Below, one piece after another: positions 1 through 64,000 of a stretch of DNA of 64,000 nucleotides. Positions within the stretch are counted from its first letter, which is position 1; the number at the start of each line of letters is the position of its first letter. This DNA is from Opitutia bacterium (GTDB lineage: Bacteria; Verrucomicrobiota; Verrucomicrobiia; Opitutales; Opitutaceae). The stretch spans positions 20,214 through 84,213 of the forward strand of contig CANJLB010000003.1 in the NCBI GenBank assembly GCA_947475065.1, in the 5' to 3' direction. The translations under genes and the position numbers were made by a program. The notes beneath the pieces were generated by a model. The model worked only from the letters and a program-made list of their open reading frames with translations, was not told the DNA's origin and did not search any database.

Positions 1-1153
1 GCACTTCCCGAAATGAAGGATAGCCGCCGAACAGCTCGTCGCCACCAAGCCCCGAAAGCGCGACGGTGACACCGCCGGCTCGTGCGGCCTGGCTGACGTA
101 GTAGGTGTTGATGCCGTCGCCAGTCGGCTGGTCGAGCGTGGCGATGAGGGTGCTGATATCCGCGGCGACGCGGTGGCCCGTGAGTACGGTCGGGTGGTGT
201 TCGGCGCCGAGATGACGTGCGTTGGCGGCGGCGGCCTCGGCCTCCGAGTAGCCGGCTTCGTCGAAACCGAGGGAAAATGTCTTGAGGCGAGAACCGCCGA
301 GCTTCGTCATCAGCGCGACAACGGCGGTGGAGTCGAGCCCACCGGAAAGAAACGCACCCACGGGTACATCGGCAAGCAGGTGCGCACGGATGGTCCCTTC
401 CAGCTGGCCGCGCAGACCGGCGATGAACTCGCTCCGCGAGCTGCACGCAGTGAGACCGGCTGCCGCGTCGGCGGCGTCGCGCACGCTCCAGTAGATTTTT
501 TGCCGGAGCTGGCCGTCGCGCCAGATGGCGCTTTCGCCGGGACGCAGACTGAAGACGTTACGCCAGATCGTTTGGGGTGCAGGCACGGCCAGCCAGGCGA
601 GATAGGCGGCGGCGGCGGCCGGATCAATCGTGGCTGGCACACGGCCGGAGGCGAGCAGGGCGTTGAGTTCGGAGGCGAAGAGCAGTGTGCCGTCAGCCCC
701 CGTGGCGTAGTAGAGCGGTTTGATGCCAAAGGGATCGCGCGCGAGAAGAAGCGTCTGCTCGCGCATGTCCCACGCGGCAAAGGCAAACATCCCGCGCAGG
801 CGCGGTAACGCGGCTTCTCCCCACTCGGCCACGGCGGCGAGGAGAATTTCGGTATCGCATTGGGTGTGGAAAACGCAACCGGCCGACTCAAGCTGCGCGC
901 GTAGTTCACGGAAGTTGTAGATCGCGCCATTGAACACGATGTGCCAGCGGCCGTCAGGCGTGCTCATCGGCTGCCGGCCGTTGGCAGGGTCGAAGATGGC
1001 GAGCCGCCGCATGCCGAGCGTGGCCGGCCCCCACGAACTCAGGCCGCTGTCGTCGGGACCGCGGTGGAGCATGGCCGCATTCATGCGTGCGACGGCCATG
1101 GCACGCTCGGCAGGGGCGATATTGGCACTGAGAAATCCTGCTATGCCGCACAT
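1..1153 (-). CDS. asnB: asparagine synthase (glutamine-hydrolysing), partial; 3' end lies beyond window start
   Basis: Minus-strand translation from ATG (rc of cat 1151-1153) reads MCGIAGF... (N-terminal Cys of a class-II glutamine amidotransferase). Downstream it contains the SGGLDS PP-loop motif (rc of ~330-350). It is not in the ORF track because it has no stop inside the window. Confidence 0.85.
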   Translation of the reverse strand, partial: MCGIAGFLSANIAPAERAMAVARMNAAMLHRGPDDSGLSSWGPATLGMRRLAIFDPANGRQPMSTPDGRWHIVFNGAIYNFRELRAQLESAGCVFHTQCDTEILLAAVAEWGEAALPRLRGMFAFAAWDMREQTLLLARDPFGIKPLYYATGADGTLLFASELNALLASGRVPATIDPAAAAAYLAWLAVPAPQTIWRNVFSLRPGESAIWRDGQLRQKIYWSVRDAADAAAGLTACSSRSEFIAGLRGQLEGTIRAHLLADVPVGAFLSGGLDSTAVVALMTKLGGSRLKTFSLGFDEAGYSEAEAAAANARHLGAEHHPTVLTGHRVAADISTLIATLDQPTGDGINTYYVSQAARAGGVTVALSGLGGDELFGGYPSFREV

Positions 1154-1373
1154 GTGATGGAAGTGGGAAAGCGGCAGACCTGAGGCAAAGCCATGAAAAA
1201 TGGAGCAGGCTTCGCCCGGTCGCTTCCCGAGGAAGAAACCAGAAAAACTTTTGAACGATGTCTGCCCGTCACGGGTGTTTGATGGCTGGGGTTTTTACCC
1301 TAGCCGAAACAAAGAGAGAGCGTCCCGTCTGAAAGGTGCAATGCCATTGTGTGGCGCAGGTTGGACTGCGAAG

Positions 1374-1916
1374 TCATGGGGCGCAGATGGACGCGGCAAT
1401 TTCACGTGATTTTTCCAGTGAGAAAATTTTTTCCACGAGCAGCATGCCGAAATCAGTCGCCGTGCCGGCCCCGCGTGCAGTGAGCAGCCGGCCATCGGCC
1501 ACGGTGCGTTCGGCGGTGAGGATCGCCGGGAGCTCGGCGGCGACGGAAAAATGGGCCGTGTAGCGCCGGCCGGCGAGCAGGCCGGCGTCATGGAGCACGG
1601 TCGGCGCTGCGCAAATGGCGGCGAGCCAGCGGCCGGCCGCGTCGTGGCGTAGCACTGTGTCACGCACGCGCGGGTCGGCGCGGAGGTGTTGCACGCCGGG
1701 ACCGCCAGGCAGGACGAGTGCGTCGAACAGTTTTTCGCCGACGGCGGCCAAAGTGGTGTCGGCGTGGACCGTGAGGCCGTTCCGCCCGGTGACATGGATG
1801 CCGTCGCCTAGCGCGGCGGTGACGACTTCCGCACCGGCGCGGCGCAGCAGGTCTATGGGCGCCACCGCCTCCAATTCCTCAAATCCCTCTGGCAAGATGA
1901 TGAGTACCGTGGGCAT
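1374..1916 (-). CDS. DJ-1/PfpI (ThiJ) family protein
   Basis: 180-aa ORF starting MPTVLIILPEGFEELEAVAPIDLLRRAG..., with the conserved nucleophile-elbow Cys in AICAAP. This layout is typical of DJ-1/PfpI. Confidence 0.8.
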   Translation of the reverse strand: MPTVLIILPEGFEELEAVAPIDLLRRAGAEVVTAALGDGIHVTGRNGLTVHADTTLAAVGEKLFDALVLPGGPGVQHLRADPRVRDTVLRHDAAGRWLAAICAAPTVLHDAGLLAGRRYTAHFSVAAELPAILTAERTVADGRLLTARGAGTATDFGMLLVEKIFSLEKSREIAASICAP

Positions 1917-1974
1917 GGATAGGGATTGAAGCCACTAATGTCTGCTAAGGAACACAAATTTTCCGAGGCCTATC

Positions 1975-2799
1975 GTGGCCACCACGACTGCCTTGGTGCA
2001 AAACGGAAAGGCGGGCCTGCGCAATTTTCTGGTTCCTGTTTTTCCCGATACGCTATTACTTCCCGTCGTGTCTGACGCCAAATCCAAGCCGGAAAACCTG
2101 CTGCTCAATCTCGCCTGCAATGTCGGCGCGCCGTTTGCCATCCTCACTTGGTTGAGTGGCGCGCATCGGCTGGGGCCGAAATGGGGGCTGCTCGTCGCGC
2201 TGGCGTTTCCGCTCGCCTACGGCGTGCATGACTTCGCCAAACGGCGTCGGACCAATTTTATTTCCGTGCTCGGCTTTGCGAGCGTGCTCATCACGGGCGG
2301 CTTCGGGCTGATGAAGGTGGATGTATTCTGGTTCGCGGTGAAGGACGCGGCCATCCCGGCCGCCATCGGGCTCGCGGTGCTGGCCTCGGTCCGGACTAAA
2401 ACGCCGCTGGTACAGGAGCTGTTGTGCAACCCGCAGGTGATTGATGTGGAGCGTGTGGACGCCGCCCTGGCCGCACGCGGCACGCGGTCTGGCTTCGAGC
2501 GCAAGCTGCGGGAGGCTGGCTGGCTGCTGGCGGCGGCGTTTGGCGCGAGCGCAGGGCTGAATTATTTTCTCGCCCGCCACATCATCCGAAGCCCGCTGGG
2601 CACCGAGCTGTCGAACCAGGAGCTCGCGCGCATGCACTGGATGAGCCTGCTGGTGATCGGCTTGCCGAGCATGGCGGTCATGGCGTTTGCGCTCTGGCGG
2701 CTGCTCGATGGCCTCAAGGCGCTCACCGGCCTCACGCTGGATGAGATTTTACGGGCGGAACCGCCCAAGCCGCCACCCACCGGTGCCGGCAGCAATTGA
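1975..2799 (+). CDS. hypothetical polytopic inner-membrane protein
   Basis: 274-aa ORF with several hydrophobic helices (LLVALAFPLAYGV, VLITGGFGLM, AIGLAVLASV, LLVIGLPSMAVMAFALW). No recognisable catalytic motif. The true start may be internal. Confidence 0.5.
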   Translation: MATTTALVQNGKAGLRNFLVPVFPDTLLLPVVSDAKSKPENLLLNLACNVGAPFAILTWLSGAHRLGPKWGLLVALAFPLAYGVHDFAKRRRTNFISVLGFASVLITGGFGLMKVDVFWFAVKDAAIPAAIGLAVLASVRTKTPLVQELLCNPQVIDVERVDAALAARGTRSGFERKLREAGWLLAAAFGASAGLNYFLARHIIRSPLGTELSNQELARMHWMSLLVIGLPSMAVMAFALWRLLDGLKALTGLTLDEILRAEPPKPPPTGAGSN

Positions 2800-2893
2800 G
2801 TTTCACCGGCCCGGCTGAACAAAGCGGTGTCAACTGCGCTCACATGCAGAGCGACAAAATTGAAGAACTCCATTTGCCTTGCCTGCTGTGTGC

Positions 2894-2903
2894 GGGGGGG
2901 GGG
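2894..2903. repeat. G10 homopolymer tract in a convergent intergenic region
   Basis: tgcgggggggggggaagaag lies between the stop of the 1975-2799 ORF and the stop of proB. Confidence 0.6.
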
Positions 2904-2923
2904 AAGAAGCCCCGCGATCCGCC

Positions 2924-4036
2924 TTACAACAACACGAGATCGTTGCGGTGGACGACTTCGAGACGCTTGCGGCCGGGGTAGAGCGGATTGAGCTGGCCGC
3001 TGTTTTTGCCTGCGATGGTGGCAATCTCACCGTCGGCAAACGCCGTCTCGCCGCGCGCGAAGACCTTGCCGTCGGGGCCGGCGATGTCCACAACGTCGCC
3101 GGCGGCGAAGGTGCCCGCGCAGCCGGTCACGCCCACGGGCAGCAGGCTGCGTCCCTGCTCGCGCAGGACGGGGATGGCGGCGGCGTTGACGCGGATCGTG
3201 CCGGCCGGACGCTGGTAATAGGCCAGCCAGCGTTTGCGCGATTCCAACGGCAGGCCGCTGGGCACGAAGAAGGTGCCAGGATTGCGCCCGCTGAAAATCC
3301 TGGCGAGGATGTCGGGCTCCGCGCCGCTGGCGATGAACACGCCGCAGCCGGCCCGGGTGGCAAGGCGTGCGGCGGAAATTTTCGTCGCCATGCCCCCGAC
3401 GGCGGTTTCGCTGGCAGTGCCGCCGGCCATCGCCTCGATGGCGGGGGTGATTTTCTCCACGACGGGAATGATCGCGCCAGTGCCTTTCAGATCCATCAGG
3501 CCAGAAGCGGTGGAAAGGATGACGAGGTGCTGGGCGGCGACGAGGCTGGCGACCATCGCGGAGAGCGTGTCGTTGTCACCGACCTTGATCTCAGCGGCGC
3601 TCACCGTGTCGTTTTCGTTGATAATCGGAATGGCACCGTAGCCGATGATCTCGGCTAGCGCGGCCTTGACGCCTAGGTGTCTGGCGCGCTCGCGCAGGTC
3701 GTCGTGGGTGAGGAGCACCTGCGCGACGGTCAGGCCGTGCGGCTCGAAGCCGCGCTGCCACGTCTGCATGAGCAGGGACTGGCCGATCGCGGCGCAGGCC
3801 TGTTTCTGCGCCAGGGCCGAGGGACGTTTTTTCAGGCCGAGCCGGCCCATGCCTAGCCCGACCGCGCCGGAGGAAACGACGATGACCTCGGAGCCGGCGC
3901 GGCGCAACGCGGCGAGTTCGGCGCACACGGCGGCGATGCGCGCCGTGTCGAGCTGGCCGATGCCCGAGGTGAGCACACCCGTGCCGAGCTTGATGACGAC
4001 GCGTCGTGGGGCGGTGGCTGAATTAGTTCTCGACAC
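2924..4036 (-). CDS. proB: glutamate 5-kinase with C-terminal PUA domain
   Basis: RVVIKLGTGVL... ATP-binding N-terminus, amino-acid kinase fold, and a C-terminal PUA-like region (GEIATIAGKNSG...). The ORF-track start at 4240 adds an implausible P/S-rich 68-aa extension, so I chose the in-frame GTG at 4036 (370 aa). The start is uncertain. Confidence 0.8.
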   Translation of the reverse strand: MSRTNSATAPRRVVIKLGTGVLTSGIGQLDTARIAAVCAELAALRRAGSEVIVVSSGAVGLGMGRLGLKKRPSALAQKQACAAIGQSLLMQTWQRGFEPHGLTVAQVLLTHDDLRERARHLGVKAALAEIIGYGAIPIINENDTVSAAEIKVGDNDTLSAMVASLVAAQHLVILSTASGLMDLKGTGAIIPVVEKITPAIEAMAGGTASETAVGGMATKISAARLATRAGCGVFIASGAEPDILARIFSGRNPGTFFVPSGLPLESRKRWLAYYQRPAGTIRVNAAAIPVLREQGRSLLPVGVTGCAGTFAAGDVVDIAGPDGKVFARGETAFADGEIATIAGKNSGQLNPLYPGRKRLEVVHRNDLVLL

Positions 4037-4091
4037 GGAGGAGACGGAGATTGGGCCGGGAGGACCCGACGATGGGAGGCCAGGCCTGCGC

Positions 4092-4637
4092 TTATACCGC
4101 GAGCAGCTCCTTTTCCTTATGGGCGAGGTGCTGGGCGATGTCGGCAATGGACTTGTCGGTGAGGGTCTGGATTTCCTTTTCAGTCCGCTTGGACTCGTCC
4201 TCGGGGAGCTTGGCTTTCTTGAGGGTCTCGAGGGCGTCACGGCGGACGTTGCGGACGTGGACGCGGCCTTCCTCGGCGAGGCGGTTGGCGACTTTTACAA
4301 ACTCCTGCCGGCGTTCCCGGCTCATGTCGGGGAGGGGGATGCGGATGACCTTGCCATCAGGGATCGGGTTGAAACCTAGATTGGCCTCCTGGATACCCTT
4401 GATGATGGCTTTGACCAAGGAGGCGTCCCATGGTTGGACTTGGATGAGCCGGGCATCGGGTGTGGAGATGGCGGCGCAGCTTTTCAGCGGCTGCATCGAG
4501 CCGTAGGCCTCGACCATCACGCCTTCCACCATCCCCGGCGTGGCCTTGCCGGTGTGGATGCCGCTGAACTCGTGCAGCGTGTGGTCAACGGCTTTTTTCA
4601 TTTGGGCGGTGGCGGTGGTGACGACGGGATGTGGCAT
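4092..4637 (-). CDS. frr: ribosome recycling factor
   Basis: MPHPVVTTATAQMKKAVDHTLHEF...RRDALETLKK...IQTLTDKSIADI. This is the canonical RRF sequence and length (~181 aa) when started at the internal Met, residue 37 of the ORF-track ORF. Confidence 0.9.
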   Translation of the reverse strand: MPHPVVTTATAQMKKAVDHTLHEFSGIHTGKATPGMVEGVMVEAYGSMQPLKSCAAISTPDARLIQVQPWDASLVKAIIKGIQEANLGFNPIPDGKVIRIPLPDMSRERRQEFVKVANRLAEEGRVHVRNVRRDALETLKKAKLPEDESKRTEKEIQTLTDKSIADIAQHLAHKEKELLAV

Positions 4638-4764
4638 GGTGGCGGGATGGCTGGAGTTGAAGGGTGCAGGGCGTGGATTGAAAGACCGGAGTGTTGCGCC
4701 GACGGCAGTGAATTGAGGCCAAGGCTTCGTGCCTTCAGCTTTCATTCTTCAAGCGTCTGCAACC

Positions 4765-5526
4765 TCAGTTGTGGACCAGTGTGCCGACTTTTTCTCCGAG
4801 TACGGCGCGGCGGATGGTGTGGGGCGCGTTAAGGTCGAACACGAGGATGGGGACATGGTTGTCCTGGCAGAGGGAAAATGCGGTCGAATCCATGACATTG
4901 AGGCGCTGGCGCAGCGCTTCGGCAAAGGTGAGCTCGTCGTAGCGCACGGCATCGGCGTGTTTTTTCGGGTCCTTGTTGTACACACCATCCACTTTGGTGG
5001 CCTTGAGGATGATGTCGGCGCGCAGTTCGGAGGCGCGGAGCGCGGCGGTGGTGTCGGTCGAGAAGTAAGGATTGCCCGTGCCGGCGGCGAAAATGACGAC
5101 CCGGCCTTTCTCAAGGTGGCGCACGGCGCGGCGCATGATGAACGGCTCGGCGATCTGTTCCATCGGGATGGCGCTCTGCACGCGCGTGCTGACGCCCATT
5201 TTTTCGAGGCAGTCCATGAGCGCAAGGCTGTTGATGACCGTGGCGAGCATCCCCATGTAATCACCGGTGGTGCGGTCCACACCGCGCTGCGAGCCGGCGA
5301 GACCGCGGAAGATGTTCCCGCCGCCAATGACGACGCTCACTTGCACGCCGAGTTCGTGGATGCCCTTGATGTCGGCGCAGATGCGCTCAAGCACGGCGGC
5401 GTCAATGGGGTCGGCGGACTTTCCGCGCAACACCTCGCCGGAAAGCTTGAGCACGATGCGCCGGTATTTGACGGCGGATGGGGCGACGGGTGTGGCGGCT
5501 GAGGAAGCCGGGAAAGATTCTGGCAT
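4765..5526 (-). CDS. pyrH: UMP kinase
   Basis: [14 protein letters not shown]...[10 protein letters not shown]...[16 protein letters not shown] are amino-acid-kinase family motifs of PyrH. The start was chosen at the internal Met (MPESFPAS...). This completes the pyrH-frr pair. Confidence 0.9.
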
Positions 5527-5742
5527 GAAGCGAGAAAAGGTCCCGGTGCGGGCGGCGTCAATGCCGGGATGTGTGCCGGCAAATGCCACCCTGTGGTTTC
5601 ATGGTTCGTCCGTCCAGGGTCTTGCCCCGCCGTTGGCGCACGGGAAGTTTCTCCAACCAAACGCCGTGCCTGGGTTTGCCCAGCTCGATTCGGACAAATG
5701 CATGACGAGCCAGCTCGGGCGCGAAATTCGTACGGGCCCATT

Positions 5743-5949
5743 TCAGGGTTTGTAATCGGGGAAATCAAATCCGAAGCGATAGCCGGCCGGAATCGGCTTG
5801 AGATCCAGATAGCGGCCATCGCGCCAGATCTTCAGCGCAATGGGTTCATCCGGGGCCAGATCACGGATCAGCGTATACCGGTTGCCATCAGTGACCGCGT
5901 AGCCCCGTTCCCTCACAATCACGTCGCCTGTTTTGAGCCCGGCATCCAC
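5743..5949 (-). pseudogene. orphan PDZ-domain fragment (possible remnant of an HtrA/PDZ protein)
   Basis: 68-codon ORF (GTG start) reading ...GLKTGDVIVRERGYAVTDGN..., which is PDZ-like. An in-frame TGA lies immediately upstream and the upstream frames are non-protein-like. A GGGGG run at ~5990 is a possible frameshift site. Confidence 0.3.
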
Positions 5950-6262
5950 GACTGTCCGAATGGTTCCGGTCGCACCGGGCGGCGGTCACGGGGGTGCCGC
6001 CGCGCCAGGCGGAGACAGAATTTTCCCGCGCGCCGTTTCCGCACTGGTTCGCCCTCACCGGCTGCGGCTGGCTCATGGCTACGGAGGCGCTGACTGGCTG
6101 CTGGTATGCCTGGCACGAAAGCCGGGTGCCGCCGGCCGTGGCCTGGCATGTGGCCTGGCCGAAAACGGCCGCGCATTTTAAGCAGGGTGAATTCGCGGAA
6201 CGCACGCTTGCGTTGCTTAAGTTCAACGATGGCGCCACCGCCTCCTGGGCGGCGGACGGGGG

Positions 6263-7030
6263 TTAAGACTCATTTGCAACGCCGTTCGCGTAGATTTCGA
6301 CGAGCCTCGCAAACCGGTCGCGCTGCACCTGTGACGGTGTGGGCGAACGATGCACGAGAACCTTCGGCGTTTTCGTTTTCACCAGGAAGACGAGCTCGCT
6401 GCCCGGGCTGGGCTCTCCCGTCGCATCCTCGATGAGGAGCGCGTACAGGGTGAGCTGCACCTTATGCTGCCAGGCTTCGAGCTCAAGTTTGGGCGTGGCA
6501 CCGATCGTCTTGTAATCGACGGCCCGGCGGTCGGCTTTCACGAGGTCGATGATGCCGAGGAGCGGCAGCGCCAGTCCCTGCACCTCGGCCGAGAGTCGCA
6601 CCTCGACGCCCATCGGCTGGGGCTCGATGACGTGCTGCTGATGCGTGAGGAACGCGCTCAGCAAGACCTCGCCCTTCGCTTTCATCTCTGCTTCCTCGTC
6701 GGGCTCGTCCCACGCCACGGTTTTGTTGTCCTCCGGGTGAGCGAAGGCTTCGGCGAACGCGGACAGGACGGCAGGCTCCGAGGCGTCGCCGCCGCGCCAC
6801 CTCGCCTTGTTGTAGTGCTGGATCCCGGCGTGGACGGCTTTGCCGAAGTGGAGCTTCGGTGCCAGCGGCCGCGGCAGGGCCAGCACTTTCTCGAAGTAGA
6901 ACCGCAACCGGCACGAGAGGAAGTTCTTCAGCCTTGAGGGGCTGACGTATTCCAAAGGGTCGGTGCTTTTCTGCTCCGGGATGTGCTTGGCCGTGCCGTT
7001 GGATCCCGGTGGTGAGGCCGGGGCGATCAT
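6263..7030 (-). CDS. PD-(D/E)XK nuclease superfamily protein (Cas4/RecB-like N-terminal motif, no Fe-S cysteines)
   Basis: YVSPSRLKNFLSCRLRFYFEKVL matches the Cas4/AddB N-terminal motif. GIIDLVK (motif II Asp) and VDYKT (motif III D-x-K) follow. The start was chosen at the internal Met so that the ATGA overlaps the upstream gene's stop. The ORF-track N-terminal 72 aa are Arg-rich junk. Confidence 0.65.
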   Translation of the reverse strand: MIAPASPPGSNGTAKHIPEQKSTDPLEYVSPSRLKNFLSCRLRFYFEKVLALPRPLAPKLHFGKAVHAGIQHYNKARWRGGDASEPAVLSAFAEAFAHPEDNKTVAWDEPDEEAEMKAKGEVLLSAFLTHQQHVIEPQPMGVEVRLSAEVQGLALPLLGIIDLVKADRRAVDYKTIGATPKLELEAWQHKVQLTLYALLIEDATGEPSPGSELVFLVKTKTPKVLVHRSPTPSQVQRDRFARLVEIYANGVANES

Positions 7031-7533
7031 CGGCCCCTCCCGGAGTAGGCGGGCCGGCGATCGCGACGCTGACCTTGCCGCTGGTGCGTCTCGATCAGCT
7101 CGTCGATCAACGACGAGGCCTGGAGCTTGTTGAGCTGACGCAAGCCGGTGCCGAACCGCTCCTTTGCGAGCGTCTCGATGTTGGCGATGTCGAGCTGGCT
7201 TTCGCGGATGATCTTCTCGATGAGTTCGCGCTGCTTCGGCGAGCACTGCCAGGTGTCGTCCGTGGCGGGACGGCTGGCCGGGCTGGCAGTGGCCGGCGCG
7301 GACGTGGTGGGGGCGGGCAGGCGACCGGCTGGGGCCGTCTCACCGGGCAGGTGGCCGGCGTTGACGATCTGCGAGTCCACCGAGGCCTGGATGCGCTGGT
7401 AGAGATCGGCGTTGGTTTTCTCGAGCTGGCTGAGGTCGCTTAGCTCGACGCGGAGCGTGACCGAGTGCGAGTGCGACGAATAGTTGGGCAGGCCCACTTT
7501 CTTCGAGTAATTGACTTCAAGGATGACAGACAT
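7027..7533 (-). CDS. hypothetical two-domain protein, translationally coupled to the nuclease
   Basis: 169 aa: MSVILEVNYSKKVGLPNYSSHSHSVTLRVELSD..., then a P/A/T-rich linker, then a helical C-terminal domain (SPKQRELIEKIIRESQLDIANIETLAKERFG...). aaagga sits upstream of the ATG. Its stop overlaps the nuclease start (ATGA). Confidence 0.5.
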   Translation of the reverse strand: MSVILEVNYSKKVGLPNYSSHSHSVTLRVELSDLSQLEKTNADLYQRIQASVDSQIVNAGHLPGETAPAGRLPAPTTSAPATASPASRPATDDTWQCSPKQRELIEKIIRESQLDIANIETLAKERFGTGLRQLNKLQASSLIDELIETHQRQGQRRDRRPAYSGRGR

Positions 7534-7572
7534 GGTTGTCCTTTCGTGCCGACCGCTGGACATGAAACACCC

Positions 7573-7600
7573 CGGCTGCGGTCGGCAGGCCGGGGCGGAT
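7573..7600 (-). terminator. putative intrinsic terminator after the 281-aa ORF
   Basis: On the minus strand: ccccggcctgccgaccgcagccgggg followed by tgttt. Confidence 0.35.
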
Positions 7601-7649
7601 GAGAGGACAGGACGCCCTTACTCAAGGGTATGTAGCACGGATCAGGGGG

Positions 7650-8495
7650 CTATTGCGGGGGGTGCTTGACTATCCATTCGCGGAGCCACTTGAATCTTTT
7701 GAGGGTTGTTCGCCGGACGTTTCCAAAGCCGGAAAGCCGGTAACTACCGCCAGCCGTTCTGAATTGGGGTAGGTCGCGCAAGGCCGGATCGTCTGGTCGA
7801 TCCTGTTGCCAACGGGAACAATCCCATGCCTCAAGGAGTTCCATTTTGCGTGGCACTGCTCGCGGACCACCTTTTTTCGTCTTGGTGATGTTGGCGGCAG
7901 CCTTCAATTTTCTGATTTCAAGGCGCAGCTCATCCATGATGGTTGCTTCCGGCTGCTTCAAATTCAGGACACAAAAAAACGGTGCGGAAAAACAGCCGCC
8001 GTTCTCGATCCTGAATTCAGGCTCAAAAAACCAAGGATCAAGACACGGTTGAGGATGACGGTATGGCTCCATGATCACTCCGTCCGCATTGCCTTCACTC
8101 GCTGTGATCCCGGACTGGGTGAGAAACTCTCGAATTTCTTCCGAGCTTAGCATCGGGAATGGTTTCCCGTAGGGATAAGCCCCAGAGCATCTTGCGATGG
8201 CTTCATACGAATAGGCCAGTTCGACCCCGCCATCCTCCATGTGAGCGATGCTGTTCATGGCCCAAAAATCAACCATTTTGGGCCTCCGTCCCCAGCCGTC
8301 CGTCCACCACCAGACCTGACGGAGATGGTTTTGCAGATCGAAAGAAGCCGACTTTTTCTTGCCGCAAAAAACCTTCTCCAAGTAGTCATACTTGAGGCCA
8401 TCGAGCACACCATGGACGCCACGTTTCTGCTTCACCACGAAAAGCGATGGGAAGCGGACCTTGCCGGCAAGCAAATCTGGGTGCGGAATTGGCAC
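7650..8495 (-). CDS. hypothetical protein (orphan, lower-GC)
   Basis: 281-aa ORF (MPIPHPDLLAGKVRFPSLFVVKQKRGVHGVLDGLKYDYLEKVF...WWWTDGWGRRPKMVDFW...). Local GC is ~52% versus ~65% in the flanks. I recognise no motif. Confidence 0.5.
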   Translation of the reverse strand: MPIPHPDLLAGKVRFPSLFVVKQKRGVHGVLDGLKYDYLEKVFCGKKKSASFDLQNHLRQVWWWTDGWGRRPKMVDFWAMNSIAHMEDGGVELAYSYEAIARCSGAYPYGKPFPMLSSEEIREFLTQSGITASEGNADGVIMEPYRHPQPCLDPWFFEPEFRIENGGCFSAPFFCVLNLKQPEATIMDELRLEIRKLKAAANITKTKKGGPRAVPRKMELLEAWDCSRWQQDRPDDPALRDLPQFRTAGGSYRLSGFGNVRRTTLKRFKWLREWIVKHPPQ

Positions 8496-8688
8496 AAATC
8501 AGGTCGAACAACGGCCGCATCTAGTGTGGCCTTCGCTTCCTGTCAGCACAGTTATCAGCGTCGAATTGGGTCGAATTCGCCCCAAGCACTAGAGTTGGGG
8601 ACTTAGGCGCATTCACACCCTGCCAAACAGCCCTTAATGGGTGAATGCTGTGTGCATATCGTGTGCGGTTTATGCTCTCCTATGAGAT

Positions 8689-8762
8689 TGGTGCGCCGAG
8701 AGGGAATCGAACCCTCCTCTCAAGCTTGGGAAGCTCACGTTCTACCGATGAACTACCGGCGC
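8689..8762 (-). tRNA. tRNA-Gly (anticodon CCC)
   Basis: The rc reads GCGCCGGTAGTTCATCGGTAGAACGTGAGCTTCCCAAGCTTGAGAGGAGGGTTCGATTCCCTCTCGGCGCACCA. It has a 7-bp acceptor stem, D and T arms (GGTTCGATTCC), anticodon loop TTCCCAA and an encoded CCA. Confidence 0.9.
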
Positions 8763-8825
8763 AATTCAGACTGGTCCGCAGCCTGCAGTCTCCGAACAGC
8801 CACGACAAGCCCAAATCGGAGGGCG

Positions 8826-9419
8826 TTACACATACTCCCGCCGCGCCTCCAGCGCGCTTTTTAGCGTCACCGGGTCGGCGTAGAGCACGCCGCCACCGCT
8901 GGGCAGGCCGAAACCGATCCGCGAGACCTTTACCCTGCCGCCGGGCGGCAGGTGCTGTGTCACATAGTGGCAGGTCGCCTCGCCTTCAACGTCGTTGCCC
9001 AGCGCGAGGATCAGCTCACGCACGTCGCCCCCCGCAACGCGCGCCAGCAGCGAGGCGAGATTGAGCTGCTCCGGGCCGACGCCGTGGATGGGCGAGAGCC
9101 GGCCGTGGAGGACATGATAGGCGCCGCGATAGGCGCCCGCCCGCTCGACGGCCACGAGGTCGGGCACCTGCTCGACCACGCACACGACCGAGTGTTCGCG
9201 CCGTTCGTCCGCACAAATCGCGCAGAGCTCGGCTTCGGCCAGATGACCGCAGCGCGCGCAGCGCCGCACGCTTTGCGCCGCCGCCTCCAGCGCTGCGACG
9301 AGCGCGGGCAGCTTGCCGGGTTTCTCCACGAGCAGGTGCAAGGCGATTCGCTCCGCCGAGCGGTAGCCGAGGCCGGGCAGCTGCTTGAGTTGCTGCTGGA
9401 GCTGCTCGAAGGAGGACAT
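8826..9419 (-). CDS. recR: recombination protein RecR
   Basis: HhH motif (LPGLGYRSAERIALHLL), C4 zinc finger (CARCGHLAEAELCAICAD) and Toprim domain. 197 aa. Confidence 0.95.
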   Translation of the reverse strand: MSSFEQLQQQLKQLPGLGYRSAERIALHLLVEKPGKLPALVAALEAAAQSVRRCARCGHLAEAELCAICADERREHSVVCVVEQVPDLVAVERAGAYRGAYHVLHGRLSPIHGVGPEQLNLASLLARVAGGDVRELILALGNDVEGEATCHYVTQHLPPGGRVKVSRIGFGLPSGGGVLYADPVTLKSALEARREYV

Positions 9420-9426
9420 GGGAAAT

Positions 9427-9541
9427 ACGGATTGCGGATTGTGGAGTGCGGAATTTTCGGAGGTGAAAAAGTGGGCGCCGCCGTGAAAATTTTCAGCGGG
9501 TTCGCGTCATCTCATTCCGCACTCCGAATTCCGCAATCCGC
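9427..9541. repeat. imperfect ~29-bp inverted repeat with ~57-nt spacer between ybaB and recR
   Basis: tacggattgcggattgtggagtgcggaat (9427-9455) pairs with attccgcactccgaattccgcaatccgca (9513-9541). Each arm contains a tandem cggattg heptamer. Confidence 0.6.
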
Positions 9542-9544
9542 ATT

Positions 9545-9853
9545 TCAAAACATCCCCGGCATCTGGAACTGGCTCGTGACTTTCTGCATCTCTGCGTCGT
9601 GGTGCGCCTTGGCCTGCTGGGCCGCGTCCTGCACGGCGGCGAGCACGGTGTCGGCCACGAGCTTGGCGTCCTCCTTGAGGAATTCCGGATCTAGCGTGAG
9701 TGCGAGAAACTTGCCGCCGCCGCTGATTTTCACGCGCACCGCCCCGCCGCCGCTCGTGACTTCGATTTCCTTGGCGTCGAGCTGCGCTTGGAGCGACTCG
9801 ATGCCGCGCTGCATTTTCTGGGCTTGTTTGAGAAGTTTGCCAACGCCAGCCAT
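9545..9853 (-). CDS. ybaB: YbaB/EbfC nucleoid-associated protein
   Basis: 102 aa: MAGVGKLLKQAQKMQ...VTSGGGAVRVKISGGGKF...MPGMF. This is the canonical YbaB sequence, and ybaB-recR synteny is preserved. Confidence 0.9.
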   Translation of the reverse strand: MAGVGKLLKQAQKMQRGIESLQAQLDAKEIEVTSGGGAVRVKISGGGKFLALTLDPEFLKEDAKLVADTVLAAVQDAAQQAKAHHDAEMQKVTSQFQMPGMF

Positions 9854-9942
9854 GATAAAAGAAGGTAAAGGGTTTCGCTAAAAAATGACGGCGGCTGTGA
9901 ATACAGGCCGCCGTCGGGGAGGGTGGGGGAGAGTGCGGTGGT

Positions 9943-10920
9943 TCAGGCCTTGCGGATCAAGTCGTCAATGTTGTCGCTTTCGACGCTCACGTCGGCGAAG
10001 AGCCACGTGGAGAGATAGCGCTCGGTGCTCGACGGGACGACAATGACGATCTGCTTGCCCTTGTTTTCGGGGCGCTTGGCTAGCTGGAGCCCGGCCCAGA
10101 TCATTGCGCCGGACGAGATCCCGACCGGGATGCCGTCGAGCTGGTTGACCTGCTTCGACACGGGACCGGCATCGGCTTCTTTCACCCGGATGACCTCGTC
10201 ATAAATCTTGGTGTTAAGCACCCCGGGGATGAAGCCGGCGCCGATGCCCTGCAGCTTGTGCGGGCCGGGCGCGCCGCCGGAGAGGACGGGGGACGAGTCG
10301 GGCTCGACAGCGACGATTTTCACCCCGGGCTTGCGGGCCTTGAGCACCTCGCCGACGCCGGTGATGGTGCCGCCGGTGCCGATGCCGGCGACGACAATGT
10401 CCACCTTGCCGTCGGTGTCGCGCCAGATTTCTTCGGCGGTCGTGCGGCGGTGCACCGCCGGGTTGGAGGGGTTTTCAAACTGCTGGAGGATGACGCTGCC
10501 GGGGATCTGCTGCTGGAGTTCGACGGCCCTGGCGATGGCACCCTTCATGCCCTTCGGCCCCTCGGTGAGGACCAGTCGTGCCCCGAGTATTTTCAGGAGC
10601 TTACGGCGTTCGGTGCTCATCGTCTCGGGCATCGTGAGAATCAGCTTGAGCCCTTTGGCGGCGGCGACAAATGCGAGCGCGATACCGGTGTTACCGCTGG
10701 TCGGCTCGATGAGGACTGTATCCTGGGTGATTCTGCCGGACTTAAGGGCATCATCTATCATGGCAAAGCCGATGCGATCCTTCACACTGGAAAGCGGATT
10801 GAAGAACTCAAGCTTGAGGAGCACCTCGGCCTGCGCGCCGTGGAGGGCGGCAGTACGATTGAGGCGGACAAGCGGGGTATTGCCAATGGTTTCGGTGATG
10901 TCGTTGAGAATGCGGGCCAT
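9943..10920 (-). CDS. cysK: cysteine synthase A (O-acetylserine sulfhydrylase)
   Basis: [21 protein letters not shown]..., PLP-lysine motif SVKDRIG and GTGGTITG glycine loop. The start was chosen at the internal Met, residue 34 of the ORF-track ORF. Confidence 0.9.
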
Positions 10921-11147
10921 AATGGAGGTGGTTGAGGGTTGAGTGGGTGAAGATGTGAAAACCGCGCCATGCTTGCGAAGGTCGCCTGACTTTGTTAAGG
11001 CGGCGACAGGCGAGGGCAAACAGAAATTTGGGTGGTGCCAGAATGCAGCTGTGCCACAGAGGTGATCACTCTGCCCTGATCAAATCGGCATCGCCGCTGC
11101 GGCTTGACCTGCGGCAGGCGGGACGGCATCACCAGCCGATCCCCCCT

Positions 11148-12359
11148 ATGAACACACCCCGCCTTGCCGTGTTTTTGCTTGCCCTCGTCTCCGCCGGCCT
11201 GGCCTGCGCGCAGCCGGCCACCAACGCCGCCAACGGCGCCGTGCAGGTCGTTTCGCCCGAAGTGGCGGCCGACCGCTCGATCACCTTCCGCCTCTATGCG
11301 CCCAACGCCCAGTCGGTCACGCTCAATGGCGATTTTTTTGCCAGCAACAACAGCAACGGCCCCGCTTTGACCAAAGCATCCAATGGCGTCTGGTCACACA
11401 CCGTTCCGCCCCAGCCGCCGGGTGTCCATGGCTATTATTTTCGGATGGACGGCCTGCGCCTGCCCGACCCAAGCAACCTGCTGGTCTCGTCCAGCACCGA
11501 ATTTCTCAAAAGCTACGTCGAGGTGCCCGGCGACGCCACGCAGTTCACGGCCGTGCGCGAGGTGCCGCACGGCCAGTTGCACGAGGTCTGGTATAAAAAC
11601 GCCTCCCTCGGCCAGCGCCGCGTCGTCATCTACACGCCGCCCGGCTACGACCCCGCCGCCGCCCGCGCCTACCCAGCCATCTACCTCCTGCACTCTACCA
11701 CCGACAACGAGACCTTCTGGTCGCGCATCGGCCGCGTGAACTTCATCTTGGACAATCTTCTCGCCGACGGAAAGGCCAAGCCCATGCTGCTGGTCATGCC
11801 GTTCGGCCATGTCTCTGTGCCGCGCGGCCCCGAGGAAGGCGCCGGCGGCAACGACCTCTACGACGTAGCCGTCATCGGCAAGGACATCGTCGAAAACATC
11901 ATCCCCTTCGTCGAAAAACAATTTCATGCCGGCAGGTCTCCCGCCGACCGCGCCATCTTCGGCATGGCGATGGGTGGCTACCAAGCCATCACCATCGGGA
12001 TGAACTACGCCGGCACGTTCAGCTACGTCACAGCGACGAGCGCCAATTTCCGAGCCAACATGGATCTGGCCGCCAATTTCAAGAATTTGAATGTGGATGC
12101 CGCCAAGCGCGACATCAAATACCTCACCATGATGGCCGGCAACGCCGAATCCGGCAGCTTCCCGCAAAGCACGCGCGTGATCGAGTACTTTACCGGTCTC
12201 GGCTTAAAGAACGAGTGGATGACCCCGGAGGGCACGCATACGTGGCACAGCTGGCGCGGCTACATCCGTGAGATGTTCGAACGCAAATTTTTCTCCGACG
12301 ATCCCTATGCCGCACCGAAAATCACGGGTGGGCCCGCCGCCAACGCACCCGCGCGCTGA
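11148..12359 (+). CDS. secreted esterase (PF00756 'putative esterase'/CE1-like) with N-terminal CBM48-like domain
   Basis: Signal peptide MNTPRLAVFLLALVSAGLACAQP. N-terminal domain FRLYAPNAQSVTLNGDF...NGVWS, then the esterase core (YLLHSTTDNETFW...GMAMGGYQA). Paralogous to 29348 and 47505. Confidence 0.8.
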   Translation: MNTPRLAVFLLALVSAGLACAQPATNAANGAVQVVSPEVAADRSITFRLYAPNAQSVTLNGDFFASNNSNGPALTKASNGVWSHTVPPQPPGVHGYYFRMDGLRLPDPSNLLVSSSTEFLKSYVEVPGDATQFTAVREVPHGQLHEVWYKNASLGQRRVVIYTPPGYDPAAARAYPAIYLLHSTTDNETFWSRIGRVNFILDNLLADGKAKPMLLVMPFGHVSVPRGPEEGAGGNDLYDVAVIGKDIVENIIPFVEKQFHAGRSPADRAIFGMAMGGYQAITIGMNYAGTFSYVTATSANFRANMDLAANFKNLNVDAAKRDIKYLTMMAGNAESGSFPQSTRVIEYFTGLGLKNEWMTPEGTHTWHSWRGYIREMFERKFFSDDPYAAPKITGGPAANAPAR

Positions 12360-12362
12360 GTT

Positions 12363-12393
12363 TCAGCCCCCTCTATGTCTGGGGCTTATTTCA
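12363..12393 (+). terminator. putative intrinsic terminator
   Basis: agccccctctatgtctggggcttattt directly after the esterase stop. Confidence 0.4.
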
Positions 12394-12454
12394 AACCGGA
12401 GACAGCCGTGCGATTCACACTAGACAACGCGGATGAATATGCCTAGCTGGTGGC

Positions 12455-15277
12455 ATGAGCCGATTGCCACCTGCCTTTCCCCTCACAGTGCGATATGGAA
12501 TCTTCCGGCCTGCGCGGTTGGTCCCGGCGTTGGTTGCCGTGCTGCTGGCCGGGTTGCCGGCGCGCGGCACGGAACTGCCCAAGGAGGCGCGGCCCTTCAT
12601 CGAGAAAAATTGTTCCGACTGTCATGATGCTGAGACCAAGAAGGGCGGGCTCGATCTGATGGGCCTGAAATACGACGCGCAGGACGCGGCCAATTTTGCA
12701 CTCTGGGCGAAAATCCACGACCGGGTGAAGGGAGGAGAGATGCCGCCGAAGAACGAGCCTCGGCCCGTGGCGGCGGATTTGTCCGCCTTCGTCGGCGGAC
12801 TGGCATCCACACTGACTGCCGATGACCGGGCCATGATCGGGCAGGAGGGAGGGCGCGCGGTGCAGCGCCGGCTCAACCGCTACGAATACGAGAACGCGTT
12901 GCGCGACCTGCTCAACGTGCCGTGGGCGCAGGTGAAGGACAAGCTGCCACTCGACGGCGAGCGCTATGGCTTCAACAAGAGCGCCGAGGCACTGGATGTC
13001 TCGTTTGTGCAGATGGAGCGTTACCTGACCGCCTCCGACTACGCGATGCGGCAGGCGATGGCGGCGGCGTTTGAGCGGCCGGAGAAAACGGTGCGGAAAA
13101 TTTACGCGCGCGACTCCGGCGGCGGCTACCAGCCGCGCGAAAACGGCACTCTGCCGGACCGCCTGGCGTTTCCCGTGCTCGACTCGCATGCGCAGATTGA
13201 CGTGCGCTACGCCCGCGCGCCCAACACCAGCGATGATACGCGCGAGCGCGAGGCGGTGGGCCGGGTTTCCAGCATTTTCAGCGACGCCGGCGGCTACACG
13301 TGGGGCTACACCGCGCCGACCGCCGGGCGCTACCGCATCCGCCTGAAGGGCTATTCCATCTGGGTCAGTGGCGGCGGCATCGGCCGCTGGCTGTTCGACG
13401 GCCAGGGCGCGGCGAAAGTGCCGACCTACTGGCTTCCGGTCTGGCACCGCCCCAACGCCGACGAGGTCTGGCCGGGCCGCAACAACGAGCCCATCGGTTT
13501 CTATGCCTCCAGCACAGGACAGACGCGCCCCATCGGTGTGGGGGATTTTTCGCCGGAGCCTGCCGTCATCGAAATCGAGGCGCAGCTCACGGGCGGTGAG
13601 AGCATCCGCACGGACGCGATGCGGTTTTTCCGCACGCGCGTCAACGGGACCGACGAGCAATATGTCAACCCCCTCGCTACCATGGACGGCATGCCCGGCT
13701 ACGCCGTGCAATGGCTGGAGGTCGAGGGGCCGCTGCCCGATGAAGCGGCGACCGTGGGCTACAAGCTTTTGTTTGGCGACCTGCCGATGCGGCGTCTCGA
13801 CGCGGGCGCGGACGGCGGCGTGCCACTGGAGGGTATTGCAGTGGGCGGCGGCGGGCGCGGCGCGGTAGGCGGGGCTCGTGGCGGCGGTGCCGCACCGGCG
13901 AGGGGCGGGAGGGCTGGGGGCGGTGGCGGGGGCAGGGGAGGCCGAGGCGGCGGGGGTGGCGGAGGACTGATGGTTGATGTCTTCACCGAAAATCCGAGAA
14001 ATGACGCCGAACGGCTGCTGCGCGGCTTCATGCAGCGCGCCTACCGGCGGCCGGTGCAGGAGGAGGACGTGAAACTGTTTCTCGGCCTGTTTGACCGCGA
14101 GTATGACCTCGGTTCCGGTTTCGCGCGCTCCATGCTCACCGCCTACACCGGCGTGCTGGCCTCACCCGGCTTTGTGTTTGTCGCAGAGCAGCCCGGCAAG
14201 CTCGACGACCTGGCGCTCGCAACGCGGCTGTCGCTATTTCTCTGGAACTCCACGCCCGACGCCGCCCTGCGTGCGCGCGCCGAGAAGGGCGAGCTGCACC
14301 AGCCGGCGGTGCTGCGGGCCGAGACCGAGCGCCTGCTCAACGACCCACGCTCCGCCCGTTTCACCGAGGCGTTTACCGACTACTGGCTCGACCTCCGCAA
14401 GATTGACGACACTTCGCCGTCCTCGACCATTTACAACGACTATGAGATGGACGACCCACTCAAGCTCGCCGCCCTGGAAGAGACGCGGCTGTTTTTCGAT
14501 GAACTGGTGCGCGCCGATCTGCCCGCCCGCGACATTGTGGACTCGGACTTCACATACCTGAATGAGCATCTGGCCAACCATTACGGCATCCCTGGCGTGA
14601 AAGGCGCGCAGTTGCGCCGCGTCACGCTCCCGCCCGGCAGCGAGCGCGGCGGACTGATGACGATGGCCAGCGTGCTCAAGGTCACAGCCAACGGCACCAC
14701 CACTTCGCCCGTGCTCCGCGGTCACTGGATCACCGAGCGCATCCTCGGCCTGGAAACACCTCCGCCGCCGCCGGGCATCAAGGCCGTGGACCCCGACATC
14801 CGTGGCGCGGTCACCATCCGGCAGCAGCTCGAAAAACATCGTGCCGACCCGAGCTGCGCGTCATGTCACAACAAGATGGATCCGCCGGGCTTTGCGCTGG
14901 AGAGTTTCGACGTGATGGGCGGCCGCCGCGACCGCTACCGCGCCGTGTCCGATGATGTGAAGCCCGTGCGCGGCTTCGGAATGAGTGGGCAGGCATTCGC
15001 CTTTCACTACGGTCTGCCGGTGGACAGCGCTGGTGCACTGCCTGACGGCCGCACCTACCAGGACGTGCGCGAGTTCAAGAATCTGATCGTGAAGGATGAG
15101 GTGCCCGTGGCACGCAACCTCGCCAAGCAGCTCGTGGTCTTTGCCACCGGTTCACCTGTGCGCTTCAGCGACCGCGAGGAGCTGGAGAAGGTTTTGCAGA
15201 ATGCCGCCGCCAAGCACTACGGCGTCCGCACCCTGGTCCAGGAGCTCGTGCAGAGTGAGCTGTTCCAGGCTAAATGA
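12455..15277 (+). CDS. PSCyt/PSD1 family protein (DUF1587/DUF1592/DUF1595/DUF1588/DUF1553-type, Planctomycete cytochrome-c-like domains)
   Basis: 940 aa with an N-terminal signal, an N-terminal CSDCHD (CxxCH) and a C-terminal CASCHNKMDPPGFALESFD (CxxCH). This architecture is typical of the uncharacterised PVC-superphylum family that pairs with DUF1501. It contains an internal Gly/Arg-rich low-complexity tract. Confidence 0.8.
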   Translation: MSRLPPAFPLTVRYGIFRPARLVPALVAVLLAGLPARGTELPKEARPFIEKNCSDCHDAETKKGGLDLMGLKYDAQDAANFALWAKIHDRVKGGEMPPKNEPRPVAADLSAFVGGLASTLTADDRAMIGQEGGRAVQRRLNRYEYENALRDLLNVPWAQVKDKLPLDGERYGFNKSAEALDVSFVQMERYLTASDYAMRQAMAAAFERPEKTVRKIYARDSGGGYQPRENGTLPDRLAFPVLDSHAQIDVRYARAPNTSDDTREREAVGRVSSIFSDAGGYTWGYTAPTAGRYRIRLKGYSIWVSGGGIGRWLFDGQGAAKVPTYWLPVWHRPNADEVWPGRNNEPIGFYASSTGQTRPIGVGDFSPEPAVIEIEAQLTGGESIRTDAMRFFRTRVNGTDEQYVNPLATMDGMPGYAVQWLEVEGPLPDEAATVGYKLLFGDLPMRRLDAGADGGVPLEGIAVGGGGRGAVGGARGGGAAPARGGRAGGGGGGRGGRGGGGGGGLMVDVFTENPRNDAERLLRGFMQRAYRRPVQEEDVKLFLGLFDREYDLGSGFARSMLTAYTGVLASPGFVFVAEQPGKLDDLALATRLSLFLWNSTPDAALRARAEKGELHQPAVLRAETERLLNDPRSARFTEAFTDYWLDLRKIDDTSPSSTIYNDYEMDDPLKLAALEETRLFFDELVRADLPARDIVDSDFTYLNEHLANHYGIPGVKGAQLRRVTLPPGSERGGLMTMASVLKVTANGTTTSPVLRGHWITERILGLETPPPPPGIKAVDPDIRGAVTIRQQLEKHRADPSCASCHNKMDPPGFALESFDVMGGRRDRYRAVSDDVKPVRGFGMSGQAFAFHYGLPVDSAGALPDGRTYQDVREFKNLIVKDEVPVARNLAKQLVVFATGSPVRFSDREELEKVLQNAAAKHYGVRTLVQELVQSELFQAK

Positions 15278-15450
15278 GACGATCTGCCAGTCTCAAGCCT
15301 CCCCCAGTCTCAAATCAAAATCTCAAGTCCTGAATCAATACACCCGTTTGGATTTCCTCTTTCCGCCCGCCCTTCGCGCCTATGAAAACTTCCCCCCTTC
15401 CCCCCGGCTCCGCGTCCTCCTATCCCGTCCCCTTCATCACCACCCGCCAC

Positions 15451-16755
15451 GCGATGTCTCGCCGGAGTTTCCTCCGCCAGGCGGGCATCGTGCTGTCACT
15501 GCCGTTGCTCGACGCGATGGTGCCGCCGTTCGCCCGTGCCGCGACATCGGGTTCCCCGCTCGCACCCGGTGCGAAGCCGCGCCGGATGTTCGGCATCTGC
15601 AACAACCTCGGCCTTCGGCCCGACCTCTTTTTCCCGAAGGACAGCGGCGCGGGCTACACACCGTCGCCCCTCCTCGGCCTGCTCCAGGAGCACCGGCAGG
15701 ACTTCACGGTGTTCAGCGGCGTGTCGCATCCCAACGTGGACGGCGGCCACCCGTCGGACATCTCCTTCCTTACCGCCGCGCCGCATCCGGCGAGCAGTTC
15801 GTTCCGCAACAGCATCTCGCTCGACCAGCTCATCGCCGAGCGCATCGGCACGCTCACGCGTTTCCCGTCGCTCACGCTGGCCGTCAACGGCGGCGGACGC
15901 GCCCTTTCGTGGACGGGCACGGGTGTCGCCATCCCGCCGGAGCAGAGTGCATCGGCGGTGTTCAACCAGCTTTTCCTCCAGGGCACGCCCGAGCAGGTGG
16001 CGGCCCAGATCCGCAAGCTCGACACCGGCCGCAGCATCCTCGACGCTGTCTCCGAACAGGCCAAAAGCCTCCAGCGCAATCTCGGCGACCGCGACCGGAG
16101 CCGGCTCGACCAGTATTTCACCAGCGTGCGCGATCTGGAGCACCGGCTGCAGGAGTCCAAGGGCTGGGAGAGCAAGCCCAAGCCGGTCGTCAGCGTCGCC
16201 GCGCCGACCGATCCCGCCAACGCCGCACAATACATGGCCAAGATCAGGGTCATGTACGACCTCGTGAAGCTCGCGTTTGAGACCGACTCGACGCGTGCGG
16301 TCACCCTGATGCTCAACAGCGTCGGCACCCCCGTCATCACCGACACGGGCGAGACGCTCACCGACAGCTACCACAACCTCTCCCACCACGGGAAGGCCGA
16401 CGAGAAACTCTCTCAGCTGAAGATCATTGACGAGGGCCACATGAAGCTGCTCGCCGCCCTGTTTGCCGAGCTCAAGGCGGTGAAGGAAGGCGAGGAGACG
16501 CTGCTCGACCGCACGATGATCCTCTACGGCTCCAACCTCGGCGACGCCAACGCGCATTCGACGACCAACCTGCCCACGCTCTTTGCCGGCGGCGGCTTCC
16601 GCCACGGCCAGCACGTCTCGCTCGATCCGGCCGGCGGCATTTATCCGCTGCCGAACCTCTTCGTCTCGATGCTCCAGCGCATCGGCTTTGAGGATCAAAA
16701 ATTTGCCTCCTCCACCGGCACGATGAAAAACCTGGAGGCCAAAGCCGGTGCCTGA
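15451..16755 (+). CDS. DUF1501 family protein (sulfatase-like fold) with Tat signal
   Basis: [19 protein letters not shown] twin-arginine signal, then conserved DUF1501 blocks ([18 protein letters not shown]). The start was placed at the Met preceding the RR motif. Confidence 0.85.
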
Positions 16756-16867
16756 GCAGGCAGAAAACCGCTTGGCCGGACTCTGAATCAGTATTATGGA
16801 TACAAATCTCCACCAATCCCGATGGGCTACAGCTGCCGGCTGTAATGCAGTCACGGATTCTTTCCCC

Positions 16868-17584
16868 ATGTCGTCTCAAACTTGCGCCCGGTCATTTTTA
16901 ACTTCGCGTCGCTTCGCGTTCATTTGGGGTTCTCCATCAGTTTTTTGTGGAATTTTGCTGGCGGCCCTCTCACCCGTCACCGTTCGCGCGGCCGCGACCA
17001 CGTTCACACCCGCGCCCTCGCCGTACGCCTCGAGGCCGGCCGCCAAGGTCGCGCTGGCCGCCGTGCCGCCGCCGGCCGCCGACGAGATCGTCGTGGATTT
17101 TGAAAAGGCCGAGATCGGCCAGCCCATGCCGAGCTGGGAGGAGAAAGGCGTGAAGTTCCGCCTCTACGGCCCGCTGCAGCGCACTCCGGCCGCCCAGCCG
17201 CGCGTGATGTTTTTTCCGCACATCGCCACCGACCACAAGGGCATCCTCAACGCCATGTCCACCGACCAGAGCGTGCCGCTCGAGATGGCGATGCCGGGTG
17301 CGGGCGCGTCGTCTGTCACGCTCGTGCTGTGGGGCTCAACCGGCTGCCCGGTGCTCGTGGAGGCCTATGACAAAGACGGCAAATTGGTGGATCAAAAGTC
17401 CGTCGCCTCCGTTCCCGGCCGCAAGGCTCCCGAGGACCCGGTGCCATTTCTCACGGTCACGCTGAAGGCTCCGGCCATCGCCACCGTCTATCTCAGCGGC
17501 CCGCGCAATGGCGAGTTTCTCGCTGCCGACGAAGTACGTTTTGTCCCGGTCCCCGCAGCCACGCCAGCGGCCGCCAGCAAGTGA
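16868..17584 (+). CDS. hypothetical secreted protein
   Basis: ORF with a hydrophobic N-terminus (FAFIWGSPSVFCGILLAALSPVTVRAAA). No recognisable domain. Start uncertain. Confidence 0.4.
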   Translation: MSSQTCARSFLTSRRFAFIWGSPSVFCGILLAALSPVTVRAAATTFTPAPSPYASRPAAKVALAAVPPPAADEIVVDFEKAEIGQPMPSWEEKGVKFRLYGPLQRTPAAQPRVMFFPHIATDHKGILNAMSTDQSVPLEMAMPGAGASSVTLVLWGSTGCPVLVEAYDKDGKLVDQKSVASVPGRKAPEDPVPFLTVTLKAPAIATVYLSGPRNGEFLAADEVRFVPVPAATPAAASK

Positions 17585-17632
17585 CAGCGGCAGGTCAGCG
17601 CCGAGCTAACAAAGGTCCGTCGCAAGGCCGAT

Positions 17633-18232
17633 TCAGAACCCCTTCTTTTGCAGTTCGGCACTGAGTTTCTGCATGAAAGCCTGGCCGTCGGCCGGGGTAG
17701 GGCGGTAGCCCGGCTGGCTGATTTCAGTAAAGCCGGGGCGGCCCTGTTGGTCCACGATCCATTTGCCCGTCACGCCATCGCTGAAAATCACGGCACCGCT
17801 GGCAATGGCACCAGGGATCAGGGTAATACTGTCCACGGTGACGGTTACCGCACTAGCTCCGGCTGCTGGGAACTCTTCGGCCAAGGCTGCGTCGTCCTCC
17901 ACGTCGTCGCCGGGCGGGGTGTCGGCCGGCTCGGCGCCTCCGAGGCCGAGCTTTTCTTTCGCCTTCTCAATGAAACCCTTTTTTTCCGGTGGGGCAGGGC
18001 GGGCCGCGGTTGCCGTGCTGCCGCTCGGACTGGCGGCGGCCGGCTTGGCGGGCTCCGGTTTGGGCGGAGGATCCTTTATCTGGAGATTCAGGTCATCCAC
18101 GAGAAAGCGGACGTCCATGTAGGTGAGTGCCACCCCGAACTGATCGCGGAGCTTTTTCTGGACTTGGGAAAGGTTGTCGCCGGCGGCCAGCCAGCTGGCC
18201 ACGGTGGCGGTTTGTTCGGGCGTCAAGGTCAT
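17633..18232 (-). CDS. hypothetical protein
   Basis: ORF starting MTLTPEQTATVASWLAAGDNLSQVQKKLRDQFG..., with a Pro/Ala-rich linker and a C-terminal domain. No recognised motif. Confidence 0.4.
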   Translation of the reverse strand: MTLTPEQTATVASWLAAGDNLSQVQKKLRDQFGVALTYMDVRFLVDDLNLQIKDPPPKPEPAKPAAASPSGSTATAARPAPPEKKGFIEKAKEKLGLGGAEPADTPPGDDVEDDAALAEEFPAAGASAVTVTVDSITLIPGAIASGAVIFSDGVTGKWIVDQQGRPGFTEISQPGYRPTPADGQAFMQKLSAELQKKGF

Positions 18233-18378
18233 GGTGAAAAGAAACATTAAAGCAAAAAACTCAGAATTGCGACGGATAAAAATATTTCGCCAAGGCCACA
18301 GGCGAAAAATAGCGCTTGCATTAATCGTTAGGAAGCTAACTGTCAGCCACCTTATCGATTCAAAGCTCACGATCTGTC

Positions 18379-18951
18379 ATGCCGCTCCTCCTGCTCAAAG
18401 AACTTCCGCGCTACGAGTGCTTGCTCGAGGCTGCGAAGCAGTTCCCCGACCTTGACCCGTCGGCGGCGGAGGCGTTTCTGCACCTCATGCGAACCGGTGA
18501 CGAGGCCTTCCGCGTGGTTGAGACCAACCTGGCCGGGCATCATCTCACGCAGGGCCGGTTCGGGGTGTTGATGGCGTTGTGGGGCCGCTGCCGTGCGGAG
18601 GATAAACGTGACGCGCCGCTCAGCCCGGCCGAGTTGGCCGAGCATACGGGAGTCACCCGCGCGACCATGACCGGCCTTGTGGACACGCTGGAGCGTGACG
18701 GTCTCGTGACCCGCACGCCCGACCCGGATGATCGCAGGATGCTCGCGGTGGGCCTCACGCCACGTGGTGAGAAATTGCTCCAGAAGGTGCTGCCTTCCCA
18801 TTTTCGCCAGCTGGCGCAGCTCATGGAGCCGTTGTCCGAGCCCGAGCGGAAGACGCTCGTGCGCCTGCTAACCAAGGTGCTTCAACGCGCCTCCGAAATC
18901 GCGCCCGACGGTGGCAAAAGCGCTGAATCCCTCGCCCTCGCCAGCCACTAA
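18379..18951 (+). CDS. MarR family transcriptional regulator
   Basis: Winged-helix region LSPAELAEHTGVTRATMTGLVDTLERDGLVTRTPDPDDRRMLAVGLTPRGEKLL. It lies directly upstream of the efflux operon. Confidence 0.85.
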   Translation: MPLLLLKELPRYECLLEAAKQFPDLDPSAAEAFLHLMRTGDEAFRVVETNLAGHHLTQGRFGVLMALWGRCRAEDKRDAPLSPAELAEHTGVTRATMTGLVDTLERDGLVTRTPDPDDRRMLAVGLTPRGEKLLQKVLPSHFRQLAQLMEPLSEPERKTLVRLLTKVLQRASEIAPDGGKSAESLALASH

Positions 18952-18991
18952 CCGTCCATTTTCAATTATTTCCAAACCTGTTTTTCCCGCC

Positions 18992-20122
18992 ATGATCCTA
19001 CGATTCATCCTCACCCTCATCGGTGTAGCCGCCCTCATCGCAGCCATTGTCTTTGTCAAAGGCACCCAATTCTCCGCCATGGGCGCTGCCCAGGCTGCCA
19101 TGGTCATGCCGCCCGACGTGGTGAGCGCCGCCACGGTGAATGAGGACACATGGGAGGACAGCCTTGCCGCCACCGGCACACTGGTCGCGGTGCAGGGCGT
19201 CACCGTCAGCGCCGAGGTAGCGGGTAAGATCACGCGCATCACGTTCGAGCCGGGTGCGACGGCCGCCGCCGGCGACCTGCTCGTGCAGCTCGACACATCG
19301 ACCGAGGAGGCGCAGCTCGCCTCCACCGAGGCCACGGTCGCACTCGCCGAGCTCAATCTCCGCCGCCAGCGCGACCTCCGTGATCAAAAAACCAACTCCC
19401 CTTCCGATCTCGACAGCGCCGAAGCCCAGAGCAAACAAGCCGCGGCGGCCGCCGCCGCCATCCGCGCCGTCATCGCCAAGAAGTCCATCCGCGCACCCTT
19501 CGCCGGTCGCCTCGGTTTGCGCTACGTCAACCTCGGCCAAAACCTGAACGCCGGCGACGCCATCAGCAGCCTCCAGACGCTCGACCCAATCTACGTCAAT
19601 TTCTCCGTACCGCAGCAAAAACTGTCCCTCCTCAAGGCCGGCGGTGCTGTCCGGCTTTCGAGCGACGTCGCGCCGGGCGAGAAGTTCGAGGGCCGTATCA
19701 ACGCCATCAGCCCGGAGGTTGACCAAGCTACCCGCAGCGTACGCGTGCAGGCCACGCTCGCCAACCCGTCGGAGAGGCTCCGCCCCGGCGTTTTTGCCAG
19801 CGTCGAGATCGTGCTCCCGAGCGTTCAGCGGGTGCTCGCCATCCCTGCCACGGCGATCCTCTACTCACCCTCCGGCGACTCGGTTTTTGTCATCGAGGAG
19901 AAGAAGGACGCCAAGACCGGCAAGCCAACCATGACTCTCCGCCAGCAGTTCGTGCAGCTTGGCTCGACCCGCGGTGATTTCGTCAACGTGACCTCGGGCC
20001 TCAAGGCCGGAGAGCAAATCGTGACCAGTGGCGTGTTCAAGCTCCACTCCGGCGGGGCGGTTGTGATTGATAACACCTACGCGCCTAACGCGCAGCCGAC
20101 GCCCAAGCCCGCCAATTCCTAA
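18992..20122 (+). CDS. efflux RND transporter periplasmic adaptor subunit (HlyD/MFP family)
   Basis: N-terminal TM helix MILRFILTLIGVAALIAAIVFV, coiled-coil region and beta-barrel (IRAPFAGRLGLRYVNLGQ). Started at the internal Met. Confidence 0.9.
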   Translation: MILRFILTLIGVAALIAAIVFVKGTQFSAMGAAQAAMVMPPDVVSAATVNEDTWEDSLAATGTLVAVQGVTVSAEVAGKITRITFEPGATAAAGDLLVQLDTSTEEAQLASTEATVALAELNLRRQRDLRDQKTNSPSDLDSAEAQSKQAAAAAAAIRAVIAKKSIRAPFAGRLGLRYVNLGQNLNAGDAISSLQTLDPIYVNFSVPQQKLSLLKAGGAVRLSSDVAPGEKFEGRINAISPEVDQATRSVRVQATLANPSERLRPGVFASVEIVLPSVQRVLAIPATAILYSPSGDSVFVIEEKKDAKTGKPTMTLRQQFVQLGSTRGDFVNVTSGLKAGEQIVTSGVFKLHSGGAVVIDNTYAPNAQPTPKPANS

Positions 20123-20164
20123 TCGTTGCCCCGATCGCTGTTCCTGCCCGCGCGCCTTCGCACC

Positions 20165-23100
20165 ATGAAAGCCATTACAGATCTTTTTATCCGCAAGCCA
20201 GTCCTGGCGATCGTCGTCAGCCTCGTAATCGTCATCGCCGGCCTGCAGGCGATGAAATCCCTCAACATTCGCCAGTATCCCCGCAGCGACAACGCCTCGG
20301 TCACGGTCGGCACTGTCTACGTCGGGGCAAGCGCGGAGCTGGTGCGTGGCTTCGTCACCACGCCGATCGAGCAGGCTGTCGCCTCGGCCGACGGCATTGA
20401 CTATGTCGAGTCGTCCAGCATGCAGGGCTTTTCCATCGTCACCGCCCGCCTCAAGCTCAATTACGACCCGCTTAAAGCGCTTGCGGAGATCACCTCCAAG
20501 GTCAACCAGGTCCGGAACAACTTGCCGCCCGAGGCGGAGGTTCCGTCCATCACCGTGCAGTCGGCCGACTCGCAGATTGCATCCTGCTACCTGAGTTTCT
20601 CCTCGAAAATTCTCTCCCAAGCGCAAATCACCGACTACCTCGTGCGCGTGGTGCAGCCGCGCCTCGCCGCCCTTCAAGGTGTGCAGCGAGCCGACATCAT
20701 GGGTGCGCGAACCTTCGCCATGCGCGTATGGCTCAAGCCCGACCGGATGGCCGCGCTCAACATCAGTCCCTCGCAAGCTCGCGCCGCGCTCGGCAGCAAT
20801 AACTATCTTTCCGCGGTCGGCTCCACCAAGGGCTCGCTAGTGCAGGTCAACCTCACGGCGAACACGAACCTGCACACCGTGGACGACTTCAAGCGCCTCG
20901 TCATCCGCAACCAGAACGACACTATCGTCCGCCTCGCCGACATCGCCGACGTGGAGCTGGGCGCCGAGGACTATGATACCGAGGTGCGGTTCACCGGCCA
21001 GACCGCCGTCTTCATGGCGATCTATCCGCTGCCCAACGCCAACGTCCTCGACGTGGTCGGTCGTGCGCGCACCGCGCTGGAGGACATCAAGCACAACCTA
21101 CCCGCCGGGCTCGATGCCATCGTCGGCTACGACGCCTCAGCCTATGTCGCGAACGCCATCCATGATGTTACCCACACGCTGGTCGAGACGCTTCTTATTG
21201 TTGTCGTGGTCATCTTTCTCTTCCTCGGCTCGTGGCGCTCGGTGCTCGTGCCGGTGCTCGCCATTCCTGTCTCCCTCATCGGCGGAATCTTCCTGATGCA
21301 GCTCTTCGGTTTTACGCTCAACCTGCTCACGCTGCTCGCCATCGTGCTTTCTGTTGGTTTGGTCGTGGACGACGCCATCGTCATCGTCGAAAATGTGGAA
21401 CGCCATCTACGCGAAGGACGCACACCGATGGACGCAGCCCTCGTCGGCGCACGCGAGCTAGTCGGTCCTATCATCGCCATGACTGTGACGTTGGCTGCGG
21501 TCTATGCACCCATCGGGCTGCAAGGCGGGCTTACCGGCACGTTGTTCCGGGAGTTCGCACTCACGCTATCGGGGGCGGTGGTGATCTCCGGCATCGTCGC
21601 CCTCACGCTTTCGCCCATGATGGCGTCGCGACTTCTGCGCAGCGCCGCGGAAGAGGAGAAAGGCTTCACCGGCTGGGTGAACCATCAGTTCGACAAGCTC
21701 CGCCGCTCCTATGGCCATGCGCTCGATGGGACATTGCGGAACCGTCCGGCTGTTTATGCGGTCTGGATCATCCTCTTCCTGGCGACGTTCCCCATGTTCC
21801 TGTTCTCGCCCGTGGAATTGGCCCCCGCCGAAGATCAGGGTGTGGTCTTTGGCATCATCACCAGCGCCGCCAACGCCACCGGCGACCAAAAGAGCGCCTT
21901 CGGACGTGCCACCGAGAAAGTGTTCATGGACATACCGGAGCGTGATCTCACGTTCCAGATCATGTTTCCTCCGTCGAACCCTGTCGGTCGGGCCGCTGCC
22001 GGTGCCGACGGCTTTAGCGGCATGGTCGTCAAACCGTGGCACAATCCCCGCAGCCGCACCATTTTTGAGATCAAAAACGAGGTGTCAGGTAAACTCGCTA
22101 CGGTGCCCGGTTTCCAAGCGTTCGCCGCGACCCCGGCGGCCCTGCCGGGTGGCAGCACATTCCCGGTTGAAGTGGTAATCGCAGGCACTGCCGAGGCCGA
22201 CCAGTTGCTGGGATTCACCCAGCAAATATACACTAAGGCGATAGCGACCGGGCTCTTCCCATTCCTTCAGATTGACACCAAGATTGACCAGCCGCAGTCC
22301 GAGGTCGTGCTTGATCGCGAAAAGGTCGCGGCCCTCGGCCTGAATCTCTCGCAGGTAGGTGCCGACCTCTCAGCAGCGCTCGGCGGCAACTACGTCAACC
22401 GCTTCGATATTGCGGGCCGCAGTTACAAGGTCATCCCGCAGATTCAGCGCTCAGACCGGTTGAATCCCGACCAGCTCAAGGATATCTATGTGTCGGGACC
22501 CAACGGTCAGGTCGTGCCGCTCAGTGCCATTGCGACCCTTAAAAGCACAGCCGTGCCGCGCTCCCTTGGCCGTTTCCAGCAGATGAACGCCGTCAAGCTA
22601 TCCGGTGCGACCAGCCGCACGCTCGACGAGGCGCTCACCGCGCTAGAGGGCATCGCCCGTGAGGTGCTGCCGCCCGGCTACAAACTCGATTACACTGGCG
22701 AGTCGCGCCAGCTCCGCCAGGAGGGCAACAAGTTCCTGCCGGCTTTCAGTCTCGCCGTCGTGATGATTTTTCTCGTGCTCGCGGTGCAGTTCAACTCGTT
22801 CCGCGATGCCATTGTCATTCTCCTCGGATCGGTGCCGCTGGCTTTGTTTGGCGCGCTCATCTTCACTGTGCTGAAGATGCCCAACCCCAACATGCCGTTC
22901 TGGACCGACGGGTGGACAACCACGCTCAACATCTACGCGCAGGTCGGCCTCGTCACCCTGGTTGGCCTTGTGGCGAAAAACGGCATCCTCATCGTCGAGT
23001 TCGCCAACAAGCTTCAGGAGCAGGGCCATGACAAGGTTTCCGCCGTGCGAGAGGCTGCCATGACCCGGCTCCGCCCCGTGCTCATGACCTCGGTGGCGAC

Positions 23101-23332
23101 CGTCGCCGGCCATTTCCCCCTCACGCTCGTCACCGGCGCGGGTGCGGCGGCCCGCAACTCCATCGGACTCGTGCTCGTTGGCGGCATGACTGTCGGCACG
23201 ATTTTCACGCTGTTTGTCGTCCCATCTGTCTACATTCTAATCGCTAAGAACCACGCCAAGGAGCCTGTACGGAAACCCGCCGCACCCGCCCCTGCCCTTG
23301 CTTCCGGCTCGACTCCGGCCCTCGCCAAATGA
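20165..23332 (+). CDS. efflux RND transporter permease subunit (AcrB/MexB family)
   Basis: ~1055 aa with 12 TM helices: MKAITDLFIRKPVLAIVVSLVIVIAGL..., and conserved AcrB motifs (VVDDAIVIVENVERH). Confidence 0.95.
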   Translation: MKAITDLFIRKPVLAIVVSLVIVIAGLQAMKSLNIRQYPRSDNASVTVGTVYVGASAELVRGFVTTPIEQAVASADGIDYVESSSMQGFSIVTARLKLNYDPLKALAEITSKVNQVRNNLPPEAEVPSITVQSADSQIASCYLSFSSKILSQAQITDYLVRVVQPRLAALQGVQRADIMGARTFAMRVWLKPDRMAALNISPSQARAALGSNNYLSAVGSTKGSLVQVNLTANTNLHTVDDFKRLVIRNQNDTIVRLADIADVELGAEDYDTEVRFTGQTAVFMAIYPLPNANVLDVVGRARTALEDIKHNLPAGLDAIVGYDASAYVANAIHDVTHTLVETLLIVVVVIFLFLGSWRSVLVPVLAIPVSLIGGIFLMQLFGFTLNLLTLLAIVLSVGLVVDDAIVIVENVERHLREGRTPMDAALVGARELVGPIIAMTVTLAAVYAPIGLQGGLTGTLFREFALTLSGAVVISGIVALTLSPMMASRLLRSAAEEEKGFTGWVNHQFDKLRRSYGHALDGTLRNRPAVYAVWIILFLATFPMFLFSPVELAPAEDQGVVFGIITSAANATGDQKSAFGRATEKVFMDIPERDLTFQIMFPPSNPVGRAAAGADGFSGMVVKPWHNPRSRTIFEIKNEVSGKLATVPGFQAFAATPAALPGGSTFPVEVVIAGTAEADQLLGFTQQIYTKAIATGLFPFLQIDTKIDQPQSEVVLDREKVAALGLNLSQVGADLSAALGGNYVNRFDIAGRSYKVIPQIQRSDRLNPDQLKDIYVSGPNGQVVPLSAIATLKSTAVPRSLGRFQQMNAVKLSGATSRTLDEALTALEGIAREVLPPGYKLDYTGESRQLRQEGNKFLPAFSLAVVMIFLVLAVQFNSFRDAIVILLGSVPLALFGALIFTVLKMPNPNMPFWTDGWTTTLNIYAQVGLVTLVGLVAKNGILIVEFANKLQEQGHDKVSAVREAAMTRLRPVLMTSVATVAGHFPLTLVTGAGAAARNSIGLVLVGGMTVGTIFTLFVVPSVYILIAKNHAKEPVRKPAAPAPALASGSTPALAK

Positions 23333-24723
23333 AATTTCCTGCCATGAAAATCGTCTTTCACGCCCTCCTTGGGTCCCTTGTGCCGCTCGTGTTGCTGGCC
23401 GTTGGCCTGCATTACTTCAGCCCTACAGCGCTGGCGGCGGTGCGGCCTGCCCTCACGCCTACTGCTCCACCCGTGCCCGACACACTCGACCTCGAGACTG
23501 CCGTCAAATACGCCGTCGAGCACAGCTTCACCATCCAGCAGGCCCGTGAGCGCATCCGCGAGCAGGAGGGCCTCATCGTTGCGGTCAGGGCGCAGGCGTT
23601 GCCGACGCTTTCGCTTGACGGCAGCTACACGCGCAACGATCCGGGTCTTGGCGGCGGCACCCCGCCCACCTATCAGAACTGGAGCATCGCCCTCGATGTC
23701 CGTCAGACCCTCTACGCCGGCGGCGCGATCACCAGCGCGCTCGACGCCCAGCGCTATGCCCGTGAGTCTGCGTTGCTCGACCTGCGCAGCACTATCAATC
23801 AGGCCTTGCTCGGGGTGCGGACGAAGTTCTACGCTGTTCTCTTCTCCCGCGAACAGATCAAGGTGCAGGAGCAGAGCGTCGATCTGCTGCAGGAGCAGCT
23901 CCGCAACGCCCAAAACCGCCGTGCCGCCGGCACCGTCTCCGACTTTGAGGTGCTCCGTGCCGAGGTCGAGCTCGCCAACGCCCAGCCTCCGCTCATCACC
24001 GCGCGTAACAACTACCGCCTCGCCATAGACGAGCTCCGCCAGTCCCTCGGCTATGACAACCGCACGCCGGACAATTTGAAAAAAACCCCCGAGTTCACGG
24101 GCACGCTCGACGTCACGCCCGCCACCTACGAGCTGCAGTCTGCACTCGACGCCGCCCGCCTGCACCGCCCCGAACTCCAGCGCCTCGCCAAAGTTGAGCA
24201 GGCACGCGGCGCGGCCATCCGTAACGCGCAGGCCGGCTACCGTCCCGAAGTTGCACTCGTCGGCGGGCTCGAATATAAAAAGGCCTTTGGCTCCAACAGC
24301 TTTGGTGACAGCGCGCACGGCTGGACGCTCGGGGTGCAGTCGAGCTGGGCGATCTTTGACGGTCACCTGACCGACGGCCGGGTCGCGCAGGCCCGCTCGC
24401 AGCTTGCACAGGCCCGGCTGGCGCGCGACGAGCAGACGCTGGCTGTCGAGGTGGAGGTGCGCCGCGCCCTCTCCTCGTTGCAGGAGGCCGCCGAACTCGT
24501 GGCGGCTGCGTCGCAGGTCGTGCGACAGGCTGAGGAAGCGCTCCGCCTCGCCACTGTTCGCAACCTTGCCGGGACGGCCACCCAGCTCGATGTGCTCTCG
24601 ACGCAGGTCGCGTTGACGCAGGCCCGTAACAACCAGCTCTCGGCCAACTACCGCCATGCCGTCGCCCTCGCCACCCTCCGGACGTCGCTCGGCGAGGCAG
24701 ATGCCTATGCGTCGGGCAACTGA
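23329..24723 (+). CDS. TolC-family outer-membrane efflux protein
   Basis: Signal peptide followed by two OEP repeats (LDLETAVKYAVEHSFTIQQA...; LQSALDAARLHRPELQ...). Its start overlaps the RND permease stop (operon). Confidence 0.9.
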   Translation: MKFPAMKIVFHALLGSLVPLVLLAVGLHYFSPTALAAVRPALTPTAPPVPDTLDLETAVKYAVEHSFTIQQARERIREQEGLIVAVRAQALPTLSLDGSYTRNDPGLGGGTPPTYQNWSIALDVRQTLYAGGAITSALDAQRYARESALLDLRSTINQALLGVRTKFYAVLFSREQIKVQEQSVDLLQEQLRNAQNRRAAGTVSDFEVLRAEVELANAQPPLITARNNYRLAIDELRQSLGYDNRTPDNLKKTPEFTGTLDVTPATYELQSALDAARLHRPELQRLAKVEQARGAAIRNAQAGYRPEVALVGGLEYKKAFGSNSFGDSAHGWTLGVQSSWAIFDGHLTDGRVAQARSQLAQARLARDEQTLAVEVEVRRALSSLQEAAELVAAASQVVRQAEEALRLATVRNLAGTATQLDVLSTQVALTQARNNQLSANYRHAVALATLRTSLGEADAYASGN

Positions 24724-24811
24724 GGCCCGGCCCGGTTTGTCCGCTGTGTGGCAATAGGATTGCGAAGCTGGGTCCGAGGTGATTTACCCTTCTGCCGTAT
24801 CCAACTGCCCT

Positions 24812-25630
24812 ATGAAACATCATCACATCGCATCCGCCTCGGGTATCGCCTTGTTTCTTGTCTGCACCGCCCTGCATGCGGCCGGCCAGCCCGCCGTCCC
24901 TGCGCCGGCACTCGCTTTGCCAACCGTGGCCGTCCCCCCCACGCTCAACGCGCTGACCGCAGCAGAAAAGGCTGCCGGCTGGGTTTTGCTTTTCGACGGC
25001 CAGACTCTTCAAAACTGGCGCGGCTACCGTGTGCAAGGTCCGCCGGCCGCCGGCTGGGAAATCAAGGACGGTTTGCTCAAGACCGTGCCGCGCGTGCGAG
25101 GGAGTGAGCTCATCACCCAGCGACAGTACACCGACTTTGAGCTGAGCTGGGAATGGCGCGTGGCCGAAGGCGCAAACAACGGCGTGAAATATTTTGTCAC
25201 CGAGGAGCGGCCCGGCGCTCCCGGCCCCGAATACCAGATGATTGACGATGCCCGGCATTCCGATGCCAAACGCGGTCCGCTTTACCAGACCGGCGCATTT
25301 TATGACGTGCTTCCGCCCGCCGCCGACAAGCCGCTCAAACCTGCCGGTGAGTGGAACTCGTCGCGGCTCTTGGTGCAGGGCTCCCATATCGAGCACTGGC
25401 TGAACGGTCAAAAAATCCTCGCATACGAATTGGGCAGCCCCGAGGTGAAGGCAGGTCTGGCCCGAAGCAAATTCAAAGATCAGCCTGGCTTTGGAGACAA
25501 AATCACCGGCCATATCATGCTCACGTATCACGACGACGAGTGCTGGTTTCGCAATTTCAAGGTGCGTGAGCTGCCCCTGGCCGCGCCGGCAGCTCCGGTG
25601 GTGCAACCGGCCGCTCGGCCAAAAACCTGA
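24812..25630 (+). CDS. DUF1080 (3-keto-disaccharide hydrolase-like, concanavalin fold) secreted protein
   Basis: Signal peptide, then GWVLLFDGQTLQNWRGY...GWEIKDGLL...ANNGVKYFV...HIMLTYHDDECWFRNFKV, which is the canonical DUF1080 sequence. Confidence 0.8.
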   Translation: MKHHHIASASGIALFLVCTALHAAGQPAVPAPALALPTVAVPPTLNALTAAEKAAGWVLLFDGQTLQNWRGYRVQGPPAAGWEIKDGLLKTVPRVRGSELITQRQYTDFELSWEWRVAEGANNGVKYFVTEERPGAPGPEYQMIDDARHSDAKRGPLYQTGAFYDVLPPAADKPLKPAGEWNSSRLLVQGSHIEHWLNGQKILAYELGSPEVKAGLARSKFKDQPGFGDKITGHIMLTYHDDECWFRNFKVRELPLAAPAAPVVQPAARPKT

Positions 25631-25711
25631 GAAACCCGGGTACGCCTCCCGTCCGGCCGGGCAAGATTTTCGTTTTTCCCGGCTTGGCGTTCGTCTGCCT
25701 CTGCCTTTCAG

Positions 25712-26176
25712 TTGGAAACCATGTCCGCTGTCACCGATCTCATTCCCCACCGTCCGCCGTTCCTGTTTGTTGACGACATTCTGACCGAGTCCGCCGACAG
25801 CCTCACTGCGCGCCGCACATGGCGCGCCGACGAGGACTTTTACCGCGGCCATTATCCCGCTGCGCCGATCACGCCCGGCGTGCTCCTGTGTGAGGCGGTG
25901 TTTCAGACGGGCGCGCTCTTCATGGCTCGGCAGGCGCAGGCGGCGGGCGGCCAGCCCGGCGAGGGCGTGCCGCTGCTGGCGAAGATCAGCGACGTGCGCT
26001 TCCGCAACCCCGTTTATCCCGGCGACGAAACCCTCATCGAGGTGAAAAAAAAGGAGGCGCTCGGCGGCTTCACGATGATGAGCGGAGCCATCAAGAAGGC
26101 CGACGGCACCCGTGTGCTGACCGTGGATTTCGCCGTCGCGTGGAAGACGCCCATGGGCGGCCAGACCAAGCCCTGA
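25712..26176 (+). CDS. FabA/FabZ-like hotdog-fold dehydratase
   Basis: HRPPFLFVDDI...YRGHYPAAPITPGVLLCEAVFQTGA is the (3R)-hydroxyacyl-ACP dehydratase signature. Confidence 0.8.
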   Translation: METMSAVTDLIPHRPPFLFVDDILTESADSLTARRTWRADEDFYRGHYPAAPITPGVLLCEAVFQTGALFMARQAQAAGGQPGEGVPLLAKISDVRFRNPVYPGDETLIEVKKKEALGGFTMMSGAIKKADGTRVLTVDFAVAWKTPMGGQTKP

Positions 26177-26222
26177 GAAATTTATGCAGGAAGCCATAAA
26201 CCCCGGAATTTTGATTTCAGCC

Positions 26223-26253
26223 TTCTTGGCTTCCTGGTTTCCTGCTTAATTAT
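26223..26253 (+). repeat. partial copy of the TTTCTTGG-periodic module of repeat family A
   Basis: cttcttggcttcctggtttcctgcttaatta lies just upstream of the FabI-like start. Compare 48611-48633 and 50530-50553. Confidence 0.45.
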
Positions 26254-26266
26254 TTTCCCGTCTCTC

Positions 26267-27091
26267 ATGACCGATTTCCTCCAGCTCACCGGCAAAACTT
26301 TTCTCGTCCTGGGTGTCGCCAACCGCAAGAGTGTCGCGTGGTTTGTCGCGAAGTCGCTGGAGGAGCAGGGCGCGCGCGTCATTTACGGCATCCGCTCCGA
26401 GGCGCGCAAGCAAGCCCTCGGCACCCAGCTCGCCGGTAAGTCAGTCTTTGTGTGCGACGTGGAGCAGGAGGGCGCGGCGGAGCGGCTCGCGGCCGAGGTC
26501 GCTGCGGCCGGCCACGCGCCACTGCACGGCCTTGTTCATTCCATCGCGTTTGCCAATTACAGCGAGGGCTTCCAGCCGTTTCACGCGACGAAGCGGAAGG
26601 ATTTTCTGCAGGCCACCGCGGTCTCGGCCTTTTCACTTGTCGAGCTGGCCCACGCCTTCAAGCCGCACTTCGCGCGCGACGCCTCGGTTGTGACGATCGG
26701 CATCTCGTCTCTGCTCGTCACGCCGGACAATTACGGCTACATGGGCCCGATCAAGGCCGCGCTGGAATCGGCCACGCGGTTTCTTGCCAAATCGTTCAGT
26801 ACCGACAGCGAGGTGCGCTTTAATGTCATTGGCAGCGGTCCGCTCAAGACCAGCGCGTCGGCAGGCATCCCCGGATATCTTGAAAGCTACCTCTATGCCG
26901 AGAAAATGACCTTCCGCAAACGCGCCCTTGGCACCGCCGAGGTCGCCAACGTCGCGCTGTTTCTCCTCAGCGAGCGCAGCAGTGGCGTAACCGGCACCAC
27001 CCTGGTGGTGGATGCCGGGCTGGGGCTGAACTATTTCGACCAGGAAATCATCCGCCTCGCCATGCGGCCCGAAGCGAAGAACAGAGGCTAA
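26267..27091 (+). CDS. enoyl-ACP reductase FabI-like (SDR family)
   Basis: LVLGVANRKSVAWFVAKSLEEQGARV (GxxxxxSxA FabI-type nucleotide motif) and Y/K catalytic region. 274 aa. Confidence 0.8.
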   Translation: MTDFLQLTGKTFLVLGVANRKSVAWFVAKSLEEQGARVIYGIRSEARKQALGTQLAGKSVFVCDVEQEGAAERLAAEVAAAGHAPLHGLVHSIAFANYSEGFQPFHATKRKDFLQATAVSAFSLVELAHAFKPHFARDASVVTIGISSLLVTPDNYGYMGPIKAALESATRFLAKSFSTDSEVRFNVIGSGPLKTSASAGIPGYLESYLYAEKMTFRKRALGTAEVANVALFLLSERSSGVTGTTLVVDAGLGLNYFDQEIIRLAMRPEAKNRG

Positions 27092-27100
27092 AATTCTTCG

Positions 27101-28135
27101 ATGATTTTCAAAAACACCTGCATCGAGTCTCTCGCTGTCACTCTGCCGGATGAGATTCTCACCTCGGCGGAGATCGAGAAACGGCTGCGCCCGTTATACG
27201 AACGGCTGAAATTGCCCGAAGGCCGGCTGGAGCTGATGACAGGCATCCGCGAGCGGCGTGTCTGGCCGACCGGCACACGGCCATCCGACGCGAGTGCCGC
27301 CGCCGGCCGCGCCGTGCTGGCGCAGTCGGCGTTGCGTGCGGATCAGGTTGAACTGTTCATCCACGCGGCGGTGTGCCGCGACATGCTGGAGCCGGCGACG
27401 GCGGCGTTTGCCCACCGCAAGATCGGTCTGCCGGCGACGGCGCAGATCTTCGATGTGTCCAACGCCTGCCTCGGCTTCCTCAACTCGCTCACCATCGCGG
27501 CGGGCCTGATTGAGTCAGGACAGATCAGGTGCGCGCTCGTCGCCGCGGGCGAAAACGGGGGGCCGCTCGTCGAGCAGACGCTGCACACGCTTCTCACCCA
27601 ACCGCTCGATCGCAACGGCATCAAGCCGTACTTTGCAAACCTCACCATCGGCTCCGGCGCGGTGGCGGCTGTCGTCTGCCATCGCGATCTCGTCCAAGGC
27701 CCTGCGCACCGGCTGATCGGCGGCGTGGCGCGCGCGGCCACGCGGCATAGCGAGCTTTGCCAGGGCGACACGCATGGCGCGGACTCGTTGGCGATGCAGA
27801 CCGACAGCGAGGCGCTGCTCATCGCCGGCCTTGAGCTCGCGCAGGAAACATGGCGCGACTTTACGGCGCTGACGGGCTGGAGCGCGGCGGGCGTGGGTCG
27901 CATTGTCTGCCATCAGGTCGGCAGCACGCACCGGCGGAAGCTTTACGAGGCGCTTGGGCTGGAGGTGGTGAAGGATTTTTCGACATTTGAGACGCTCGGC
28001 AACACCGGCTCGGTCGCCTTGCCGGCCACGCTGGCCGCCGCCATCGCGGCGGGCGCGGTGAAAAACGGCGACAAGGTCGCGCTGCTCGGCATCGGCAGCG
28101 GCCTGAACTCACTGATGCTCGCGCTGGAATGGTGA
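27101..28135 (+). CDS. 3-oxoacyl-ACP synthase III (FabH-like, thiolase fold)
   Basis: Active-site Cys in FDVSNACLGFLNSL, C-terminal His/Asn region (CHQVGSTHRRKL...GNTGSVALP). 344 aa. Confidence 0.85.
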   Translation: MIFKNTCIESLAVTLPDEILTSAEIEKRLRPLYERLKLPEGRLELMTGIRERRVWPTGTRPSDASAAAGRAVLAQSALRADQVELFIHAAVCRDMLEPATAAFAHRKIGLPATAQIFDVSNACLGFLNSLTIAAGLIESGQIRCALVAAGENGGPLVEQTLHTLLTQPLDRNGIKPYFANLTIGSGAVAAVVCHRDLVQGPAHRLIGGVARAATRHSELCQGDTHGADSLAMQTDSEALLIAGLELAQETWRDFTALTGWSAAGVGRIVCHQVGSTHRRKLYEALGLEVVKDFSTFETLGNTGSVALPATLAAAIAAGAVKNGDKVALLGIGSGLNSLMLALEW

Positions 28136-28217
28136 ACGCGCGGCACAACCGTCCCTGCGCTCACGCGCAGGGCCACGAGGACCGGCGTAGCCCGCTCCGT
28201 GAGGAGCGGGACAAACC

Positions 28218-29114
28218 ATGAGCACCGCCGCTTCCTTCCCCGACTGGCTCCGGCCGCTCTATCCCTTCACTCCACAGGTGTTCACCACGCCGCGCGGCGC
28301 ACGGATGAGCTATCTCGACGAAGGCCCGCGCGCCGACGAGGCCGTGATCATGCTGCATGGCAACCCGACGTGGTCATTTTACTACCGCCGGCTGGTCTCT
28401 GCCCTCGCTCTGAAGCTTCGCTGCGTCGTGCCCGACCACATCGGCATGGGACTCTCCGAGAAGCCGCAGGACTATCCCTACACGCTGGCGACGCGCATTG
28501 ACGACGTGATGGCGCTGGTCGCGTCACTCGGGCTGAAAAAAATCCACCTTGTTGTCCACGACTGGGGAGGAGCGATTGGCTTCGGCCTGGCGGCGCGGTG
28601 TCCTGAGCTGATCGGCCGGCTGGTCATGCTGAATACGGCGGCCTTTCCTTCGCCGCATATCCCGGCGCGCATCGCACTCTGCAAGACGCCTTTCCCTGGT
28701 ACGGCCATCGTGCGCGGCCTGAACGGCTTCGCCGGCCCGGCCGTATGCATGAGTATGAACCGCCGCCAGCTCACGGCCGAAGAGCGAGGTGGCTATCTCT
28801 TTCCCTACGACTCCTGGGCGAACCGCGTGGCGGTGGATGCTTTTGTGAAAGATATCCCGATGGACGCGGCGCATGCGAGTTGGGGGGAGCTGGAGATGGC
28901 GGCGGCAGGGCTGAGCAAATTTTCCGATCGGCCTGCGCTCATCGTGTGGGGAGGCAAGGATTTTTGCTTCCACGACTGGTATTTCGCCGAATGGAAACGC
29001 CGGCTGCCGCAAGCCGCCACCCACTATCTGGGCGATGCCGGCCATTATGTGCTTGAGGACGCTGACACGGAGGTCGTGCCATTGATCGCGAAGTTTCTTC
29101 TGGCCTATGACTAA
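28218..29114 (+). CDS. alpha/beta hydrolase (haloalkane-dehalogenase-like fold)
   Basis: HGNPTWSFYYR...VVHDWGGAIGF (nucleophile elbow)...GHYVLED. Confidence 0.85.
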   Translation: MSTAASFPDWLRPLYPFTPQVFTTPRGARMSYLDEGPRADEAVIMLHGNPTWSFYYRRLVSALALKLRCVVPDHIGMGLSEKPQDYPYTLATRIDDVMALVASLGLKKIHLVVHDWGGAIGFGLAARCPELIGRLVMLNTAAFPSPHIPARIALCKTPFPGTAIVRGLNGFAGPAVCMSMNRRQLTAEERGGYLFPYDSWANRVAVDAFVKDIPMDAAHASWGELEMAAAGLSKFSDRPALIVWGGKDFCFHDWYFAEWKRRLPQAATHYLGDAGHYVLEDADTEVVPLIAKFLLAYD

Positions 29115-29301
29115 AACTGTATTGTTGTAGCAATGAATCATATGGGAGTTTGGTTTGGCTAGGACATAGCACAGGAGTGTCACCTATGTACCCAGATCAA
29201 CCCCGGCCTAGCCCTTCCGGCCGACGACAAAACTTTCTCTCGCCCCGCGCCCCGCGCCATGGTTAAACTCAGCCCCGTTCTCACCGCATTTCGTTTCTCC
29301 T

Positions 29302-29311
29302 CCCCCCCCCC
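29302..29311. repeat. C10 homopolymer tract ~36 bp upstream of the esterase start
   Basis: ttctcctccccccccccgagtc, in the 5' leader of the 29348 gene. Confidence 0.65.
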
Positions 29312-29347
29312 GAGTCTCCGTCCCCGTCATCGCATTCCCTTTCCGTC

Positions 29348-30577
29348 ATGTCCACGCTCACCGCCTCCCGTCGCCTCGCCGCCGCCCTGCTCGCCGCCGT
29401 CTGCGCCCTCCCGCTGCCTGCCCAGCCGGCCGCTCCCGCCCCCGCGCCAGCGGCCCCGCCTGCGCGTGGTCCCGGGCCCGGCGGCGGCCGGGGCGGTCGC
29501 GGTGGGGGTGGTGGCGCGCTCAACTCTCCCGAGGTCAACGCCGCCGAGCGCACCTTCACCGTGCGCTTTCGCGCACCCAACGCCCAGACCGTCACCGTCA
29601 TCGGTGAGCTCGACGGACGGGAGCACCCCATGACCAAGGCCGACAACGGCGTCTGGTCAGCCACCATCGGTCCCCTCGCGCCCGACACCTACAACTACCA
29701 GTTTCGCGTGGACGGCATCGTCGCCATGGACCCCGCCAACCCCAATGTGAAGCTCGGCTTCGGCTCGTTCCCGCCCGCCAATCTCGTCGAGATCCCCGGC
29801 AGCGAGACCGCCTTTCAGGACACGCGCGATGTGCCGCACGGCACCGTTCGCCTCGAGACCTACCACGCCAAATCCCTTGGCGGTGCGGCCCGCACGCTCT
29901 GGATCTACACCCCGCCCGGCTACGACGCCCGCACGGACCGCTACCCCGTGTTCTACCTTCTGCACGGCTCCGGCAACACCGATTCGAGCTGGTTCCTCAC
30001 CGGCCGCGAGAACACCATTCTCGACAACCTCATCGCCGACGGCAAGGCCCGGCCCATGATCCTCGTCAACCCCCTCGGCTATGCCCGCACCGGCATCGGC
30101 ACCGGCCCCGACCGCCCGCTTAACGCCGAGGCCGCCGGCCCCGGCTTCTGGTTCGAGCGCGAGGTCTTGCAGGACATCATCCCTTATGTGGACGGCAAGT
30201 TCCGCACCCTCGCCGATGCCGACCACCGCGCGCTCGGCGGCCTCTCGATGGGCGGCGGCCACACCATCCAGATCGGCTTCCCCAACCTCGACACTTTTCA
30301 CTCCCTTGTCATCATGAGCTACGGCGTCGCCAACTCCGACCAGACCTATCCTGCCTTCTTCGCCGACTCCGCCGCGACCAACCAGAAGCTGAAGTTCCTC
30401 TGGCTTGGCGTCGGCTCCGACGACACCCTCGTGGGCAACGGTGCCCGCGCGCTGGAGGCCACGCTCACCGCCCGGGGGATCAAACACGCGCCGTTCTGGG
30501 TGCTGCCCGGCGCGCGCCACGAATGGGTCGTCTGGCGTTACGCCCTGCGCGACGTCGCGCCGCAGTTGTTCCGCTGA
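29348..30577 (+). CDS. secreted esterase (PF00756-like) with CBM48-like N-domain, paralog 2
   Basis: Signal peptide, Gly/Arg-rich tract, FRAPNAQTVTVIGEL...NGVWS, esterase core (YLLHGSGNTDSSWF...GLSMGGGH). Paralogous to 11148 and 47505. Confidence 0.8.
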   Translation: MSTLTASRRLAAALLAAVCALPLPAQPAAPAPAPAAPPARGPGPGGGRGGRGGGGGALNSPEVNAAERTFTVRFRAPNAQTVTVIGELDGREHPMTKADNGVWSATIGPLAPDTYNYQFRVDGIVAMDPANPNVKLGFGSFPPANLVEIPGSETAFQDTRDVPHGTVRLETYHAKSLGGAARTLWIYTPPGYDARTDRYPVFYLLHGSGNTDSSWFLTGRENTILDNLIADGKARPMILVNPLGYARTGIGTGPDRPLNAEAAGPGFWFEREVLQDIIPYVDGKFRTLADADHRALGGLSMGGGHTIQIGFPNLDTFHSLVIMSYGVANSDQTYPAFFADSAATNQKLKFLWLGVGSDDTLVGNGARALEATLTARGIKHAPFWVLPGARHEWVVWRYALRDVAPQLFR

Positions 30578-30579
30578 TA

Positions 30580-30642
30580 TTTCTGATTCCACGACTGGTA
30601 TCTTGTCGAATGGGTCGTGACATTGATCGCGAAGTAACTTCA
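30580..30642 (+). pseudogene. decayed partial copy of the 3' end of the alpha/beta-hydrolase gene
   Basis: ttccacgactggtatcttgtcgaatgg + gtcgtgacattgatcgcgaagt matches 28968-28994 + 29073-29094 of the hydrolase gene. An exact 78-bp internal deletion and a few substitutions separate them. Confidence 0.6.
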
Positions 30643-31051
30643 TCACGCCTGGCGTTCACAGGAATTATCGTGCGCATCTGACCTGAAAAAAGCGAGTTGC
30701 GAAAACTAGGGTGTCGGGATGCTTGATCGCCGGAGCCGTGTCCCCATGTTCGCTTCCGTCTGAGTTCTTTCACCGCCTAAGGCGACGCCGCTTCCTCGGC
30801 GTCAACACGGGGGAACCAATATCCGCTGCGCTCTCTCGCGGCGGACGGGGCGAACGGACGCAGGCGACTGCGCCCAAGGTCACTTCCTAGGACCAAGCCC
30901 GTCAGCTAACCTCGTCGGCAATGGGAAGGGTGATCCACTAGGGCTCCCGCCTCGGCGGGATGTCCCCACGGTCGCTCCAACGCAATCGCACCGTCGTGTG
31001 CATACGGGAATACCGTGTGTGCCGCCGGGGCACTTCACGGAGATTAATCCT

Positions 31052-32950
31052 ATGACCGCCTTGTTCTCATCCCCCTCGGATGTCGTGCGCCTGCTCGCGC
31101 ACCTCTTGCTCATCGGCGCGGGCCTCGTGCTCGTGGGCTTCGCCTGTCAGAGCCGCCGCCCTGCCGCCCGCCTCTGCTTCGGTGCGGTGGCGCTCGCCTT
31201 TGCCGTCGCCGCGATCCTGCTGGCCGAGAGTTGGCCGGAGCGCGCGCTGCTGCTCTCCGGCGGCCTGATCTTCGCACCGGCGCTGCTCGGCCTGGTGGTC
31301 ATTCGCGAAAGCCAGGTCGGCGTCGTCATCAAGAAGTTTTCCCCGCGTTCGCTGCCTGCCGGCCAGTTCATCGCGCTCGACGGCGAGGCTGGCTACCAGG
31401 CCGACACGCTCCCGCCCGGGGTGCATTTCGGCCGCTGGTTCTGGCAGTTTTCCATCGTGAAATTTCCGGTGGTGGTCGTACCGCAGGGCGAGGTGGCGCT
31501 CGTGGTCGCCGCCGCCGGCATACCCATCCCCGCCGAGCGCATCCTCGCCAAAGTGGTCGCCTGCGACAGCTTTCAGGACGCCCGCAAGTTTCTGCTCGGC
31601 GGCGGCGAGAAAGGCCGCCAGCTCGGCCTGCTTACCGCCGGCACCTACCGGATCAACCCGGCAATGTTTCAGGTCATTACCGGCCGTCCGATCACGCTCA
31701 TCCAGCCGGATCAGGTTGGCATCGTCACGACGCTCGACGGACGCCCGATTGACCCTGGCGAGATCGCCGGGCCGTTATTGGGCGGTCACGAAAACTTCCA
31801 AAATGCCCAGGCGTTCATCGCGGGCGGCGGCCGGCGCGGGCTGCAGGAACAGGTGCTGCTCTCCGGCTCCTGGAACCTCAACCCGTGGTTCGCGCAGGTC
31901 GAGCAGGTGCCGATGCTCAGCATCCCCATCGGCTCCGTCGGCGTGGTCATCTCCTTTGTCGGCCTGGCACACGAGGATGTGAGCGGCGCGGCCTTCAAGC
32001 ATGGTGATCTTGTCAACGTGGGCCACAAGGGCGTGTGGGTTTCGCCGCTCTATCCCGGCAAGCACCCGGTCAACACCCGCGTGATGCGCGTCGAGCTCGT
32101 GCCCACCACCAACATCGTCCTCAACTGGGCCAACCGCACGGAGTCGCACCACTTCGATGAAAAGCTCAGCTCCATCACGGTCCGCTCCAAGGATGGCTTT
32201 GCGTTCAACCTCGATGTGGCGCAGATCATCCATGTCGGCGCGCCCGACGCGCCCAAGGTCATCTCGCGCATCGGCTCGATGCAGAACCTGGTGGACCATG
32301 CCCTCCAGCCGATTGTTGGAAACTACTTCCGCAATTCCGCGCAACACCACACCGTGCTGGATTTCCTCAATGCCCGGAGCGACCGCCAGGCCGAGGCTTC
32401 GGCCCATATCCGCATCGCGCTCGCTGCCTATGACGTGCAGGCCATTGACACGCTCATCGGGGACATCACGCCGCCCGCCGAACTGATGAAAACCCAGACC
32501 GACCGCAAGATCGCCGAGGAGGAAAGGAAGACCTATGAGACGCAGGAGGCCGCTCAACGCCAGCGGCAGGAACTCGTGAAAGCCACCGCACTCGCCAACA
32601 TCCAGCAGCAGATGGTGGACGCCGACCAGGGCGTGCGCATCGCCGAGCTGCATGCGCAATCCGCCATCCGCTGCGCCAACGGCGAGGCCGAGTCCACGAA
32701 GCTCCGCGCACTGGGTGAGGCCGACGCCATCCGGGCCACTGGCAACGCCAAGGCCGAGGCCTACCGCGCCGGGGTCGAGGCGATCGGCGGCGCGAACTAC
32801 ACGCTCATGCAGCTCACGCAGACGCTCGCCGAACGAAACATGCGCATCGTGCCCGACGTGTCGGTCACTGGTGCGCAAGGCGGCAACGGCCTGCTCGACT
32901 CGATGCTTGCGCTGCTCGCACGGGAGAAAACCGACCGGAAGGCCGCCTGA
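31052..32950 (+). CDS. SPFH/band-7 (flotillin-like) membrane protein
   Basis: Two N-terminal TM helices, SPFH core and a long C-terminal coiled coil rich in EA repeats (flotillin-like). Started at the internal Met. Confidence 0.75.
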   Translation: MTALFSSPSDVVRLLAHLLLIGAGLVLVGFACQSRRPAARLCFGAVALAFAVAAILLAESWPERALLLSGGLIFAPALLGLVVIRESQVGVVIKKFSPRSLPAGQFIALDGEAGYQADTLPPGVHFGRWFWQFSIVKFPVVVVPQGEVALVVAAAGIPIPAERILAKVVACDSFQDARKFLLGGGEKGRQLGLLTAGTYRINPAMFQVITGRPITLIQPDQVGIVTTLDGRPIDPGEIAGPLLGGHENFQNAQAFIAGGGRRGLQEQVLLSGSWNLNPWFAQVEQVPMLSIPIGSVGVVISFVGLAHEDVSGAAFKHGDLVNVGHKGVWVSPLYPGKHPVNTRVMRVELVPTTNIVLNWANRTESHHFDEKLSSITVRSKDGFAFNLDVAQIIHVGAPDAPKVISRIGSMQNLVDHALQPIVGNYFRNSAQHHTVLDFLNARSDRQAEASAHIRIALAAYDVQAIDTLIGDITPPAELMKTQTDRKIAEEERKTYETQEAAQRQRQELVKATALANIQQQMVDADQGVRIAELHAQSAIRCANGEAESTKLRALGEADAIRATGNAKAEAYRAGVEAIGGANYTLMQLTQTLAERNMRIVPDVSVTGAQGGNGLLDSMLALLAREKTDRKAA

Positions 32951-32971
32951 GATCCGTCCCGCACCGCAGAC

Positions 32972-32996
32972 CTGCCCGCAAGGGCAGGGCTTTCCC
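32972..32996. terminator. putative bidirectional intrinsic terminator between convergent genes
   Basis: cctgcccgcaagggcagggcttt hairpin between the flotillin and malQ stops. Confidence 0.4.
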
Positions 32997-33135
32997 GGGC
33001 ACCCGCGTCTCTCCCTCCATTTCTATCATCATCGGCCGTGTCCCTGAGGACGCGGAAACGGCATACTCTGCGGTGCAGCTGGTTCGGGTCGGTTTTCAAT
33101 TCGCGCGACCCGTGCCTCGAACTCGGCGTTTTCGT

Positions 33136-34764
33136 TTAAGATGAGGTGGTGCGTGCGGCAAAGGGCAGGCGGCCGTAGAGGCGGCCGAGTTCGCGAAGAT
33201 ACGGCGCGCTTTCCCGATGAAGTTTTTCAAGCTGCCCGGGAGCGTAGCGCCATTGCCAGTTGCCATCGGGTTTGCCCGGCAGATTGAAGCGAGCCTCACT
33301 GCCGAGGCCAAGGCAGTCTTGCAGCGGAATCACCGCGAGGTTGCTCACGGCCGTGTAGGCGGCACGGATGAAATCCCAGCCGACCTCGCCGCCGCTGACG
33401 CGCAGATAACGGCGGAGATGGTCGCGGGTTTTTTCGTCGGACGCCGCATACCAGCCGGGGGTGGTGTCGTTGTCATGGCTTCCGGGATAGATGACGCTGT
33501 TGGCACGGAGATTGTGGGGCAGATAGGCGTTGTCACTGCTGCCGCCAAAAGCGAACTGAAGGATCACCATGCCGGGCAGGCCCGTGGCGTCGCGCAGGGC
33601 GAGCACACCCGGCGTGAGGTCACCAAGATCTTCGGCAATGAGGCGCGCTTCCGGCAGGGCGGCGCGCACAGCGCGGAAGAACGCGAGACCGGGGCCAGGT
33701 TTCCACTGGCCGGTGCGCGCGGTGGGCGCACCGGCGGGGATTGACCAATAGGAGTCGAAGGCCCGGAAATGGTCAATGCGGACAATGTCGCAGAGCGCGA
33801 AGTTGGCGCGCAGGCGGGCGAGCCACCACGAATAATTATCAGCGGCATGGGCGGACCACTCGTAGAGCGGGTTGCCCCAGAGCTGGCCGTCGGCCGAGAA
33901 ATAGTCGGGCGGCACCCCGGCGACAGCGAGCGGGCGGCCGGTCTTTTGGTCGAGCTGGAAAAGCTCGGGACGTGACCATGCGTCGGCGCTGTCGAGAGCG
34001 GCGAAGATGGGCGCGTCACCGATAAGCGCGACTCCGGCGTCGCGCGCCTTGGCGCGCACCTGCGCCCACTGACCGAAGAAGAGGTATTGCACGAAAGCGT
34101 AGGCTTCGGCGCGTTCGAGGAGGGTGGCGGCAAGCGGGCTGGCCTTGGCGCGGGCATAAAAACGGATATCCTCCGGCCAGGTCCACCACGGCTGGCCGTT
34201 CCGGTGATCCTTGAACGCCATGTAGAGCACATAGGCGTCGAGCCAGTGCGCGTGCGCGGCCCGAAACGCGGCAAAATCGCCGTAGGGTTGGGCACCACGT
34301 GCACGAAAGTTTTTATGGGCCCGAAACAGCACGGGCCATTTCGCGGCGTAAAGCCAGCCGTAGTCTACACGGTCGCTGGGCAGTGCGCGCAGCGGCGCAA
34401 GGTCGGCGTCGGTCAGCAACCCGGCGGAGACGAGCGGCCGTAGATCAATGAGGTAGGGGTTACCGGCAAACGCTGAAAAGCATTGGTAAGGCGAGTCGCC
34501 ATACCCAGTTGGCCCGAGCGGGCAGACCTGCCAGTGGCCGATGCCCGCGTCGCGCAGAAATGCGATCCAATTGTCCACCGCGCCATCGAGCACGCCAACG
34601 CCTTGGTCGGACGGAAAGGACGTGGGATGCAGAAGCGCGCCGGCACTTCGTGCGGAGAGCCAGTCGAAAAGTTTTGAGGCGACGTCCGGCGATGTTACAG
34701 GATTCACAGGTAGGGATGGGGTGTAGCCTCCAAGTTTCCCAGAAGCAACCGATTCCTCGATCAA
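33136..34764 (-). CDS. malQ: 4-alpha-glucanotransferase (amylomaltase, GH77)
   Basis: GALLHPTSFPSDQGVGVLDG N-terminal motif and GH77 catalytic regions (GDAPIFAALDSAD, WGNPLYEW). 542 aa. Confidence 0.9.
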   Translation of the reverse strand: MIEESVASGKLGGYTPSLPVNPVTSPDVASKLFDWLSARSAGALLHPTSFPSDQGVGVLDGAVDNWIAFLRDAGIGHWQVCPLGPTGYGDSPYQCFSAFAGNPYLIDLRPLVSAGLLTDADLAPLRALPSDRVDYGWLYAAKWPVLFRAHKNFRARGAQPYGDFAAFRAAHAHWLDAYVLYMAFKDHRNGQPWWTWPEDIRFYARAKASPLAATLLERAEAYAFVQYLFFGQWAQVRAKARDAGVALIGDAPIFAALDSADAWSRPELFQLDQKTGRPLAVAGVPPDYFSADGQLWGNPLYEWSAHAADNYSWWLARLRANFALCDIVRIDHFRAFDSYWSIPAGAPTARTGQWKPGPGLAFFRAVRAALPEARLIAEDLGDLTPGVLALRDATGLPGMVILQFAFGGSSDNAYLPHNLRANSVIYPGSHDNDTTPGWYAASDEKTRDHLRRYLRVSGGEVGWDFIRAAYTAVSNLAVIPLQDCLGLGSEARFNLPGKPDGNWQWRYAPGQLEKLHRESAPYLRELGRLYGRLPFAARTTSS

Positions 34765-34838
34765 GATACGTATTAGACATAATGTTTATTGTGCGTAGTA
34801 TTATACAAGATGCGGCTTGCACCGCTCCAGCTGAAGGG

Positions 34839-37547
34839 ATGGATATATCTCCTTCATCCCCTATGTCTGAAACGCCCGCACCTTCTGCATCTGCCGCCTC
34901 CTTTCTTCCGCGCCCACTGGTCTGGCTTGTCGCCTGCCTGCTCCTCGCGGGCTACGGGGGAATGTGCCTCAAAATCGCGAACACCACATCGCCGACGTTT
35001 GACGAACCCGACCATCTGGCGGTCGGATACTATGCCTTGGTGACGGGTTACCGCCCCTACACCAACATCAATCTGACATTTACCCAGATGTGGTCCGCGC
35101 TGCCGCTGGTGCTGGCCAAGACGCCGCCGGAGATTGAGCTGCCGCCCAACCCGGCTGCCCCGGCTCCACCGCCGTTGCTCAGCAAGCTGGGCAGTGACCC
35201 TGGGGCGCCGAAATATCGGCCCGTCAGCCTGCCCGTCCGGATGATCCGTGCCCTGGTGCCATTCACCTTGTTTGACAAAGCACCCCATTTTCCCACCGCA
35301 GCGGAACAGCTGGCTGGAAGTGCCACCGGAATCAATTACGGCCGGCTGTTTTATTTCGACTCCCGCAACGACACGGAAAAAATCGTCTTTTGGAGCCGGG
35401 CCATGATCACGATTCTTGCCGTCGCTCTCGGCGCGGTGCTGTTCCTGTGGGCGCGACGCCTCTGGGGCGATTTGGCCGGTCTGGTGACACTCGTGTTTTA
35501 CTGTCTTAATCCGCAGACCATTGCGCTCGGTTCGTTTGCAACGACGGATATTGCCTCGACGCTGTTCTTCACCCTGGCGATCGCTGCCGTCTGGCGGCTG
35601 CTGCACCGGGTGAGCCTGCTCAATATCGTGCTGACCGGCCTCGCGGCCGGGGTGCTGGGCGCGACCAAGATCAGCAGTCTGATCATTATCCCCGTCACAG
35701 GGTTGCTGCTCATTGTTCGTGTGTATGACGGCCGGGCGTTGGAATATAAACTGCCGGGGCTGGCTCCCGTGACGGGGCCGCATGGACGGTGGGCCCGGTT
35801 CAGAATGCTTTTGCTCGCACTGGCATGCGCCGTGGCCGTCGCCTATGTGACGCTCTGGGCTTTTTACGGCTTTCGCTACACTGCCATCTCCCAAGAGTCG
35901 CTCGAAGAAAACTGGAGGGCTAACGCCATGGTCCAGGCCCATCTCGCGCCCGCATTGATCAAATTTAGCCGTGCGCATCACCTGCTGCCCGAGGCCTACC
36001 TCTTCGACCTGCATCAGTTCACCACCACCGGCAGCATCCGGCGCGCCTTTCTCATGGGCGAGTATTCGGTGGACGGCTGGTGGTATTTTTTCCCGATGGC
36101 ATGGCTCTTCAAGACCCCGCTGCCCTTCATGTTCGCGCTGGGCGTGGGTGTCGTGCTGCTGTGGCGGGCACGGCGCGAGCAGGCGGCGGCGCTCTGGTCG
36201 CTCGCGCCGCTGCTGGGGTTCAGTTTGGTCTATGGCATGAGCGCGGTGGCGGGCAATCTCAACATCGGGGCACGCCACCTGCTGCCGATTTATCCGGTGT
36301 TGTTTCTGCTGGCTGGTTTTGCCACGCGCCTCCGGCTGGGGCCGATGTGGCGGCCGGTGTGGATCGCCGGCGTATGTCTCTGGTCGGCGGCCGAGGCAGC
36401 GACGGTGCATCCGCACTATCTCGCTTATTTCAACGAGCTGGCCGGCGGTTCCGTGCACGGCCACCGCATCCTGGTGGACAGCTCCTATGAGTGGGGCGAG
36501 GGCCTGCCCGAGGTAAAGCGCTGGCTGGCCGCACGCGAGGCGAGGGCGACGGAGGGCAAGCCGAATTTGCCGGTCTATATGTCCTACTTCGGCGTTGCCG
36601 ACCTGCCCCACTATGGGATCCATCCGATTTGGGGCGCCGGCGACAAGGGCAATGTCGTCATGCTCCCGTCGTTCTACGACCAGCGCCCGGTTCGTCCTTA
36701 CGACCTCGGAGCCGGCACCTACATTATCAGTGCCACGATGCTTAAGAGCGTTTATGGGGCGAAGGTCTTTGGGCCGTGGCGGCCTTCGTGTGAGGATAGA
36801 TTTCAAGCGCTTGCCCCTGAAATGGTCCGGCTCCGGCTGTTGCTGACCACGACCGACCAGGCCACCCGTAACGAACTGCTGGAAAAAGACGGACGCAATT
36901 TTGTCAAACAGACGGCGCTGCAAAAGCTCGCCGATGCCGACAACCCCGCCAAGCTCTCACGTGAGCGGGCGATCGCCTTCGCCAAAAGCATTCTCGAACA
37001 GCAGAACAAAACTGCTGAATTTACCAAGCAATTTCCCGACCCGGTGGGGCTGGATAACGCCTTGGATCGGGCTGGCCGGGACGTGGTCAAGCAGCAGGCC
37101 CAACAGCAAATCGCCACGGCCGGGACCATCACCCTGTCGCGCGAACAGGCCATCCAGTCTGCCATGGAGGCGGCTGCCCAGCAGGGCAAAACGGACGAAG
37201 TGGCCAAGATCTACCCCGATGCAGCCGCCCGTAACAATTTCTACGAGCAGAAGGGTCAGGAACTGTTCGTACAGCTCAAGCAGCAGTTCATCCAGCTCGC
37301 CGACCAAACTTGGCTGCAAGAGATCGCTGAGTACGATCAGTTGCGGTTCTTCCGGTTGTGCGCCTACCTCCGCGCCCGCGAGCCGGAGGCGCGCATCGGC
37401 TATGGTATCCTCGTCTTCGAGTTGACGGCGGAAGAGGTCAACGAGGCCATTTCGCCCACCAGCGCCCCGAAGGAGCTGCGTCGCGGCTACTTGGTCAAGG
37501 GGACAGAGACCCGCACCGAGCCGGGTCAGATAGACTTCATTCGCTGA
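34839..37547 (+). CDS. GT39/ArnT-like (PMT family) membrane glycosyltransferase with ~320-aa C-terminal helical domain
   Basis: Started at the internal Met (MDISPSS...). Multiple TM helices with the DEPDH-type loop (FDEPDHLAVGYY) characteristic of GT-C/PMT family transferases. The C-terminal domain is Gln/Ala-rich and predicted helical. Confidence 0.65.
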   Translation: MDISPSSPMSETPAPSASAASFLPRPLVWLVACLLLAGYGGMCLKIANTTSPTFDEPDHLAVGYYALVTGYRPYTNINLTFTQMWSALPLVLAKTPPEIELPPNPAAPAPPPLLSKLGSDPGAPKYRPVSLPVRMIRALVPFTLFDKAPHFPTAAEQLAGSATGINYGRLFYFDSRNDTEKIVFWSRAMITILAVALGAVLFLWARRLWGDLAGLVTLVFYCLNPQTIALGSFATTDIASTLFFTLAIAAVWRLLHRVSLLNIVLTGLAAGVLGATKISSLIIIPVTGLLLIVRVYDGRALEYKLPGLAPVTGPHGRWARFRMLLLALACAVAVAYVTLWAFYGFRYTAISQESLEENWRANAMVQAHLAPALIKFSRAHHLLPEAYLFDLHQFTTTGSIRRAFLMGEYSVDGWWYFFPMAWLFKTPLPFMFALGVGVVLLWRARREQAAALWSLAPLLGFSLVYGMSAVAGNLNIGARHLLPIYPVLFLLAGFATRLRLGPMWRPVWIAGVCLWSAAEAATVHPHYLAYFNELAGGSVHGHRILVDSSYEWGEGLPEVKRWLAAREARATEGKPNLPVYMSYFGVADLPHYGIHPIWGAGDKGNVVMLPSFYDQRPVRPYDLGAGTYIISATMLKSVYGAKVFGPWRPSCEDRFQALAPEMVRLRLLLTTTDQATRNELLEKDGRNFVKQTALQKLADADNPAKLSRERAIAFAKSILEQQNKTAEFTKQFPDPVGLDNALDRAGRDVVKQQAQQQIATAGTITLSREQAIQSAMEAAAQQGKTDEVAKIYPDAAARNNFYEQKGQELFVQLKQQFIQLADQTWLQEIAEYDQLRFFRLCAYLRAREPEARIGYGILVFELTAEEVNEAISPTSAPKELRRGYLVKGTETRTEPGQIDFIR

Positions 37548-37614
37548 GGTGCGCCAAGTTAGCGCCAGCAGAGCGGTGCGCTACTCGTGCCAGCCGGCCG
37601 TGGGAGCTACCGCC

Positions 37615-40551
37615 TCACTGGCCGAGCACGCCTTTGAGCAAACCGCTGGCGCCTTGCTGCAAGAGTGAGCCGGCACCCTTGGTCGCAGCACCGACGCCGC
37701 CGATGACCGCCCGCTCCGTCAGCCGCCCATAAAACGCCGTGGTGTCCGGTGCGCCCAACGTGCCACCGAGTTCGGGCAAGTCCACCGCCAGGGGAAAATA
37801 GCCCAGGCTGTCCGGCTGAGCGCTGACCAAACCGATGCTTTTCATCGCATCGCCCAGATTGCCGCGCGCTGCCACCTGAAATTGCAACGTTAGCGGCAGG
37901 GCGGCCAGCTCCTTGCCTTCGACATGGCGGACGCGCCCGTGACCGGCGAGGCGCACCTCGGGGGCGATGAGCGTGAGCTCTTCGAGCACCAGATCGTTGG
38001 TGGCGCCCCGCGACAGCGTCACACTGAGCTGATCGAAGTGAATTTCGTGCAGCAAATCAGAAATACGTGTAATGACCTTGGCCACATTGCCGGCCGTGCT
38101 ACTGACGCCACCCAGCAATCCGGCCACAGTGCCGACAATCGCCGCCCCGGTGCCCGCCACCGATGGTTTGCCGTCACTCGCTGCCAGCAGCCGGGTGACG
38201 CCACCCTTGCTGGTGAATTGGATTTTGCCCTGCGTCTGCGCGATCAGCGCATCAATGGAGGCCGCCCGGCCGGTGAGTGACACCGTCAGGTTCACATTGG
38301 CTTCCAGCGTGTGCTGCAGCGCCGCGAGAGTAAAGTCGGTCAGCGTCGCGTCGGTCATGAACGCGTAGGGTGTCGCCGTACCCGGCGTATGCGTCAGGCC
38401 ACCTTTGAGCACGAACGGCGAGGCCGGCGTGCCATCGAGCGTGCCATGTGCCTCGACCTGAGGGCCGCTGCCGTCAAAGAACATCGTGCCGGCGAAGCTG
38501 CTCGCGCGGTCCGGCGAGAAGACGATTTTCTTGAAAGCAAATTTCACCGTCCCTTTCACGCCCGCCCAAGGCGGCGGGGTGCTCGGCGCGGAAACAGGGG
38601 CGGTCCCGGGCTTCAGGTCGGCGAATGCCCCGATATCCTGGGCATAGAGCAAATCGCCCACCGCTTGCGCATCAATCTGCCAGCCACCGGCGTTGGTCGG
38701 GGTGAACTTGCCGCCCAGTGTGAGGTCGGATTTCTGCGTGCCGCGGGTGACGGTGACCGGCGCGTTCAATGCGATGCTTCCGTCGGCGGCGATGTCCGCG
38801 CGTAGATCGAGGGTGGCGTCGGGCAGCGCTTGCTTGGTCGGGGCGGCCACCAAACCGCTGACGGCGAGCTTGGCCGCGATCTCCTTTTTGTCACCGAGAC
38901 TCGCGGTGAAACTGAGGTTGGCCAGACCGGCTGAAACAGGCACCTGGGCGCCGAATACGGGCGATAACGCGGGCAATAACGCCAGATTTGGCATCTCCGC
39001 CAAGCCGGTGACTTTGAGCGGCTCCCGGGCGGCTGAACCCTGGCTGATTTGCACTCCCCTCAACGTCAGGCCAGCCACCGTCGGTGGTGGCGCAGTGACC
39101 GTCACGGCTGGCACCGTTGCCCTCCAGCCTTCCTTCGAATACTCGGCCGCAGCGGCGGGGAGCGTGATACTGCCCTGCCAGAGCGTCTGCCCTTCTTGCG
39201 TGACCACGCCGGCAACATCCAGTGCCTTCACGTTCAGAGTCACGACGCCACCATCCCGTGTCCCGGCTTCGATCAGGCCATTCACCCGGCCCTGGCTGAT
39301 TTTCAGGTCTTTGACCCACGGCTGCGCCCATGCCAGCGGCAGGTCCTTCAGCTCGATGCGCGCGAGCGCGACGGCAGGATTGGCGGCTGTCACCGAGAGT
39401 TTGTCGCGGTTAAATTCAAAACCCTGCAGCGCCTCCAGGATGATGACTGGCTGAGCCGCGCCGATGCGGACACTGAGCCGCGTTACGCTGACCAGGTCGC
39501 CACGCGAACGCAGGTCAAAGTCGGTGGTAAAGTCCATCTGACCCAATACACCCGTCAATTCGGGACGCAGGGCCTCAAGTTTCTCCACGTGGCCGTCCAG
39601 TTTTCCAACCGCCGTGATCTCCTTGAAATCACGACTGAGCCTCAGGGTCCCCTGCCCTTTCGCCTGAAACACCGGCAGCGGCATGCCGGCCAGAAACTGC
39701 CGGAACGGCACCAGATCAGCATCGCTGGCATCCAGCATCCATTTGCCGGTGAACGGCTGGCCATCGGCCGGGAGCTGTGCCTCCACGTTCACGAGCTCGC
39801 GGCTACCGGAACTTACGATGGCCGTGTAGCTCTCGCCCGTCGCGTCGCGCCCGGCCCGGACAGTGAGGTGTGTTTTCGTGCCGTCGGGGAATTTGGGACC
39901 GCTGGCGATGGCATCGGCGTTGAGGGCAAAACTCTGGATGGCATCGGGTGCATCCATGCGGATCAGGAGTTCGGCATTGGCCGCCGCTGTTTTGACCGGT
40001 GCGTCGGCGGTACTGGCTTCGTGACGGGTGGTTATTTTGAAAATCGCCTCCTTGCCGGAACCGAGGCCGCCGCCGCTCACCGTGAGGTGCGTGTGCCCGC
40101 CTGCTTGGATGACATCGCCCTCAATTTCGGCGGTGGTGAGCGACAGGGCGAAGGGCAACTTGAGCCGCTTGAAGATGCCATCGAACGCGGTGGCCGGGGT
40201 TGTGTTGGCCGGCGCCGCTGGCGTTGAAGTCAGGTCAACCGTCCAGCCTTTTGCGGTGAGACGGGCGATGTCAATTTGACCGCGCGCAGCGGCCAGCACC
40301 GGCAGTTCGACGTCGGCTGCGGGCAGCGTGAGCACGAGGCCGGACTGCGTGACGCGGATATTCTCCAGATGCACCGCGTGCAGGCCGATGGCTGCACGGC
40401 CGATCTCAATCTTAGCCCCCGGCACATTGGCGACAGCGCGGCGCACGGCCCAAGTTTGCACGGCGGGCGTGAAGGCGAGACCGACAAGCACCGCCACCAG
40501 CATCGCGCTTGCGCCAAGGAGGAGGAGCAAAATCCTAACGGGCTTTTTCAT
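37615..40551 (-). CDS. AsmA-family (AsmA/TamB-like) envelope protein
   Basis: Started at MKKPVRILLLLLGASAMLVAVLVG (N-terminal anchor). ~980 aa, Ala/Gly/Thr/Val-rich beta-rich sequence of AsmA-like type. The ORF-track N-terminal 63 aa are read through a MITE. Confidence 0.7.
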   Translation of the reverse strand: MKKPVRILLLLLGASAMLVAVLVGLAFTPAVQTWAVRRAVANVPGAKIEIGRAAIGLHAVHLENIRVTQSGLVLTLPAADVELPVLAAARGQIDIARLTAKGWTVDLTSTPAAPANTTPATAFDGIFKRLKLPFALSLTTAEIEGDVIQAGGHTHLTVSGGGLGSGKEAIFKITTRHEASTADAPVKTAAANAELLIRMDAPDAIQSFALNADAIASGPKFPDGTKTHLTVRAGRDATGESYTAIVSSGSRELVNVEAQLPADGQPFTGKWMLDASDADLVPFRQFLAGMPLPVFQAKGQGTLRLSRDFKEITAVGKLDGHVEKLEALRPELTGVLGQMDFTTDFDLRSRGDLVSVTRLSVRIGAAQPVIILEALQGFEFNRDKLSVTAANPAVALARIELKDLPLAWAQPWVKDLKISQGRVNGLIEAGTRDGGVVTLNVKALDVAGVVTQEGQTLWQGSITLPAAAAEYSKEGWRATVPAVTVTAPPPTVAGLTLRGVQISQGSAAREPLKVTGLAEMPNLALLPALSPVFGAQVPVSAGLANLSFTASLGDKKEIAAKLAVSGLVAAPTKQALPDATLDLRADIAADGSIALNAPVTVTRGTQKSDLTLGGKFTPTNAGGWQIDAQAVGDLLYAQDIGAFADLKPGTAPVSAPSTPPPWAGVKGTVKFAFKKIVFSPDRASSFAGTMFFDGSGPQVEAHGTLDGTPASPFVLKGGLTHTPGTATPYAFMTDATLTDFTLAALQHTLEANVNLTVSLTGRAASIDALIAQTQGKIQFTSKGGVTRLLAASDGKPSVAGTGAAIVGTVAGLLGGVSSTAGNVAKVITRISDLLHEIHFDQLSVTLSRGATNDLVLEELTLIAPEVRLAGHGRVRHVEGKELAALPLTLQFQVAARGNLGDAMKSIGLVSAQPDSLGYFPLAVDLPELGGTLGAPDTTAFYGRLTERAVIGGVGAATKGAGSLLQQGASGLLKGVLGQ

Positions 40552-40602
40552 GCCGGGAGCAAAGCCGGGACAATGGCGAAGGCAAGCCGGGTGGTCGTTG
40601 GG

Positions 40603-40723
40603 TAGTGGTATAGTTTTGGTCGGTGGTAGGTTGCGCGCTCGCCGCGCAACTCCGGCGACAGAGGGCAAACGTGGCGTGACGAGCACGCCACCTACCCCGG
40701 AAAATTCAAACTGTACCACTACC
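40603..40723. mobile_element. BIME/MITE-like element (REP-A + REP-B palindromes) flanked by 10-bp direct repeat GGTCGTTGGG
   Basis: The target-site-like duplication lies at 40593-40602 and 40724-40733. Terminal inverted repeats tagtggtatagtttt / aaactgtaccacta. Internal palindromes gtaggttgcgcgctcgccgcgcaac and gtggcgtgacgagcacgccacctac are the same units that flank the RAYT at 60 kb. Confidence 0.65.
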
Positions 40724-41116
40724 GGTCGTTGGGCGATCACCGGGACCGGTTCCAGCTCCTTCAGGCATCCCTTCCCACCGGCGTCTTGAACTCGGCGCTG
40801 AACGTTCGTCTGTGTTTTGGCATGGAGGACTCTGCCCCATCAATCCGTCCCCCGCCTTCGGCAAAGGCTGCGCCGCTACGCTTCCCCTGGCTCACAACAA
40901 CTCACAAAAATCGGCCTGCCCCCTCGGCTTGGCCGCCGCCCGCGCGCGGGCCGCAAGCGGCCTGGCGTCCGTTTTTCGTCACAACGATAGCCCAATGCGA
41001 AAGATTTTCCGAGGGATTCGGGCGGCAGCGGGCGTCTTTGGGGTGAAGCCCATCCACCCGACCACATAAACCTGCATCCTTCTCCCTTCAAAATTTTCAC
41101 CACCCAAGTTGCCTTC

Positions 41117-42298
41117 GTGCTGCTCGCATTTGCCTGCACCGCCAACGCGGCGACCCCCACCACCGCGACCAACGCGCGACTGGCAGCATTTGGACGGGTG
41201 AACCCCACCACCGGGGCCAACGCGCCACCCTACTCGCCTTACCACCCGCTGGCGGTCGCCCAACGCGATCTTCAAGGCATGGAGGCCAGCCTTGGCAGCC
41301 TCGCTCCGCAGTCGCCCGAGCGAAAAGCGCTGGAGGAGCGTGCCGCGCAATTGCGTGCCAAGATTGACGAGTCGTTCGTCATCTTCGGGCCAGGCATTCA
41401 AAAGCCAGGGCTTTATCCGGCCAAGCCAGGTCTCACCGTTTCCGAGGCCATCAAGCTGGCCGGCGGCATGGCACCCGATGCCGCCCCAGATTTATTTCTC
41501 ACCTTTGCCATACCGCATGCAAGAGGGTTGAAGGCGGCACGGCTGAACTGGGCCGGGAAGCTGGAGCCTGAGCCGCCTTTCGATCCCGCTCTCGCACCCC
41601 GCCGAGGGCAACCCGGAGCCGGCGTTGGCCCTCCCGGTGGTTCGCCAACTACAGGAGGAGGAGGGCCGGCCGGCCCCGGCCCCAGGGTTAGCTACGATTT
41701 CACCATCGCGGCCGGAGACTTGATCAGAACCTCGGCCAACGAATTCACTTTTTCGGGAGGAATCCCTCGCGATTTTCTTGACGCCCTTGACGCACACTTC
41801 GTGCTCGATTTTCAGGGGCACGCCGTCGTGCCGCCGGAGCTGGCCGAGGTGAAAGTGCCACGCATCCGGGTGGCCAACAAAAATCCCGGCGAAATCCTCA
41901 ACCTCTACAACGCGCTGTCCGAAGGCCAGCCTGCGCTTGGGCGCTGGAGACTTGAGGGCACTGCGGAAAAACCTGACTTGCTCGCGCTCTTTAAGAGCCG
42001 CCCCATGACGGTCGCCGGCCTGGCGGATGGTCAGCCCCTCCGCGCCAAGGCCGTGTCGCTCGGTGCCGTCCGGCAGTCGCAGTGGGAAAAACTGCCGGGA
42101 ATCATCACCGACAGCGTCGCCCTGCTGGCGCAAAAGCTGGACGCCGCCGAAGCCGAAAAATTTCACCAGCAGTTCGGCGGCAGCGTGCAGGTGAACACCA
42201 CCACCCGCATGCTGCTGATCATCGGCTCGCCGGCCTACATCGAGTTCGTCGAGTCCGTCCTCGCGGCGGAACAAGCCAACAACCCGCGCCAGTTTTGA
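41117..42298 (+). CDS. hypothetical secreted protein with Gly/Pro-rich segment
   Basis: 393-aa ORF (GTG start) with a hydrophobic N-terminus and GQPGAGVGPPGGSPTTGGGGPAGPGP low-complexity. No recognised domain. It lies upstream of the ECF sigma gene. Confidence 0.4.
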   Translation: MLLAFACTANAATPTTATNARLAAFGRVNPTTGANAPPYSPYHPLAVAQRDLQGMEASLGSLAPQSPERKALEERAAQLRAKIDESFVIFGPGIQKPGLYPAKPGLTVSEAIKLAGGMAPDAAPDLFLTFAIPHARGLKAARLNWAGKLEPEPPFDPALAPRRGQPGAGVGPPGGSPTTGGGGPAGPGPRVSYDFTIAAGDLIRTSANEFTFSGGIPRDFLDALDAHFVLDFQGHAVVPPELAEVKVPRIRVANKNPGEILNLYNALSEGQPALGRWRLEGTAEKPDLLALFKSRPMTVAGLADGQPLRAKAVSLGAVRQSQWEKLPGIITDSVALLAQKLDAAEAEKFHQQFGGSVQVNTTTRMLLIIGSPAYIEFVESVLAAEQANNPRQF

Positions 42299-42364
42299 CC
42301 ATTCCGGCCCGCACCAGCGATGAAACCGGTGGACACACCGCCTGCGCCGGTTGACCATACCAGC

Positions 42365-42988
42365 ATGAAAGCCGCCGCATGGAGCGCCTCCGACGTGTTG
42401 CCGTCCGCCAGCGCGCCCGCGTTCCACGCCACCGGGGCCGGCACGGCGGCAGGCGAGCTTCGCCGGCTCACGGAGGCCGTCCGGCGCGGCGATGAGGCGG
42501 CGTTTGCCGAGTTTTACGACCGCCACAGCCTGCGCCTCTACCAGCACATCCTCGCGCTCGCCCGGGGCGACGAGCCGCAGGCGCGCGAGGTTTTTCAGAC
42601 CGTCGCGCTCAAGCTCGCACGAAAGATGGAAGTCTTCGACGACGAGGCGCGGCTCCGCGCGTGGCTCGCCACCCTCGCGCGCCATGCCTTCCTCGACCAC
42701 TGCCGCGCCCGTGCCCGCCGCGATCGGCTGGTTGCGCCGCTGTCCGACAACCTCGCTGTCGAGGCCTCCCGCCCCGGCTGGACGGACGCGCTGCCGCACG
42801 CGCTCGCCCAGCTCGCACCCGCCGACCGCGAGCTGCTCCAATCCGCCTACACCGACGGACGCCCGCTCGGCGAGCTGGCCGCCGAGCGCGGCGAGACCTA
42901 CAAGGCCATCGAGGGCCGACTTGCCCGCCTGCGCCAAAAAACCAAGGCCGCCCTGCTGAAATTTCTGCGCCATGAAAACGCCCCCTGA
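42365..42988 (+). CDS. RNA polymerase ECF-type sigma factor
   Basis: Region 2 (FAEFYDRHSLRLYQHILALARGDEPQAREVFQTVALKL) and region 4 HTH (LLQSAYTDGRPLGELAAERGETYKAIEGRLARLRQK). The start is uncertain (42320 or 42365). Confidence 0.8.
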   Translation: MKAAAWSASDVLPSASAPAFHATGAGTAAGELRRLTEAVRRGDEAAFAEFYDRHSLRLYQHILALARGDEPQAREVFQTVALKLARKMEVFDDEARLRAWLATLARHAFLDHCRARARRDRLVAPLSDNLAVEASRPGWTDALPHALAQLAPADRELLQSAYTDGRPLGELAAERGETYKAIEGRLARLRQKTKAALLKFLRHENAP

Positions 42989-43376
42989 CGACCCCCACGG
43001 CCACCCGCTCCTCGACGGCTTGCTCGCCGACGACGACTGGCACGCACTCAACGCCGCCACCAGAGAGCGCGCGCTCGGCGCGTTGCGCGCCCGCCGCCGC
43101 CAACGCGCGCTGCTCACCTGGGGCGGCTCCGGCGTGGCCGGTTGCGCGCTGGCGCTCGCCCTGATGAATTTTTTCCCGCCGACGGACGGCAGCGCCCCCA
43201 CTGCCGCCGCGCCCGTGCCGCGCTCCGGCCCGATCTACATCACCGAGGAGCAGCTGATGGCGTATTTTCCTCCGGGGAGCTGCACGATCGCGGAGATAGA
43301 CGGCGAGCGGCGGCTTATCATCCTCGACCCTGAAATCGCCGCCCACGGCGTGCTGCTGGCCGAAGCCGCGCCCTGA
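42972..43376 (+). CDS. putative membrane-anchored anti-sigma factor
   Basis: 134-aa ORF overlapping the sigma-factor stop, with a single TM segment (GSGVAGCALALALMNFF). Position and size are typical of a cognate anti-sigma. Confidence 0.45.
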   Translation: MKTPPDDPHGHPLLDGLLADDDWHALNAATRERALGALRARRRQRALLTWGGSGVAGCALALALMNFFPPTDGSAPTAAAPVPRSGPIYITEEQLMAYFPPGSCTIAEIDGERRLIILDPEIAAHGVLLAEAAP

Positions 43377-43457
43377 GTCACCCCTGCGCTGGCAGCACGA
43401 AGATGCCCGGCATATCGGCCAGGGCGCGGCACCGCCCAGGTTTGCACAGCGGTTGTC

Positions 43458-43562
43458 CGGTGGTAGGTTGCGCGCTCGCCGCGCAACTCGGGCGACAGAG
43501 GGCAAACGTGGCGTGACGAGCACGCCACCTACCCCGGAAAATTCAAACTGTGCCACCACCGG
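43458..43562. mobile_element. BIME/MITE-like element, second copy (~95% identical core to 40621-40723)
   Basis: cggtggtaggttgcgcgctcgccgcgcaactcgggcgacagagggcaaacgtggcgtgacgagcacgccacctaccccggaaaattcaaactgtgccaccaccgg. Confidence 0.65.
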
Positions 43563-43900
43563 CCGGCGGCGGCACCATCACATGGCCCATGACAGCGGCG
43601 AACAGGGTTTCAGATTATTCAAGAGTGGAGGACCGAATCCTGTCCCGGAAGGCTCGTTGCCCGTACCGCATCAAGTTATGCCAACGTCTGTTAACATTGG
43701 GACGATGGGCCCGATAGCGCCGGGAAGGTTCGGTCCCGGCTCTCCCGAGCCTTTTGGGCTACACTGAGCGGCGCGCCCAGCGGGCACGCCCTACCTTGGG
43801 ATCACCCGATTAGTCTGTAGCTCAGCAAAATCCCCGTCTCCGCAGCCTGAGCCCCTTGGGCGGCTCCCCTGCCCTGCCGGCCATCCAGCCGCCTCACGCC

Positions 43901-46900
43901 TCACGTCGTGCGCGGGGCGACGAGCGCGGGGTCGAGGCCGAGAGTGCCGGTCAGGCGTGGCAGATAATCGGACGAGGCGGCGTCCTTGGCGGAGGCGAGG
44001 GTCTGGGCGAGACGCTCGCGGATGCCGAGCTTTTGGGCGACGTCGGTGTAGTTGGGACGGGTCAGAAATTTTTCGAGATAACGGGCCTGCGATTCGAATG
44101 CGGTGACGTCGCGGCGCTGCTGAGCCTGGAGACGCGCCCGATACCAGTCGCTCGCGAGCAAATTTTCGCGGGTGAAGAGTGCGCGGAAGGCCGGGTCGCT
44201 GGCGCTCCGGCACTCCACCGCACCGTCGCGCATGAGTTCCAGCAACGCGCGGAGCGGCGGCACAGCCAGCTCAACCGAGCCGTCGGCGAAATAGCTCCCG
44301 GCGGCGGTGTGCATCGTGGCGACAATGTTGTCCATGCCGTCGGCGAAGACGTCGCGATCCTGTTTTTCCGGCTGGAGAAACTCCTCGTCAAACACGGCGC
44401 TGGGATTGCCGAACACCCGGCCGCAGAAGGTCTGCACAAAGCGCGCGGTGATGCGCCACCCGAGGCGGCTGGCGAGGACGGTCCTGCCGTTGTGCTCGAA
44501 ATCGGCGCAGCGCTCAAGGTGGCCTTCCTTGATGAGATAGGCGGGCTCGCGCTCGGACGGGGTCATACGGCACCAGATTTCCGGCACCAGCAGGCTGATA
44601 TCGTGATCCACGCGGTGGTGCGGCCCGACCCAGCCGGCGGCGGTCGAGAAAATGTGCAGCCCCGTCAGGACATAGGATACAAACGCGGCGTTGAGGTCGT
44701 GGATGGGCGGAAGGGCGTTGAACGGCCCCTTGGTTAGCGCGCCCTCGGAGCCCGCGCCGGTGGTCGAGGGCGACTTGCCCGTGAGGCTGGCGATGAGGTC
44801 CATGAACGCTTCCGGCACTTCCTGACAGTGGATCGGACCATAGACGCAGAGCGGGCGCACGCCCGGCTCGGGCGGATTGAGCCGTCGGCCCATGAGCACG
44901 GAGCCAACGGGAAAGGGCGCCGGCGAACTCGCGCCGAGCCTTCGGTAAAGCCGCGCCCCGGTCTGCGCGAGATAGGTGGCGCGCGGGTCCTCCAGGTCGG
45001 GACGGTTTTGCAGATAGCGCGGATTTTTGGAGGGCTTGCCCTCCACGAGGCGCGGGTGGGACGGCGACACGAGGTGAGCGGGACGGCCGGCGGCGAGGAA
45101 ACCGCCAAACATTTTTTGCATCGGCTCCGTGAAGGCCTCGAAGCCGACGGCGTCCTCGACGATGCCACGCGCGGCGGCGTGGCTGAGCGGCTCGTAATTG
45201 GAAAAAAAGTGGCCCGTGCTGCCGAAGTCGCGCTCGGTCCGCCGGTCGTAGCCGCGCACGATGGCGTCGTCCGGCCGCTGAAAGAGCCGCTGCTCGCAGT
45301 TGTGGACGAACTTGAGCGAGGGCTCCGTGACCCACGCCGGCAGGCCCGGCACCTGGCTGCGCGGCGCGACGGCGGAAGCGGTGATGTCGTCCTCGGTCTG
45401 GATTTTTTCGGCGGGATAAAAGTCCGAGCGCAGCGTGAACGTGCGCCAGCCGCCCTCGCGGGTATAGCCCACGCGCAAGTAGTGGGTGAGGAGTTTTTCG
45501 GTGTGGTGCTTGAGCTCGTGGCCGGGGCGGGCGTTGATGGTGTCTACGCTGAACTGCGCGCGCCAATCTTCGCCCCACTCGGGCTTATAGAGCCGTTTGA
45601 GGAGGAGCACGAGGTCGCGGACGGAGCGCGGGATGGTGGCGAGCCAGGCGTTGAACTCCTCGGTGTAGTCGGGGCTGCGGCTGAGGAGCTTGACGACAGA
45701 GCCCAGCGAGCGCTCCGGGCTGAGGATGGAGCGCGCACGTCCGCCCTGGCTCAGCGGCCGCCGAAAACGCCCGCTGTAGTCACGGCGCAGGATCGCCTCG
45801 ACGGCGTCGAGGTCGCCCACGAGATCATTGACATAGACCGGTCCGGAAAACATCGCGTCGGAGATGGGCTTGGAGATTTCCGATTTGCCGCCGCCGGAGA
45901 CGGTGCAGGGCTTGTGGCAGAGCAGGCCTTCCGCAGTGGTGCCGCGCAGGCACCAGCGGTGGCTGTCGTCGGGCTTGGCCATTTCGACCTTATACCCGGA
46001 GGGCAGAACATAAGTCGTGCCCGGGAGCAGTTTCAGCGTCTGTTCCGCACCGGTGGTGTCGCGCCAGGCAATGCGCTGGGTGCGCAGGTCGAAACGTGCG
46101 TCAGCCGGCACATAGCTGATGCCGGGAAAAGCGGTGTCACGCGCCCAGCCGCCGGGCTGCAGATCGGCTGTGCCGCCGAGCCGGGCCAGCGACTCGGCGA
46201 AAGTGTGGTTCACATCGGGCCGGTTGGTCGCAAGCTGAAACGTTTCCCCGAGGTTGTAACTGGGAAAAACAATGGCGCCGCCGGCGTGTTCCTCTTCGCA
46301 GCGGCCGTGGAGATTGGCCGCGAAACTGAGCTGCGTCTTCACTTCCTTTTTGCAGTAGCCGAAATAATTGTCGGAAATAAAGGTGACGATCACGCCCGAG
46401 GCATCGCGTGCAGTGAGTTTGAAGGCGCCGCCATCGTTGTAGGGTTCGCCTTCGGTCTTCCAGCACATCCCGTCGCGGCGCTGGCGCGGAGTGGCGTCGG
46501 CCCACTTCGGCAGGCCGAGCTCACGTTTCGTGAACCGGTTCAGGTGCGGGGCCAGAATGACGCAGCCGGTGTGGCCGCTCCAGTGCCCGGGATCAAGGGC
46601 GGCGTCGTTTTCGGGCAGATGCGGGTCGCCGGCGTTGCCGAAGATGCGCTCGATGAAATCCAGGTTGGCCACCAGCGCGCCGGGCACAAAGAAACGTGTC
46701 TCCATCGCGCGCTGGGGCGAAAAGCCGGGCACCTCCGGGCAGACCACCGGGCGCAGATAAAGTGAGACGAAACACTCGGCGGATACCGCCGCCCCCGTCG
46801 TAAAGGGCAGGCGCAGCAGCTCCGGCGGCGGAGTCAGGGCGGCGCTCAGCAGGCGCCCATAGACGGCGGCGGGCACGGCCTTCTTATCGTCGGGGATCGG

Positions 46901-47350
46901 CAGCCCGCCTTCGGCGACGTGGAAAATGCCCTGCGTGGTGCGGCGGTCGCTGCGCGGGTTGTGCAGCACGCCCTGGCGGACACGGTAGGAGGAGAGGATG
47001 TCGCTTTCGTGACGGTCGCCGTCGGGTGGCAGCGACAGCAGCCGCGCGAGCCCGGGCCGGTCGAGCACGAGCGTGGACGAGGGCAGGCGCGGCACCTCGT
47101 CCTGGCCGTCGAGCTGGTCGTAGAGAAAATTCTGAATGCGCTGGTCCACCGGGCAAAGATGGCGCGCCAGCGCACGGTCTTTTTCCCGGCTCAGCGCGAG
47201 AAAATGATCCACCAGCGGCGCGAGGCCGTCGGTGGTGCCGGAGCTGAACGGTACTCCCGGCTGGCCGATCTCGTGCAGCTTGAGATTCAAATATGCGACC
47301 AGTTGGCCGTCAGCGTCGGGGATGTCAGTTAAAGGGAGGGACGTGGTCAT
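43901..47350 (-). CDS. large conserved hypothetical cytoplasmic protein (1149 aa)
   Basis: Uninterrupted 1149-codon ORF with non-repetitive, globular-looking composition and no signal peptide. It has a P-loop-like CTVSGGGKSE segment. Its size and the absence of any other assignable family raise the possibility of a PPi-type PEP carboxykinase homolog. That is unverified. Confidence 0.6.
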   Translation of the reverse strand: MTTSLPLTDIPDADGQLVAYLNLKLHEIGQPGVPFSSGTTDGLAPLVDHFLALSREKDRALARHLCPVDQRIQNFLYDQLDGQDEVPRLPSSTLVLDRPGLARLLSLPPDGDRHESDILSSYRVRQGVLHNPRSDRRTTQGIFHVAEGGLPIPDDKKAVPAAVYGRLLSAALTPPPELLRLPFTTGAAVSAECFVSLYLRPVVCPEVPGFSPQRAMETRFFVPGALVANLDFIERIFGNAGDPHLPENDAALDPGHWSGHTGCVILAPHLNRFTKRELGLPKWADATPRQRRDGMCWKTEGEPYNDGGAFKLTARDASGVIVTFISDNYFGYCKKEVKTQLSFAANLHGRCEEEHAGGAIVFPSYNLGETFQLATNRPDVNHTFAESLARLGGTADLQPGGWARDTAFPGISYVPADARFDLRTQRIAWRDTTGAEQTLKLLPGTTYVLPSGYKVEMAKPDDSHRWCLRGTTAEGLLCHKPCTVSGGGKSEISKPISDAMFSGPVYVNDLVGDLDAVEAILRRDYSGRFRRPLSQGGRARSILSPERSLGSVVKLLSRSPDYTEEFNAWLATIPRSVRDLVLLLKRLYKPEWGEDWRAQFSVDTINARPGHELKHHTEKLLTHYLRVGYTREGGWRTFTLRSDFYPAEKIQTEDDITASAVAPRSQVPGLPAWVTEPSLKFVHNCEQRLFQRPDDAIVRGYDRRTERDFGSTGHFFSNYEPLSHAAARGIVEDAVGFEAFTEPMQKMFGGFLAAGRPAHLVSPSHPRLVEGKPSKNPRYLQNRPDLEDPRATYLAQTGARLYRRLGASSPAPFPVGSVLMGRRLNPPEPGVRPLCVYGPIHCQEVPEAFMDLIASLTGKSPSTTGAGSEGALTKGPFNALPPIHDLNAAFVSYVLTGLHIFSTAAGWVGPHHRVDHDISLLVPEIWCRMTPSEREPAYLIKEGHLERCADFEHNGRTVLASRLGWRITARFVQTFCGRVFGNPSAVFDEEFLQPEKQDRDVFADGMDNIVATMHTAAGSYFADGSVELAVPPLRALLELMRDGAVECRSASDPAFRALFTRENLLASDWYRARLQAQQRRDVTAFESQARYLEKFLTRPNYTDVAQKLGIRERLAQTLASAKDAASSDYLPRLTGTLGLDPALVAPRTT

Positions 47351-47504
47351 GATGCGGCACAGTTATCCATGGAACAGCTTGCCTAGCAAAGCCCGCACCA
47401 AAACCGACGCAATCATGGAAAGAATGTCCGGACAACATCGCGACAAATTGGCTCGCGCCGCCGCGTGCGGGCATTTTGCTGCTGTCCTGCTTTTCCCCTC
47501 CCCC

Positions 47505-48575
47505 ATGAAACTTGCCTTGTTTTCCTGCCTGCCTCTCCTTCTCGGTGTGGTCGCTCCGCTCCTCGCCGCCGACAACCCTCCGGCTGCCGCCCCGCGTGGC
47601 GCAGCCGCCCCGCCGGCAACCCCTCCGGCCGCCCCACCCTTTCCCGGCAAGCGCACCACCGGCCCCTACGCCCACGGCCCGGATTCGAAGCCGCAGGATG
47701 GGGTGCCCAAAGGTCGCCTGGAAGGACCGTTTGAGTTCAAGAGCCAGATCATTGCCGGCACCGTGCGCCGGTATTGGATTTTTGTCCCGGCCCAATACAC
47801 GCCAGCCCAGGCCGCGTGCCTGCTGGTGTTTCAGGACGGCCAGCGCGCCACCAACCCCGCGCCCGACGCTTCGCTCCGCATCCCGCAGGTAATGGAAAAC
47901 CTCATCGCCAAAAAAGAGATGCCCGTGACCATTGGCCTGTTCATCACGCCGGGCAACCTCAGTGACACCTATCCCGACAACCTCGGAATCGGCAACCCCG
48001 GCAACCGGGCGCAGGAGTATGACGCCGTCAACGACACTTATGCCCGGTTTCTCATCGAGGAGATGCTGCCCGAGCTGAAGAAAAAGTATAACATCACCGA
48101 CGACCCCGAGGGCCGGGTCATCGGCGGCACGAGCAGCGGCGCGATCTGCGCTTTCACCGTCGCGTGGAACCGGCCCGACCAGTTTCGCAAGGTCATCAGC
48201 ATGATCGGCAGCTTTACCTCGATCGGCTGGCGGCCCGCGCAGAACGGCCAGCCGGCCGTGCCGGGCGGCGAAAGCTACCCGACGATGATTCGGAAAACGC
48301 CGCCCAAGCCACTCCGGGTCTTTTTGCAGGACGGCTCCAACGACCTCGACAACGAGCATGGCAACTGGTTTCTCTCCAACCAGCAGATGCTCGCCGCATT
48401 TGCCTATGCCAACGCCAACCCTGCCGGTGTCCGTCGCGGCGGCGGTGCCGGCGGCACCCCGCTCGCCCGCTACGACGTGAGCTACGAATGGGGCGACCAC
48501 ATGCACTCCGATTTGCACGGCGGCACCATCCTGCCCGACATCCTTCGATGGATGTGGCGCGACTACGCGAAGTGA
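47505..48575 (+). CDS. secreted esterase (PF00756-like), paralog 3
   Basis: Signal peptide MKLALFSCLPLLLGVVAPLLA. Esterase core (GGTSSGAICAF nucleophile elbow). Started at the internal Met. Confidence 0.8.
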   Translation: MKLALFSCLPLLLGVVAPLLAADNPPAAAPRGAAAPPATPPAAPPFPGKRTTGPYAHGPDSKPQDGVPKGRLEGPFEFKSQIIAGTVRRYWIFVPAQYTPAQAACLLVFQDGQRATNPAPDASLRIPQVMENLIAKKEMPVTIGLFITPGNLSDTYPDNLGIGNPGNRAQEYDAVNDTYARFLIEEMLPELKKKYNITDDPEGRVIGGTSSGAICAFTVAWNRPDQFRKVISMIGSFTSIGWRPAQNGQPAVPGGESYPTMIRKTPPKPLRVFLQDGSNDLDNEHGNWFLSNQQMLAAFAYANANPAGVRRGGGAGGTPLARYDVSYEWGDHMHSDLHGGTILPDILRWMWRDYAK

Positions 48576-48584
48576 ACTGAGGTT

Positions 48585-48830
48585 TGGTGCTTGGTTCCTA
48601 GTTCGGGATTCCTGGTTTCTTGGTTTCTGAATTACGACCGGATTTTGAATGGCTGATGTCGGCCTGCGGCCTCGGTAACAGAAGCCAGGAAGCCAGGAGG
48701 GAAAAGCTGTTACCGAGCGAAGCGACAGGCAAGTCGCACGCCAAAGCTGAAAGGCTGAAAGCTGAGGCAGGAGGCCAGAGGTCAGAGGCCCGAGGAGGCG
48801 GAGGACGTGGGCATCTTGCGATGCTGTGAG
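48585..48830. repeat. intergenic repeat family A, copy L
   Basis: Modules: cctggtttcttggtttctgaatt (48611-48633); gaatggctgatgtcggcctgcggcctcggtaacagaagccagga (48647-48690) with internal hairpin ctcggtaacag/ctgttaccgag (48671-48717); aaagctgaaaggctgaaagctgag (48743-48766). Confidence 0.55.
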
Positions 48831-48973
48831 GCGAAACTAATCTCATTCTGTCGTCCCCATCCGTGCCTATCCGTGGTTTCAACTGCGTTGTTTAGGTTCA
48901 AAATCGCCTCGCGGCGATGGCGCAAAACGCTTGCGTCCAGGCGGACGGTGTTTTCACATGACCGTTCTCCCTC

Positions 48974-50443
48974 ATGGCATATGACTGGCTCAAAGGTGCG
49001 GCAGATGAATACGACGTGATCGTCATTGGCAGCGGGTTGGGCGGCCTCACCGGCGCCAACGTGCTCGCCAAGGCCGGCCACCGCGTCCTCGTACTGGAGC
49101 ACCACTATCAGTTTGGCGGGCTCGCCACGTGGTTCACCCGCAAGGGCGGGCACACTTTCGACATCTCGTTGCACGGCTTTCCCGCCGGCATGATCAAGTC
49201 CTGCCGCAAATACTGGACGAAGGAGATCGCAGACTCGATCGTGCCGCTGAAGGACATCCGCTTCATCAACCCGCAGATGGACGTGTGGACGACTTTCACG
49301 CGCGAGGACTACACCCGCGTGCTCACCGAGCAGTTCAAGCTCGACCGTGCCGAGGTGGAAAAGTTTTACGATCACCTGCGGGCGATGAATTTTTACGACG
49401 ACAACCGCGAGACCACCGGCGAGATGTTTGAGCGGTTTTTTCCCGGCCGGCCCGACGTCCACCGGCTGCTCATGGAACCCATCGCCTATGCCAACGGCTC
49501 GACGACCGACGACCCGGCGATCACCTATGGCATCGTGTTTTCCAACTTCATGGGCGCGGGCGTCTTCACCTTCCGCGGCGGCTCCGACCTCCTCATCGAA
49601 AAAATGGTCGCTGAGCTGAAAAAGAACGGGGTCGAGCTGCGGAAGAAAGTTCTCGTCGAAAAAATCCTGGTCGAGGAGCACGACGGACGGAAAATCGCCT
49701 GCGGCATCGTGGCCAAGGGCGGGCGCGTCATCCGCGCCAAGGCCGTGCTGTCCAACGCCAGCATCAAAAACACCGTGCTCCGTCTGGCCGGCGAGGAAAG
49801 CTTCCTGCCGGCGCATCCCGGCTATGTGGCGGCGGCCAAAGCCGTGCGCATCAACCACAGCTCCTGCCAGGTCTATCTTGGCATCCGGCAGGGCGAGAGC
49901 ATCCCGCATATCGGCGACCTCGTGTTCACCTCGGCTTCGCCGGCGTTCAGCAGCGCGGCCCTCACGGATTTCCACACCACCAGCCGCACCTTTTCGGTCT
50001 ATTACCCGGATACGCGCCCCGGTTCCGGCCGCTACACCGTCGTCGTCTCGCTGAACAGCAATTACGCGGACTGGACGCGGCTTTCCGAAGCGGATTACGA
50101 ACGGGAGAAGACACGGCTCATTGAAGAGTCCCTCACGGCGCTGGAGGGCTATATCCCCGGGGTGCGCGCAAAGATTGACTGGATGGAGGCGGCGACACCG
50201 CGCACCATTGAACGCTACACAACGCATCTCGGCGGCACGTCGTTCGGCACGAAGTTCGAGGGGCTGAAAGTCTCGATGGATTTGCCCGAAAACCTGCCCG
50301 GCCTGTTCCACGCCGGCAGCGTGGGCATCATCATGTCCGGCTGGCTTGGCACCATCAATTATGGCGTCATCACGGCGAACAAGATTGATCGCCATCTGGC
50401 TGCGCTGCAGCGGATGTCAGGTTTGAATGGCGGAAAAAGCTGA
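48974..50443 (+). CDS. FAD-dependent oxidoreductase of the phytoene desaturase (CrtI)/amine-oxidase family
   Basis: N-terminal dinucleotide fold [29 protein letters not shown]. 489 aa. Confidence 0.85.
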
Positions 50444-50715
50444 GAGCTGAGAGCTGGCGGAAAAGCTGAGAGCTGAAAGGCTGAAAGCTGAAATCGGAGG
50501 CTAGGAATCGGAGGGCAGCGTGCTTGCTTCTTGGTTTCTTGGCTTCTGAATTTTACCGTCTGGATTGGTCGGAGGGATCGCGGAAATCGGAGAAGATAAT
50601 GGCTGATGTCGGCCTTGCGGCCTCGGTGACAGAAGCCAGGAGACCGAAGACGGAGGGTGCATCGCGGAGAAGTGGAACGGCGGAAAAGCTGAGAGGCGAG
50701 ATCGAGATCGGATGA
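50436..50715. repeat. intergenic repeat family A, copy R (same modules as L, begins at the CrtI-like stop codon)
   Basis: gctgagagctgagagctgg...gctgaaaggctgaaagctgaaat; cttggtttcttggcttctgaatttt (50530-50553); aatggctgatgtcggccttgcggcctcggtgacagaagccaggag (50598-50642). Confidence 0.55.
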
Positions 50716-50956
50716 ACGCGCTACGAGCAGACCGCCGACCCAGCTGCAAGAAACTGAGATGCACCCAGCGGGTTCGGCACGCCAGTTTGGCCTTGATCAG
50801 ACTTCGGGCCAAGGCCAGCATCAGCCAACTGAAACGGATGGATCACCGCAGCCTCGACGCCGCCTGGTGCCACGCTGCGGAAGCTTGGCTCGTCTGCTAA
50901 GGCCTGATCACCGTCTCCTCAACCCAAAAAAGTGTTACCCTATTATCCTAAACTTT

Positions 50957-51532
50957 ATGAAATATTTAATCATACTTTTAATTGCAATCAACACGTTATC
51001 TCGAGGCGAGTCCATTTCAAGCAACGATGTTCATGGTGAAGCAGTCCAATCTGGCTCGATTTCATGGAAAATTAGTTCTAGCGCCAATAGTTTATATTTT
51101 CTATACGAACTCAGTTCGGATGATTACTTAATTATATCGATAAGCAATGTTTCAAGCAAACCGGTAACTGTTCCTGCTGAAATGAACATAGTCAAAAGAT
51201 GGGACCAAATATTTTATGACAGACCTTTGCTTTTTTTACATTATAAAAATGGAAATGGAGACACTATCGGTGAATATTCTGTAGTGTCTAGTTTTTTAAT
51301 AAACATGAGCGATCCCAGATCTTCGTTTGTTCTTTTGCCGGGAACAACAATATCAGCGAGATATGATCTTTCGCTTGTTTTTCCCCTTAATCGCAAGAGG
51401 GATTTTTTTTCCAAATCTTCCCTGGACCTTTGTTCATATATGATTGAAGTTCTATTGCCTGATGCAACTTTTAAAAGTCTTGTGAAGCAAGATTCGAAAT
51501 GGAAAAACTTTAGCTCAAGAATAAAGTTATAA
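50957..51532 (+). CDS. hypothetical secreted protein encoded in a ~33% GC islet
   Basis: 192-aa ORF, MKYLIILLIAINTLSRGES signal-like N-terminus, Ser/Asn/Ile-rich. GC ~33% versus ~65% genome-wide. No homology is recognisable by eye. Confidence 0.55.
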   Translation: MKYLIILLIAINTLSRGESISSNDVHGEAVQSGSISWKISSSANSLYFLYELSSDDYLIISISNVSSKPVTVPAEMNIVKRWDQIFYDRPLLFLHYKNGNGDTIGEYSVVSSFLINMSDPRSSFVLLPGTTISARYDLSLVFPLNRKRDFFSKSSLDLCSYMIEVLLPDATFKSLVKQDSKWKNFSSRIKL

Positions 51533-51676
51533 AACTATGTTTTGCGTGTCAAAAATCATATCCCGCCCGAATACAAGCGTTATATTGAAAGATATGCGAA
51601 CCGTTGACGCTGTATTAAAAACGCATTCTTGTCTGTTATCATGCATTAATGTCTCCGCAGGGCGCTATGCGTGAGA

Positions 51677-51865
51677 TCATGGCTGCGACGCGCGGTGCCG
51701 GAGCCGGTCGAGGACGGTGGCCGCGATGATAATGCCGCCGGTGACGATCTCCTGCACCGAGTTGGAAAGGCCGAGCTTGGTGCAGCCTTTGGCCACGACA
51801 CTCATAATTAGTGCGCCGACGAGCGTGCCGACGACAGTGCCCTGGCTGGCGGCGGTTTGCCGAAC
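51677..51865 (-). pseudogene. 3' remnant of a second RbsC-type ABC permease gene
   Basis: Minus-strand translation ...[56 protein letters not shown] matches the C-terminus of RbsC-type permeases and of the intact neighbour (52009-53010). There is no room for the N-terminal ~250 aa. Confidence 0.5.
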
Positions 51866-52008
51866 ACGGGACCCGGGCCGAGACGATGCGCAAGGCTGTG
51901 CGCTTCGGCGTGCCTTCCGGCTCAGTGTGAACGGCCTGACGTTTCCGCCTTCGCCTTCAATGCCGCGCCAAAATCAGGAGCGCCGAGCCGAAGCATGGGC
52001 TGGGTGCG

Positions 52009-53010
52009 TCAGTTTTCACGGCCCTGCCGCAGGCGGTCGAAATAGACGGCCACGATGATCACGAGGCCGATGATGATCTCCTGAAAATAATTCGGCCACT
52101 CCATCGCCTGCGTGCCGGTGCGGAGCACCGCCATAAGCAGCGCGCCGATCATTGAGCCGAGCACCGTGCCCACCCCGCCGTTCAGGCTCGCGCCGCCCAC
52201 GATCACCGCCGCGATGATGTCGAGCTCCAGCCCGACGGCCGCCGTCGGGTCGCCGAGGCTCAAGCGCGAGAGCTGAAACAGCCCGGCGAGGCCAAAGAGG
52301 CACCCCGCCAGCCCATAGATCAGGATTTTCAGCCGCACGGTGGGCAGGCCGCAGAGGCGGGCGGTCTGCTCGTTGGAGCCGATGGCGAAGACGTGCCGGC
52401 CAAACACCGTGCGGCACAGCAGCAGCGCGACGAGCAGGGCGAGCGCCAGCACCACCCACACACCCACCGGCAGGGCCATGCCGTCCGGGTCGGCCGTGGT
52501 CATCCAATCGTCAACCGGCGTGTGCCAGTCCGCGTTGGCGGCCTTTTGCAGCGGGGTCGGGTAGTTGACGGTCTGGTTTTCCGCGAGCCACTTGGCCGTG
52601 CCACGCACGATGCCGAGCGTGCCGAGCGTGACGATGAACGGCACCATCCGCAGCCCGGCGATGAGCGTGCCGTTGAGCAGGCCGATGAGCGCGCCGCCGG
52701 CCACCATCGCCAGGACCGCCACGCCCGCCGGCCAGTCGTGCTGGAGCAGCCGCGCGCCGATGACGCTGGTGAGCGCGATGGTCGAGCCGACCGACAGGTC
52801 AATGCCGCCGCTCACGATGATCATGGTCATGCCCAGCGCGCCGACCGCCACGATGACCGTCTGCGTGAAAATGATCTTGAAGTTGTGGTAGGTGAAAAAA
52901 TTCCCGTGGTGGGTCACGAGCGGGACCGCGATGGAAAAAAACGCGATCACGAGGATCAGCCCGATGAACGGGCCGCCCTTGAGGAGGATTCTTTTCAAGC
53001 TGGCTTTCAT
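52009..53010 (-). CDS. sugar ABC transporter permease (RbsC/XylH-like)
   Basis: Started at MKASLKRILLKGGPFIGL. ~10 TM helices. C-terminal GGASLNGGVGTVLGSMIGALLMAVL...FDRLRQ. Confidence 0.9.
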   Translation of the reverse strand: MKASLKRILLKGGPFIGLILVIAFFSIAVPLVTHHGNFFTYHNFKIIFTQTVIVAVGALGMTMIIVSGGIDLSVGSTIALTSVIGARLLQHDWPAGVAVLAMVAGGALIGLLNGTLIAGLRMVPFIVTLGTLGIVRGTAKWLAENQTVNYPTPLQKAANADWHTPVDDWMTTADPDGMALPVGVWVVLALALLVALLLCRTVFGRHVFAIGSNEQTARLCGLPTVRLKILIYGLAGCLFGLAGLFQLSRLSLGDPTAAVGLELDIIAAVIVGGASLNGGVGTVLGSMIGALLMAVLRTGTQAMEWPNYFQEIIIGLVIIVAVYFDRLRQGREN

Positions 53011-53020
53011 GGGCAAGGGC

Positions 53021-54526
53021 TCACTCGCCGCCGGTGGCGACGCGCATGACACCGGCCTCGGTCCACTCCGCGCGCGGGCGCACGGCGGCCAGCTCGCCCC
53101 GGCACATCACGCCGATGGTGTCGCACAGCCCGAGCAGCTCGGGCAGGTAGGAGCTGACGACGACGACGGCCTTGCCCGACGCGGCGAGGTCGCCGATGAG
53201 CTGGTAAATCTGGGCCTTGCTCCCCACGTCAATGCCGCGCGTCGGCTCGTCGAGCAGGAAAATTTTCGCGGGGTGCTCCAGCAGGCGCGCGAAGGCGACC
53301 TTCTGCTGGTTGCCGCCGGAGAGCTCGCCGATGGGTTGCGCAGCGTCGCGGCATTTCACCCGCAGCTCGTCCACCCAGCGCTGCGCGGTCGCGCGCTGGC
53401 GCCCGCCGCTGATGAAGCCGAAGCGGCCGAAGCGATCCTGTTTCGTGAGCGTCAGGTTGTCGGCGATGGACTGCGAAAGCATCAGCCCCTCCTCCTTGCG
53501 GTTCTCGCTCAGAAAGCCGACGCCCTCCGTCCAACGCGCGCGCGGCGTGGAACGGCCGGCGGGCGCCCCGACGACGCAGACCTCGCCAGCGGCCAGTTCG
53601 TCCAACGAGAAAATCGCGCGCAGCAAATCCGTGCGGCCCGCGCCGATCAGCCCGCCGAGGCCGAAAATCTCGCCCGCCCGCACCTGCAAGGTGGCGCACC
53701 TGAGGCGCGGCGGGCTGACGGCGGCCCTGACCTCCAGCACGACCGCGCCGGTGGCGTGCGCGGCGCGCGGGTAGAGGTCTTTCACCTCGCGGCCGGTCAT
53801 CAGCGTGACGAGGTGGTCGAGCGTCGCGCCCTTCATCTCGCCGGAGCCGACGGTCTCGCCGTCCTTGAGCACGGTGTAGCGGTCGGCGATCCGGCGGCAT
53901 TCCTCCAGAAAATGGCTGATGTAGATGACGCCGACGCCCTGCGCGCGCAGGCGGCCAATGGTGGCGAAGAGCTTTTCGGTGTCGGCCTGCGTGAGGCTGC
54001 TCGTCGGCTCGTCCATGATGAGAATTTTGGGCTGCTTGAGGAGCGCGCGGGCGATCTCGATGACCTGCTGCTCCGCGATGGAAAATGCTCCCGCCGGGCG
54101 GCCGAGGTCGAGCGCCTCGTGGCCGAGCTGCGCAAGCGCGGCGCGGGCGCGCTCGCGGGAGGCCGCACGGTTGATCCAGCCGGCACGGGCGGACTCGTCG
54201 CCGAGCAGGATGTTCTCCTGCGCGCTGAGGTGCAGCGCGAGGTTGAGCTCCTGGTAGATCATGGCGACGCCCTTGAGCCGGGCATCGTGCGGGTTCTCCG
54301 GCAGGTAGGGCCGGCCGGCGAGCTCCATCGAGCCGGCGTCGGCCCGGTGCGCGCCGCTGAGGATTTTCATCAGCGTGCTCTTGCCCGCGCCGTTCTCGCC
54401 GATGAGCGCGTGAACCTCGCCGGGCGCGATGCCGAAGGAAACCCCGCGCAGCGCGTGGGTGGCGCCGAAGCTCTTGCGGATGCCCGCCAGCCGGAGGCTC
54501 GCGGCGGTGGTGAGAGGGTTTGTCAT
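53021..54526 (-). CDS. sugar ABC transporter ATP-binding protein with two NBDs (RbsA/XylG-like)
   Basis: Two Walker A motifs (GENGAGKST; GLIGAGRT), two ABC signatures (LSGGNQQKV etc.), 501 aa. Its ATG start codon lies inside a 33-bp repeat copy. Confidence 0.9.
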   Translation of the reverse strand: MTNPLTTAASLRLAGIRKSFGATHALRGVSFGIAPGEVHALIGENGAGKSTLMKILSGAHRADAGSMELAGRPYLPENPHDARLKGVAMIYQELNLALHLSAQENILLGDESARAGWINRAASRERARAALAQLGHEALDLGRPAGAFSIAEQQVIEIARALLKQPKILIMDEPTSSLTQADTEKLFATIGRLRAQGVGVIYISHFLEECRRIADRYTVLKDGETVGSGEMKGATLDHLVTLMTGREVKDLYPRAAHATGAVVLEVRAAVSPPRLRCATLQVRAGEIFGLGGLIGAGRTDLLRAIFSLDELAAGEVCVVGAPAGRSTPRARWTEGVGFLSENRKEEGLMLSQSIADNLTLTKQDRFGRFGFISGGRQRATAQRWVDELRVKCRDAAQPIGELSGGNQQKVAFARLLEHPAKIFLLDEPTRGIDVGSKAQIYQLIGDLAASGKAVVVVSSYLPELLGLCDTIGVMCRGELAAVRPRAEWTEAGVMRVATGGE

Positions 54527-54553
54527 TCTGAGCGCAGCGAAGAATCCAGTGCG
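54521..54553. repeat. 33-bp repeat copy 1 (tgtcattctgagcgcagcgaagaatccagtgcg)
   Basis: Overlaps both the GIY-YIG stop/C-terminal 10 codons and the ABC ATPase start codon. It is identical to copy 2 at 54893-54925. Confidence 0.8.
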
Positions 54554-54870
54554 GTGTTGGCATCCACTGAAACATCATGCCACCCCTCGGCCAAGTCTTT
54601 CCAAAGGGGATTTTCCTGCTGGATCAGAGCGATCTTCCGATCACGCCGCCAACCCTTCAGCTCGGTTTCACGGCGGATGGCGTTGGTCACATCGCGGAAC
54701 TCCTCAAAATAGACCAGCCGGTGAAGGCCGTAGCGCTTGGCAAAACCATCCTTGGCCCCGGTCTTGTGCTGCCAAGTGCGTCGTTCGAGAGAATTGGTGA
54801 CACCGATGTAAAGCGTGCCGTGCGGCTTGTTGGACAGGATATAGACCCAGTAGCTGCGGTAGGTGGACAT
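54523..54870 (-). CDS. GIY-YIG nuclease family protein (small, standalone)
   Basis: YILSNKPHGTLYIGVTNSLERRTWQH...GWRRDRKIAL is the GIY-YIG catalytic module. 115 aa. It is inserted between the ABC substrate-binding and ATPase genes. Confidence 0.85.
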   Translation of the reverse strand: MSTYRSYWVYILSNKPHGTLYIGVTNSLERRTWQHKTGAKDGFAKRYGLHRLVYFEEFRDVTNAIRRETELKGWRRDRKIALIQQENPLWKDLAEGWHDVSVDANTALDSSLRSE

Positions 54871-54892
54871 CTTGAAAGGGCGGAAAAAGGCA

Positions 54893-54977
54893 TGTCATTC
54901 TGAGCGCAGCGAAGAATCCAGTGCGAATCTCGATGGCGGACATCCAACTGGATTCTTCGCTGCGCTCAGAATGACAA
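54893..54977. repeat. 33-bp repeat copy 2 plus inverted copy 3 forming a ~30-bp-stem hairpin upstream of GIY-YIG
   Basis: tgtcattctgagcgcagcgaagaatccagtgcg (54893-54925), a 22-nt loop, then ctggattcttcgctgcgctcagaatgaca (54948-54977), the perfect reverse complement. Confidence 0.8.
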
Positions 54978-55039
54978 ACTGGGGGGCGTGCGCTCGGATT
55001 ACGCAGGCATTTCGGCTCTCCCAAACGGGCGCGCGCGGG

Positions 55040-56050
55040 TCATTTCAGGTATTTGTCGAGCGGCGGGTGGACGATCTCGGCCATCTCCGGGGCGTCGAAA
55101 TTTGCCTTGGTCACGAAGCCGACGCCGGTGTCAATGCGCGCCTCGACTTTCTGGCCCTTGATCGCGGCGACGGCGTTCTTCACGCCGAGGTAGCCCATGT
55201 TCATCGGGTTCTGGACGACGAAGCCCTGCACCTCGCCTTTCTGGAGGCCGTCGTTGAGCGTCTCGCTGGAGTCGAAGGCGACGAACGTCAGCTTGCCGGC
55301 GAGCTTGGCGTCGCGCAGGGCGAGCAGCATGCCGGAGGCGGCGGACTCGTTGCAGGCGAAGATGCCGTTGACCTGGGCGCCAAACTTGGTGAGCAGGTTT
55401 TCCGAGGCGGTCTTGGCCGAGTCGCGGGTCGCGCCGGCGTGCTGGTCGGTGGAGAGCAGCTTGATGGCAGGGAAGTCCTTCGCCATGACTTCGAGGAAGC
55501 CTTCCTCGCGCTCCTCGGTGCTGGCCGAGCCGACGAGAAAGCGGAGCATGATGACGTTGCCCTTGCCGCCGAGAATCTTGCCCAGCTCGCGGGCGGCGAT
55601 GCGGCCGCCCTCCTTGTTGTCGGTGGCGATGAAGCTAGTGAGCGCCTTCGACTGGAGGCCGGAGTCAATGACGATGACGGGGATCTTGCCCTTCACGGCG
55701 GTCTCGACCGGGGCGACGAGCGCCTTGCTGTCGAGCGGGGCGACGACGATGGCGTCAACGTGCTGGCCGATGAAGTTTTCGACGACCTGGATCTGCTGCT
55801 CGCGGTCGTCCTCCCGGAGCGGGCCTTTCCAGAGGACGTTGACCTTGATGCCCTGCGCGGCGAGCTCCAACTGGGCCTTCATGGCGCCGGCGTGGATGGA
55901 TTTCCAGAACTCGTGCGTGGTGCCTTTCGGGATGACGGCGATCTGGAGCACGCCGGCAGCGGGGGCGGCACCGGCGGCGGGCTGGTCGCTGGGAGCTTTG
56001 GAGCAAGCGCTGAGCGCGAGCAAGGTGAGGGCGGCAAAGAGGCGTTTCAT
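55040..56050 (-). CDS. sugar ABC transporter substrate-binding lipoprotein (RbsB-like, periplasmic binding protein type I)
   Basis: Started at MKRLFAALTLLALSACS (lipobox). PBP-I fold motifs (IAVIPKGTTHEFW, VDAIVVAPLD). Confidence 0.9.
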   Translation of the reverse strand: MKRLFAALTLLALSACSKAPSDQPAAGAAPAAGVLQIAVIPKGTTHEFWKSIHAGAMKAQLELAAQGIKVNVLWKGPLREDDREQQIQVVENFIGQHVDAIVVAPLDSKALVAPVETAVKGKIPVIVIDSGLQSKALTSFIATDNKEGGRIAARELGKILGGKGNVIMLRFLVGSASTEEREEGFLEVMAKDFPAIKLLSTDQHAGATRDSAKTASENLLTKFGAQVNGIFACNESAASGMLLALRDAKLAGKLTFVAFDSSETLNDGLQKGEVQGFVVQNPMNMGYLGVKNAVAAIKGQKVEARIDTGVGFVTKANFDAPEMAEIVHPPLDKYLK

Positions 56051-56424
56051 GGGAGGCGGAGGGAAGGGTCGGGGTGGAGGGGAAGGGAGCTGGGAGAACG
56101 GCAAGAAAATGGGGCCGCGTCAACGCCCTTCACGGGCCGTAGGCGGCGACGGCGGTGCCGCCAAAAATGCGCGCCTGCTCGGCGGCGGTGAGCGGAGCCG
56201 TCCAGCCGCGCACGAGGGCGTGCCACCGCGCGTAGCTGGCGGCGACCGAGCGCCGCCCTCCGAAAAAGAAATCTGATTCTCTCGAGAGATTGTAATCAGA
56301 CGATGGGAGAATAGTTTCATGCCCTCAGGCACACCAGAAATCAGCCCTTCCCCTGAGCCTCTCTGTCCCATTTCCCCAACTTGGAAAGGAGGTCAGGACC
56401 CCTTTCAAAGCTGAATCGCAGCCC

Positions 56425-57780
56425 TCATGCTTTGGAAAGCAGTTTCTGCCAGACCGCGCCGGCCGGATAGGTGTGGTCGGCAAGCGAGGCGGCTTTCATG
56501 GTGATGCTGGCGCCGGTCGCGCGGGGCGTCTGGTAGCGGCCATTTTTGACCACGCATGGATCGAGAAAATGCTCGTGCAGGTGGTCAACGAATTCGGTGA
56601 TACGCCCTTCCAGCGAGCCGCTCACACACACGAAGTCGAAGATAGACTCGTGCTGCACATATTCGCAGAGGCCGACGCCGCCGGCGTGCGGGCAGACTGG
56701 CACGCCGAACTTGGCCGCGAGCAGCAGCACGGCCACGACCTCGTTGACGCCGCCAAGGCGGCAGGAATCTATCTGGCAATAGGCCATGGCCCGTGCCTGG
56801 AGGAGTTGCTTGAACATGACGCGATTGTGGCAGTGCTCGCCCGTGGCGACACCGATACCAAACGGCTCCAGCCCGCGCGCGATCGCGGCGTGGCCGAGCA
56901 CGTCGTCCGGCGAGGTCGGTTCCTCGATCCAGAGCGGCTTGAAGGGTGCGAGCTCCTTCGTCCACGCGATGGCGGTGCCGACATCCCAACGCTGATTGGC
57001 GTCAACCATGAAACCGCGTTCCGGCCCGATGGCCTCGCGCATGATGGCCGCGCGCCGGAGGTCGTCCGCCAGGTCGGCGCCGACTTTCATCTTGAAATGG
57101 GTGAAGCCCGCCACGATTCCCTCGTGGCAGAGGCGGCGGATTTTCTCGTCGGGATAACCGAGCCAGCCGGCGGAAGTCGTGTAGGCGGGATAGCCGTCCC
57201 GCCGCATTTCGGCCTCGCGGGCAGCGCGTGTCGGCAGGAGTTTTTCCAACATGGCCTGAGCCTCGGCCGGTGTGAGCGCGTCGGTGAGGTAGCGCCAGTC
57301 CACCATCTCCACGATCTGCGCGGGCGTGAGGTCGCAGAGCAACTTCCAAAGCGGCTTCCTCTCCAGCTTGGCCCAGAGGTCCCAGAGCGCATTGACGACG
57401 GCGGCGGTGGCGAGGTGGATGACGCCCTTCTCCGGCCCGATCCAGCGGAGTTGCGAATCCCCGGTGAGGTGTTTCCAAAATGCGCCCGGCGCGGAGGTGA
57501 ATGCTGCCACCGGCTGGCCGACGACGAGCGGGCGCAGCGCCTCAATGGCGACGGCCACGATGTCGTTGCCCCGGCCGATGGTGAACGTGAGGCCGTGGCC
57601 CTCGATACCATCGCCGCGGTCGGTAGTGAGCACGACGTAGGCGGCAGAGTAGTCCGGGTCGGGGTTCATCGCGTCCGATCCGTCGAGTGACAACGAAGTG
57701 GGGAAACGCACGTCGAGGACGCGGAGGCCAGTGATGTGGCCCGCATGATGCGGGCCGGGGGAAATCGTGAAATCGGGCAT
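56425..57780 (-). CDS. enolase-superfamily dehydratase (L-fuconate/mandelate-racemase-like)
   Basis: Started at MPDFTISPG. MR/MLE signature regions (FKMKVGADLADD; IEEPTSPDD; CQIDSCRLGG). The ORF-track N-terminal ~210 aa are out-of-gene read-through. Confidence 0.85.
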   Translation of the reverse strand: MPDFTISPGPHHAGHITGLRVLDVRFPTSLSLDGSDAMNPDPDYSAAYVVLTTDRGDGIEGHGLTFTIGRGNDIVAVAIEALRPLVVGQPVAAFTSAPGAFWKHLTGDSQLRWIGPEKGVIHLATAAVVNALWDLWAKLERKPLWKLLCDLTPAQIVEMVDWRYLTDALTPAEAQAMLEKLLPTRAAREAEMRRDGYPAYTTSAGWLGYPDEKIRRLCHEGIVAGFTHFKMKVGADLADDLRRAAIMREAIGPERGFMVDANQRWDVGTAIAWTKELAPFKPLWIEEPTSPDDVLGHAAIARGLEPFGIGVATGEHCHNRVMFKQLLQARAMAYCQIDSCRLGGVNEVVAVLLLAAKFGVPVCPHAGGVGLCEYVQHESIFDFVCVSGSLEGRITEFVDHLHEHFLDPCVVKNGRYQTPRATGASITMKAASLADHTYPAGAVWQKLLSKA

Positions 57781-57859
57781 CGGGTAATCGCAGAGGGAGA
57801 ATGGCAGAGGGGAATCGTGTTCCGAGCGCAGCGACCAACTGACAATCGGGCAACTGATA

Positions 57860-57967
57860 ATCGGGAATCTTGAAATTGGACATGAGCGGCCTTCGCCGCG
57901 CGGAGAGGGATTTTCAGTTTCTCGATGCCCGATCAGGCTGATGTCGCTTCGCTCGGTACAGTTTTCG
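57860..57967. repeat. intergenic repeat family B, copy B1
   Basis: aatcgggaatcttgaaattgg (57860-57880) and ttttcagtttctcgatgcccgatcaggctgatgtcgcttcgctcggtacagttttcg (57911-57967). It shares the ggctgatgtcg...ctcggtacag core with family A. Confidence 0.5.
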
Positions 57968-57989
57968 CGATGTCGGGGGAGAACATGGT

Positions 57990-58832
57990 TCAGGCGAGCC
58001 GATAGACGCGGAGTGCGTTGCGTCGGAAGATGGCGTCCTGGTCGGCGGCAGAAAGATGGGAGACGAGCCCGCGCGCTGTCGCGAGCCAGCGTGGATAGGG
58101 GCTGGCGAGCTTGGCAACCGGCCAGTCGCCGCCGAAAAGCAGACGGCCGGGGCCGAAAGCGGCGAGGGCGTGATCCACGTAAGGTTTGAGGTCGGCAGGT
58201 TGCCACGCGACGTGGTCCGCCTCGGTGATGAGTCCGGAGAGCTTGCAGTCCACGTTGGGCAGCGCGGCCAGCTCGCTCAGATGCGCACGCCACGGGTCGA
58301 GCAGCCTGCCGCGGATGCCGGGCTTGCCAAAGTGGTCCAGGACAAAGCGCGTGCCCGGGCAGGCCCGCACGAGGCGGACGGCCGCCGACATCTGATGGTG
58401 AAAGCAACACAGGTCAAAACTCAGCCCCGCCGCGCCGACCGCCTGCACTCCGGCGATAAATTCGGGCCGGGCACAGAAATCCGGGTCCGGCTCATGCTGG
58501 ATGAGGTGGCGCACGCCGCGCACCAGCGGATGGTGCCTCAGTTGGGCGAGATAGTCCGCCGTTGTAGCGCCCTCGTTCATCATGCACTTGGCGACGATGC
58601 CGGCAATGCGCGGCTCGGCGGCGGCCAGCCGCTCCACCCATTTCGCCTCGTCGAGCCACGGTGCGCCGCACTCGACGAAGACGATCTTTTCGGGGAATTG
58701 GCCACCCGTCTCCACGCGCAGCTCATCGGGCGTGTGCGGACCGGCGATGGCCGGCACTTCCGCCAACCAAGGATAGGGCAGCGTACGCTGATCCCAGAAG
58801 TGAACGTGTGAATCTACGAAGGAGAAGCTCAT
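57990..58832 (-). CDS. amidohydrolase-2 family protein (lactonase-like)
   Basis: FVDSHVHFWD N-terminal metal-binding motif, TIM-barrel amidohydrolase_2 features. 280 aa. Confidence 0.85.
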   Translation of the reverse strand: MSFSFVDSHVHFWDQRTLPYPWLAEVPAIAGPHTPDELRVETGGQFPEKIVFVECGAPWLDEAKWVERLAAAEPRIAGIVAKCMMNEGATTADYLAQLRHHPLVRGVRHLIQHEPDPDFCARPEFIAGVQAVGAAGLSFDLCCFHHQMSAAVRLVRACPGTRFVLDHFGKPGIRGRLLDPWRAHLSELAALPNVDCKLSGLITEADHVAWQPADLKPYVDHALAAFGPGRLLFGGDWPVAKLASPYPRWLATARGLVSHLSAADQDAIFRRNALRVYRLA

Positions 58833-58867
58833 CGGAAGGTGGGGAATCGTGAAATCAGAAAACTGAA

Positions 58868-58980
58868 AATCGGGAATCTTAAAATTGGCGACGGGCTATC
58901 TGGCGCGGGGTTGCAGGGAACTTTTCAGTTTAACGATGCCCGATTTGGCTGATGTCGCTTCGCTCGGAACAGTTTGCAAG
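58868..58980. repeat. intergenic repeat family B, copy B2
   Basis: aatcgggaatcttaaaattgg (58868-58888) and ttttcagtttaacgatgcccgatttggctgatgtcgcttcgctcggaacagtttgcaag (58922-58980). Confidence 0.5.
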
Positions 58981-58988
58981 TTTCCGTT

Positions 58989-59783
58989 TCAGGTCGAGGC
59001 CTTCGTCGTGCAGGCACGGTCGAGATGCACATAGCCGCCGTCCACATGGAGGATCTGGCCGGTGGTGTGCGATGAACGGGGCGAAGCGACAAACACCACG
59101 GTGTCGGCTATCTCCTCGGCCGTGGTCATGCGGCGTTCCAGCGGAATCGTGGCTTTGATCGCGTCGAGCGAGGCGGCGGGATCGGGGCGTTTCTCAAGCC
59201 AGCGAGAGTAGAGCGGTGTCATCACCTCGGCGGGCAGCACGCAGTTCACGCGGATGCCGTATTGGGCGAGGTCGAGCGCCCATTCGCGGGTCAGGCCGTT
59301 CATCGCGCCCTTGGCGGCCACATAGCCGCTGGTGCCGCCCTGGCCGGTGACGGAGCACTTGGAGCCGATGTTGATGATGGTGCCCTGGCTGGCGATGAGC
59401 GCGTCGAGCGCGGCCTGCACGAGCACAAAGCACTGGATGATGTTTGTTTCGAGCGACGCGCGGAAATCCGCCACCGGCGCGCGCAGGCCCACGCCGTCGT
59501 TCACGCCGGCGTTGTTCACCAGGCAGTCAATTCGGCCGTGCTTCGCCCACACGGCGGCGACGGCGGCGCGCACGGCGGCCTCGTCAGTCATCTCGCAATG
59601 GAAGGTGTCGGCCTTGCGGCCCGAGGCGGAAATCTCGCCCACGAGCACGGCAGCCTCCTCGCGGTTACGGCCAAAAATGCAGACGGTCGCGCCTTCGGCG
59701 GCAAACGCGCGCGTGATGGCCGCGCCGATACCCTTCGCGCCACCGGTGACGATAACGACCTTGTGATCGAGTTCGAGTTTCAT
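58989..59783 (-). CDS. SDR family oxidoreductase
   Basis: VVIVTGGAKGIGAAI (TGxxxGxG), NNAG, catalytic YVAAK. 264 aa. Confidence 0.9.
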   Translation of the reverse strand: MKLELDHKVVIVTGGAKGIGAAITRAFAAEGATVCIFGRNREEAAVLVGEISASGRKADTFHCEMTDEAAVRAAVAAVWAKHGRIDCLVNNAGVNDGVGLRAPVADFRASLETNIIQCFVLVQAALDALIASQGTIINIGSKCSVTGQGGTSGYVAAKGAMNGLTREWALDLAQYGIRVNCVLPAEVMTPLYSRWLEKRPDPAASLDAIKATIPLERRMTTAEEIADTVVFVASPRSSHTTGQILHVDGGYVHLDRACTTKAST

Positions 59784-59890
59784 TGCGGGAAAGTGGGGCC
59801 ACGCACACGGCCCGTGGCAAGCCGGATGACTGCCGTGTGATCAGTCCCGCGTGGCAACATGCGGAGAGCGCAACCGACGCGGAATTCCCG

Positions 59891-60035
59891 GAGTTGCGCG
59901 ACGAACGCGCAACCTACACGGATCGGACGTAGGTGGCGTGTTTGCCGCGCCTCGTTTGTCCTGGCGTAGGTTGCGCGCTGGTCGCGCAACGTTTTTCCCC
60001 AGGCCCCGGAGTTGCGCGACGAGCGCGCAACCTAC
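59891..60035. repeat. REP array (three palindromic units in alternating orientation) 10 bp downstream of the RAYT stop
   Basis: gagttgcgcgacgaacgcgcaacctac (59891-59917), gtaggttgcgcgctggtcgcgcaac (59966-59990), gagttgcgcgacgagcgcgcaacctac (60009-60035). Confidence 0.8.
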
Positions 60036-60044
60036 ACGGACCAA

Positions 60045-60563
60045 TCACCCCAGCCACTCGGGGAATGGCTGGCCGTTGTCGGTCAGGTCGCGTAACCACT
60101 CCCAGTCTTCGTCGCGGCAGTAAAAATATGGCCACGTTTCCCCCTCCGCCACCAGCCCTGCCCGGGGCGGGTTCAGCCAGAGGTAGCGGATCACGCTCTC
60201 CGCCGAATCCTCCGGGCGGAGCCGATGGTCGTAGAAATTCTCCTGCCAGCCGGCGCCCTGCGGGCGCAGGAGCGCCTGCGTCTTGGTCTTGAGCCGCGCC
60301 ATGGCCTGCGAGAGCGTGAGCCGTGCGCCCAGCGTGAAAAACAGGTGCGCGTGGTCGGGCATCACGGTCAGGCAGCGCAGCGCCCACGCGCCGTCGGCGG
60401 TCAGGCGGTGCGTCTCGGCGAGCAGAGCGGGGGCGATGCCGGGGACGAGCACGGGCAGGCGCGGTTGAACGCAGACCGTCACGAAATAGTCCGCGTGCGG
60501 CACAGAGGCGCGGCCCCGGCGCAAGGCGTTGGGTCCAGTATTCCGTTTCGGCGGCGGGGCCAT
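60045..60563 (-). mobile_element. REP-associated tyrosine transposase (RAYT, IS200/IS605 TnpA-like)
   Basis: 172 aa from the internal Met. HxH motif in MPDHAHLFF and catalytic Tyr in ENFYDHRL. It is flanked on both sides by REP palindrome arrays, the defining RAYT context. Confidence 0.8.
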
Positions 60564-60575
60564 GCGGGGATTGTG

Positions 60576-60702
60576 GTAGGTTGCGCGCTCGTCGCGCAAC
60601 GTTTGGTTGTCCGGCGTAGCAACAAGGTGGCGTGCTCGTCGCGCCACGGTTGTCATCCGCCGACCCCTGATCCCTGAGTTGCGCGACGAGCGCGCAACCT
60701 AC
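60576..60702. repeat. REP array upstream of the RAYT (REP-A, REP-B variant, REP-A inverted)
   Basis: gtaggttgcgcgctcgtcgcgcaac (60576-60600), gtggcgtgctcgtcgcgccac (60627-60647), gagttgcgcgacgagcgcgcaacctac (60676-60702). The first two lie within the ORF-track N-terminal extension of the RAYT ORF. Confidence 0.8.
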
Positions 60703-60725
60703 TCCGGAGTCCGGGCCAGTTCAGC

Positions 60726-61742
60726 TCACGGCACCTCGATCATGGCTTTCAGCACGGCGGAGTTGCCAGCGATGTCCCTTGGAAAAACGACGGGCGTGTC
60801 GGCGAGCTTGAAGCGGTGGGTGATCCACGGGCGGGTGTCCACCTCCCCGTCCTCGACGAGACGGATGACCTCACGAAATGTGGCCGGCAGGGCGTTGCGG
60901 CTGCCCATGACGGTCAGCTCGCGACGGTGGAAGTTGGGGTCGTTGAACGTCACATCGCCCTGGAAGAGACCGACGAAGACAATACGCCCGCCGTGCGCAG
61001 GCAGGTCGAAGCAGCCCATCATCGAGCCGGGGTTGCCCGTGGCATCAATCACGCAGGTTGGCAGATCGCCGGCGCCAATGCGCCTCAGCTCGTCCGCCGC
61101 GCCGGGGCCGGGCCTGAGGGTGTGCTGAATGCCAAGCTGTTTCCGGCAAAAGTCGAGGCGCGTGTCACTCACGTCCATCACCGCGAGTTTCGCACCGGAG
61201 ACTTTGGCAAACTGGATCACGCTGAGCCCGATCGGACCGGCGCCGATCACGAGGATAAAATCGTCCTTGGTGGGCGCGGCGCGCTCCACGGCGTGGGCGC
61301 CGATGCCGAGCGTCTCGACCAGCGCGAGCTGCTCGTAGTCGAGCTTGGCGGACGTGTGCAGCTTATGGGTGGGGATGCGCAGAAACGGCGCCATGCCGCC
61401 GTCAATGTGGACGCCCAGCACCTGCAGCGAAGTGCAGCAGTTTGGCTTGTTGCGGCGGCAGGCAATACAGGTGCCGCAGTTCAGATAGGGCTCGACCGCG
61501 CAGCGGTCGCCGGCCTGCAGGCCGCAAGGCTTGTCGCCGGGATCGAGCACCTCGACTCCAAGCTCATGGCCGAGGACACGTGGGTAGGTGAAGAAAGGTT
61601 GCCTGCCGGCGAAAGCGTGAAGGTCAGTGCCACAGATACCGATGCGGTGAACGCGCACGAGGGCGCTGCCCGACGTGGCGGTGGGCATCGGGTGGTCAGC
61701 GGTGACAAACAAACCAGGATGTTCCAGGACGATGGTGAGCAT
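60726..61742 (-). CDS. zinc-dependent alcohol dehydrogenase (MDR family, sugar/polyol dehydrogenase-like)
   Basis: GHELGVEV (catalytic Zn), structural-Zn Cys cluster CGTCIACRRNKPNCC, GAGPIGL Rossmann motif. 338 aa. Confidence 0.9.
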   Translation of the reverse strand: MLTIVLEHPGLFVTADHPMPTATSGSALVRVHRIGICGTDLHAFAGRQPFFTYPRVLGHELGVEVLDPGDKPCGLQAGDRCAVEPYLNCGTCIACRRNKPNCCTSLQVLGVHIDGGMAPFLRIPTHKLHTSAKLDYEQLALVETLGIGAHAVERAAPTKDDFILVIGAGPIGLSVIQFAKVSGAKLAVMDVSDTRLDFCRKQLGIQHTLRPGPGAADELRRIGAGDLPTCVIDATGNPGSMMGCFDLPAHGGRIVFVGLFQGDVTFNDPNFHRRELTVMGSRNALPATFREVIRLVEDGEVDTRPWITHRFKLADTPVVFPRDIAGNSAVLKAMIEVP

Positions 61743-61809
61743 AGTCAGACAGTAGAAGCCGCCATTCAGGGTAAGAAGAGCAAGCTCAATGGTGTTTAGC
61801 CGGGCAATC

Positions 61810-61950
61810 CGGAAGGCTTCGCGGCTTCTGTTACCGAGGCCACAAGGCCGACATCAGCCATTCGTCAGAACAGAACATTTAAGAAGGCTTCCTCCTAAAA
61901 ACATCCGTCTGCCTCCGCTTTCATCTCTAATTTTCAGCTCTCAGCGTGGT
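61810..61950. repeat. intergenic repeat family A, copy 3 (reverse orientation)
   Basis: ccgaggccacaaggccgacatcagccattc (61834-61863) is the rc of gaatggctgatgtcggccttgtggcctcgg. aattttcagctctcagcg (~61929-61946) is the rc of cgctgagagctgaaaatt. Confidence 0.5.
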
Positions 61951-62184
61951 GTCTGGCCAGTTGCAGCATGATTTCCATCAACCATGGCAAGGGGCGGCAA
62001 GAATCGGCAATAATATCCATCCTCAAGCTCGATCTTTCCATTGGAATGGCTTTGCGTTGCTGTCCAAATTCTCGCCCCTTTATCCATTTACCAGTCCGCT
62101 GAGCTTATCCGCAAAGCATTGGGGAAAAATTGCTGGTGAACTCAACCCTTACCCTTTAGTCATTCGGCTTCACCTGTTCACCCC

Positions 62185-63657
62185 ATGCACCCCCACGACC
62201 ACGATTGTTCCGGCCACGATCATCGCCATGAGCCGTTGCTGAACCGCCGCAGTTTCATCGGCCTTGGGTTGGGCGGGCTCGCCCACCTCAGTGGATTTGG
62301 CAGTCTGCCCTCCGCACTTGCAGCCGCCGCCGGGCCAGCCCGCAGGGGCCGTGCGAAACAGGTGCTTGTGCTCTTTGAGCAGGGCGGTGTGTCGCAGATG
62401 GACAGCTGGGATCCGAAACCCGACGCCCCCACGGAGCACCGCAGCCCGTTCAAGCCAATCTCCACGGTGGTGCCAGGCATGCAGTTCACCGAGCTGCTGA
62501 CGAAAACTTCCAAGGTCGCGGACCGGCTGACCGTCGTCCGCTGCATGACCCAGCCCACCCCAGGCATCGGCGACTCGCACCCGAAGGGCTCGCAATACAT
62601 CTTCTCGGGCGAGGCGCCCGGCGGCCCCGTCGAGCGGCCCGACATCAGCTCCATCGTGGCCTCAATCATGGGCACGCCGGCCGAGTATCTGCCGAGCAAC
62701 ATCCTCGTGCCCGGCACGAGCGAGCAGGCGTCGACCTCGCGGGTCGGGTTTTTGCCGCCGGGCTACGCGGTGTTCAAAACCGGCGGCAATCTTGCCGACC
62801 CGAACTGGCAGGTGCCCAACCTCGGCCTCATGGCGGACATCGCCCCCGAGCGTTTCCAACAACGGCGCGATTTGCTGAGCAACCTTGATGTCGGCTTCGC
62901 CCACGGGGGCGACACGAAGGATGTCTCCGCCATGCAGTCCCTGCTCCAGCAGGCGGAGAACATGCTCACCAACCCACAGACACGCGCGGCCTTTGACCTG
63001 GGCCGCGAGTCGGAGGCCACGCGCACGCGCTACGGCACCGGCCACCGCGGCCAGTGCTATCTGCTCGGGCGGAAGCTTATCGAGTCCGGCGTGCGCTTTG
63101 TGACGGTGGACGTGCGCGAGCCGCGCCAGTCGTGGGTGGACGGACAGAGCAAATTTTACGATGGCGGCTCCAACATGAACTGGGATCACCACGACGACAT
63201 CTACGCCGACGGCACCACCAACAATGTCCCCGGCAGCGGGCCGGGTTCCAACCGCTGGGGCATCCACACCTGGCCGATGATGGGCTCGACCGACCAGGCG
63301 TTCTCCGCGCTCATCGAGGACATGCACCAGCGCGGGCTGCTGGACGAGACACTGGTGTGCTTCGTCACCGAGTTTGGCCGCACGCCGAAGATCAACAACC
63401 GCCGGGGCCGCGACCACTGGACGCACTCCTTCAGCTTCGCCTTCGCGGGGGCGGGCGTGCCGGGCGGGCAGATCGTCGGATCGACCGACCGCGATGGCGG
63501 CTACATCACCAGCTCGATGGCCTACACAATCGAGGACTACGCCGCGACCATCTACGAGAAGCTCGGCATTGATCGCGCCAAGCCGTTGCACAATGCGGCC
63601 GGACGACCGATCATCCTTACGCCAAAGGGCCGGCCGATCCCGGAGCTTTTCGTCTGA
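62185..63657 (+). CDS. DUF1501 family protein with Tat signal (second copy)
   Basis: NRRSFIGLGLGGLAHL twin-arginine signal, then conserved DUF1501 blocks (RGRDHWTHSFSFAFAGAGVPGG). 490 aa. Confidence 0.85.
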   Translation: MHPHDHDCSGHDHRHEPLLNRRSFIGLGLGGLAHLSGFGSLPSALAAAAGPARRGRAKQVLVLFEQGGVSQMDSWDPKPDAPTEHRSPFKPISTVVPGMQFTELLTKTSKVADRLTVVRCMTQPTPGIGDSHPKGSQYIFSGEAPGGPVERPDISSIVASIMGTPAEYLPSNILVPGTSEQASTSRVGFLPPGYAVFKTGGNLADPNWQVPNLGLMADIAPERFQQRRDLLSNLDVGFAHGGDTKDVSAMQSLLQQAENMLTNPQTRAAFDLGRESEATRTRYGTGHRGQCYLLGRKLIESGVRFVTVDVREPRQSWVDGQSKFYDGGSNMNWDHHDDIYADGTTNNVPGSGPGSNRWGIHTWPMMGSTDQAFSALIEDMHQRGLLDETLVCFVTEFGRTPKINNRRGRDHWTHSFSFAFAGAGVPGGQIVGSTDRDGGYITSSMAYTIEDYAATIYEKLGIDRAKPLHNAAGRPIILTPKGRPIPELFV

Positions 63658-63676
63658 GGCCGCACGCTTTTCCCGT

Positions 63677-64000
63677 ATGAAACCGTCCCTTCAGCGTCTG
63701 CCCTTGATTTTGATTCTTGGCCTGACGGCCATCGGCTTCGTCGCGTGCGTCATGCCGGAGTCGAAACCGGGGGCAATGGCACTCTCCGCCCCGACACCGC
63801 TGGCAACGGCCCCAATGCCCTTGAACGCTTCGGCGACCCGGCTCGAGGTATATCCGACCGATTTGAAACTTGAGAGCCGCCGCGCCGCCCGCCAGCTCGT
63901 CGTCACGGCCGTGGTGGATGGCGAGCTCCGCGACGTCACGCACCTCGCGACATTTCGCAGCAGCAATGAACAGGTGGTGCACGTCGCGCATGGCGCGGCG
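63677..64000 (+). CDS. PSCyt2/PSD1 (DUF1549/DUF1553-type) protein, 5' partial
   Basis: MKPSLQRLPLILILGLTAIGFVAC signal/lipobox, then a Big_2-like segment (LEVYPTDLKLESRRAARQLVVTAVVDGEL). It continues beyond the window end. Confidence 0.55.
   Translation, partial: MKPSLQRLPLILILGLTAIGFVACVMPESKPGAMALSAPTPLATAPMPLNASATRLEVYPTDLKLESRRAARQLVVTAVVDGELRDVTHLATFRSSNEQVVHVAHGAA

Follow-up and report, generated by a model that had tools for sequence, protein, structure and literature searches.

Orphan genes are typically short and AT-rich, as described for Escherichia coli (PMC3514957), and integrative elements are a major source of both recently acquired genes and orphans (PMC2718499). The locus considered here, an AT-rich islet carrying a single orphan gene, lies in a stretch of 64 kb (hereafter the window) from an uncultured freshwater verrucomicrobium of the family Opitutaceae. 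Like the AT-rich ORFans of these studies (PMC3514957, PMC2718499), the islet gene is short, AT-richer than its host, restricted to one lineage and devoid of homologues, and its setting is likewise a variable junction adjoining the insertion site of a mobile element. The islet differs from ORFans in its extreme contrast of 30 GC points with no amelioration, in the isolation of its gene from any phage or integrative backbone, integrase, tRNA or att repeats, and in its host, a freshwater member of the Opitutaceae in which such islets are apparently rare.

Two other known systems offer partial parallels. Phage “morons” and the cargo of decayed elements resemble the islet gene in being single genes of foreign composition, coding for a small predicted exported protein and placed between unrelated host genes. 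Unlike phage morons, however, the islet is bordered by neither phage nor transposon sequence and lacks a promoter/terminator pair, and its gene has no PHROG match better than E = 0.04 and nothing comparable in phage and viral collections. Integron cassettes, i.e., promoterless orphan ORFs followed by a 3′ attC site, share with the islet an ORF of ~580 bp, a non-coding tail of ~120 bp and an orphan content, whereas the islet shows no attC-like imperfect palindrome by eye, no stable fold, no integrase and no array.

The islet is an ordinary, well-known kind of feature, unusual mainly in degree: its drop in GC is wholly unameliorated, its protein has no relative among ~15 billion sequences, and it stands apart from any vector backbone. 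It provides a clean, extreme textbook case, from an uncultured freshwater verrucomicrobium, of a foreign orphan gene that has not ameliorated; it is also a useful strain marker and a data point on the entry of orphans into GC-rich genomes, here as a solitary gene that lacks any vector backbone and lies at a rearrangement junction targeted by a transposon.

Composition and limits of the AT-rich block

A two-change-point maximum-likelihood fit places the AT-rich block at positions 50926 to 51654 (729 bp, GC 0.347), and both change points are sharp. The GC content of the block is 34.7%, vs. ~64% in its surroundings. The initial annotation had described an islet of ~33% GC at 50900-51660, with which the fit agrees closely. 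Over 300 bp, GC falls to 0.33-0.40 at ~50950-51700, against 0.54-0.74 on either side; the lowest 300-bp value (0.333) is 5.9 SD under the mean of the window (0.638, SD 0.052), and the second lowest in all 64 kb is 0.467. When GC is computed in 1-kb bins, none falls under 0.56 in the whole window, the block region aside. The contrast is also exceptional among related genomes: measured over 500 bp, the drop in GC relative to the locus mean is 0.30 at the block and at most 0.166 in 100 related high-GC loci, i.e., the block shows nearly twice the largest drop recorded among them, and such islets are absent from the ~1.2 Mb of related loci compared.

The ORF occupies 79% of the block, being preceded by a 31-bp 5′ leader upstream of the ATG at 50957 (GC 0.26) and followed by a 122-bp non-coding 3′ tail on the plus strand (51533-51654, GC 0.37). 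Its GC content at the first, second and third codon positions is 0.36, 0.37 and 0.31, respectively, whereas GC3 lies between 0.80 and 0.92 in 10 of the 11 host genes measured, the exception being a GIY-YIG gene (0.69). Because the leader, the tail and the synonymous sites are all AT-rich, the foreign signature covers more than the amino-acid content of the protein. Base composition and codon usage, the latter a check named in the initial annotation, are clearly unlike those of the host, as expected of a horizontally acquired islet, third codon positions included. The near-flat profile of GC across codon positions indicates a coding periodicity weaker than that of a typical well-adapted AT-rich gene.

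The junction, its mobile DNA and its counterparts in relatives

The islet sits in a 1.56-kb junction (50444-52008) between two convergent native genes. On its left, a gene coding for an FAD oxidoreductase (48974-50443, plus strand) ends 513 bp upstream of the ORF and lies on the same strand; on its right, a sugar ABC operon ends with an intact permease gene (52009-53010, minus strand). The near neighbours, i.e., the oxidoreductase, an esterase and the ABC sugar operon, are thus metabolic and transport genes. The left part of the junction (50444-50925, GC 0.59) consists of native-type dispersed repeat material with short GCTGAGAG/AATCGGAGG motifs; it contains a 40-nt repeat core at 50598-50637, other copies of which are found at ~48648 and ~61823, and an inverted partial copy of the repeat at 50810-50827. 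To the right of the islet lies a pseudogene fragment (51677-51853, minus strand, GC 0.65) corresponding to the C-terminal ~55 amino acids and stop codon of a BPD_transp_2 ABC sugar permease. The islet is therefore flanked, as first described, by a copy of a dispersed repeat and a truncated permease. A comparison by eye gives ~45% identity between the fragment and the C-terminal end of the intact permease next to it, and permeases of relatives match it at 42-52%; given this low identity, the fragment is the relic of a different paralogous gene, not a recent duplication. A GC-rich spacer (51854-52008), without homologue in sister lineages, separates the fragment from the stop codon of the intact permease gene. 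A search of Rfam over 48000-53000 returned nothing relevant, and the predicted RNA fold of the left junction is no better than that of shuffled sequences (z -1.7).

Mobile DNA still enters the junction: 420 bp to the left of the islet, a TAGG target site (50502-50505) that is empty in the window is occupied in the sample ERZ27277814 by a polymorphic transposon with a length of at least 34 kb. One contig of that sample matches the window up to 50505 and continues into foreign DNA, and a second enters the window from foreign DNA at 50502; the TAGG common to both is a 4-bp target duplication. The ends of the transposon are 26-bp imperfect terminal inverted repeats (TGAAGAKTGCCACGRGGTTTGAGAAA). 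Its left end codes for a TniB-like AAA ATPase, an unannotated 735-aa ORF, an HTH protein and a Y-family polymerase, and its right end for a large serine recombinase, two ParB/RepB proteins, a DUF87/FtsK ATPase, a SIR2-like protein and a DUF499 protein. Contigs of a further sample (ERZ28612979) break at the same TAGG position.

The islet itself bears none of the hallmarks of mobility, the TAGG site lying outside it. Its boundaries at 50926 and 51654 are flanked by neither a target duplication nor terminal, direct or inverted repeats, it holds no integrase or recombinase, the only tRNA gene of the window is far away at 8689, and no relics of the ends of the neighbouring transposon occur in the window. 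Two classes of small mobile units were considered and rejected. An insertion sequence or MITE would be expected to show terminal inverted repeats and a target duplication at 50926/51654, and neither is there. An integron cassette is contradicted by the lack of an RYYYAAC/GTTRRRY pair by eye, by the unremarkable fold of the tail (z = 0.28 vs. shuffles) and by the absence of an integron integrase or cassette array from the window.

Comparison with related loci indicates that the arrangement is private to this lineage. The relatives of the flanking oxidoreductase all belong to the Opitutaceae/Opitutales (Verrucomicrobiota) and are mostly freshwater metagenome-assembled genomes (MAGs). No homologue of the islet was found in 80 Opitutales loci carrying the oxidoreductase and 80 carrying the permease, and the two flanking genes are linked in none of these 80 + 80 loci. 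In scans of genome collections and metagenomes, identities reached no more than 88% and 74%, and the relatives recovered differed in synteny; closer sisters, whose flanking proteins are 94, 86, and 82% identical, were found through a protein database. In the sister with the 94% identical oxidoreductase, a DUF4337 gene lies downstream, there is no counterpart of the left junction and the window is matched at the nucleotide level only as far as 50412. In the sisters with the 86 and 82% identical permeases, a Trypsin_2 or an S-methyltransferase gene lies downstream, and homology ends at 52019 and 51997, i.e., at the stop codon of the permease gene. Since homology stops at the ends of the flanking genes, the whole junction (50444-52008) is private to the lineage of the window. 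No relative has the same junction, and none shows an empty site, i.e., an identical junction without the islet; the close relatives have other genes beside the orthologous flanking genes. The comparison of presence and absence proposed at the outset thus found the islet missing from 160 related loci, and a homologue with native codon usage at the same locus, which would have told against recent acquisition, was looked for and not found.

The ancestral order of the region can be approached from the same loci. The window gene at 33136-34764 has a homologue ~3.3 kb downstream of the oxidoreductase gene in 25 of the 80 oxidoreductase loci, and this neighbour is apparently ancestral; in the window, the same gene lies 14 kb upstream of the oxidoreductase gene. 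Its displacement points to a rearrangement breakpoint just after the oxidoreductase gene in the lineage of the window. The DUF4337 gene was also considered as the ancestral neighbour and was rejected, as it had no match in the 80 loci.

The orphan gene and its predicted product

The orphan gene extends from the ATG at 50957 to the TAA at 51530-51532 (50957-51532, plus strand) and comprises 191 codons and the stop. The initial annotation had recognized the intact single ORF correctly and had counted the stop codon in giving its product 192 amino acids instead of 191. An ORF of this size is far longer than chance allows, as an open frame of at least 191 codons arose in only 0.015% (1.5e-4) of 20,000 first-order Markov simulations of the block. 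Gene callers frequently choose an ATG at 50759 instead, which yields a protein of 257 aa. The 66-codon extension that this start would add is probably not translated: it lies in GC-rich repeat DNA and its GC3 of 0.52 is unlike that of host genes, which makes the ATG at 50957 the credible start. No Shine-Dalgarno motif precedes the ORF; the same holds for all 15 host genes checked, so that initiation of translation would meet no obvious barrier. Promoter and terminator scans of the islet gave matches no higher than the shuffled background, and a -10-like hexamer, TATTAT, is present at 50941-50946 in the AT-rich leader. The 3′ tail contains no terminator, attC-like site or stable fold.

The islet is fixed in the sampled population: all contigs across the site, of which there are at least 11, carry it. 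This population is clonal, with no SNPs in the islet. The sole variant seen there affects a T8 tract of the ORF (51403-51410, plus strand), which is reduced to T5 in one sample (L001), with the in-frame loss of one Phe (RDFFSK to RDFSK).

Homology searches leave the protein a true orphan. A word-indexed search of 5.8 billion clusters returned a single cluster of 99-100% identical sequences, i.e., its own copies, and an exhaustive phmmer search of 1.84 billion representatives returned its own cluster and one 1227-aa repeat protein, P0005 (E 2e-4). No match was found in Pfam, NCBIfam or PADLOC (all at E up to 10) or among PDB sequences, and PHROGs (E up to 10) gave only sub-threshold matches (E 0.04 and 0.09). 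The tblastn search against phages and the scan of viral contigs returned nothing, and a plasmid tblastn match to a Selenomonas peptidase gene (E = 0.05) is non-significant and was taken as chance. Accordingly, the cluster, phage, viral-contig and plasmid searches brought up no donor homologue in another taxon. P0005, a surface protein with five near-identical Ig-like repeats, was rejected as a homologue: the similarity covers 54 ungapped amino acids (residues 97-150) at 26-28% identity, and its E-value is inflated by the near-identical repeats and by the Ser/Thr/Ile-rich composition common to both proteins. The protein is an ORFan whose homologues, in the searches run, are confined to its own 99-100% identical copies, in agreement with the description of an orphan protein given from the ORF alone.

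The composition of the protein stands out as well. Ser, Ile, and Asn make up 17.3, 8.9, and 5.2% of its residues, respectively, vs. 5.0, 4.9, and 2.6% in nine host proteins, which bears out an earlier remark on its richness in Ser, Asn and Ile; residues with AT-rich codons in general (Ser, Ile, Asn, Lys, Tyr, Phe) are abundant. The “signal-like” N-terminus noted at the same time also stood up to inspection of the sequence and to a hydropathy scan, n-, h-, and c-regions all being recognizable. The only strongly hydrophobic stretch of the protein comprises residues 1-14 (hydropathy of residues 1-11, 2.5), within a predicted 17-residue Sec signal peptide, MKYLIILLIAINTLSRG (50957-51007, plus strand). 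In this peptide, Lys2 would constitute the n-region and Y3-L14 the 12-residue hydrophobic core, followed by S15-R16-G17 before E18. Predicted cleavage before Glu18, with Ser at -3 and Gly at -1, would release a mature protein of 174 aa. The N-terminus reads as a Sec/SPase I signal peptide and the protein is probably exported. It is not a candidate bacterial lipoprotein (SPase II), as there is no lipobox Cys, the sole Cys of the protein being residue 159.

Structure prediction is only suggestive of a beta-rich fold. Two single-sequence AlphaFold2 runs, on the full-length and the mature protein, gave models of low confidence (pLDDT 42 and 43) with six strands followed by three C-terminal helices, and Foldseek searches of the PDB with these models returned nothing better than E 0.075 and TM 0.29. 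The signal peptide, the alternating hydrophobic/polar strand patterns and the six predicted strands recall Sec-exported Ig-like or beta-sandwich proteins such as P0005, to whose repeats residues 97-150 bear the weak, non-significant similarity mentioned above. The C-terminal third, predicted as helical by the same low-confidence models, differs from plain Ig-like domains.

Origin of the block and competing explanations

That the block is foreign DNA acquired horizontally is well supported, both by its composition and by its absence from relatives. The initial annotation had called it a recent horizontal acquisition; the low GC3 and the absence from relatives uphold the horizontal part, and its recency is suggested by the lack of amelioration and by the absence from lineages with 82-94% identical flanking proteins. 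The explanation that best accounts for the observations jointly, with a probability of roughly 0.65, is that a foreign low-GC block carries an intact orphan gene coding for an exported envelope protein and represents leftover cargo of a mobile element. The export, expression, vector and function of the gene are the inferred parts of this explanation. DNA from a low-GC donor would have been acquired once this Opitutaceae lineage had diverged from the closest sisters sampled; it now sits in a rearranged junction into which a large transposon still inserts. The ORF could be transcribed either by read-through from the oxidoreductase gene or from the AT-rich leader with its TATTAT hexamer, and its translation would start without a Shine-Dalgarno site, as in host genes. 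The 17-residue signal peptide would direct the pre-protein through Sec and be cut off after Gly17, leaving a 174-aa, Ser-rich and mostly beta-strand mature protein, which may have an accessory role in the envelope, either in the periplasm or at the outer surface. The gene itself is most likely leftover “moron”-type cargo that outlasted the backbone of a phage or integrative element.

The main rival to this account accepts the foreign block and regards the gene as an inert passenger, unexpressed or functionless, whose ORF would be intact only through very recent arrival and will decay. Several features favour such a passenger. With only 31 bp of foreign DNA upstream of the start, the donor promoter was probably not transferred, and no promoter or terminator signal rises above the shuffled background; codon usage is maximally mismatched to that of the host; the junction is full of debris such as the permease fragment and repeats; and, with no SNPs, there is no polymorphism that could reveal purifying selection. 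Against it, the ORF is complete from signal peptide through stop, the islet is fixed in all of the at least 11 contigs that span the site, the only indel is in frame despite falling in a slippage-prone T8 tract, and the position of the gene on the same strand as the upstream oxidoreductase gene makes read-through transcription possible. On balance, an inert passenger is unlikely, and is nevertheless the alternative to be taken most seriously.

A more far-reaching version of the envelope-protein reading is doubtful. It would see in the protein the first sampled member of a new exported envelope family, possibly with a new fold, brought in by an as yet unsampled phage or mobile element, AT-rich and infecting high-GC Verrucomicrobia of fresh water, and kept for a benefit at the cell surface. 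Such a benefit may be, e.g., the blocking of phage receptors (superinfection exclusion) or the inhibition of external enzymes, and the transposon-targeted junction beside the oxidoreductase gene may be a landing pad that accumulates cargo of this kind. If the gene is expressed and its product exported, it would represent a protein family without relatives among ~15 billion sequences and a pointer to an unsampled AT-rich mobile element or phage exchanging genes with GC-rich Opitutaceae.

A narrower functional proposal, made in the initial annotation, is that the product is an effector, immunity or lectin-like protein; as a rival, it would be a secreted effector, immunity or lectin-like binding protein from a conflict system. 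The protein is small and has a predicted signal peptide, its predicted strands suggest a beta-rich protein (in models with pLDDT 42-43), and it has the weak ungapped similarity to the Ig-like repeats of P0005 (54 aa, 26-28% identity). Orphan status is, moreover, common among immunity proteins. However, the P0005 E-value is inflated by repeats and by Ser/Thr/Ile composition, the best Foldseek hit (E 0.075, TM 0.29) comes from models too poor to establish a fold, and no known toxin, immunity or defence family is matched in PADLOC, Pfam or NCBIfam, nor any PDB sequence, PHROGs giving nothing under E 0.04 and only sub-threshold matches. The gene is also alone in its islet, and the 10 kb to its left and the 10 kb to its right contain no cognate toxin, partner gene or secretion system. 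The proposal found no footing in these searches, and a role in a conflict system is quite improbable.

An origin within the genome itself, as a native or newborn gene made AT-rich by its amino-acid content or by local mutation bias, is more improbable still. It could draw on the fact that no donor can be named and on the abundance of residues with AT-rich codons. It is opposed by the synonymous third positions, which are equally AT-rich (0.31 vs. 0.80-0.92 in 10 of the 11 host genes), by the low GC of the non-coding leader (0.26) and tail (0.37), by the sharp boundaries of the block, by a drop of 0.30 in GC that none of the 100 related high-GC loci shows, and by the lack of any such AT-rich raw material in a GC-rich genome.

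An assembly artefact, i.e., a chimera or contamination in which low-GC reads would have been fused by mistake with a high-GC contig, is excluded: several short contigs end within the islet (at 50983, 51141, 51161, and 51215) and a 1.4-kb contig joins an unrelated 77-nt start at 50802, but such scattered ends are expected of a drop in coverage in AT-rich DNA and not of one false join, and both junctions agree in every base among at least 11 displayed contigs from differing samples, studies and assemblers. These contigs are 99.9-100% identical, some are 69-119 kb long, and 12 more were collapsed as similar. More than 20 independent metagenome contigs code for exactly this protein; they come from several ENA assembly series and two assemblers and include four NCBI MAGs.

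A polymorphic transposon beside the islet

Between the FAD oxidoreductase gene (48974-50443, plus strand) and the AT-rich foreign islet (50926-51654), the tetranucleotide TAGG at 50502-50505 is the target of a transposon of at least 34 kb. This site follows the stop of the oxidoreductase gene by 59 bp, and the islet begins 420 bp farther to the right. Insertion of the transposon is polymorphic, the window representing the empty allele, and the element was seen in L173 (11533-18307) and L003 (1-9743). The element is bounded by imperfect terminal inverted repeats of 26 bp (TGAAGAKTGCCACGRGGTTTGAGAAA) and duplicates 4 bp of its target. Among the proteins that it encodes are a TniB-like ATPase, a large serine recombinase and two ParB/RepB proteins, and an unannotated ORF of 735 aa may code for the transposase. 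It also bears a defence-like cargo, i.e., SIR2-like, DUF87 ATPase, DUF499 and Y-family polymerase products.

Rearrangement and gene gain around the oxidoreductase gene

In a comparison with relatives L017-L083, 25 of 80 Opitutales genomes were seen to differ from the window: in these, a homologue of the window gene 33136-34764 is located approximately 3.3 kb downstream of the oxidoreductase gene and on the opposite strand, whereas in the window this gene stands 14 kb upstream of it. This difference in gene order points to an inversion or a translocation in the window lineage, one breakpoint of which would correspond to the islet junction (50444-52008).

On the other side of the oxidoreductase gene, the segment 47321-48921 contains an esterase gene (47505-48575) followed by a repeat copy. 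Both are missing from the sister lineage with 94% oxidoreductase identity, in which just 324 bp separate the PPi-type PEPCK gene from the oxidoreductase gene. The esterase gene and its repeat copy are a second lineage-specific gain adjoining the oxidoreductase gene, here with host-like GC content.

The 1.4-kb contig L011 matches the window from 50802 onward, after 77 unrelated, coding-looking nucleotides (FPTAGYIYGKQGIRDAYHTGRGLLT) that look GyrA-like. A short k-mer common to both sequences probably gave rise to a chimera with its junction at 50802.

Dispersed and REP-like repeats

A family of intergenic repeats, probably the repeat-A of the initial annotation, is dispersed over the window, with copies at 48576-48800, 50519-50720 and 61790-61960 (minus strand) and partial copies at 59597-59621 and 50810-50827 (inverted). 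The family has no match in Rfam. Its nearly invariant 40-nt core (AATGGCTGATGTCGGCCTTGCGGCCTCGGTAACAGAAGCC) contains a GGCC-TTGC-GGCC hairpin and is surrounded by degenerate GCTGAGAG and GGTTTCTTGG motifs.

Palindromic REP-like repeats (GTAGGTTGCGCGCTCGCCGCGCAAC) lie on both sides of a REP-associated, RAYT-like Y1-transposase gene (60045-60656, minus strand, within 59879-60705). Further copies include those at 40613-40728 and 43450-43565, where a 113-nt pair (at 40616 and 43453) is 95% identical.

Translation initiation and a GIY-YIG gene

In the 25 nt that precede their starts, the 15 host genes checked in the window all lack a Shine-Dalgarno motif. Initiation in the window lineage appears to be Shine-Dalgarno-independent.

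To the right of the islet, the sugar ABC transporter operon harbors, between its binding-protein and ATPase genes, a GIY-YIG gene for a 115-aa product (54523-54870, minus strand, within 54518-54979). Its GC3 is only 0.69, and direct and inverted repeats of 30-40 nt (TGTCATTCTGAGCGCAGCGAAGAATCCAGT) lie on either side of it. The insertion position is common to some distant relatives (L109, L110, L114) but not to the sister lineage with 82% permease identity, which suggests that the gene is selfish and mobile.

Follow-up and report, generated by a model that had tools for sequence, protein, structure and literature searches.

A probable mosaic: an L-fucose gene string in an Opitutaceae genome whose inserts may mostly mark rearrangement junctions

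We consider it reasonably, though by no means firmly, probable that the L-fucose gene string of an Opitutaceae genome is a mosaic, in which the inserts are mostly the marks of rearrangement junctions, together with one insert that was carried in by a module. The locus occupies 51.7-61.7 kb of the window, that is, of the whole stretch of 64,000 nt that was analysed (GCA_947475065.1 CANJLB010000003.1:20214-84213). A preliminary description had portrayed the operon as a hotspot for four independent foreign insertions. The elements are real, but neither their independence nor an attraction to the operon held up: the GIY-YIG cassette appears to be part of a module, and the two B repeats belong to one family. 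The four elements are neither of one age nor of one origin, and the operon looks like a patchwork of several gene swaps and deletions, not an insertion magnet.

Read along the minus strand, the locus comprises a Zn-dependent alcohol dehydrogenase of the MDR family (ADH; 60726-61742, minus strand), a REP-associated tyrosine transposase (RAYT) with REPs, L-fucose dehydrogenase, a lactonase-like amidohydrolase, L-fuconate dehydratase, a periplasmic sugar-binding protein (SBP), the GIY-YIG cassette, an ABC ATPase, a permease, a permease tail and an AT-rich islet. The preliminary description had this order and the position of every listed element right, as well as the identity of each insert (RAYT with REPs, GIY-YIG, family-B repeats, permease remnant, AT-rich islet) and the assignment to non-phosphorylative L-fucose catabolism. 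The gene fucA (58989-59783, minus strand), an SDR-type L-fucose 1-dehydrogenase, scores 357 bits against the NCBIfam model NF052481 (cut-off 300), and the enolase-superfamily dehydratase (fucC/FucD; 56425-57780, minus strand) scores 564 bits against the Xanthomonas L-fuconate dehydratase 1yey. The Amidohydro_2 protein (57990-58832, minus strand) reaches 182 bits with the L-fucono-1,5-lactonase model, under its cut-off of 400, and is a probable lactonase of this type (fucB). The CUT2-type ABC transporter consists of the Peripla_BP_4 SBP (55040-56104), an ATPase with two ABC_tran domains (53021-54526) and a BPD_transp_2 permease (52009-53052), all on the minus strand. The islet (~50.8-51.64 kb, 50780-51640, plus strand) has 35-46% GC against ~65% around it and contains an ORFan (50957-51532) that encodes a 191-aa, signal-peptide-like protein.

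In the relatives L001 and L005, the operon reads fucA-lactonase-SDR2-fucD-FAH-SBP-ATPase-permease; SDR2 (fucF) adjoins fucD in L001-L006, L008 and L009, and FAH (fucG) follows fucD in L001, L002, L005, L007 and L009. The products of fucF and fucG catalyse the final two steps towards pyruvate and L-lactate (PMC11199699); neither gene occurs at the locus or elsewhere in the 64-kb window. FucD is 85-89% identical to its counterparts in L001 and L005; the window transporter proteins reach only 45-57% identity with those of the same two operons and 69-83% with those of L093, which has no fucose genes. A displaced permease tail persists at 51680-51877 (minus strand; Pfam positions 227-268 of 269, E=0.001), with an identity of 79% to the Lacunisphaera-type L005 over 56 aa, 68% to L001 and 45% to the intact window permease. 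A C-terminal Amidohydro_2 remnant, missed in the preliminary description, lies in the dehydratase-SBP spacer (56133-56279, minus strand), at the position of fucG (FAH hydrolase) in relatives. In L006, fucD is joined directly to a window-type transporter (62-71% identical), with neither fucG nor the GIY-YIG gene; such transporters could therefore have been linked to fucD for a long time, and the old-permease tail could stem from a separate event. The relatives compared are all more distant than 90-98% identity, so that they bracket the events proposed here only loosely. In L005, the SBP-ATPase spacer of the non-orthologous transporter holds another small ORF, of the 23S_rRNA_IVP family, and the spacers carry repeat boxes.

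The GIY-YIG cassette (54518-54979, minus strand) consists of an ORF of 115 aa (54523-54870, minus strand; Pfam 54 bits) and hairpin repeats. The ORF is bounded by 40-nt inverted repeats, the left one at 54940-54979 and the right one at 54518-54557, and an internal third copy (54893-54922) forms with the left repeat a perfect 30-bp hairpin (-84.6 kcal/mol, z=-10) that is followed by a U-rich run; three repeat copies are seen against 0 expected. The right repeat carries the last codons of the GIY-YIG ORF, its TGA and the ATG of the ATPase, the stop and the start overlapping by 4 bp (ATGA), and in 55 of 120 homologues the protein ends in ...DSSLRSE, that is, within the repeat and in the same frame. 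The 26-nt unit of the bounding repeats is a very widespread hairpin; no description of it was found. The sole solved structure matched by sequence search is PDB 1zg2 (BH0048; E=6.6e-5, residues 6-85). In the cassette protein, 24 residues are invariant, including the GIY/YIG tyrosines, Arg31, His35 and Glu68; pN is 0.16-0.27 against a pS of 0.64-0.81, and the cassette is under strong purifying selection.

The same SBP/ATPase junction is occupied by the cassette in five Opitutaceae lineages, namely, the window, L093, L094-L098, the P0006 contig and L227, and the gene upstream of the SBP-GIY-ATPase-permease set differs in each of the five (FAD oxidoreductase, MFS gene, DUF218 and YjgF in the four others). 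This constancy of the junction among changing upstream neighbours argues that the cassette is a property of the transporter module and belongs to that module, not to the fucose operon. Conservation of an insert in other lineages, which the preliminary description itself had regarded as speaking against a hotspot, was thus found for the GIY-YIG cassette. The 4-bp overlap recurs in three of the four other lineages (L093, L227 and P0006), as read from the sequence in the window, L093 and L227 and from gene coordinates only in the P0006 contig; in the three cases read directly, the ATPase ATG lies within the right repeat. In L094, the ATPase has its own start, and in L006 the junction is empty of the cassette and shows a GTGA overlap.

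At the position of fucF (SDR2) in relatives, the window has B1 (57781-57989, minus strand), a complete palindromic element whose arms (57926-57959 and 57819-57852) pair with z=-2.6. Its 3' flank, a "start box" at 57755-57790 that extends beyond B1, contains the dehydratase ATG, and the dehydratase N-terminus MPDFTISP is encoded by this repeat-derived box, 32 of whose 33 nt match those at the start of the L005 ATPase. B2 (58833-58988, minus strand), in the fucA-lactonase spacer, is a partial copy that comprises the left arm and the tail box, has no significant fold, and has a 54-nt block in common with B1 (91% identity). The immediate surroundings of the operon hold three further copies, at 48.65, 50.6 and 61.84 kb: C1 (48648-48727, unstranded), a hairpin of one C-type and one B-type arm; C2 (50598-50637, minus strand), a C-type arm flanked by the FAD oxidoreductase gene and the AT-rich islet; and C3 (61823-61862, plus strand), a C-type arm in the divergent ADH/DUF1501 spacer. 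As C1 shows, B and C are two arm types of one palindromic family. The preliminary description had recorded neither this wider family nor the ATPase ATG in the cassette's right repeat, nor the REP-derived beginning of the RAYT ORF (see below). The element was observed only in the window's species and in spacers only, and no transposase was linked to it. Another palindrome is found in the window at 9.4 kb.

The RAYT gene (60045-60563, minus strand) matches NF047646 with 82 bits (cut-off 80) and has E. coli TnpA-REP 4er8 as its top PDB match; aligning the two reveals an HUH motif (DHAHL) as well as the Tyr of RYLWLNP. The first 31 codons of the 203-aa ORF are REP sequence, and M32 is the likely start, which gives 172 aa, matching homologue length. 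On the 5' side, a REP cluster (60576-60702, unstranded) contains three GTAG-tagged hairpins in alternating orientation (GTAGGTTGCGCGCTCGTCGCGCAAC and a GTGGCG variant), and on the 3' side, four REP units occupy 59879-60035 (unstranded), with a REPIN-like inverted pair at 59966-60035; the two sides together have 7 GTAG-tagged hairpins against 0 expected by chance. Further REPINs lie at 40.6 and 43.5 kb of the window, and GTAG REPs also flank RAYT homologues in L100 and L101. The homologues, 61-75% identical, occupy unrelated genomic contexts; the three examined lie between convergent genes, whereas the window RAYT is co-oriented between two catabolic genes. RAYT with its GTAG-REPs is an ordinary REPtron, of a kind already reported to be abundant in Opitutus; for Opitutus terrae, a high enrichment of GTAG repeats has been described (PMC3733652). 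The window REPtron lies at a point where the orientation of ADH and the presence of an AraC gene distinguish the locus from that of its nearest relative: the window ADH is 76% identical to the ADH beside the fucose genes in the Opitutus MAG L001, where ADH is inverted and placed after an AraC gene that is absent from the window locus. Since B1 coincides with the absence of fucF, and RAYT with the ADH/AraC difference, the inserts would mark rearrangement junctions.

Counting gave no significant accumulation of elements in the operon: the operon, which makes up 15.7% of the window, holds 4 of the 11 features (binomial P=0.08). A wider zone, 48.6-62.2 kb, is enriched, with 8 of the 11 features in 21% of the window (P=0.0004), its boundaries having been chosen after looking. 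The preliminary description had offered targeting of the region as one cause, and we regard genuine targeting as an unlikely, but the best surviving, alternative: elements would prefer certain intercistronic structures, with the GIY-YIG gene homing to the SBP-stop/ATPase-start (..AARTGAC..), and the operon would collect elements because it offers such sites. The presence of the cassette at one junction in five lineages, with the equally related L006 empty, agrees with homing, as does the finding that GIY-YIG divergence does not track that of the host genes (identities of 64-78% versus 59-85% for SBP/ATPase): the window GIY is closest to that of L227 (78%), yet L227 has the SBP and ATPase least like those of the window (60-61%). 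This mismatch fits repeated site-specific acquisition equally with single ancient descent; the incongruence is weak because the gene is short and its variable part is saturated, and in a neighbour-joining tree of 120 GIY homologues the junction-linked copies did not come out as a clade. Moreover, each GIY variant looked up has one genomic context only (the window variant is at the same place in 24 contigs), with no sign of recent copies, and there is no clear target-site duplication, the "RTGA(C)" likeness being confounded by the element's own ATGACA end. Targeting could also be read from the clustering of the B/C copies (5 of 5 exact cores fall within 48.6-61.9 kb), from a B-core-like stretch of 23 nt within a REP loop of L101, and from the different small ORF in the L005 spacer. 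However, enrichment at the level of the operon is not significant, and any targeting by the cassette, possible as it is, would concern the SBP/ATPase junction of a single transporter family rather than the fucose operon.

Relaxed selection, the other cause that had been offered, seems to us improbable. It would mean that the species is losing the pathway, so that deletions, remnants and selfish DNA build up in a decaying operon. The absence of fucF and fucG stands and is in keeping with such decay, along with the two gene remnants, the 22% of the operon span that is not host gene (in L001, the spacers sum to ~2% of the length), an SBP frameshift in one metagenome contig and a 24-nt ATPase deletion in another. 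Against this, the retained genes look constrained: all 7 host ORFs are full length, and nine contigs of different sample origin agree in them at 99.3-100% identity. For FucD, 1 of 9 relative-rate tests is significant (chi-square 8.1), which leaves little sign of acceleration, and its unique changes at sites that otherwise do not vary number 3, as many as its relatives may show. In the GIY and transporter genes, pN is far below pS. Furthermore, fucG may be encoded elsewhere, since the L006 locus is likewise without it, and an aldolase route (fucH) would require neither fucF nor fucG (PMC11199699). A shade less probable again is the view that nothing here is special, Opitutaceae being rich in REPs and intergenic repeats and the operon resembling any 10 kb with several spacers: the GTAG enrichment of O. 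terrae, the REPINs and the palindrome elsewhere in the window, the operon-level P value and the repeat boxes and small ORF of L005 suit it, but the wider zone (with boundaries set afterwards) is enriched, and each element matches a difference in gene content or order versus relatives, a pattern that random scatter does not predict.

The mosaic scenario can be envisaged as follows. The starting state, shown by comparison, would be a compact operon of fucA, lactonase, fucF, fucD, fucG, SBP, ATPase and permease. The SBP-GIY-ATPase-permease module would have taken the place of its fucG and of its old SBP, ATPase and permease, except for the final ~60 permease codons, which would remain as the downstream scar; the amidohydrolase tail would be the upstream one. 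With this module would have arrived the cassette, a UPF0213-type predicted nuclease gene held between inverted copies of the 26-nt hairpin unit. Translation of the ATPase may be coupled to the cassette, which, therefore, could not be cleanly lost; the -85 kcal/mol hairpin after the SBP gene probably protects the SBP mRNA and damps downstream expression, like enteric REPs. In the place of the vanished fucF, B1 would have provided, by its flank, a new start codon for the dehydratase, with B2 as a partial copy one gene upstream, and the REPtron would sit at the ADH/AraC junction. Overall, repeats and junctions would fall together within a plastic zone of 13 kb, in which the AT-rich ORFan islet also lies, either because the repeats are recombination substrates or because new junctions are selectively free spacer, while the retained genes would remain under purifying selection.

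Several known systems resemble parts of this locus. REPtron/REPIN-RAYT systems (Nunvar 2010 PMC2817692; Bertels & Rainey 2011 PMC3116915; Di Nocera 2013 PMC3733652) have the same IS200-like HUH tyrosine transposase of ~170 aa; GTAG-tagged GC-rich hairpins in both orientations, REPIN-like doublets elsewhere and the same REP type around relatives' homologues complete the likeness, and there is no essential difference, only the co-oriented placement of the window RAYT in a catabolic string. The non-phosphorylative L-fucose cluster of the Xanthomonas/Burkholderia type comprises fucA, fucB, fucC, fucF and fucG (PMC11199699); the window has fucA, a lactonase-family gene, fucC/FucD and an ABC transporter, and relatives have the full set, but the window locus is without fucF, fucG and a regulator and has the Zn-ADH attached. 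The B/C element, with ~34-nt imperfect inverted arms around a ~70-nt centre, several spacer copies and, in one relative, a B-like core in a REP loop, resembles MITEs and insertion sequences tied to REPs, such as ISPpu9 (PMC8450116); unlike these, it has no linked transposase, and its flank gives a start codon. The GIY-YIG protein has the size and single-domain layout of stand-alone UPF0213/YhbQ-like proteins (1zg2, BH0048), to which it is ~30% identical, but the Opitutaceae group is set in hairpin repeats, with the C-terminus often encoded by the repeat. Free-standing GIY-YIG homing endonuclease genes include the phage T4 seg genes and relatives of I-TevI. With these, the cassette shares a small ORF between conserved genes, presence or absence at one defined junction of homologous loci and a history that may be decoupled from that of the flanking genes; it differs in that the predicted nuclease is a ~80-aa catalytic domain only, with no DNA-binding extension, in a bacterial chromosome, with inverted hairpin repeats at its borders, and kept long-term under purifying selection. 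Finally, REP/BIME hairpins reportedly lie between the SBP gene and the genes for membrane components in enteric ABC operons, as in malE-malF and hisJ-hisQ (Newbury et al. 1987; Stern et al. 1988). The window similarly has a very stable repeat-derived stem-loop directly 3' of the SBP gene, ahead of the ATPase and permease, but here the hairpin is part of a cassette that encodes a nuclease-family protein and supplies the start codon of the next gene.

The operon parts listed in the preliminary description were all found on the minus strand, each at its place and in the order given there: a Zn-ADH (60726-61742), the RAYT (60045-60563), the L-fucose dehydrogenase fucA (58989-59783; NF052481, 356.6 bits against a cut-off of 300), a lactonase-like Amidohydro_2 gene that is a full-length family member (57990-58832), the L-fuconate dehydratase (fucC/FucD, 56425-57780; 564 bits to 1yey and 593 bits to human ENOSF1), the SBP (55040-56104), a GIY-YIG ORF (54523-54870), the ABC ATPase (53021-54526) and the permease (52009-53052). 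The lactonase-like gene is a candidate fucB, its NF052480 score of 181.6 bits lying under the cut-off of 400. Two further features also proved real, the tail of a permease as a Pfam match and the AT-rich islet in the GC profile; our own addition to the list is the C-terminal remnant of an Amidohydro_2 gene, found in the spacer between the dehydratase and the SBP. Altogether, 22% of the operon span is not host gene. The islet (50780-51640), in a window of about 65% GC, encodes a 191-aa signal-peptide-like ORFan on the plus strand (50957-51532), which had no Pfam match and no homologues outside the species among 5.8 billion proteins.

The closest relatives of the dehydratase come from Opitutus and Lacunisphaera MAGs (85-88% amino-acid identity), which places the window in a genome of the Opitutaceae (Verrucomicrobiota); FucD shows 85-89% identity to its counterparts in L001 (an Opitutus MAG) and L005 (Lacunisphaera). 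The order in L001 is fucA, lactonase, second SDR, fucD, FAH-family hydrolase, SBP, ATPase, permease, with spacers ranging from a 4-bp overlap to about 70 bp, the gap between fucD and the SBP being the FAH gene itself; an AraC gene and an ADH lie upstream on the opposite strand. The second SDR adjoins fucD in eight of the relatives (L001-L006, L008 and L009), and the FAH gene directly follows fucD in five (L001, L002, L005, L007 and L009). The second SDR and the FAH gene are the counterparts of fucF and fucG, which serve the L-fucose route ending in pyruvate and L-lactate (PMC11199699). In the 64-kb window, the best match to the second SDR of L001 is fucA itself (34% identity), and no FAH match was obtained at E<=1e-5.

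The transporter genes have a different affiliation from the dehydratase. The SBP, ATPase and permease of the window are only 45-57% identical to their counterparts in L001 and L005, and reach 69-83% identity with those of L093, an Opitutus MAG without fucose genes, in which the block comes after a FAD oxidoreductase gene. The 66-residue permease remnant right after the intact permease matches the L005 permease C-terminus at 79% identity (56 aligned residues) and that of L001 at 68%, but is only 45% identical to the intact permease of the window. The simplest reading of these sequence relationships would be that an incoming module took the place of fucG and of the former SBP and ATPase, along with most of the former permease, the amidohydrolase tail marking the other boundary of the replacement. 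This reading is complicated by the relative L006, where fucD is joined straight to a window-type transporter, with fucG absent between them.

The GIY-YIG cassette had been taken for an insert into the fucose operon; it belongs instead to the transporter module. Among the eight GIY contexts that we examined (homologues at 62-100% identity), five show the order SBP-GIY-ATPase-permease, namely the window, L093, L094-L098, the P0006 contig and L227, all of them Opitutaceae; the upstream neighbours are, respectively, fucD, a FAD oxidoreductase gene, an MFS gene, a divergent DUF218 gene and YjgF. The SBP/ATPase junction is thus filled in five loci and empty in L006, where the two genes meet in a GTGA overlap. 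Several metagenomes and three MAGs supplied 24 contigs with the exact GIY protein of the window, and the arrangement is the same on all of them. Identities among the junction copies (64-78%) do not track the host genes: the window and L227 form the closest GIY pair yet the most distant host-gene pair, an incongruence between identity matrices that has to be read with the shortness of the protein in mind. In a neighbor-joining tree of 120 GIY homologues, the junction-linked copies were not resolved as monophyletic. Whether there was one insertion or several, the cassette goes with the transporter junction rather than with the fucose genes; its presence there may be ancient, or the SBP/ATPase junction may be its target. 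In the Lacunisphaera fucose operon, the SBP-ATPase spacer holds a 96-aa 23S_rRNA_IVP (four-helix-bundle) ORF flanked by low-complexity repeat boxes (L005 3724-4014); a junction of this type has here been filled independently by another small ORF.

The cassette is built as follows. The 115-aa protein carries the Pfam catalytic domain at residues 7-79 (PF01541, 54 bits, cut-off 22.6), and residues Y7, Y10, Y21, G23, R31, H35 and E68 are invariant in 28 homologues, the catalytic set falling among 24 invariant alignment positions. With pN at 0.16-0.27 and pS at 0.64-0.81, the protein is constrained; with pS saturated, the comparison is read only as pN far below pS. The GC3 of the ORF is 0.69, compared with 0.90-0.92 in the flanking transporter genes (52009-56104), despite an apparently long residence. 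The ORF is flanked by 40-nt inverted repeats with arms 93% complementary, a third repeat copy forms a perfect 30-bp hairpin, and the same layout of terminal inverted repeats is seen in L090, L093, L099 and L227. No target-site duplication could be discerned, because the likeness of the junctions, RTGA(C), is inseparable from the element's own end. In 55 of the 120 homologues the protein ends in ...DSSLRSE, a terminus encoded within the repeat and always read in a single frame; the ORF and the repeat therefore make up one unit. The right repeat end reads ...CTCAGAATGACA in the window, L093 and L227, its TGA being the GIY stop and its ATG the ATPase start, so that the ATPases of all three loci begin with MTN. 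The gene coordinates of the P0006 contig give the same 4-bp GIY/ATPase overlap, and L094 has additional degenerate hairpins and an ATPase with its own start.

Such an arrangement would also affect expression. As an ATGA overlap implies coupling, translation of the ATPase is probably coupled to that of the GIY ORF. Downstream of the SBP gene, the spacer has a predicted fold of -84.6 kcal/mol (z=-10), with a U-rich run behind it; by analogy with the REP hairpins of enteric ABC operons, the hairpin would protect the SBP mRNA and lower downstream expression. A scan for sigma-70 promoters and intrinsic terminators gave counts that did not differ from those in shuffled sequences, and the predicted REP "terminators" fall on the antisense strand; such a scan is also uninformative for Verrucomicrobia.

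The GIY gene is bounded by a 26-nt unit, GTCATTCTGAGCG(A/C)AGCGAAGAATCC (54893-54976 in the window), whose spread goes well beyond that of the gene. A 26-mer scan retrieved at least 120 metagenome loci, and the GC content of the carriers spans 0.32-0.70 in the first 80 of these. The unit typically occurs singly or in inverted pairs 41-80 nt apart. It stands alone in metagenome contigs and in plasmids of the cyanobacterium Calothrix (28/28-nt matches) and the alphaproteobacterium Novosphingobium (a megaplasmid with a stem variant), and is conserved base for base across phyla; copies lie, among other places, at L225 2010-2085 and at L226 1883-1910 and 2003-2030. Its stem covaries (ATTC/GAAT, ATCC/GGAT, ATGT/ACAT, ACCC/GGGT, ATTGC/GCAAT) around a constant inner part, TGAGCG(A/C)AGCGAA, with GCGAAGC or GCGCAGC in the loop. 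The possibility that the unit always accompanies a GIY ORF was rejected, as an ORF lies beside it in only 3 of the first 80 of the at least 120 loci. Rfam matched no repeat, either at the gathering threshold over the whole window or at E<=5 over 50.3-62.3 kb; its hits elsewhere were one tRNA and a c-di-AMP (ydaO-type) riboswitch at 30764-30935 on the plus strand (52 bits, gathering score 38), upstream of an ORF at 30998-32950. In the searchable literature, we found no paper with the 26-nt repeat sequence, and nothing relevant on GIY-YIG proteins with REP/RAYT or on COG2827/YhbQ/UPF0213.

It is conceivable, if rather unlikely, that the UPF0213-type GIY-YIG ORF and the 26-nt "GTCAT-tagged" hairpin represent an undescribed nuclease-plus-dispersed-hairpin system that mobilizes transporter modules. 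The ORF-bearing form in Opitutaceae would then specifically occupy the junction between the SBP stop and the ATPase start of one ABC transporter family, the donated ATPase start codon would make the cassette irremovable, and, with flanking copies as in L227, whole transporter modules might be moved between operons. In L227, the interval from YjgF to an argA-like gene holds the entire SBP-GIY-ATPase-permease module, bracketed by two GTCAT-family hairpin elements of about 140 nt (2090-2235 and 6285-6430; 93% identical, direct orientation). The NMT1-YjgF...argA-proS neighborhood was seen in three states (L227, L090 and the P0008 contig): with the whole transporter module, GIY included; with nothing but GIY in the YjgF-argA interval; and with GIY flanked by argA and a 208-aa ORF. 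If small GIY-YIG proteins do act on the 26-nt unit, this would provide a function for the very large group of uncharacterized "GIY-YIG nuclease family proteins".

The RAYT and its repeats, by comparison, are a standard REPtron. The protein scores 82.2 bits with NF047646, narrowly above the cut-off of 80, and E=3.5e-7 with Pfam Y1_Tnp; its best PDB match is the E. coli TnpA-REP (4er8), to which the DHAHL and RYLWLNP motifs align, and the alignment contains both the HUH motif and the catalytic Tyr of IS200-like Y1 enzymes. GTAG-tagged hairpins lie on both sides. Allowing up to 3 mismatches, GTAGGTTGCGCGCTCGTCGCGCAAC has 7 copies in the window, with 0 expected: five around the RAYT and one each at 40.6 and 43.5 kb; two more units, of a GTGGCG variant, are beside the RAYT. 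Within the 64-kb window, the dispersed REPs are the REPIN-like doublets at 40616-40728 and 43453-43565. These 113-nt units, which share 95% identity, are direct repeats 2837 bp apart and surround a short gene group. RAYT homologues 61-75% identical occupy unrelated contexts, each between convergent genes, and in relatives they have the same GTAG hairpins alongside; a high enrichment of GTAG repeats in Opitutus terrae has been reported previously (PMC3733652). The RAYT block sits at the site where the window differs from L001 in the orientation of the ADH and in the AraC gene.

The spacers at 57781-57989 and 58833-58988 hold the "family B" copies B1 and B2, which have in common a 54-nt block (91% identity) and a 28-nt block (93%). 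The arms of B1, of about 34 nt, pair with each other; B2 is a partial copy whose RNA fold is no better than those of shuffled sequences (z=+0.3). A copy at 48.65 kb pairs a C-type with a B-type arm, which makes B and C members of one family, and the five exact cores are all located within 48.6-61.9 kb. About 2.2 Mb of loci yielded no B/C element outside the species, the exception being an 18-nt B-like core in the loop of a REP in L101 and L102. There (L101 5555-5600), a GTAG REP beside a RAYT homologue has a loop insertion of about 23 nt, TTACCGAGCGGAGCGACATTGGCCA, which resembles the B-element core of the window. Another palindrome, at 9422-9546, with 33-nt arms 88% complementary and a 59-nt center, consists of low-complexity GGATTGCGGA-type sequence and lies in a 125-bp spacer between two minus-strand genes.

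B1 sits exactly at the position of the missing fucF. Around the fucD start codon, there is a 33-nt "start box", ..CCCG ATG CCCGATTTCACGATTTCCCC (57755-57790), that is identical at 32 of 33 positions to the start of the Lacunisphaera ABC ATPase (L005 4103-4135), both proteins beginning with MPDFTISP; a weaker copy is found at the start of the L005 permease (5840-5864). The fucD start codon is therefore repeat-borne as well. With repeats supplying the starts of both the ATPase and FucD, small elements can become structurally necessary parts of operons, which would explain their long persistence without a benefit of their own.

As to the suggestion that the operon is a hotspot for independent foreign insertions, through relaxed selection or region-specific targeting, the observation holds and its interpretation is supported in part. 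The zone is plastic and repeat-rich, and one of the inserts is the module's own. Across the window, we counted 11 element placements, which are not independent of each other; the operon holds 4 of them (P=0.08), and the zone at 48.6-62.2 kb, the boundaries of which were set post hoc, holds 8 (P=0.0004). FucD shows little sign of acceleration as judged from its sequence, with one of nine relative-rate tests significant and the number of unique changes at otherwise invariant sites within the range of the relatives. Nine contigs of the species, 99.3-100% identical to the window, have the same layout and include no empty site, and the host ORFs are all intact across the samples. A frameshift in the SBP of one metagenome contig (L086, about 478-489) and, in another (L087, within 1375-2856), an ATPase deletion of 24 nt that keeps the frame may be assembly errors or real polymorphism. 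Taken together, the data describe a plastic repeat-rich region in which the elements coincide with rearrangement junctions, and the apparent hotspot becomes a record of operon remodeling: a module replacement, the lack of a gene that all close relatives have and an altered gene order.

In a family rich in repeats, remodeling of this sort, with repeats at the junctions, is genome plasticity of an ordinary kind. Taken overall, the locus is a variation on known phenomena; what merits further attention is the hairpin unit with its GIY gene and the start codons carried by repeats. The GIY cassette shares inverted repeats with transposons but not their multiple near-identical copies, each GIY variant that was looked up being found in one context only. 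GIY-YIG homing endonucleases of the I-TevI/Seg type pair the catalytic domain with a DNA-binding domain, whereas Pfam detects no such domain in the window protein, with only an overlapping sub-threshold T5orf172 match. The proposed nuclease-plus-hairpin system would be comparable in its logic to RAYT/REP or to homing elements.

Follow-up and report, generated by a model that had tools for sequence, protein, structure and literature searches.

Ssn proteins (cd10448) are nucleases that consist of a single GIY-YIG domain and act specifically on single-stranded DNA; SsnA of Neisseria cleaves only ssDNA, 5' of the repeat termed NTS, and limits transformation (PMC11893778). Nearby repeats, the Ssn-related motifs (SRMs), accompany 71% of ssn genes, and 42% have SRMs on both sides (PMC11893778). 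The resulting repeat-gene-repeat architecture (NTS-ssnA-NTS or, for the family, Ssn-SRM), which has the look of an insertion sequence or a RAYT, was described by Chenal et al. (2025, Nat Commun; PMC11893778), who asked whether the unit is or was an insertion sequence.

We analyzed a locus of this architecture in a 64-kb stretch of bacterial DNA (hereafter the window), in which a GIY-YIG ORF separates the genes for the periplasmic binding protein and the ATPase of a sugar ABC transporter. With a probability of about 0.8, the 115-aa product of this ORF is an Ssn-family nuclease with cognate SRMs. The ssn locus is real, yet it is not a new kind of element, because it belongs to the Ssn family and its cognate repeats as described in 2025.

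The ssn locus and its repeats

The features discussed below are the following, given in window coordinates:

52009..53052, minus strand: ABC permease (BPD_transp_2), last gene of the transporter operon
53021..54526, minus strand: 501-aa sugar ABC ATPase, downstream operon gene
54518..54557, plus strand: SRM-1 (27-nt core 54521-54547, plus strand), reading GTCAT on the plus strand, antisense to the genes; left arm of a 40-nt inverted pair
54523..54870, minus strand: ssn, encoding the 115-aa single-domain GIY-YIG nuclease of the Ssn family
54871..54892, minus strand: 22-nt spacer from SRM-2 to the ssn ATG
54893..54925, plus strand: SRM-2, exact direct copy of SRM-1, 372 nt away; proximal arm of a 30-bp hairpin
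54923..54946, no strand: 24-nt loop of the SRM doublet hairpin, from inverted-repeat search and folding
54940..54979, minus strand: SRM-3 (core 54976-54950), reading GTCAT on the minus strand, sense to the genes
54980..55039, minus strand: 60-nt leader from the SBP stop codon to the cassette
55040..56104, minus strand: periplasmic sugar-binding protein (SBP, Peripla_BP_4), upstream operon gene

A search of the window with the 33-mer TGTCATTCTGAGCGCAGCGAAGAATCCAGTGCG recovered two plus-strand copies with 0 mismatches each (54521-54553 and 54893-54925) and one inverted copy with 2 mismatches (54944-54976, minus strand), the chance expectation in shuffles being 0.00. These three SRM copies are the only ones in the 64 kb and are all local to ssn, two lying upstream of the gene and one overlapping its 3' end. 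The two upstream copies form a doublet whose stem (54893-54922 / 54947-54976) is complementary at 30 of 30 positions around the 24-nt loop, and which folds as DNA at -40 kcal/mol (z = -11.1). SRM-3 is both the distal arm of this hairpin and the right arm of an outer inverted pair (54518-54557 / 54940-54979; 40 nt, 93%) that frames the whole 462-bp unit. The first-pass annotation had predicted the ~30-bp-stem hairpin from an inverted copy of the 33-mer, which is what we find; it had also placed a second copy upstream of the GIY-YIG start, where one is indeed present, although the distance to the ATG is 22 nt and not 23. A related 11-mer, which it reported in another repeat (B1), is a single extra hit at 57824-57834 against 0.2 expected, and because it has neither GTCAT nor a stem around it we read it as a chance match. 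No promoter or terminator consensus was detected at the doublet hairpin, and no Shine-Dalgarno-like or promoter consensus in the spacer between SRM-2 and ssn. Rfam returned no family at gathering score, the matches being long-hairpin look-alikes (miRNA precursors) and a sub-threshold RF02901.

Read on the minus strand, the repeat runs ...CTCAGAATGACA. SRM-1 supplies both the ssn stop codon (TGA, 54525-54523) and the ABC ATPase start codon (ATG, 54526-54524) in an ATGA overlap; the initial observation that the 33-mer at the 3' end of the GIY-YIG ORF overlaps the ATPase ATG is thereby borne out, the copy at 54521-54553 containing both codons. The same repeat encodes the last 9-10 ssn codons (..LDSSLRSE), so that the tail of the protein (residues 101-115) is partly SRM-encoded, and an SRM-encoded tail is kept in 58 of the 120 closest ssn homologues. 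On the other side of the overlap, the first ATPase codons ATG ACA AAC (MTN) are made up of SRM-1 and its T-rich flank. Such codon donation is not a general property of SRMs. Of 132 ATGs, 14 begin an ORF that is 100 codons or longer, and of 132 TGAs, 12 end one of 80 codons or more, which is no higher than for control ATGA tetramers; at the orphan SRM sites checked in Verrucomicrobia stretches, no ABC-ATPase-like ORF begins. The start of the leader (CCCGCGCGC...) is common to the intergenic spacers of two other loci (L135 and L014). The longest SBP ORF starts at 56104, and the gene call on an identical contig (L001), at 336 aa, places the start at 56050.

Relationship to SsnA and its family

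The ssn ORF matches the Pfam GIY-YIG domain over residues 7-79 (E = 2e-14), and no other domain was found in it. A tblastn search of a 7.3-Gb database yielded a match (E = 9e-15) to a mislabelled N. gonorrhoeae chromosome, at a 94-aa ORF whose Y6, Y17 and E64 agree with the published SsnA numbering and around which lie NTS repeats that fit the published consensus. It is by this length, these residues and these flanks that we recognised it as the gonococcal orthologue of SsnA, which served as the comparator in place of the N. meningitidis protein itself. In a pairwise BLASTP comparison the two proteins are 42% identical over residues 9-100 (E = 3e-24), with the catalytic residues Y10, Y21 and E68 aligned to Y6, Y17 and E64. 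Both E values lie below the threshold used for Ssn homology, E < 1e-10 (PMC11893778).

At E <= 1e-10 the family comprises 4,462 representatives of 50%-identity clusters, and among the matches listed (150 family representatives) all are 85-184 aa long with one matched stretch each. UPF0213 (E. coli YhbQ, B. halodurans BH0048; cd10456) likewise consists of small single-domain GIY-YIG proteins, but its structure PDB 1ZG2 gives a weak match (E = 6.6e-5, 26 bits), far below that to SsnA, and we know of no repeats reported in association with UPF0213. NCBIfam has no model specific to Ssn, and PADLOC, checked for a link to defence, none for ssn. No homologue was found in 50,697 phage genomes, and 2.9 million viral contigs contained 18 SRM-bearing stretches; we reject a phage or defence link.

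The likeness to the SsnA/NTS system of N. meningitidis extends beyond a single-domain protein of ~100 aa with an aligned catalytic triad of residues. In both systems the gene lies between oriented hairpin repeats whose first bases are (C/T)GTCATTC and whose last are GAATCC(A)G, and orphan copies of the repeat are abundant, in the case of the present motif in other genomes. The two systems differ in the inner stem and loop, which read TGAGCGNAGCGA here and CCGCGMAVGCGG in NTS, and in orientation, the SRMs facing the gene here and facing away from it in Neisseria. Further, there are 3 copies in 64 kb here as against dense clusters in Neisseria, and only here does an SRM overlap the ORF within an operon and provide its stop codon together with the start codon of the next gene.

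The SRM motif and its distribution

The SRM is a ~28-nt oriented unit, YTGTCATTCTGAGCGNAGCGAAGAATCC, which shares GTCATTC...GAATCC with the Neisseria NTS; GTCAT and the preceding T are conserved among SRM copies. The published SRM search pattern, HGTCWYN(0-2)YYVSBRHN(0-5)WNVSBRGN(0-2)RNCYNB (PMC11893778), has no match in the window, while an NTS positive control matches it and the Neisseria locus contains 7 matches. The mismatch lies in the inner stem and loop; GTCAT and GAATCC, on the outside, agree with the pattern. This pattern is the search tool of its authors and not a definition of the family.

Covariation supports a single-strand hairpin with a 5-bp ATTCT/AGAAT stem, a GCGNAGC apex and, on each side, two unpaired G/A positions, which could form tandem G.A pairs. 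Across 60 distinct 27-mers 93% of cells pair and double changes occur in 6 of the 7 pairs; there are 41 compensatory cells, compared with 9.6 in shuffles (0/500) and 2-9 in slid controls. Nearest-neighbour folding of a single SRM, on either strand, does not return this covariation-supported hairpin as the minimum-energy structure.

The exact 26-mer core of the repeat is present in about 14 phyla. Among 100 testable sites, 55 are solo copies and 35 are convergent doublets, and 95 have no GIY-YIG gene within 700 nt. The first-pass view of the repeats as the cassette's own ends is at odds with this dispersal, and the suggestion that the 33-mer might always accompany a GIY-YIG ORF, followed up with the 26-mer core, fails on the gene-less copies. 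Searching the literature for the repeat or for peptides translated from it produced unrelated primer coincidences only.

Comparison with other hairpin-associated elements

RAYT genes with their REP or REPIN sequences present a similar picture, namely a single-copy nuclease gene bracketed by its own hairpin repeats, which are also dispersed singly or as inverted doublets. However, the fold here is GIY-YIG and not HUH/Y1 (Y1_Tnp), the repeat sequences are unrelated, and we know of no covalent-intermediate chemistry for Ssn. With the IS200/IS605 elements (TnpA) the locus shares the small size of the gene-plus-hairpin unit (<0.5 kb) and, as a prediction, subterminal hairpin recognition on ssDNA. 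Those elements have direct ends on a single strand, with distinct LE and RE, whereas one motif in inverted copies forms the ends here; the enzymes also belong to different catalytic families, and transposition is only putative for this locus. As a separate observation, the window contains a genuine RAYT gene with flanking REPs at 60045-60656, 5 kb away.

Filled and empty junctions

The junction between the SBP and ATPase genes is empty, with the SBP stop overlapping the ATPase start, in P0122, whose ATPase is 93% identical, and in L169/L170; that of L169 reads AACGAATGACGACG. The native stop/start overlap of the empty site (..GAATGAC..) is identical to the terminal heptamer of the SRM, and in the window AATGAC borders the insert on either side. 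Most orthologous operons are without the cassette. The arrangement SBP|ssn|ATPase with the same ATGA sharing is nevertheless present in L014, L137, L138 and L139/140, the nucleases of these junction-occupying relatives being 69-74% identical with synonymous sites saturated. Since even relatives so distant that synonymous divergence is saturated have the cassette at this junction, the copy in the window is old and stably inherited. The exact protein is encoded on 24 contigs from independent assemblies, always at the same locus, and outside this population no homologue exceeds 80% full-length identity (P0002 reaches about 90% over the domain). Codon comparisons indicate that ssn is under strong purifying selection, with dN/dS of 0.13-0.17 in three comparisons, dS being too saturated in the other three. 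In the gene body 40-52% of third positions are identical; over the last 9 codons, which the SRM encodes, DNA identity is 78-100%.

The repeat-gene-repeat architecture recurs at L010, L014, L017, L075 and most of L137-L168, the SRM copies of any one locus being of a matching variant, and related cassettes also occupy other genomic contexts. Members of the same ssn clade are found in the neighbourhood of ArgA, and P0008 falls within the group of ABC-junction genes. There are ssn pseudogenes (L145/146/148, L163) and a degenerate gene-less SRM doublet at the ATPase start in L136, and SRM-borne 'MTN' ATPase starts are scattered over about 10 lineages of the ATPase tree. The empty junctions in the closest relatives, the related genes elsewhere, the pseudogenes and the gene-less doublets together support past mobility of the cassette. 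We found no consistent target-site duplication at 17 loci, where the inverted repeat extends 1-4 T-rich nt beyond GTCAT. The initial proposal of a mobile cassette at the SBP-ATPase junction therefore holds insofar as the unit is discrete, repeat-bounded and, from the empty-site comparison that was suggested with it, absent in the closest relatives; it does not hold as regards a recent arrival.

Proposed mechanism and competing explanations

By homology to SsnA, Ssn would bind the SRM hairpin solely on the ssDNA strand that reads GTCAT and nick it a few nt 5' of this sequence, with predicted nicks near 54512-54520 and 54884-54892 on the plus strand and near 54977-54985 on the minus strand. The geometry of cleavage may differ from that of SsnA because the SRMs point inward here and outward in Neisseria. 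The arrangement SRM-> (<-SRM) ssn-> <-SRM would represent a GIY-YIG counterpart of a RAYT gene with REP/REPIN flanks, and the nuclease may have a role in SRM spread or maintenance. It is likely that the cassette entered the SBP/ATPase junction of the sugar ABC operon long ago, and it may have persisted there because SRM-1 re-creates the ATGA stop/start overlap and so would keep the ATPase translationally coupled.

It is conceivable, though we consider it doubtful, that the cassette is now a fixed, domesticated operon resident, its repeats acting mainly at the RNA level and Ssn serving the host, for example by restricting incoming ssDNA. The 30-bp hairpin would then make the SBP transcript more stable or bring about its processing, with the outer 40-nt pairing controlling translation of the ATPase. 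REP hairpins in the malE-malF spacer of E. coli have an established function in the stability of mal mRNA; they too are extragenic palindromes between the binding-protein gene and the membrane and ATPase genes of an ABC operon, but what is established there is a mere possibility here. In favor of domestication, the shared-codon arrangement persists in relatives at saturated dS, the gene is under strong purifying selection, the SRM-encoded tail is often kept, and in the minimum-energy fold of the whole-cassette RNA (z = -4.2) the outer SRMs are paired with each other and the ATPase AUG is buried; the limiting effect of SsnA on Neisseria transformation points the same way (PMC11893778). Against it stand the absence of the cassette from most orthologous operons, a hairpin with neither terminator nor promoter consensus, and the orphan SRMs, which are not generally at start or stop codons and, in the Verrucomicrobia stretches, open no ABC-ATPase-like ORFs. 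The conservation of SRMs across phyla also better fits a protein target at the DNA level than a local RNA function.

An active autonomous mobile element, with Ssn itself as the mobilising enzyme, seems unlikely. Here Ssn would nick at SRM ends on ssDNA, leading to excision and to copying of SRM-ssn-SRM and of gene-less doublets, with a preference for ..AATGAC sites. This would account for the presence or absence of the cassette at orthologous junctions, its relocated and decayed relatives, the scattered 'MTN' starts, the abundance of orphans, and the AATGAC motif at the insert borders and empty site. Yet the motif match may simply follow from conserved Lys-stop/Met-Thr codons; the cassette is single-copy in the window and confined to one locus on all 24 contigs, with no near-identical homologue outside the population, saturated synonymous sites between occupied junctions and no consistent target duplication. 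GIY-YIG nucleases are, to our knowledge, not known for strand transfer.

More speculative, and in our opinion rather improbable, is the extension of this idea to Ssn-SRM cassettes as mobile elements of a new mechanistic class, a REPIN/RAYT analogue based on GIY-YIG nicking of ssDNA hairpins, in which SRM doublets would be MITE-like and insertion would prefer (G/A)AATGAC. The GCGNAGC mini-hairpin class of SRMs, with its two flanking G/A on each side, nucleotide-identical across about 14 phyla, would be part of such a system. With this target, the SRM end would rebuild stop and start codons, so that the element could live inside operons.

The first-pass annotation had likened the ORF to homing-endonuclease-like GIY-YIG elements. 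A free-standing homing endonuclease akin to T4 Seg or I-TevI would cut the dsDNA of the empty junction and home into it, a reading that we regard as very improbable. The GIY-YIG catalytic core, insertion between genes, site-specific occupancy and weak matches to a homing-endonuclease PHROG (E = 0.002) and TIGR01453 are consistent with it, but the score against TIGR01453, a group I intron endonuclease model, is 17.8 bits against a cutoff of 56, and the match to SsnA is far better. The known enzymes have long DNA-binding extensions, cut dsDNA, occur mostly in phages and introns, and are without terminal or dispersed hairpin repeats, whereas the 115-aa protein has no DNA-binding module and no phage homologue. 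Finally, chance or an assembly artefact as the origin of biologically meaningless repeats is already refuted by the shuffles, the recovery of the locus in independent assemblies, and the same repeat flanking homologues in many other genomes.

Significance

The preferred reading of the locus, an Ssn-family nuclease with cognate SRMs, bears on a family characterised only in 2025, and provides comparative material for the question of its relationship to insertion sequences: filled and empty alleles of one operon junction, along with relocated, decayed and gene-less derivatives. The SRM class described here is missed by the published pattern, though it is among the most widely spread, and YTGTCATTCTGAGCGNAGCGAAGAATCC is a candidate substrate for a new Ssn specificity, as needed by proposed ssDNA tools. 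Supplying a stop codon and a start codon allows the cassette to sit in an operon without breaking it.

Gene layout and identity of the nuclease

The GIY-YIG nuclease gene (ssn) is framed by three copies of a hairpin repeat, the Ssn-related motif (SRM), at the junction of the sugar-binding protein (SBP) and ATPase genes of an ABC transporter operon:

54518-54557, SRM-1
54523-54870, minus strand, GIY-YIG ORF (ssn), 115 aa, Pfam GIY-YIG E = 2e-14
54893-54925, SRM-2
54940-54979, SRM-3
upstream neighbor, Peripla_BP_4 binding protein (Pfam match)
downstream neighbor, BPD_transp_2 permease (Pfam match)

Exact copies of the 33-mer TGTCATTCTGAGCGCAGCGAAGAATCCAGTGCG occupy 54521-54553 and 54893-54925 (+), with an inverted copy carrying 2 mismatches at 54944-54976; shuffled sequence yielded 0.00 matches, and no further copies were found in the 64-kb window with up to 9 mismatches permitted. 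As the first-pass annotation had proposed, the left repeat (minus-strand reading ...CTCAGAATGACAAAC) contains both the TGA that ends the GIY-YIG ORF and, overlapping it, the ATG of the 501-aa ABC ATPase. The hairpin with a stem of ~30 bp that it described is likewise real, as the two upstream copies pair at 30 of 30 positions around a 24-nt loop (-40 kcal/mol folded as DNA, z = -11). The entire 462-bp unit is enclosed by an outer inverted pair whose 40-nt arms (54518-54557 / 54940-54979) are 93% complementary. The additional 11-mer that it had counted as a related repeat did not hold up: its match at 57824 (1 versus 0.2 expected) stands outside any repeat context. The blocks at 57829-57964 and 58823-58975, ~1 kb apart, have in common direct repeats of 36-54 nt (AATCGGGAATCTTGAAATTGG..., TTTTCAGTTT..GATGCCCGAT..GCTGATGTCGCTTCGCTCGG); they are probably the "repeat B1" of that annotation and are unrelated to the SRM. 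A dispersed repeat, AATGGCTGATGTCGGCCTTGCGGCCTCGGTGACAGAAGCC, is present in direct and inverted copies of 90-95% identity at 48648-48694, 50598-50637, 59597-59621 and 61815-61862.

The Ssn family has been defined as single-domain GIY-YIG proteins of ~94 aa (CDD cd10448), which bind a hairpin repeat (NTS in Neisseria, SRM generally) solely as single-stranded DNA and solely on one strand, and cleave a few nucleotides upstream of it; SRMs lie near 71% of ssn genes and flank both sides in 42% (PMC11893778). A tblastn search of the plasmid collection with the window protein recovered a Neisseria gonorrhoeae chromosome (E = 9e-15), in which the match is a 94-aa ORF whose Y6, Y17 and E64 agree with the residue numbers mutated in that study (PMC11893778) and which is surrounded by repeats fitting the published NTS consensus. 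Residues 9-100 of the window protein align with this gonococcal orthologue, our SsnA comparator recognized by the published residue numbers, at 42% identity (E = 3e-24), and the catalytic positions are taken by Y10, Y21 and E68. The records concerned, PLSDB NZ_CP119142.1 and NZ_CP119140.1, are 2.17-Mb gonococcal chromosomes filed as plasmids; their ssnA orthologue, in a region unannotated in the records, apparently starts with ATT rather than ATG.

Solved UPF0213 proteins matched the window protein at just E = 6.6e-5. A group I intron endonuclease was rejected (17.8 bits against a model cutoff of 56), no PADLOC model matched, and no homologue was found in phage genomes. At E <= 1e-3 the family counts 13,569 cluster representatives (50% identity), a number that falls to 4,462 at E <= 1e-10; each of the 150 representatives among the matches listed has a single matched stretch and a length of 85-184 aa. 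Judged from its sequence, the locus has the Ssn traits checked, namely size, single domain, SsnA homology, catalytic residues, oriented hairpin repeats on both flanks and, in other genomes, orphan repeats, and is thus a further case of a family already described (PMC11893778). Only the authors' degenerate SRM search pattern does not match the window repeat; that pattern is a search tool, not a family definition.

Sequence and fold of the repeat

The window repeat (TGTCATTC-TGAGCGNAGCGA-AGAATCCAG) has its outer parts in common with the Neisseria NTS (CGTCATTC-CCGCGMAVGCGG-GAATCYRG), whereas the inner part differs; a literature search did not find its sequence in print. Outside the searched core conservation is confined to a T (and the pyrimidine before it) upstream and C/A downstream, and the single free position within the core takes all four bases. 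We scored the structure ....(((((..((...))..))))).. for covariation on 60 distinct 27-mers, chosen by similarity and not by pairing: 93% of cells pair, both-sided changes occur in 6 of the 7 pairs, and compensatory cells number 41, where shuffles give 9.6 (0/500) and sliding the partner column gives 2-9. Relatedness among repeat copies can inflate covariation, but the slid control speaks against this here. Compensated stem variants include TTCT/AGAA, TCCT/AGGA, TGCT/AGCA, CTCT/AGAG, TCCC/GGGA and swaps of the inner GC to AT, while little variation is seen at the unpaired G-A / G-A positions or at the loop G.A. GCGNAGC is well known as a DNA mini-hairpin of very high stability that has a GNA loop, and DNA also accommodates tandem G.A mismatches stably; these properties would explain why a nearest-neighbor model does not predict the small SRM hairpin, and such a hairpin would fit a ligand recognized specifically as single-stranded DNA. 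Over 54892-55018 (+) the Rfam family RF02901 (Aggregatibacter sRNA 41) matches below threshold, with 36.7 bits where the gathering score is 97 (E = 3e-7). The consensus arms of this family (..GCUGAgCUUGcCGAAGCAUc..) look like an SRM doublet, and the "sRNA" family may itself have been built on a doublet-like repeat.

Distribution of the repeat

With one genome taken per species, a scan for the exact 26-mer GTCATTCTGAGCGNAGCGAAGAATCC returned at least 120 stretches, which, by the titles of the MAG records, represent ~13 phyla of bacteria plus a single archaeal MAG. Groups among the matches listed are Acidobacteriota, Chloroflexota, Verrucomicrobiota, Bacteroidota, Ignavibacteria, Clostridia, Desulfobacterota, Nitrospirota, Alpha- and Betaproteobacteria, Campylobacterota, CPR groups, Armatimonadota, Binatota and Gemmatimonadota. 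The archaeal occurrence, in a Candidatus Methanomethylophilaceae contig, is either a real transfer or contamination of the bin.

Since the stretches are fixed 8-kb blocks, counts were confined to the 100 exact sites flanked on each side by 700 nt or more. The repeat does not always accompany a GIY-YIG gene: an Ssn-like ORF lies within 700 nt of only 5 of these sites, at three loci. Solo copies account for 55, convergent inverted doublets for 35, divergent for 7 and tandem for 3; as the convergent doublets mostly have loops of 20-50 nt, the hairpin upstream of the window ssn is a typical doublet.

Seen from the gene, the association is strong. Relatives drawn from assemblies and metagenomes (L010, L014, L017, L075, L137-L168) mostly carry SRMs, usually a sense copy directly upstream of the start codon and an antisense copy overlapping or right after the stop, with an additional upstream antisense copy in several, as in the window. 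The variant is identical at the two ends of a gene and different between loci, and the SRM-encoded tail ..SLRSE ends 58 of the 120 closest homologues. One stretch (L144) has two tandem Ssn-like ORFs within 1 kb (3-347 and 566-964), and its SRMs (TGTCATCCCGAACGCAGTGAGGGATCT) are all in one orientation, unlike the usual inverted layout. Downstream of ssn in L151 (~1790-1890) and L166 (~180-240), the SRM's terminal half together with its flank, GCTGCGCT(C/T)CTCAGGATGACAAGTGA, is repeated head to tail, with four and two ATGAC-ending copies respectively; repeated breakage and repair at the GTCAT end could have left this pattern.

Mobile origin or old resident

The first-pass annotation viewed the unit as a discrete mobile cassette dropped into the operon; empty junctions and relocated or decayed copies support a mobile origin, but saturated dS and the single locus speak against recent or active mobility here. 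The empty site is indeed found in relatives. In P0122, the closest ATPase relative (93% identical, same upstream dehydratase gene), the nuclease gene is absent and the binding-protein stop and ATPase start overlap by 4 nt. L169/L170 (ATPase 85% identical) provide an empty site as DNA (..CTGAACGAATGACGACGAGC..), whose GAATGAC is exactly the SRM terminal heptamer. The ~513-bp window insert has AATGAC at both borders; this match could follow from conserved Lys-stop / Met-Thr codons, and no consistent target duplication was found.

At the orthologous junction in L135 (2405-2500; ATPase 84% identical) the SRM in the spacer is a solo copy and belongs to a different, longer class, TGTCATTGCGAGGAGTGAAGCGACGAAGCAATCCAG, which in L163 flanks a frameshifted copy of ssn; more than one kind of SRM seems to gather at this junction. 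L136 has a degenerate doublet without the gene, whose antisense arm provides the ATPase ATG, and the binding-protein gene is absent upstream. SRM-derived first codons (MTN..) occur in 10 of 121 ATPase orthologues, scattered across a neighbor-joining tree. Other Opitutaceae have related nuclease genes on either side of an ArgA-like gene, and an Ssn tree places one of these within the ABC-junction genes, such short trees being weakly resolved. Copies of ssn with an in-frame stop or frameshift also occur among relatives.

The identical window protein is found in 24 contigs, at the same locus every time, and a homologue search found no close paralogue. In L014, L137, L138 and L139/140 the cassette occupies this junction too, again with the shared ATGA. 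Their nuclease bodies, however, are only 70-74% identical at the protein level; third positions are 40-52% identical, and dS is saturated. Where dS was estimable (three comparisons, with three others too saturated), dN/dS is 0.13-0.17, by which measure ssn is under purifying selection. The SRM within ssn is kept at the DNA level, the last 9 codons being 78-100% identical.

Proposed mechanism and comparison with known systems

By analogy with SsnA, the window protein is most likely an SRM-specific single-stranded DNA nuclease, with three predicted binding sites bracketing its own gene. Nicks would fall near 54512-54520 and 54884-54892 (+) and near 54977-54985 (-), whenever those strands become single-stranded in replication, transcription bubbles or incoming DNA, and ssn might also have a role in spreading SRMs. 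The cassette can reside in the operon because SRM-1 rebuilds the stop/start overlap, as read directly from the sequence. In the minimum-energy RNA fold of the whole cassette the outer SRMs pair and bury the ATPase AUG; the local 30-bp hairpin would form first in transcription, and no terminator consensus was found after it. Regulatory roles of the repeats at the RNA level are possible on these models.

Like RAYT/REPIN systems, a resemblance also suggested by the authors of PMC11893778, this one has a single nuclease gene flanked by copies of its target, besides numerous orphan copies, both solo and doublet. A genuine RAYT, accompanied by REP hairpins of its own, lies 5 kb from ssn:

60045-60656, minus strand, RAYT ORF, 203 aa, NCBIfam NF047646 82.2 bits (cutoff 80), Pfam Y1_Tnp E = 3.5e-7

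Hairpin repeats GTAGGTTGCGCGCTCG(Y)CGCGCAAC flank this ORF on both sides (59879-60702) and recur ~17-20 kb away at 40613-40728 and 43450-43565; this is a classical RAYT/REP system beside Ssn/SRM. Unlike the Neisseria prototype, the window locus has a different inner SRM sequence, inward SRM orientation, a low local copy number and a codon-sharing insertion in an operon. For specialists, interest might remain in the question of mobility, the identity of the 26-mer across phyla, and an SRM class missed by the published pattern.

Follow-up and report, generated by a model that had tools for sequence, protein, structure and literature searches.

A probable REPtron in the spacer between two sugar-operon genes of an Opitutaceae bacterium

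Introduction

The REPtron of E. coli K-12 (rayT/yafM, BIME-2; 4ER8; Ton-Hoang 2012, Messing 2012) consists of a gene for an enzyme of the HUH and Y1 fold that is bracketed by inverted 5'-GTAG REPs of two sequence types, with further REPs dispersed as doublets elsewhere. In the encoded enzyme, TnpAREP, Y115 has been identified as the catalytic tyrosine and N119 as a metal ligand (Messing et al.; 4ER8; PMC3479197). The motifs that have been described as specific to RAYTs are an N-terminal Thr, a WQ pair, and the sequence NP(L/V)(R/K)xG beside the Tyr (Nunvar 2010; Quentin 2018). A comparable arrangement is found in the RAYT/REPIN systems of Pseudomonas fluorescens SBW25, where REP doublets forming long hairpins flank the RAYT gene and REPINs are dispersed without a transposase. 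These systems were reportedly set out by Bertels and Rainey in 2011 and by Bertels in 2017, in the latter case as Groups 2/3.

GTAG repeats are also found in the PVC superphylum. Opitutus terrae is highly enriched in them and carries several families, and REPtrons are present in most of the GTAG-bearing species (Di Nocera et al. 2013, PMC3733652). The O. terrae families GTAG-17 to GTAG-20 of the same study belong to the Opitutaceae, as does the host of the locus described here, and they resemble the repeats of this locus in being GTAG-tagged and GC-rich, in occurring as HH and TT dimers, and in the presence of several families side by side.

The present study concerns a RAYT gene with flanking and dispersed REPs in a 64-kb stretch of DNA, referred to as the window. 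Homologue annotations and genome matches place the host in the Verrucomicrobia, family Opitutaceae, in agreement with the PVC-group origin proposed in an earlier note on this DNA. The same note regarded REP biology as poorly described in that group, which was an overstatement, as GTAG repeats had already been reported to be abundant in O. terrae in 2013 (PMC3733652). The system is consequently not new for the phylum, and the locus is a clear but ordinary example of the well-known REPtron. What it adds is a RAYT/REP family with clear boundaries, found in uncultured Opitutaceae of fresh water and soil.

Operon setting and extent of the RAYT gene

The RAYT gene lies between the genes of a Zn-dependent alcohol dehydrogenase (ADH) and an SDR of the L-fucose dehydrogenase type, as stated in the earlier note, and is co-oriented with both (Table 1). 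The SDR gene is followed by genes for a lactonase-type amidohydrolase, an MR/MLE dehydratase, a sugar-binding protein and an ABC transporter, all on the minus strand. The amidohydrolase matched the L-fucono-1,5-lactonase model only weakly, 181.6 bits being below the cut-off of 400. The operon is of a catabolic type for L-fucose. The E. coli REPtron differs from the present one both in its host and in that the present unit sits between co-oriented operon genes.

Table 1. Positions of the RAYT gene, the neighbouring operon genes and the REPs in the window
Feature	Position	Strand	Remarks
Dispersed REP doublet 1 (type A + B)	40626..40695		heads outward, 20-nt spacer; extragenic
Dispersed REP doublet 2 (type A + B)	43463..43532		heads outward; between convergent genes
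SDR, L-fucose dehydrogenase type	58989..59783	(-)	NF052481, 356.6 bits, cut-off 300; downstream neighbour
Lineage-specific segment (REPs + RAYT + REPs)	59857..60712 (approximate)	(-)	from blastn and alignment against L014
Possible degenerate half-REP	about 59864-59880		beyond the outermost SDR-side REP
REP 1, type A	59893..59917	(-)	outermost clear copy on the SDR side; head-to-head with REP 2
REP 2, type B variant (GTAGGTGGCGTG...CGCGCCTC)	59929..59953	(+)	partly degenerate
REP 3, type A	59966..59990	(+)	tail-to-tail doublet with REP 4, REPIN-like, 20-nt spacer
REP 4, type A, inner	60011..60035	(-)	9 nt downstream of the RAYT stop; GTAG head towards the gene
RAYT CDS (TnpAREP-type HUH/Y1 nuclease)	60045..60563	(-)	172 aa + stop
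REP 5, type A, inner	60576..60600	(+)	12 nt upstream of the RAYT ATG; GTAG head towards the gene
REP 6, type B variant	60623..60647	(+)	head degenerated, CAAG for GTAG
REP 7, type A	60678..60702	(-)	outermost copy on the ADH side; perfect 25-bp inverted pair with REP 5
Zn-dependent alcohol dehydrogenase (ADH)	60726..61742	(-)	first operon gene; upstream neighbour of the REPtron

The coding sequence starts with the ATG at 60561-60563 and ends with the TGA at 60045-60047 (minus strand). The coordinates and the length of 172 aa proposed earlier were thus correct, as was the spacing of some 10 bp at the RAYT stop, which amounts to 9 nt. In public assemblies the gene is lengthened to 203 aa, with an ATG at 60656, and runs through the REPs. 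This start was rejected, as the extra 31 residues are translated REP and are lacking in the homologues. The 70-odd RAYT homologues are 164-175 aa long and start at the same position as the 172-aa form. An exact look-up with the 172-aa product returned no match because the public gene calls take the 203-aa start, and the 203-aa form was indeed matched. At least 24 contigs, drawn from several samples, encode the identical RAYT protein. No second RAYT copy was seen within the 64-kb window, and no tnpB-like ORF adjoins the gene.

Rfam models gave no match in the RAYT/REP region. The only Rfam matches in the window were a c-di-AMP (ydaO/yuaA) riboswitch at 30764-30935 (+), with 52.4 bits, and a tRNA at 8692-8762 (-), with 61.3 bits.

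The RAYT protein

The earlier note had taken the gene product for an HxH/Y1 transposase of the RAYT type and proposed a search with the Y1_Tnp profile. The protein passed the Pfam model PF01797 Y1_Tnp (30.8 bits, cut-off 23) as well as, by a narrow margin, the NCBIfam RAYT equivalog NF047646 REP_Tyr_transpos (82.2 bits, cut-off 80), whereas the IS200 equivalog NF033573 failed (25.2 bits, cut-off 55). The first PDB match obtained by phmmer was 4ER8, E. coli TnpAREP. In the resulting alignment Y127 corresponds to Y115 and N131 to N119, and H71-A72-H73 falls on the HUH motif. The positions of the catalytic Tyr and the metal-binding Asn are thereby equivalent in the two proteins, albeit at an overall identity of only about 20%, and the metal ligand H123 of the E. 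coli enzyme aligns with Ala135.

In an alignment of 32 homologues, 37-75% identical, the HUH histidines, Y127, N131, T29 and W106-Q107 are invariant. As the HUH, Tyr and Asn residues are retained throughout a family of this divergence, purifying selection is implied. The RAYT-specific motifs are represented by T29, by W106-Q107 and by Y127-LWL-N131-P-P-R-A-G, for which the family consensus is NPYRAG. The third position of the NPxRxG motif is accordingly P or Y instead of the published L/V.

An AF2 model built on the 32-homologue alignment reached a mean pLDDT of 89.5. Comparison of this model with the PDB using Foldseek returned REP-bound E. coli TnpAREP (4ER8) as the top match, with a TM score of 0.67-0.70, and the IS200/IS605 TnpAs followed behind it at a TM score of about 0.48. 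The HUH and Y1 fold is therefore common to the RAYT of the window and that of the E. coli REPtron, and the IS200-like fold expected by the earlier note was recovered.

The REPs bracketing the gene

Seven 25-nt palindromes in alternating orientation bracket the RAYT gene, four on the SDR side and three on the ADH side (Table 1), confirming the earlier description of palindrome arrays in both orientations. Each consists of a 5' GTAG head, an 8-bp GC-rich stem and a 5-nt loop, and the GTAG head is intact on six of the seven. Two sequence types are present, as in the E. coli REPtron, where the gene is likewise bracketed by inverted 5'-GTAG REPs. Type A is GTAGGTTGCGCGCTCGTCGCGCAAC, and type B is a variant with the sequence GTAGGTGGCGTG...CGCGCCTC or GTAGGTGGCGTG...CGCGCCAC. 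The two inner REPs are 100% complementary to each other and, together with five further copies, provide the gene with the two or more inverted REPs that characterize a RAYT locus. On the ADH side, the outer REP lies 23 nt from the ADH stop (60726). The core palindrome occurs seven times in the window and not once in 100 shuffles, and a looser REP pattern gives 14 matches in the window where 0.13 would be expected.

When folded as single-stranded DNA, the doublet of REPs 3 and 4 forms a long hairpin (-33.3 kcal/mol, z = -6.2). The corresponding values for the doublet of REPs 5 and 7 are -49.2 kcal/mol and z = -6.6. The doublets flanking the RAYT gene thus fold into stems of at least 25 bp, as is expected of REPINs and as seen in the long-hairpin doublets that flank the RAYT of SBW25. 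The stem of the individual REP is a perfect 8-bp helix, without the bulge that the E. coli enzyme needs. With regard to the O. terrae families, the REP of the window (GTAGGTTGCGCG.., translated VGCALVAQ) is absent among the O. terrae entries in the available part of the supplements of PMC3733652. The GTAG families given there encode other peptides, e.g. VGPALAAG.

Insertion history and relatives

The nearest genome found was the MAG L014, whose ADH and SDR proteins are 93% and 91% identical, respectively, to those of the window. In L014 the two genes are separated by 97 bp, with neither a REP nor a RAYT gene, and the ends of this spacer align with the window on either side of a block of about 850 bp. 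Since L014 has just 97 bp between ADH and SDR, the block is lineage-specific. An orthologous operon free of the insertion, which the earlier note had suggested looking for, is thereby available. Insertion in the lineage of the window would be the simpler reading of this difference, a clean deletion of the REP-RAYT-REP unit in L014 being less simple. In more distant Opitutaceae, the AraC regulator and ADH are divergent from an SDR-lactonase pair, and this differing gene order is uninformative on gain versus loss. A search for the REP family of the window at orthologous loci of relatives, some 330 kb in total, gave no match, a result that applies to those loci only.

All contigs of the same species that span the site carry the element, in the same position. 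No presence/absence polymorphism was seen within the species among contigs identified by exact ADH and SDR proteins, many of which break at the repeats, and the element appears fixed within the species.

RAYT homologues with 75%, 61% and 56% identity were found at three unrelated loci in other Opitutaceae. The bracket of the window, CAACCTAC-[gene]-GTAGGTTG, recurs around the homologues in L007, L009 and L011, with stems that are slightly different but compensated. The relatives thereby show the close linkage and joint evolution of RAYTs and REPs that are known from Proteobacteria. The stem variants with their compensatory changes, in combination with the 'empty site' of the sister genome, make this a usable comparative case for REPtron gain and loss outside Proteobacteria. 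The intra-operon position and the 'empty site' are useful in this respect, but modestly so, and leave the general knowledge of RAYTs unchanged.

Two of the related loci showed further peculiarities. In L011 (5980-6530), which encodes the 56%-identical homologue, the CTAC of the upstream REP directly abuts the ATG and the GTAG of the downstream REP contains the TAG stop codon, which is the tightest possible REP-gene-REP packing. In L008, L009 and L010 (6517-7130), tandem units of about 100 nt, each made up of a REP A and a REP B, follow the RAYT homologue P0016. The length of this array varies by strain, the next gene being located 610, 312 or 511 nt after the RAYT gene, which points to recent gain or loss of units.

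The comparison with relatives also bears on whether the locus could be an autonomous IS200-like IS, a mobile REP-gene-REP unit that entered the operon by recent transposition, instead of an immobile, domesticated RAYT. IS200/IS605 TnpAs belong to the same superfamily and have the same fold, and recognition of ssDNA hairpins would be a further common feature. Absence of the unit from the operon of the closest relative would fit such an element, as would the occurrence of homologues at four loci in four lineages, always within the same tight REP bracket, and the L011 stop codon within GTAG. This reading is nevertheless distinctly unlikely. The IS200 model falls far short of its cut-off while the RAYT model passes, the unit has no tnpB, and no multiple gene copies were seen within the 64 kb. 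Moreover, the flanking hairpins belong to a dispersed repeat family and are mutually inverted, as in REPtrons, and a RAYT homologue accompanies the REPs on only 1 of 120 REP-bearing contigs among the matches listed (see below). In the same-species contigs spanning the site the element is always found at one position, without insertion polymorphism, and the 56-75% identity of the homologues fits old paralogues or orthologues equally well as movement.

Dispersal and covariation of the REPs

Two REP doublets of type A + B are located about 17-19 kb from the RAYT gene (Table 1), their extragenic position being judged by ORF inspection. The two are near-identical over about 105 nt, a common 3' tail included. 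REPs are similarly dispersed as doublets away from the gene in E. coli, and REPINs without a transposase in SBW25. However, unlike the REPINs of SBW25, the dispersed doublets of the window are A/B heterodimers, which as ssDNA form two small separate hairpins rather than one long one. An exact-pattern scan detected the REP pattern on at least 120 JGI metagenome contigs, dozens of them from one sample, and a RAYT homologue was present on one of the 120 REP-bearing contigs listed. REP-like palindromes away from the gene, on which the earlier note had made its reading depend, are thus present both in the window and in metagenomes. Any size given for the REP population of this genome is an extrapolation from 64 kb.

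Covariation of the stem was assessed on REP instances that were anchored on the head and the 5' arm only, to avoid circularity. This yielded 298 instances with 81 distinct sequences, of which the alignment and the counts comprise the 75 that share the 5-nt-loop register. Stem position 7/23 is T-A in 30 and G-C in 29 of the 75 sequences, and positions 9/21 and 11/19 vary among C-G, T-A and A-T. Two-sided changes were observed in 57 cells as compared to 22.4 +/- 3.6 after shuffling, and none of 500 shuffles reached 57. Similarly, 87.5% of the stem cells pair, versus 24-60% when the partner columns were slid. The 8-bp REP stem covaries, i.e. the 3' arm follows the 5' arm.

Because the inner REPs are 100% complementary and the dispersed doublets near-identical, recent copying of the REPs is suggested. 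These features also weigh against an inactive relic, in which the RAYT would be dead and the REP arrays kept as RNA-level or structural elements of the operon, such as mRNA stabilisers, attenuators or protein-binding sites. In favour of a relic, REPs in operons are classic RNA-stability elements (Higgins 1982, as cited in PMC2817692), the E. coli enzyme shows auto-inhibition and weak activity (PMC3479197), and the metal ligand H123 is not kept in the RAYT of the window. However, the ORF is intact, the identical protein recurs on the 24 or more contigs mentioned above, and the HUH, Tyr and Asn residues are invariant across a family of 37-75% identity, all of which renders this reading very improbable. 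That the ORF and the palindromes arose by chance in GC-rich intergenic DNA can be dismissed as next to impossible. High-GC DNA does give many spurious ORFs and hairpins, but the profile, structure and homologue evidence, together with the repeat statistics, excludes this origin.

Proposed mode of action

Family membership, intact catalytic residues, repeat architecture, dispersal, stem covariation and absence from the closest relative were all observed directly, and every testable feature that defines a RAYT or a REPtron at the level of sequence was found. The element is with high probability a REPtron, that is, a RAYT gene enclosed by cognate REP hairpins with GTAG heads. In analogy with E. 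coli TnpAREP, the RAYT protein would bind single-stranded DNA at the REP hairpin together with the 5' GTAG and cut nearby via Y127, the metal being held by H71, H73 and N131. We infer that such catalytic activity would mobilise the REPs, cleavage making or moving REP/REPIN copies round the chromosome, with the RAYT gene itself staying at one copy.

Given that the gene has the same orientation as the operon and that a promoter scan of 58800-62300 detected no sigma-70-like promoter, transcription of the RAYT by read-through from the operon promoter is most likely. The REP hairpins would in that case sit within the polycistronic mRNA. REPs in mRNA modulate stability and translation, and co-transcription may in this way have an effect on the operon. 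In addition, the REP located 12 nt before the ATG could limit translation of the RAYT. The REPs are terminator-like on the plus strand only, i.e. antisense to the operon. Read-through transcription has been proposed for REPtrons generally (Di Nocera et al. 2013, PMC3733652), and the placement in an operon, although a small twist, fits this published idea of RAYT expression.

A more far-reaching version would hold that the unit moved en bloc into the transcribed operon after the split from the nearest relative, and that RAYT expression and REPIN mobilisation are now coupled to fucose via read-through. We consider this version unlikely. If true, it would mean that a 'domesticated' RAYT is still able to relocate itself.

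Other changes in the same operon

A gene of the GIY-YIG family is located at 54523-54870 (-), between the genes of the sugar-binding protein and the ABC ATPase (region 54522-54975). It encodes a single-domain protein of 115 aa (PF01541, 54 bits). A 28-nt hairpin repeat, GTCATTCTGAGCGCAGCGAAGAATCCAG, flanks the gene in three perfect copies, at 54522-54549, 54894-54921 and 54948-54975. Two of the copies form a hairpin just upstream of the GIY-YIG gene, and the third overlaps its stop codon and the start codon of the ATPase. The GIY-YIG gene is absent from L014 and represents a second lineage-specific insertion in the operon. In other Opitutaceae contigs the GTCATTCTGAGCGCAGCGAAGAATCCAG repeat occurs without the GIY-YIG gene, namely five times in L125 and also in L019 and L182. 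The architecture of gene and repeats matches that of the Ssn (SsnA/NTS-SRM) family of site-specific ssDNA nucleases (Nat Commun 2025, PMC11893778). On the unlikely, more far-reaching version considered above, the acquisition of such an Ssn-like gene in the operon that also holds the RAYT would hint that transcribed intercistronic spacers are preferred landing sites for elements based on ssDNA nucleases.

Repeats of a third family, some 130 nt in length, occur at 57829-57964 and 58841-58975, in the SDR-lactonase and lactonase-dehydratase spacers. The family comprises a 54-nt core that is 91% identical between copies and AT-rich AATCGGGAATCTT motifs. L014 holds related copies in its SBP-ATPase spacer and at 3490-3525 and 8899-8934. 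The core, C(C/T)GAGCG(A/C)AGCGA, is similar to the repeat that accompanies the GIY-YIG gene.

Upstream of the operon, L014 and most of the related Opitutaceae loci carry a gene for an AraC-family regulator directly before ADH. No counterpart is present in the whole 64-kb window, and comparison of window positions 61743-62184 with L014 243-1127 revealed the replacement of about 1.1 kb by about 150 nt, apparently with loss of the regulator local to the operon.

Finally, the transport half of the operon (52009-56050) was compared with L014 5998-9414. The binding protein is about 51% identical at the protein level and the module 65-70% identical at the DNA level, as compared to 85-92% DNA identity for the catabolic genes. 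Since the transport half is far less alike than the catabolic genes, this pattern suggests that the transporter module (binding protein, ABC ATPase and permease) was swapped.
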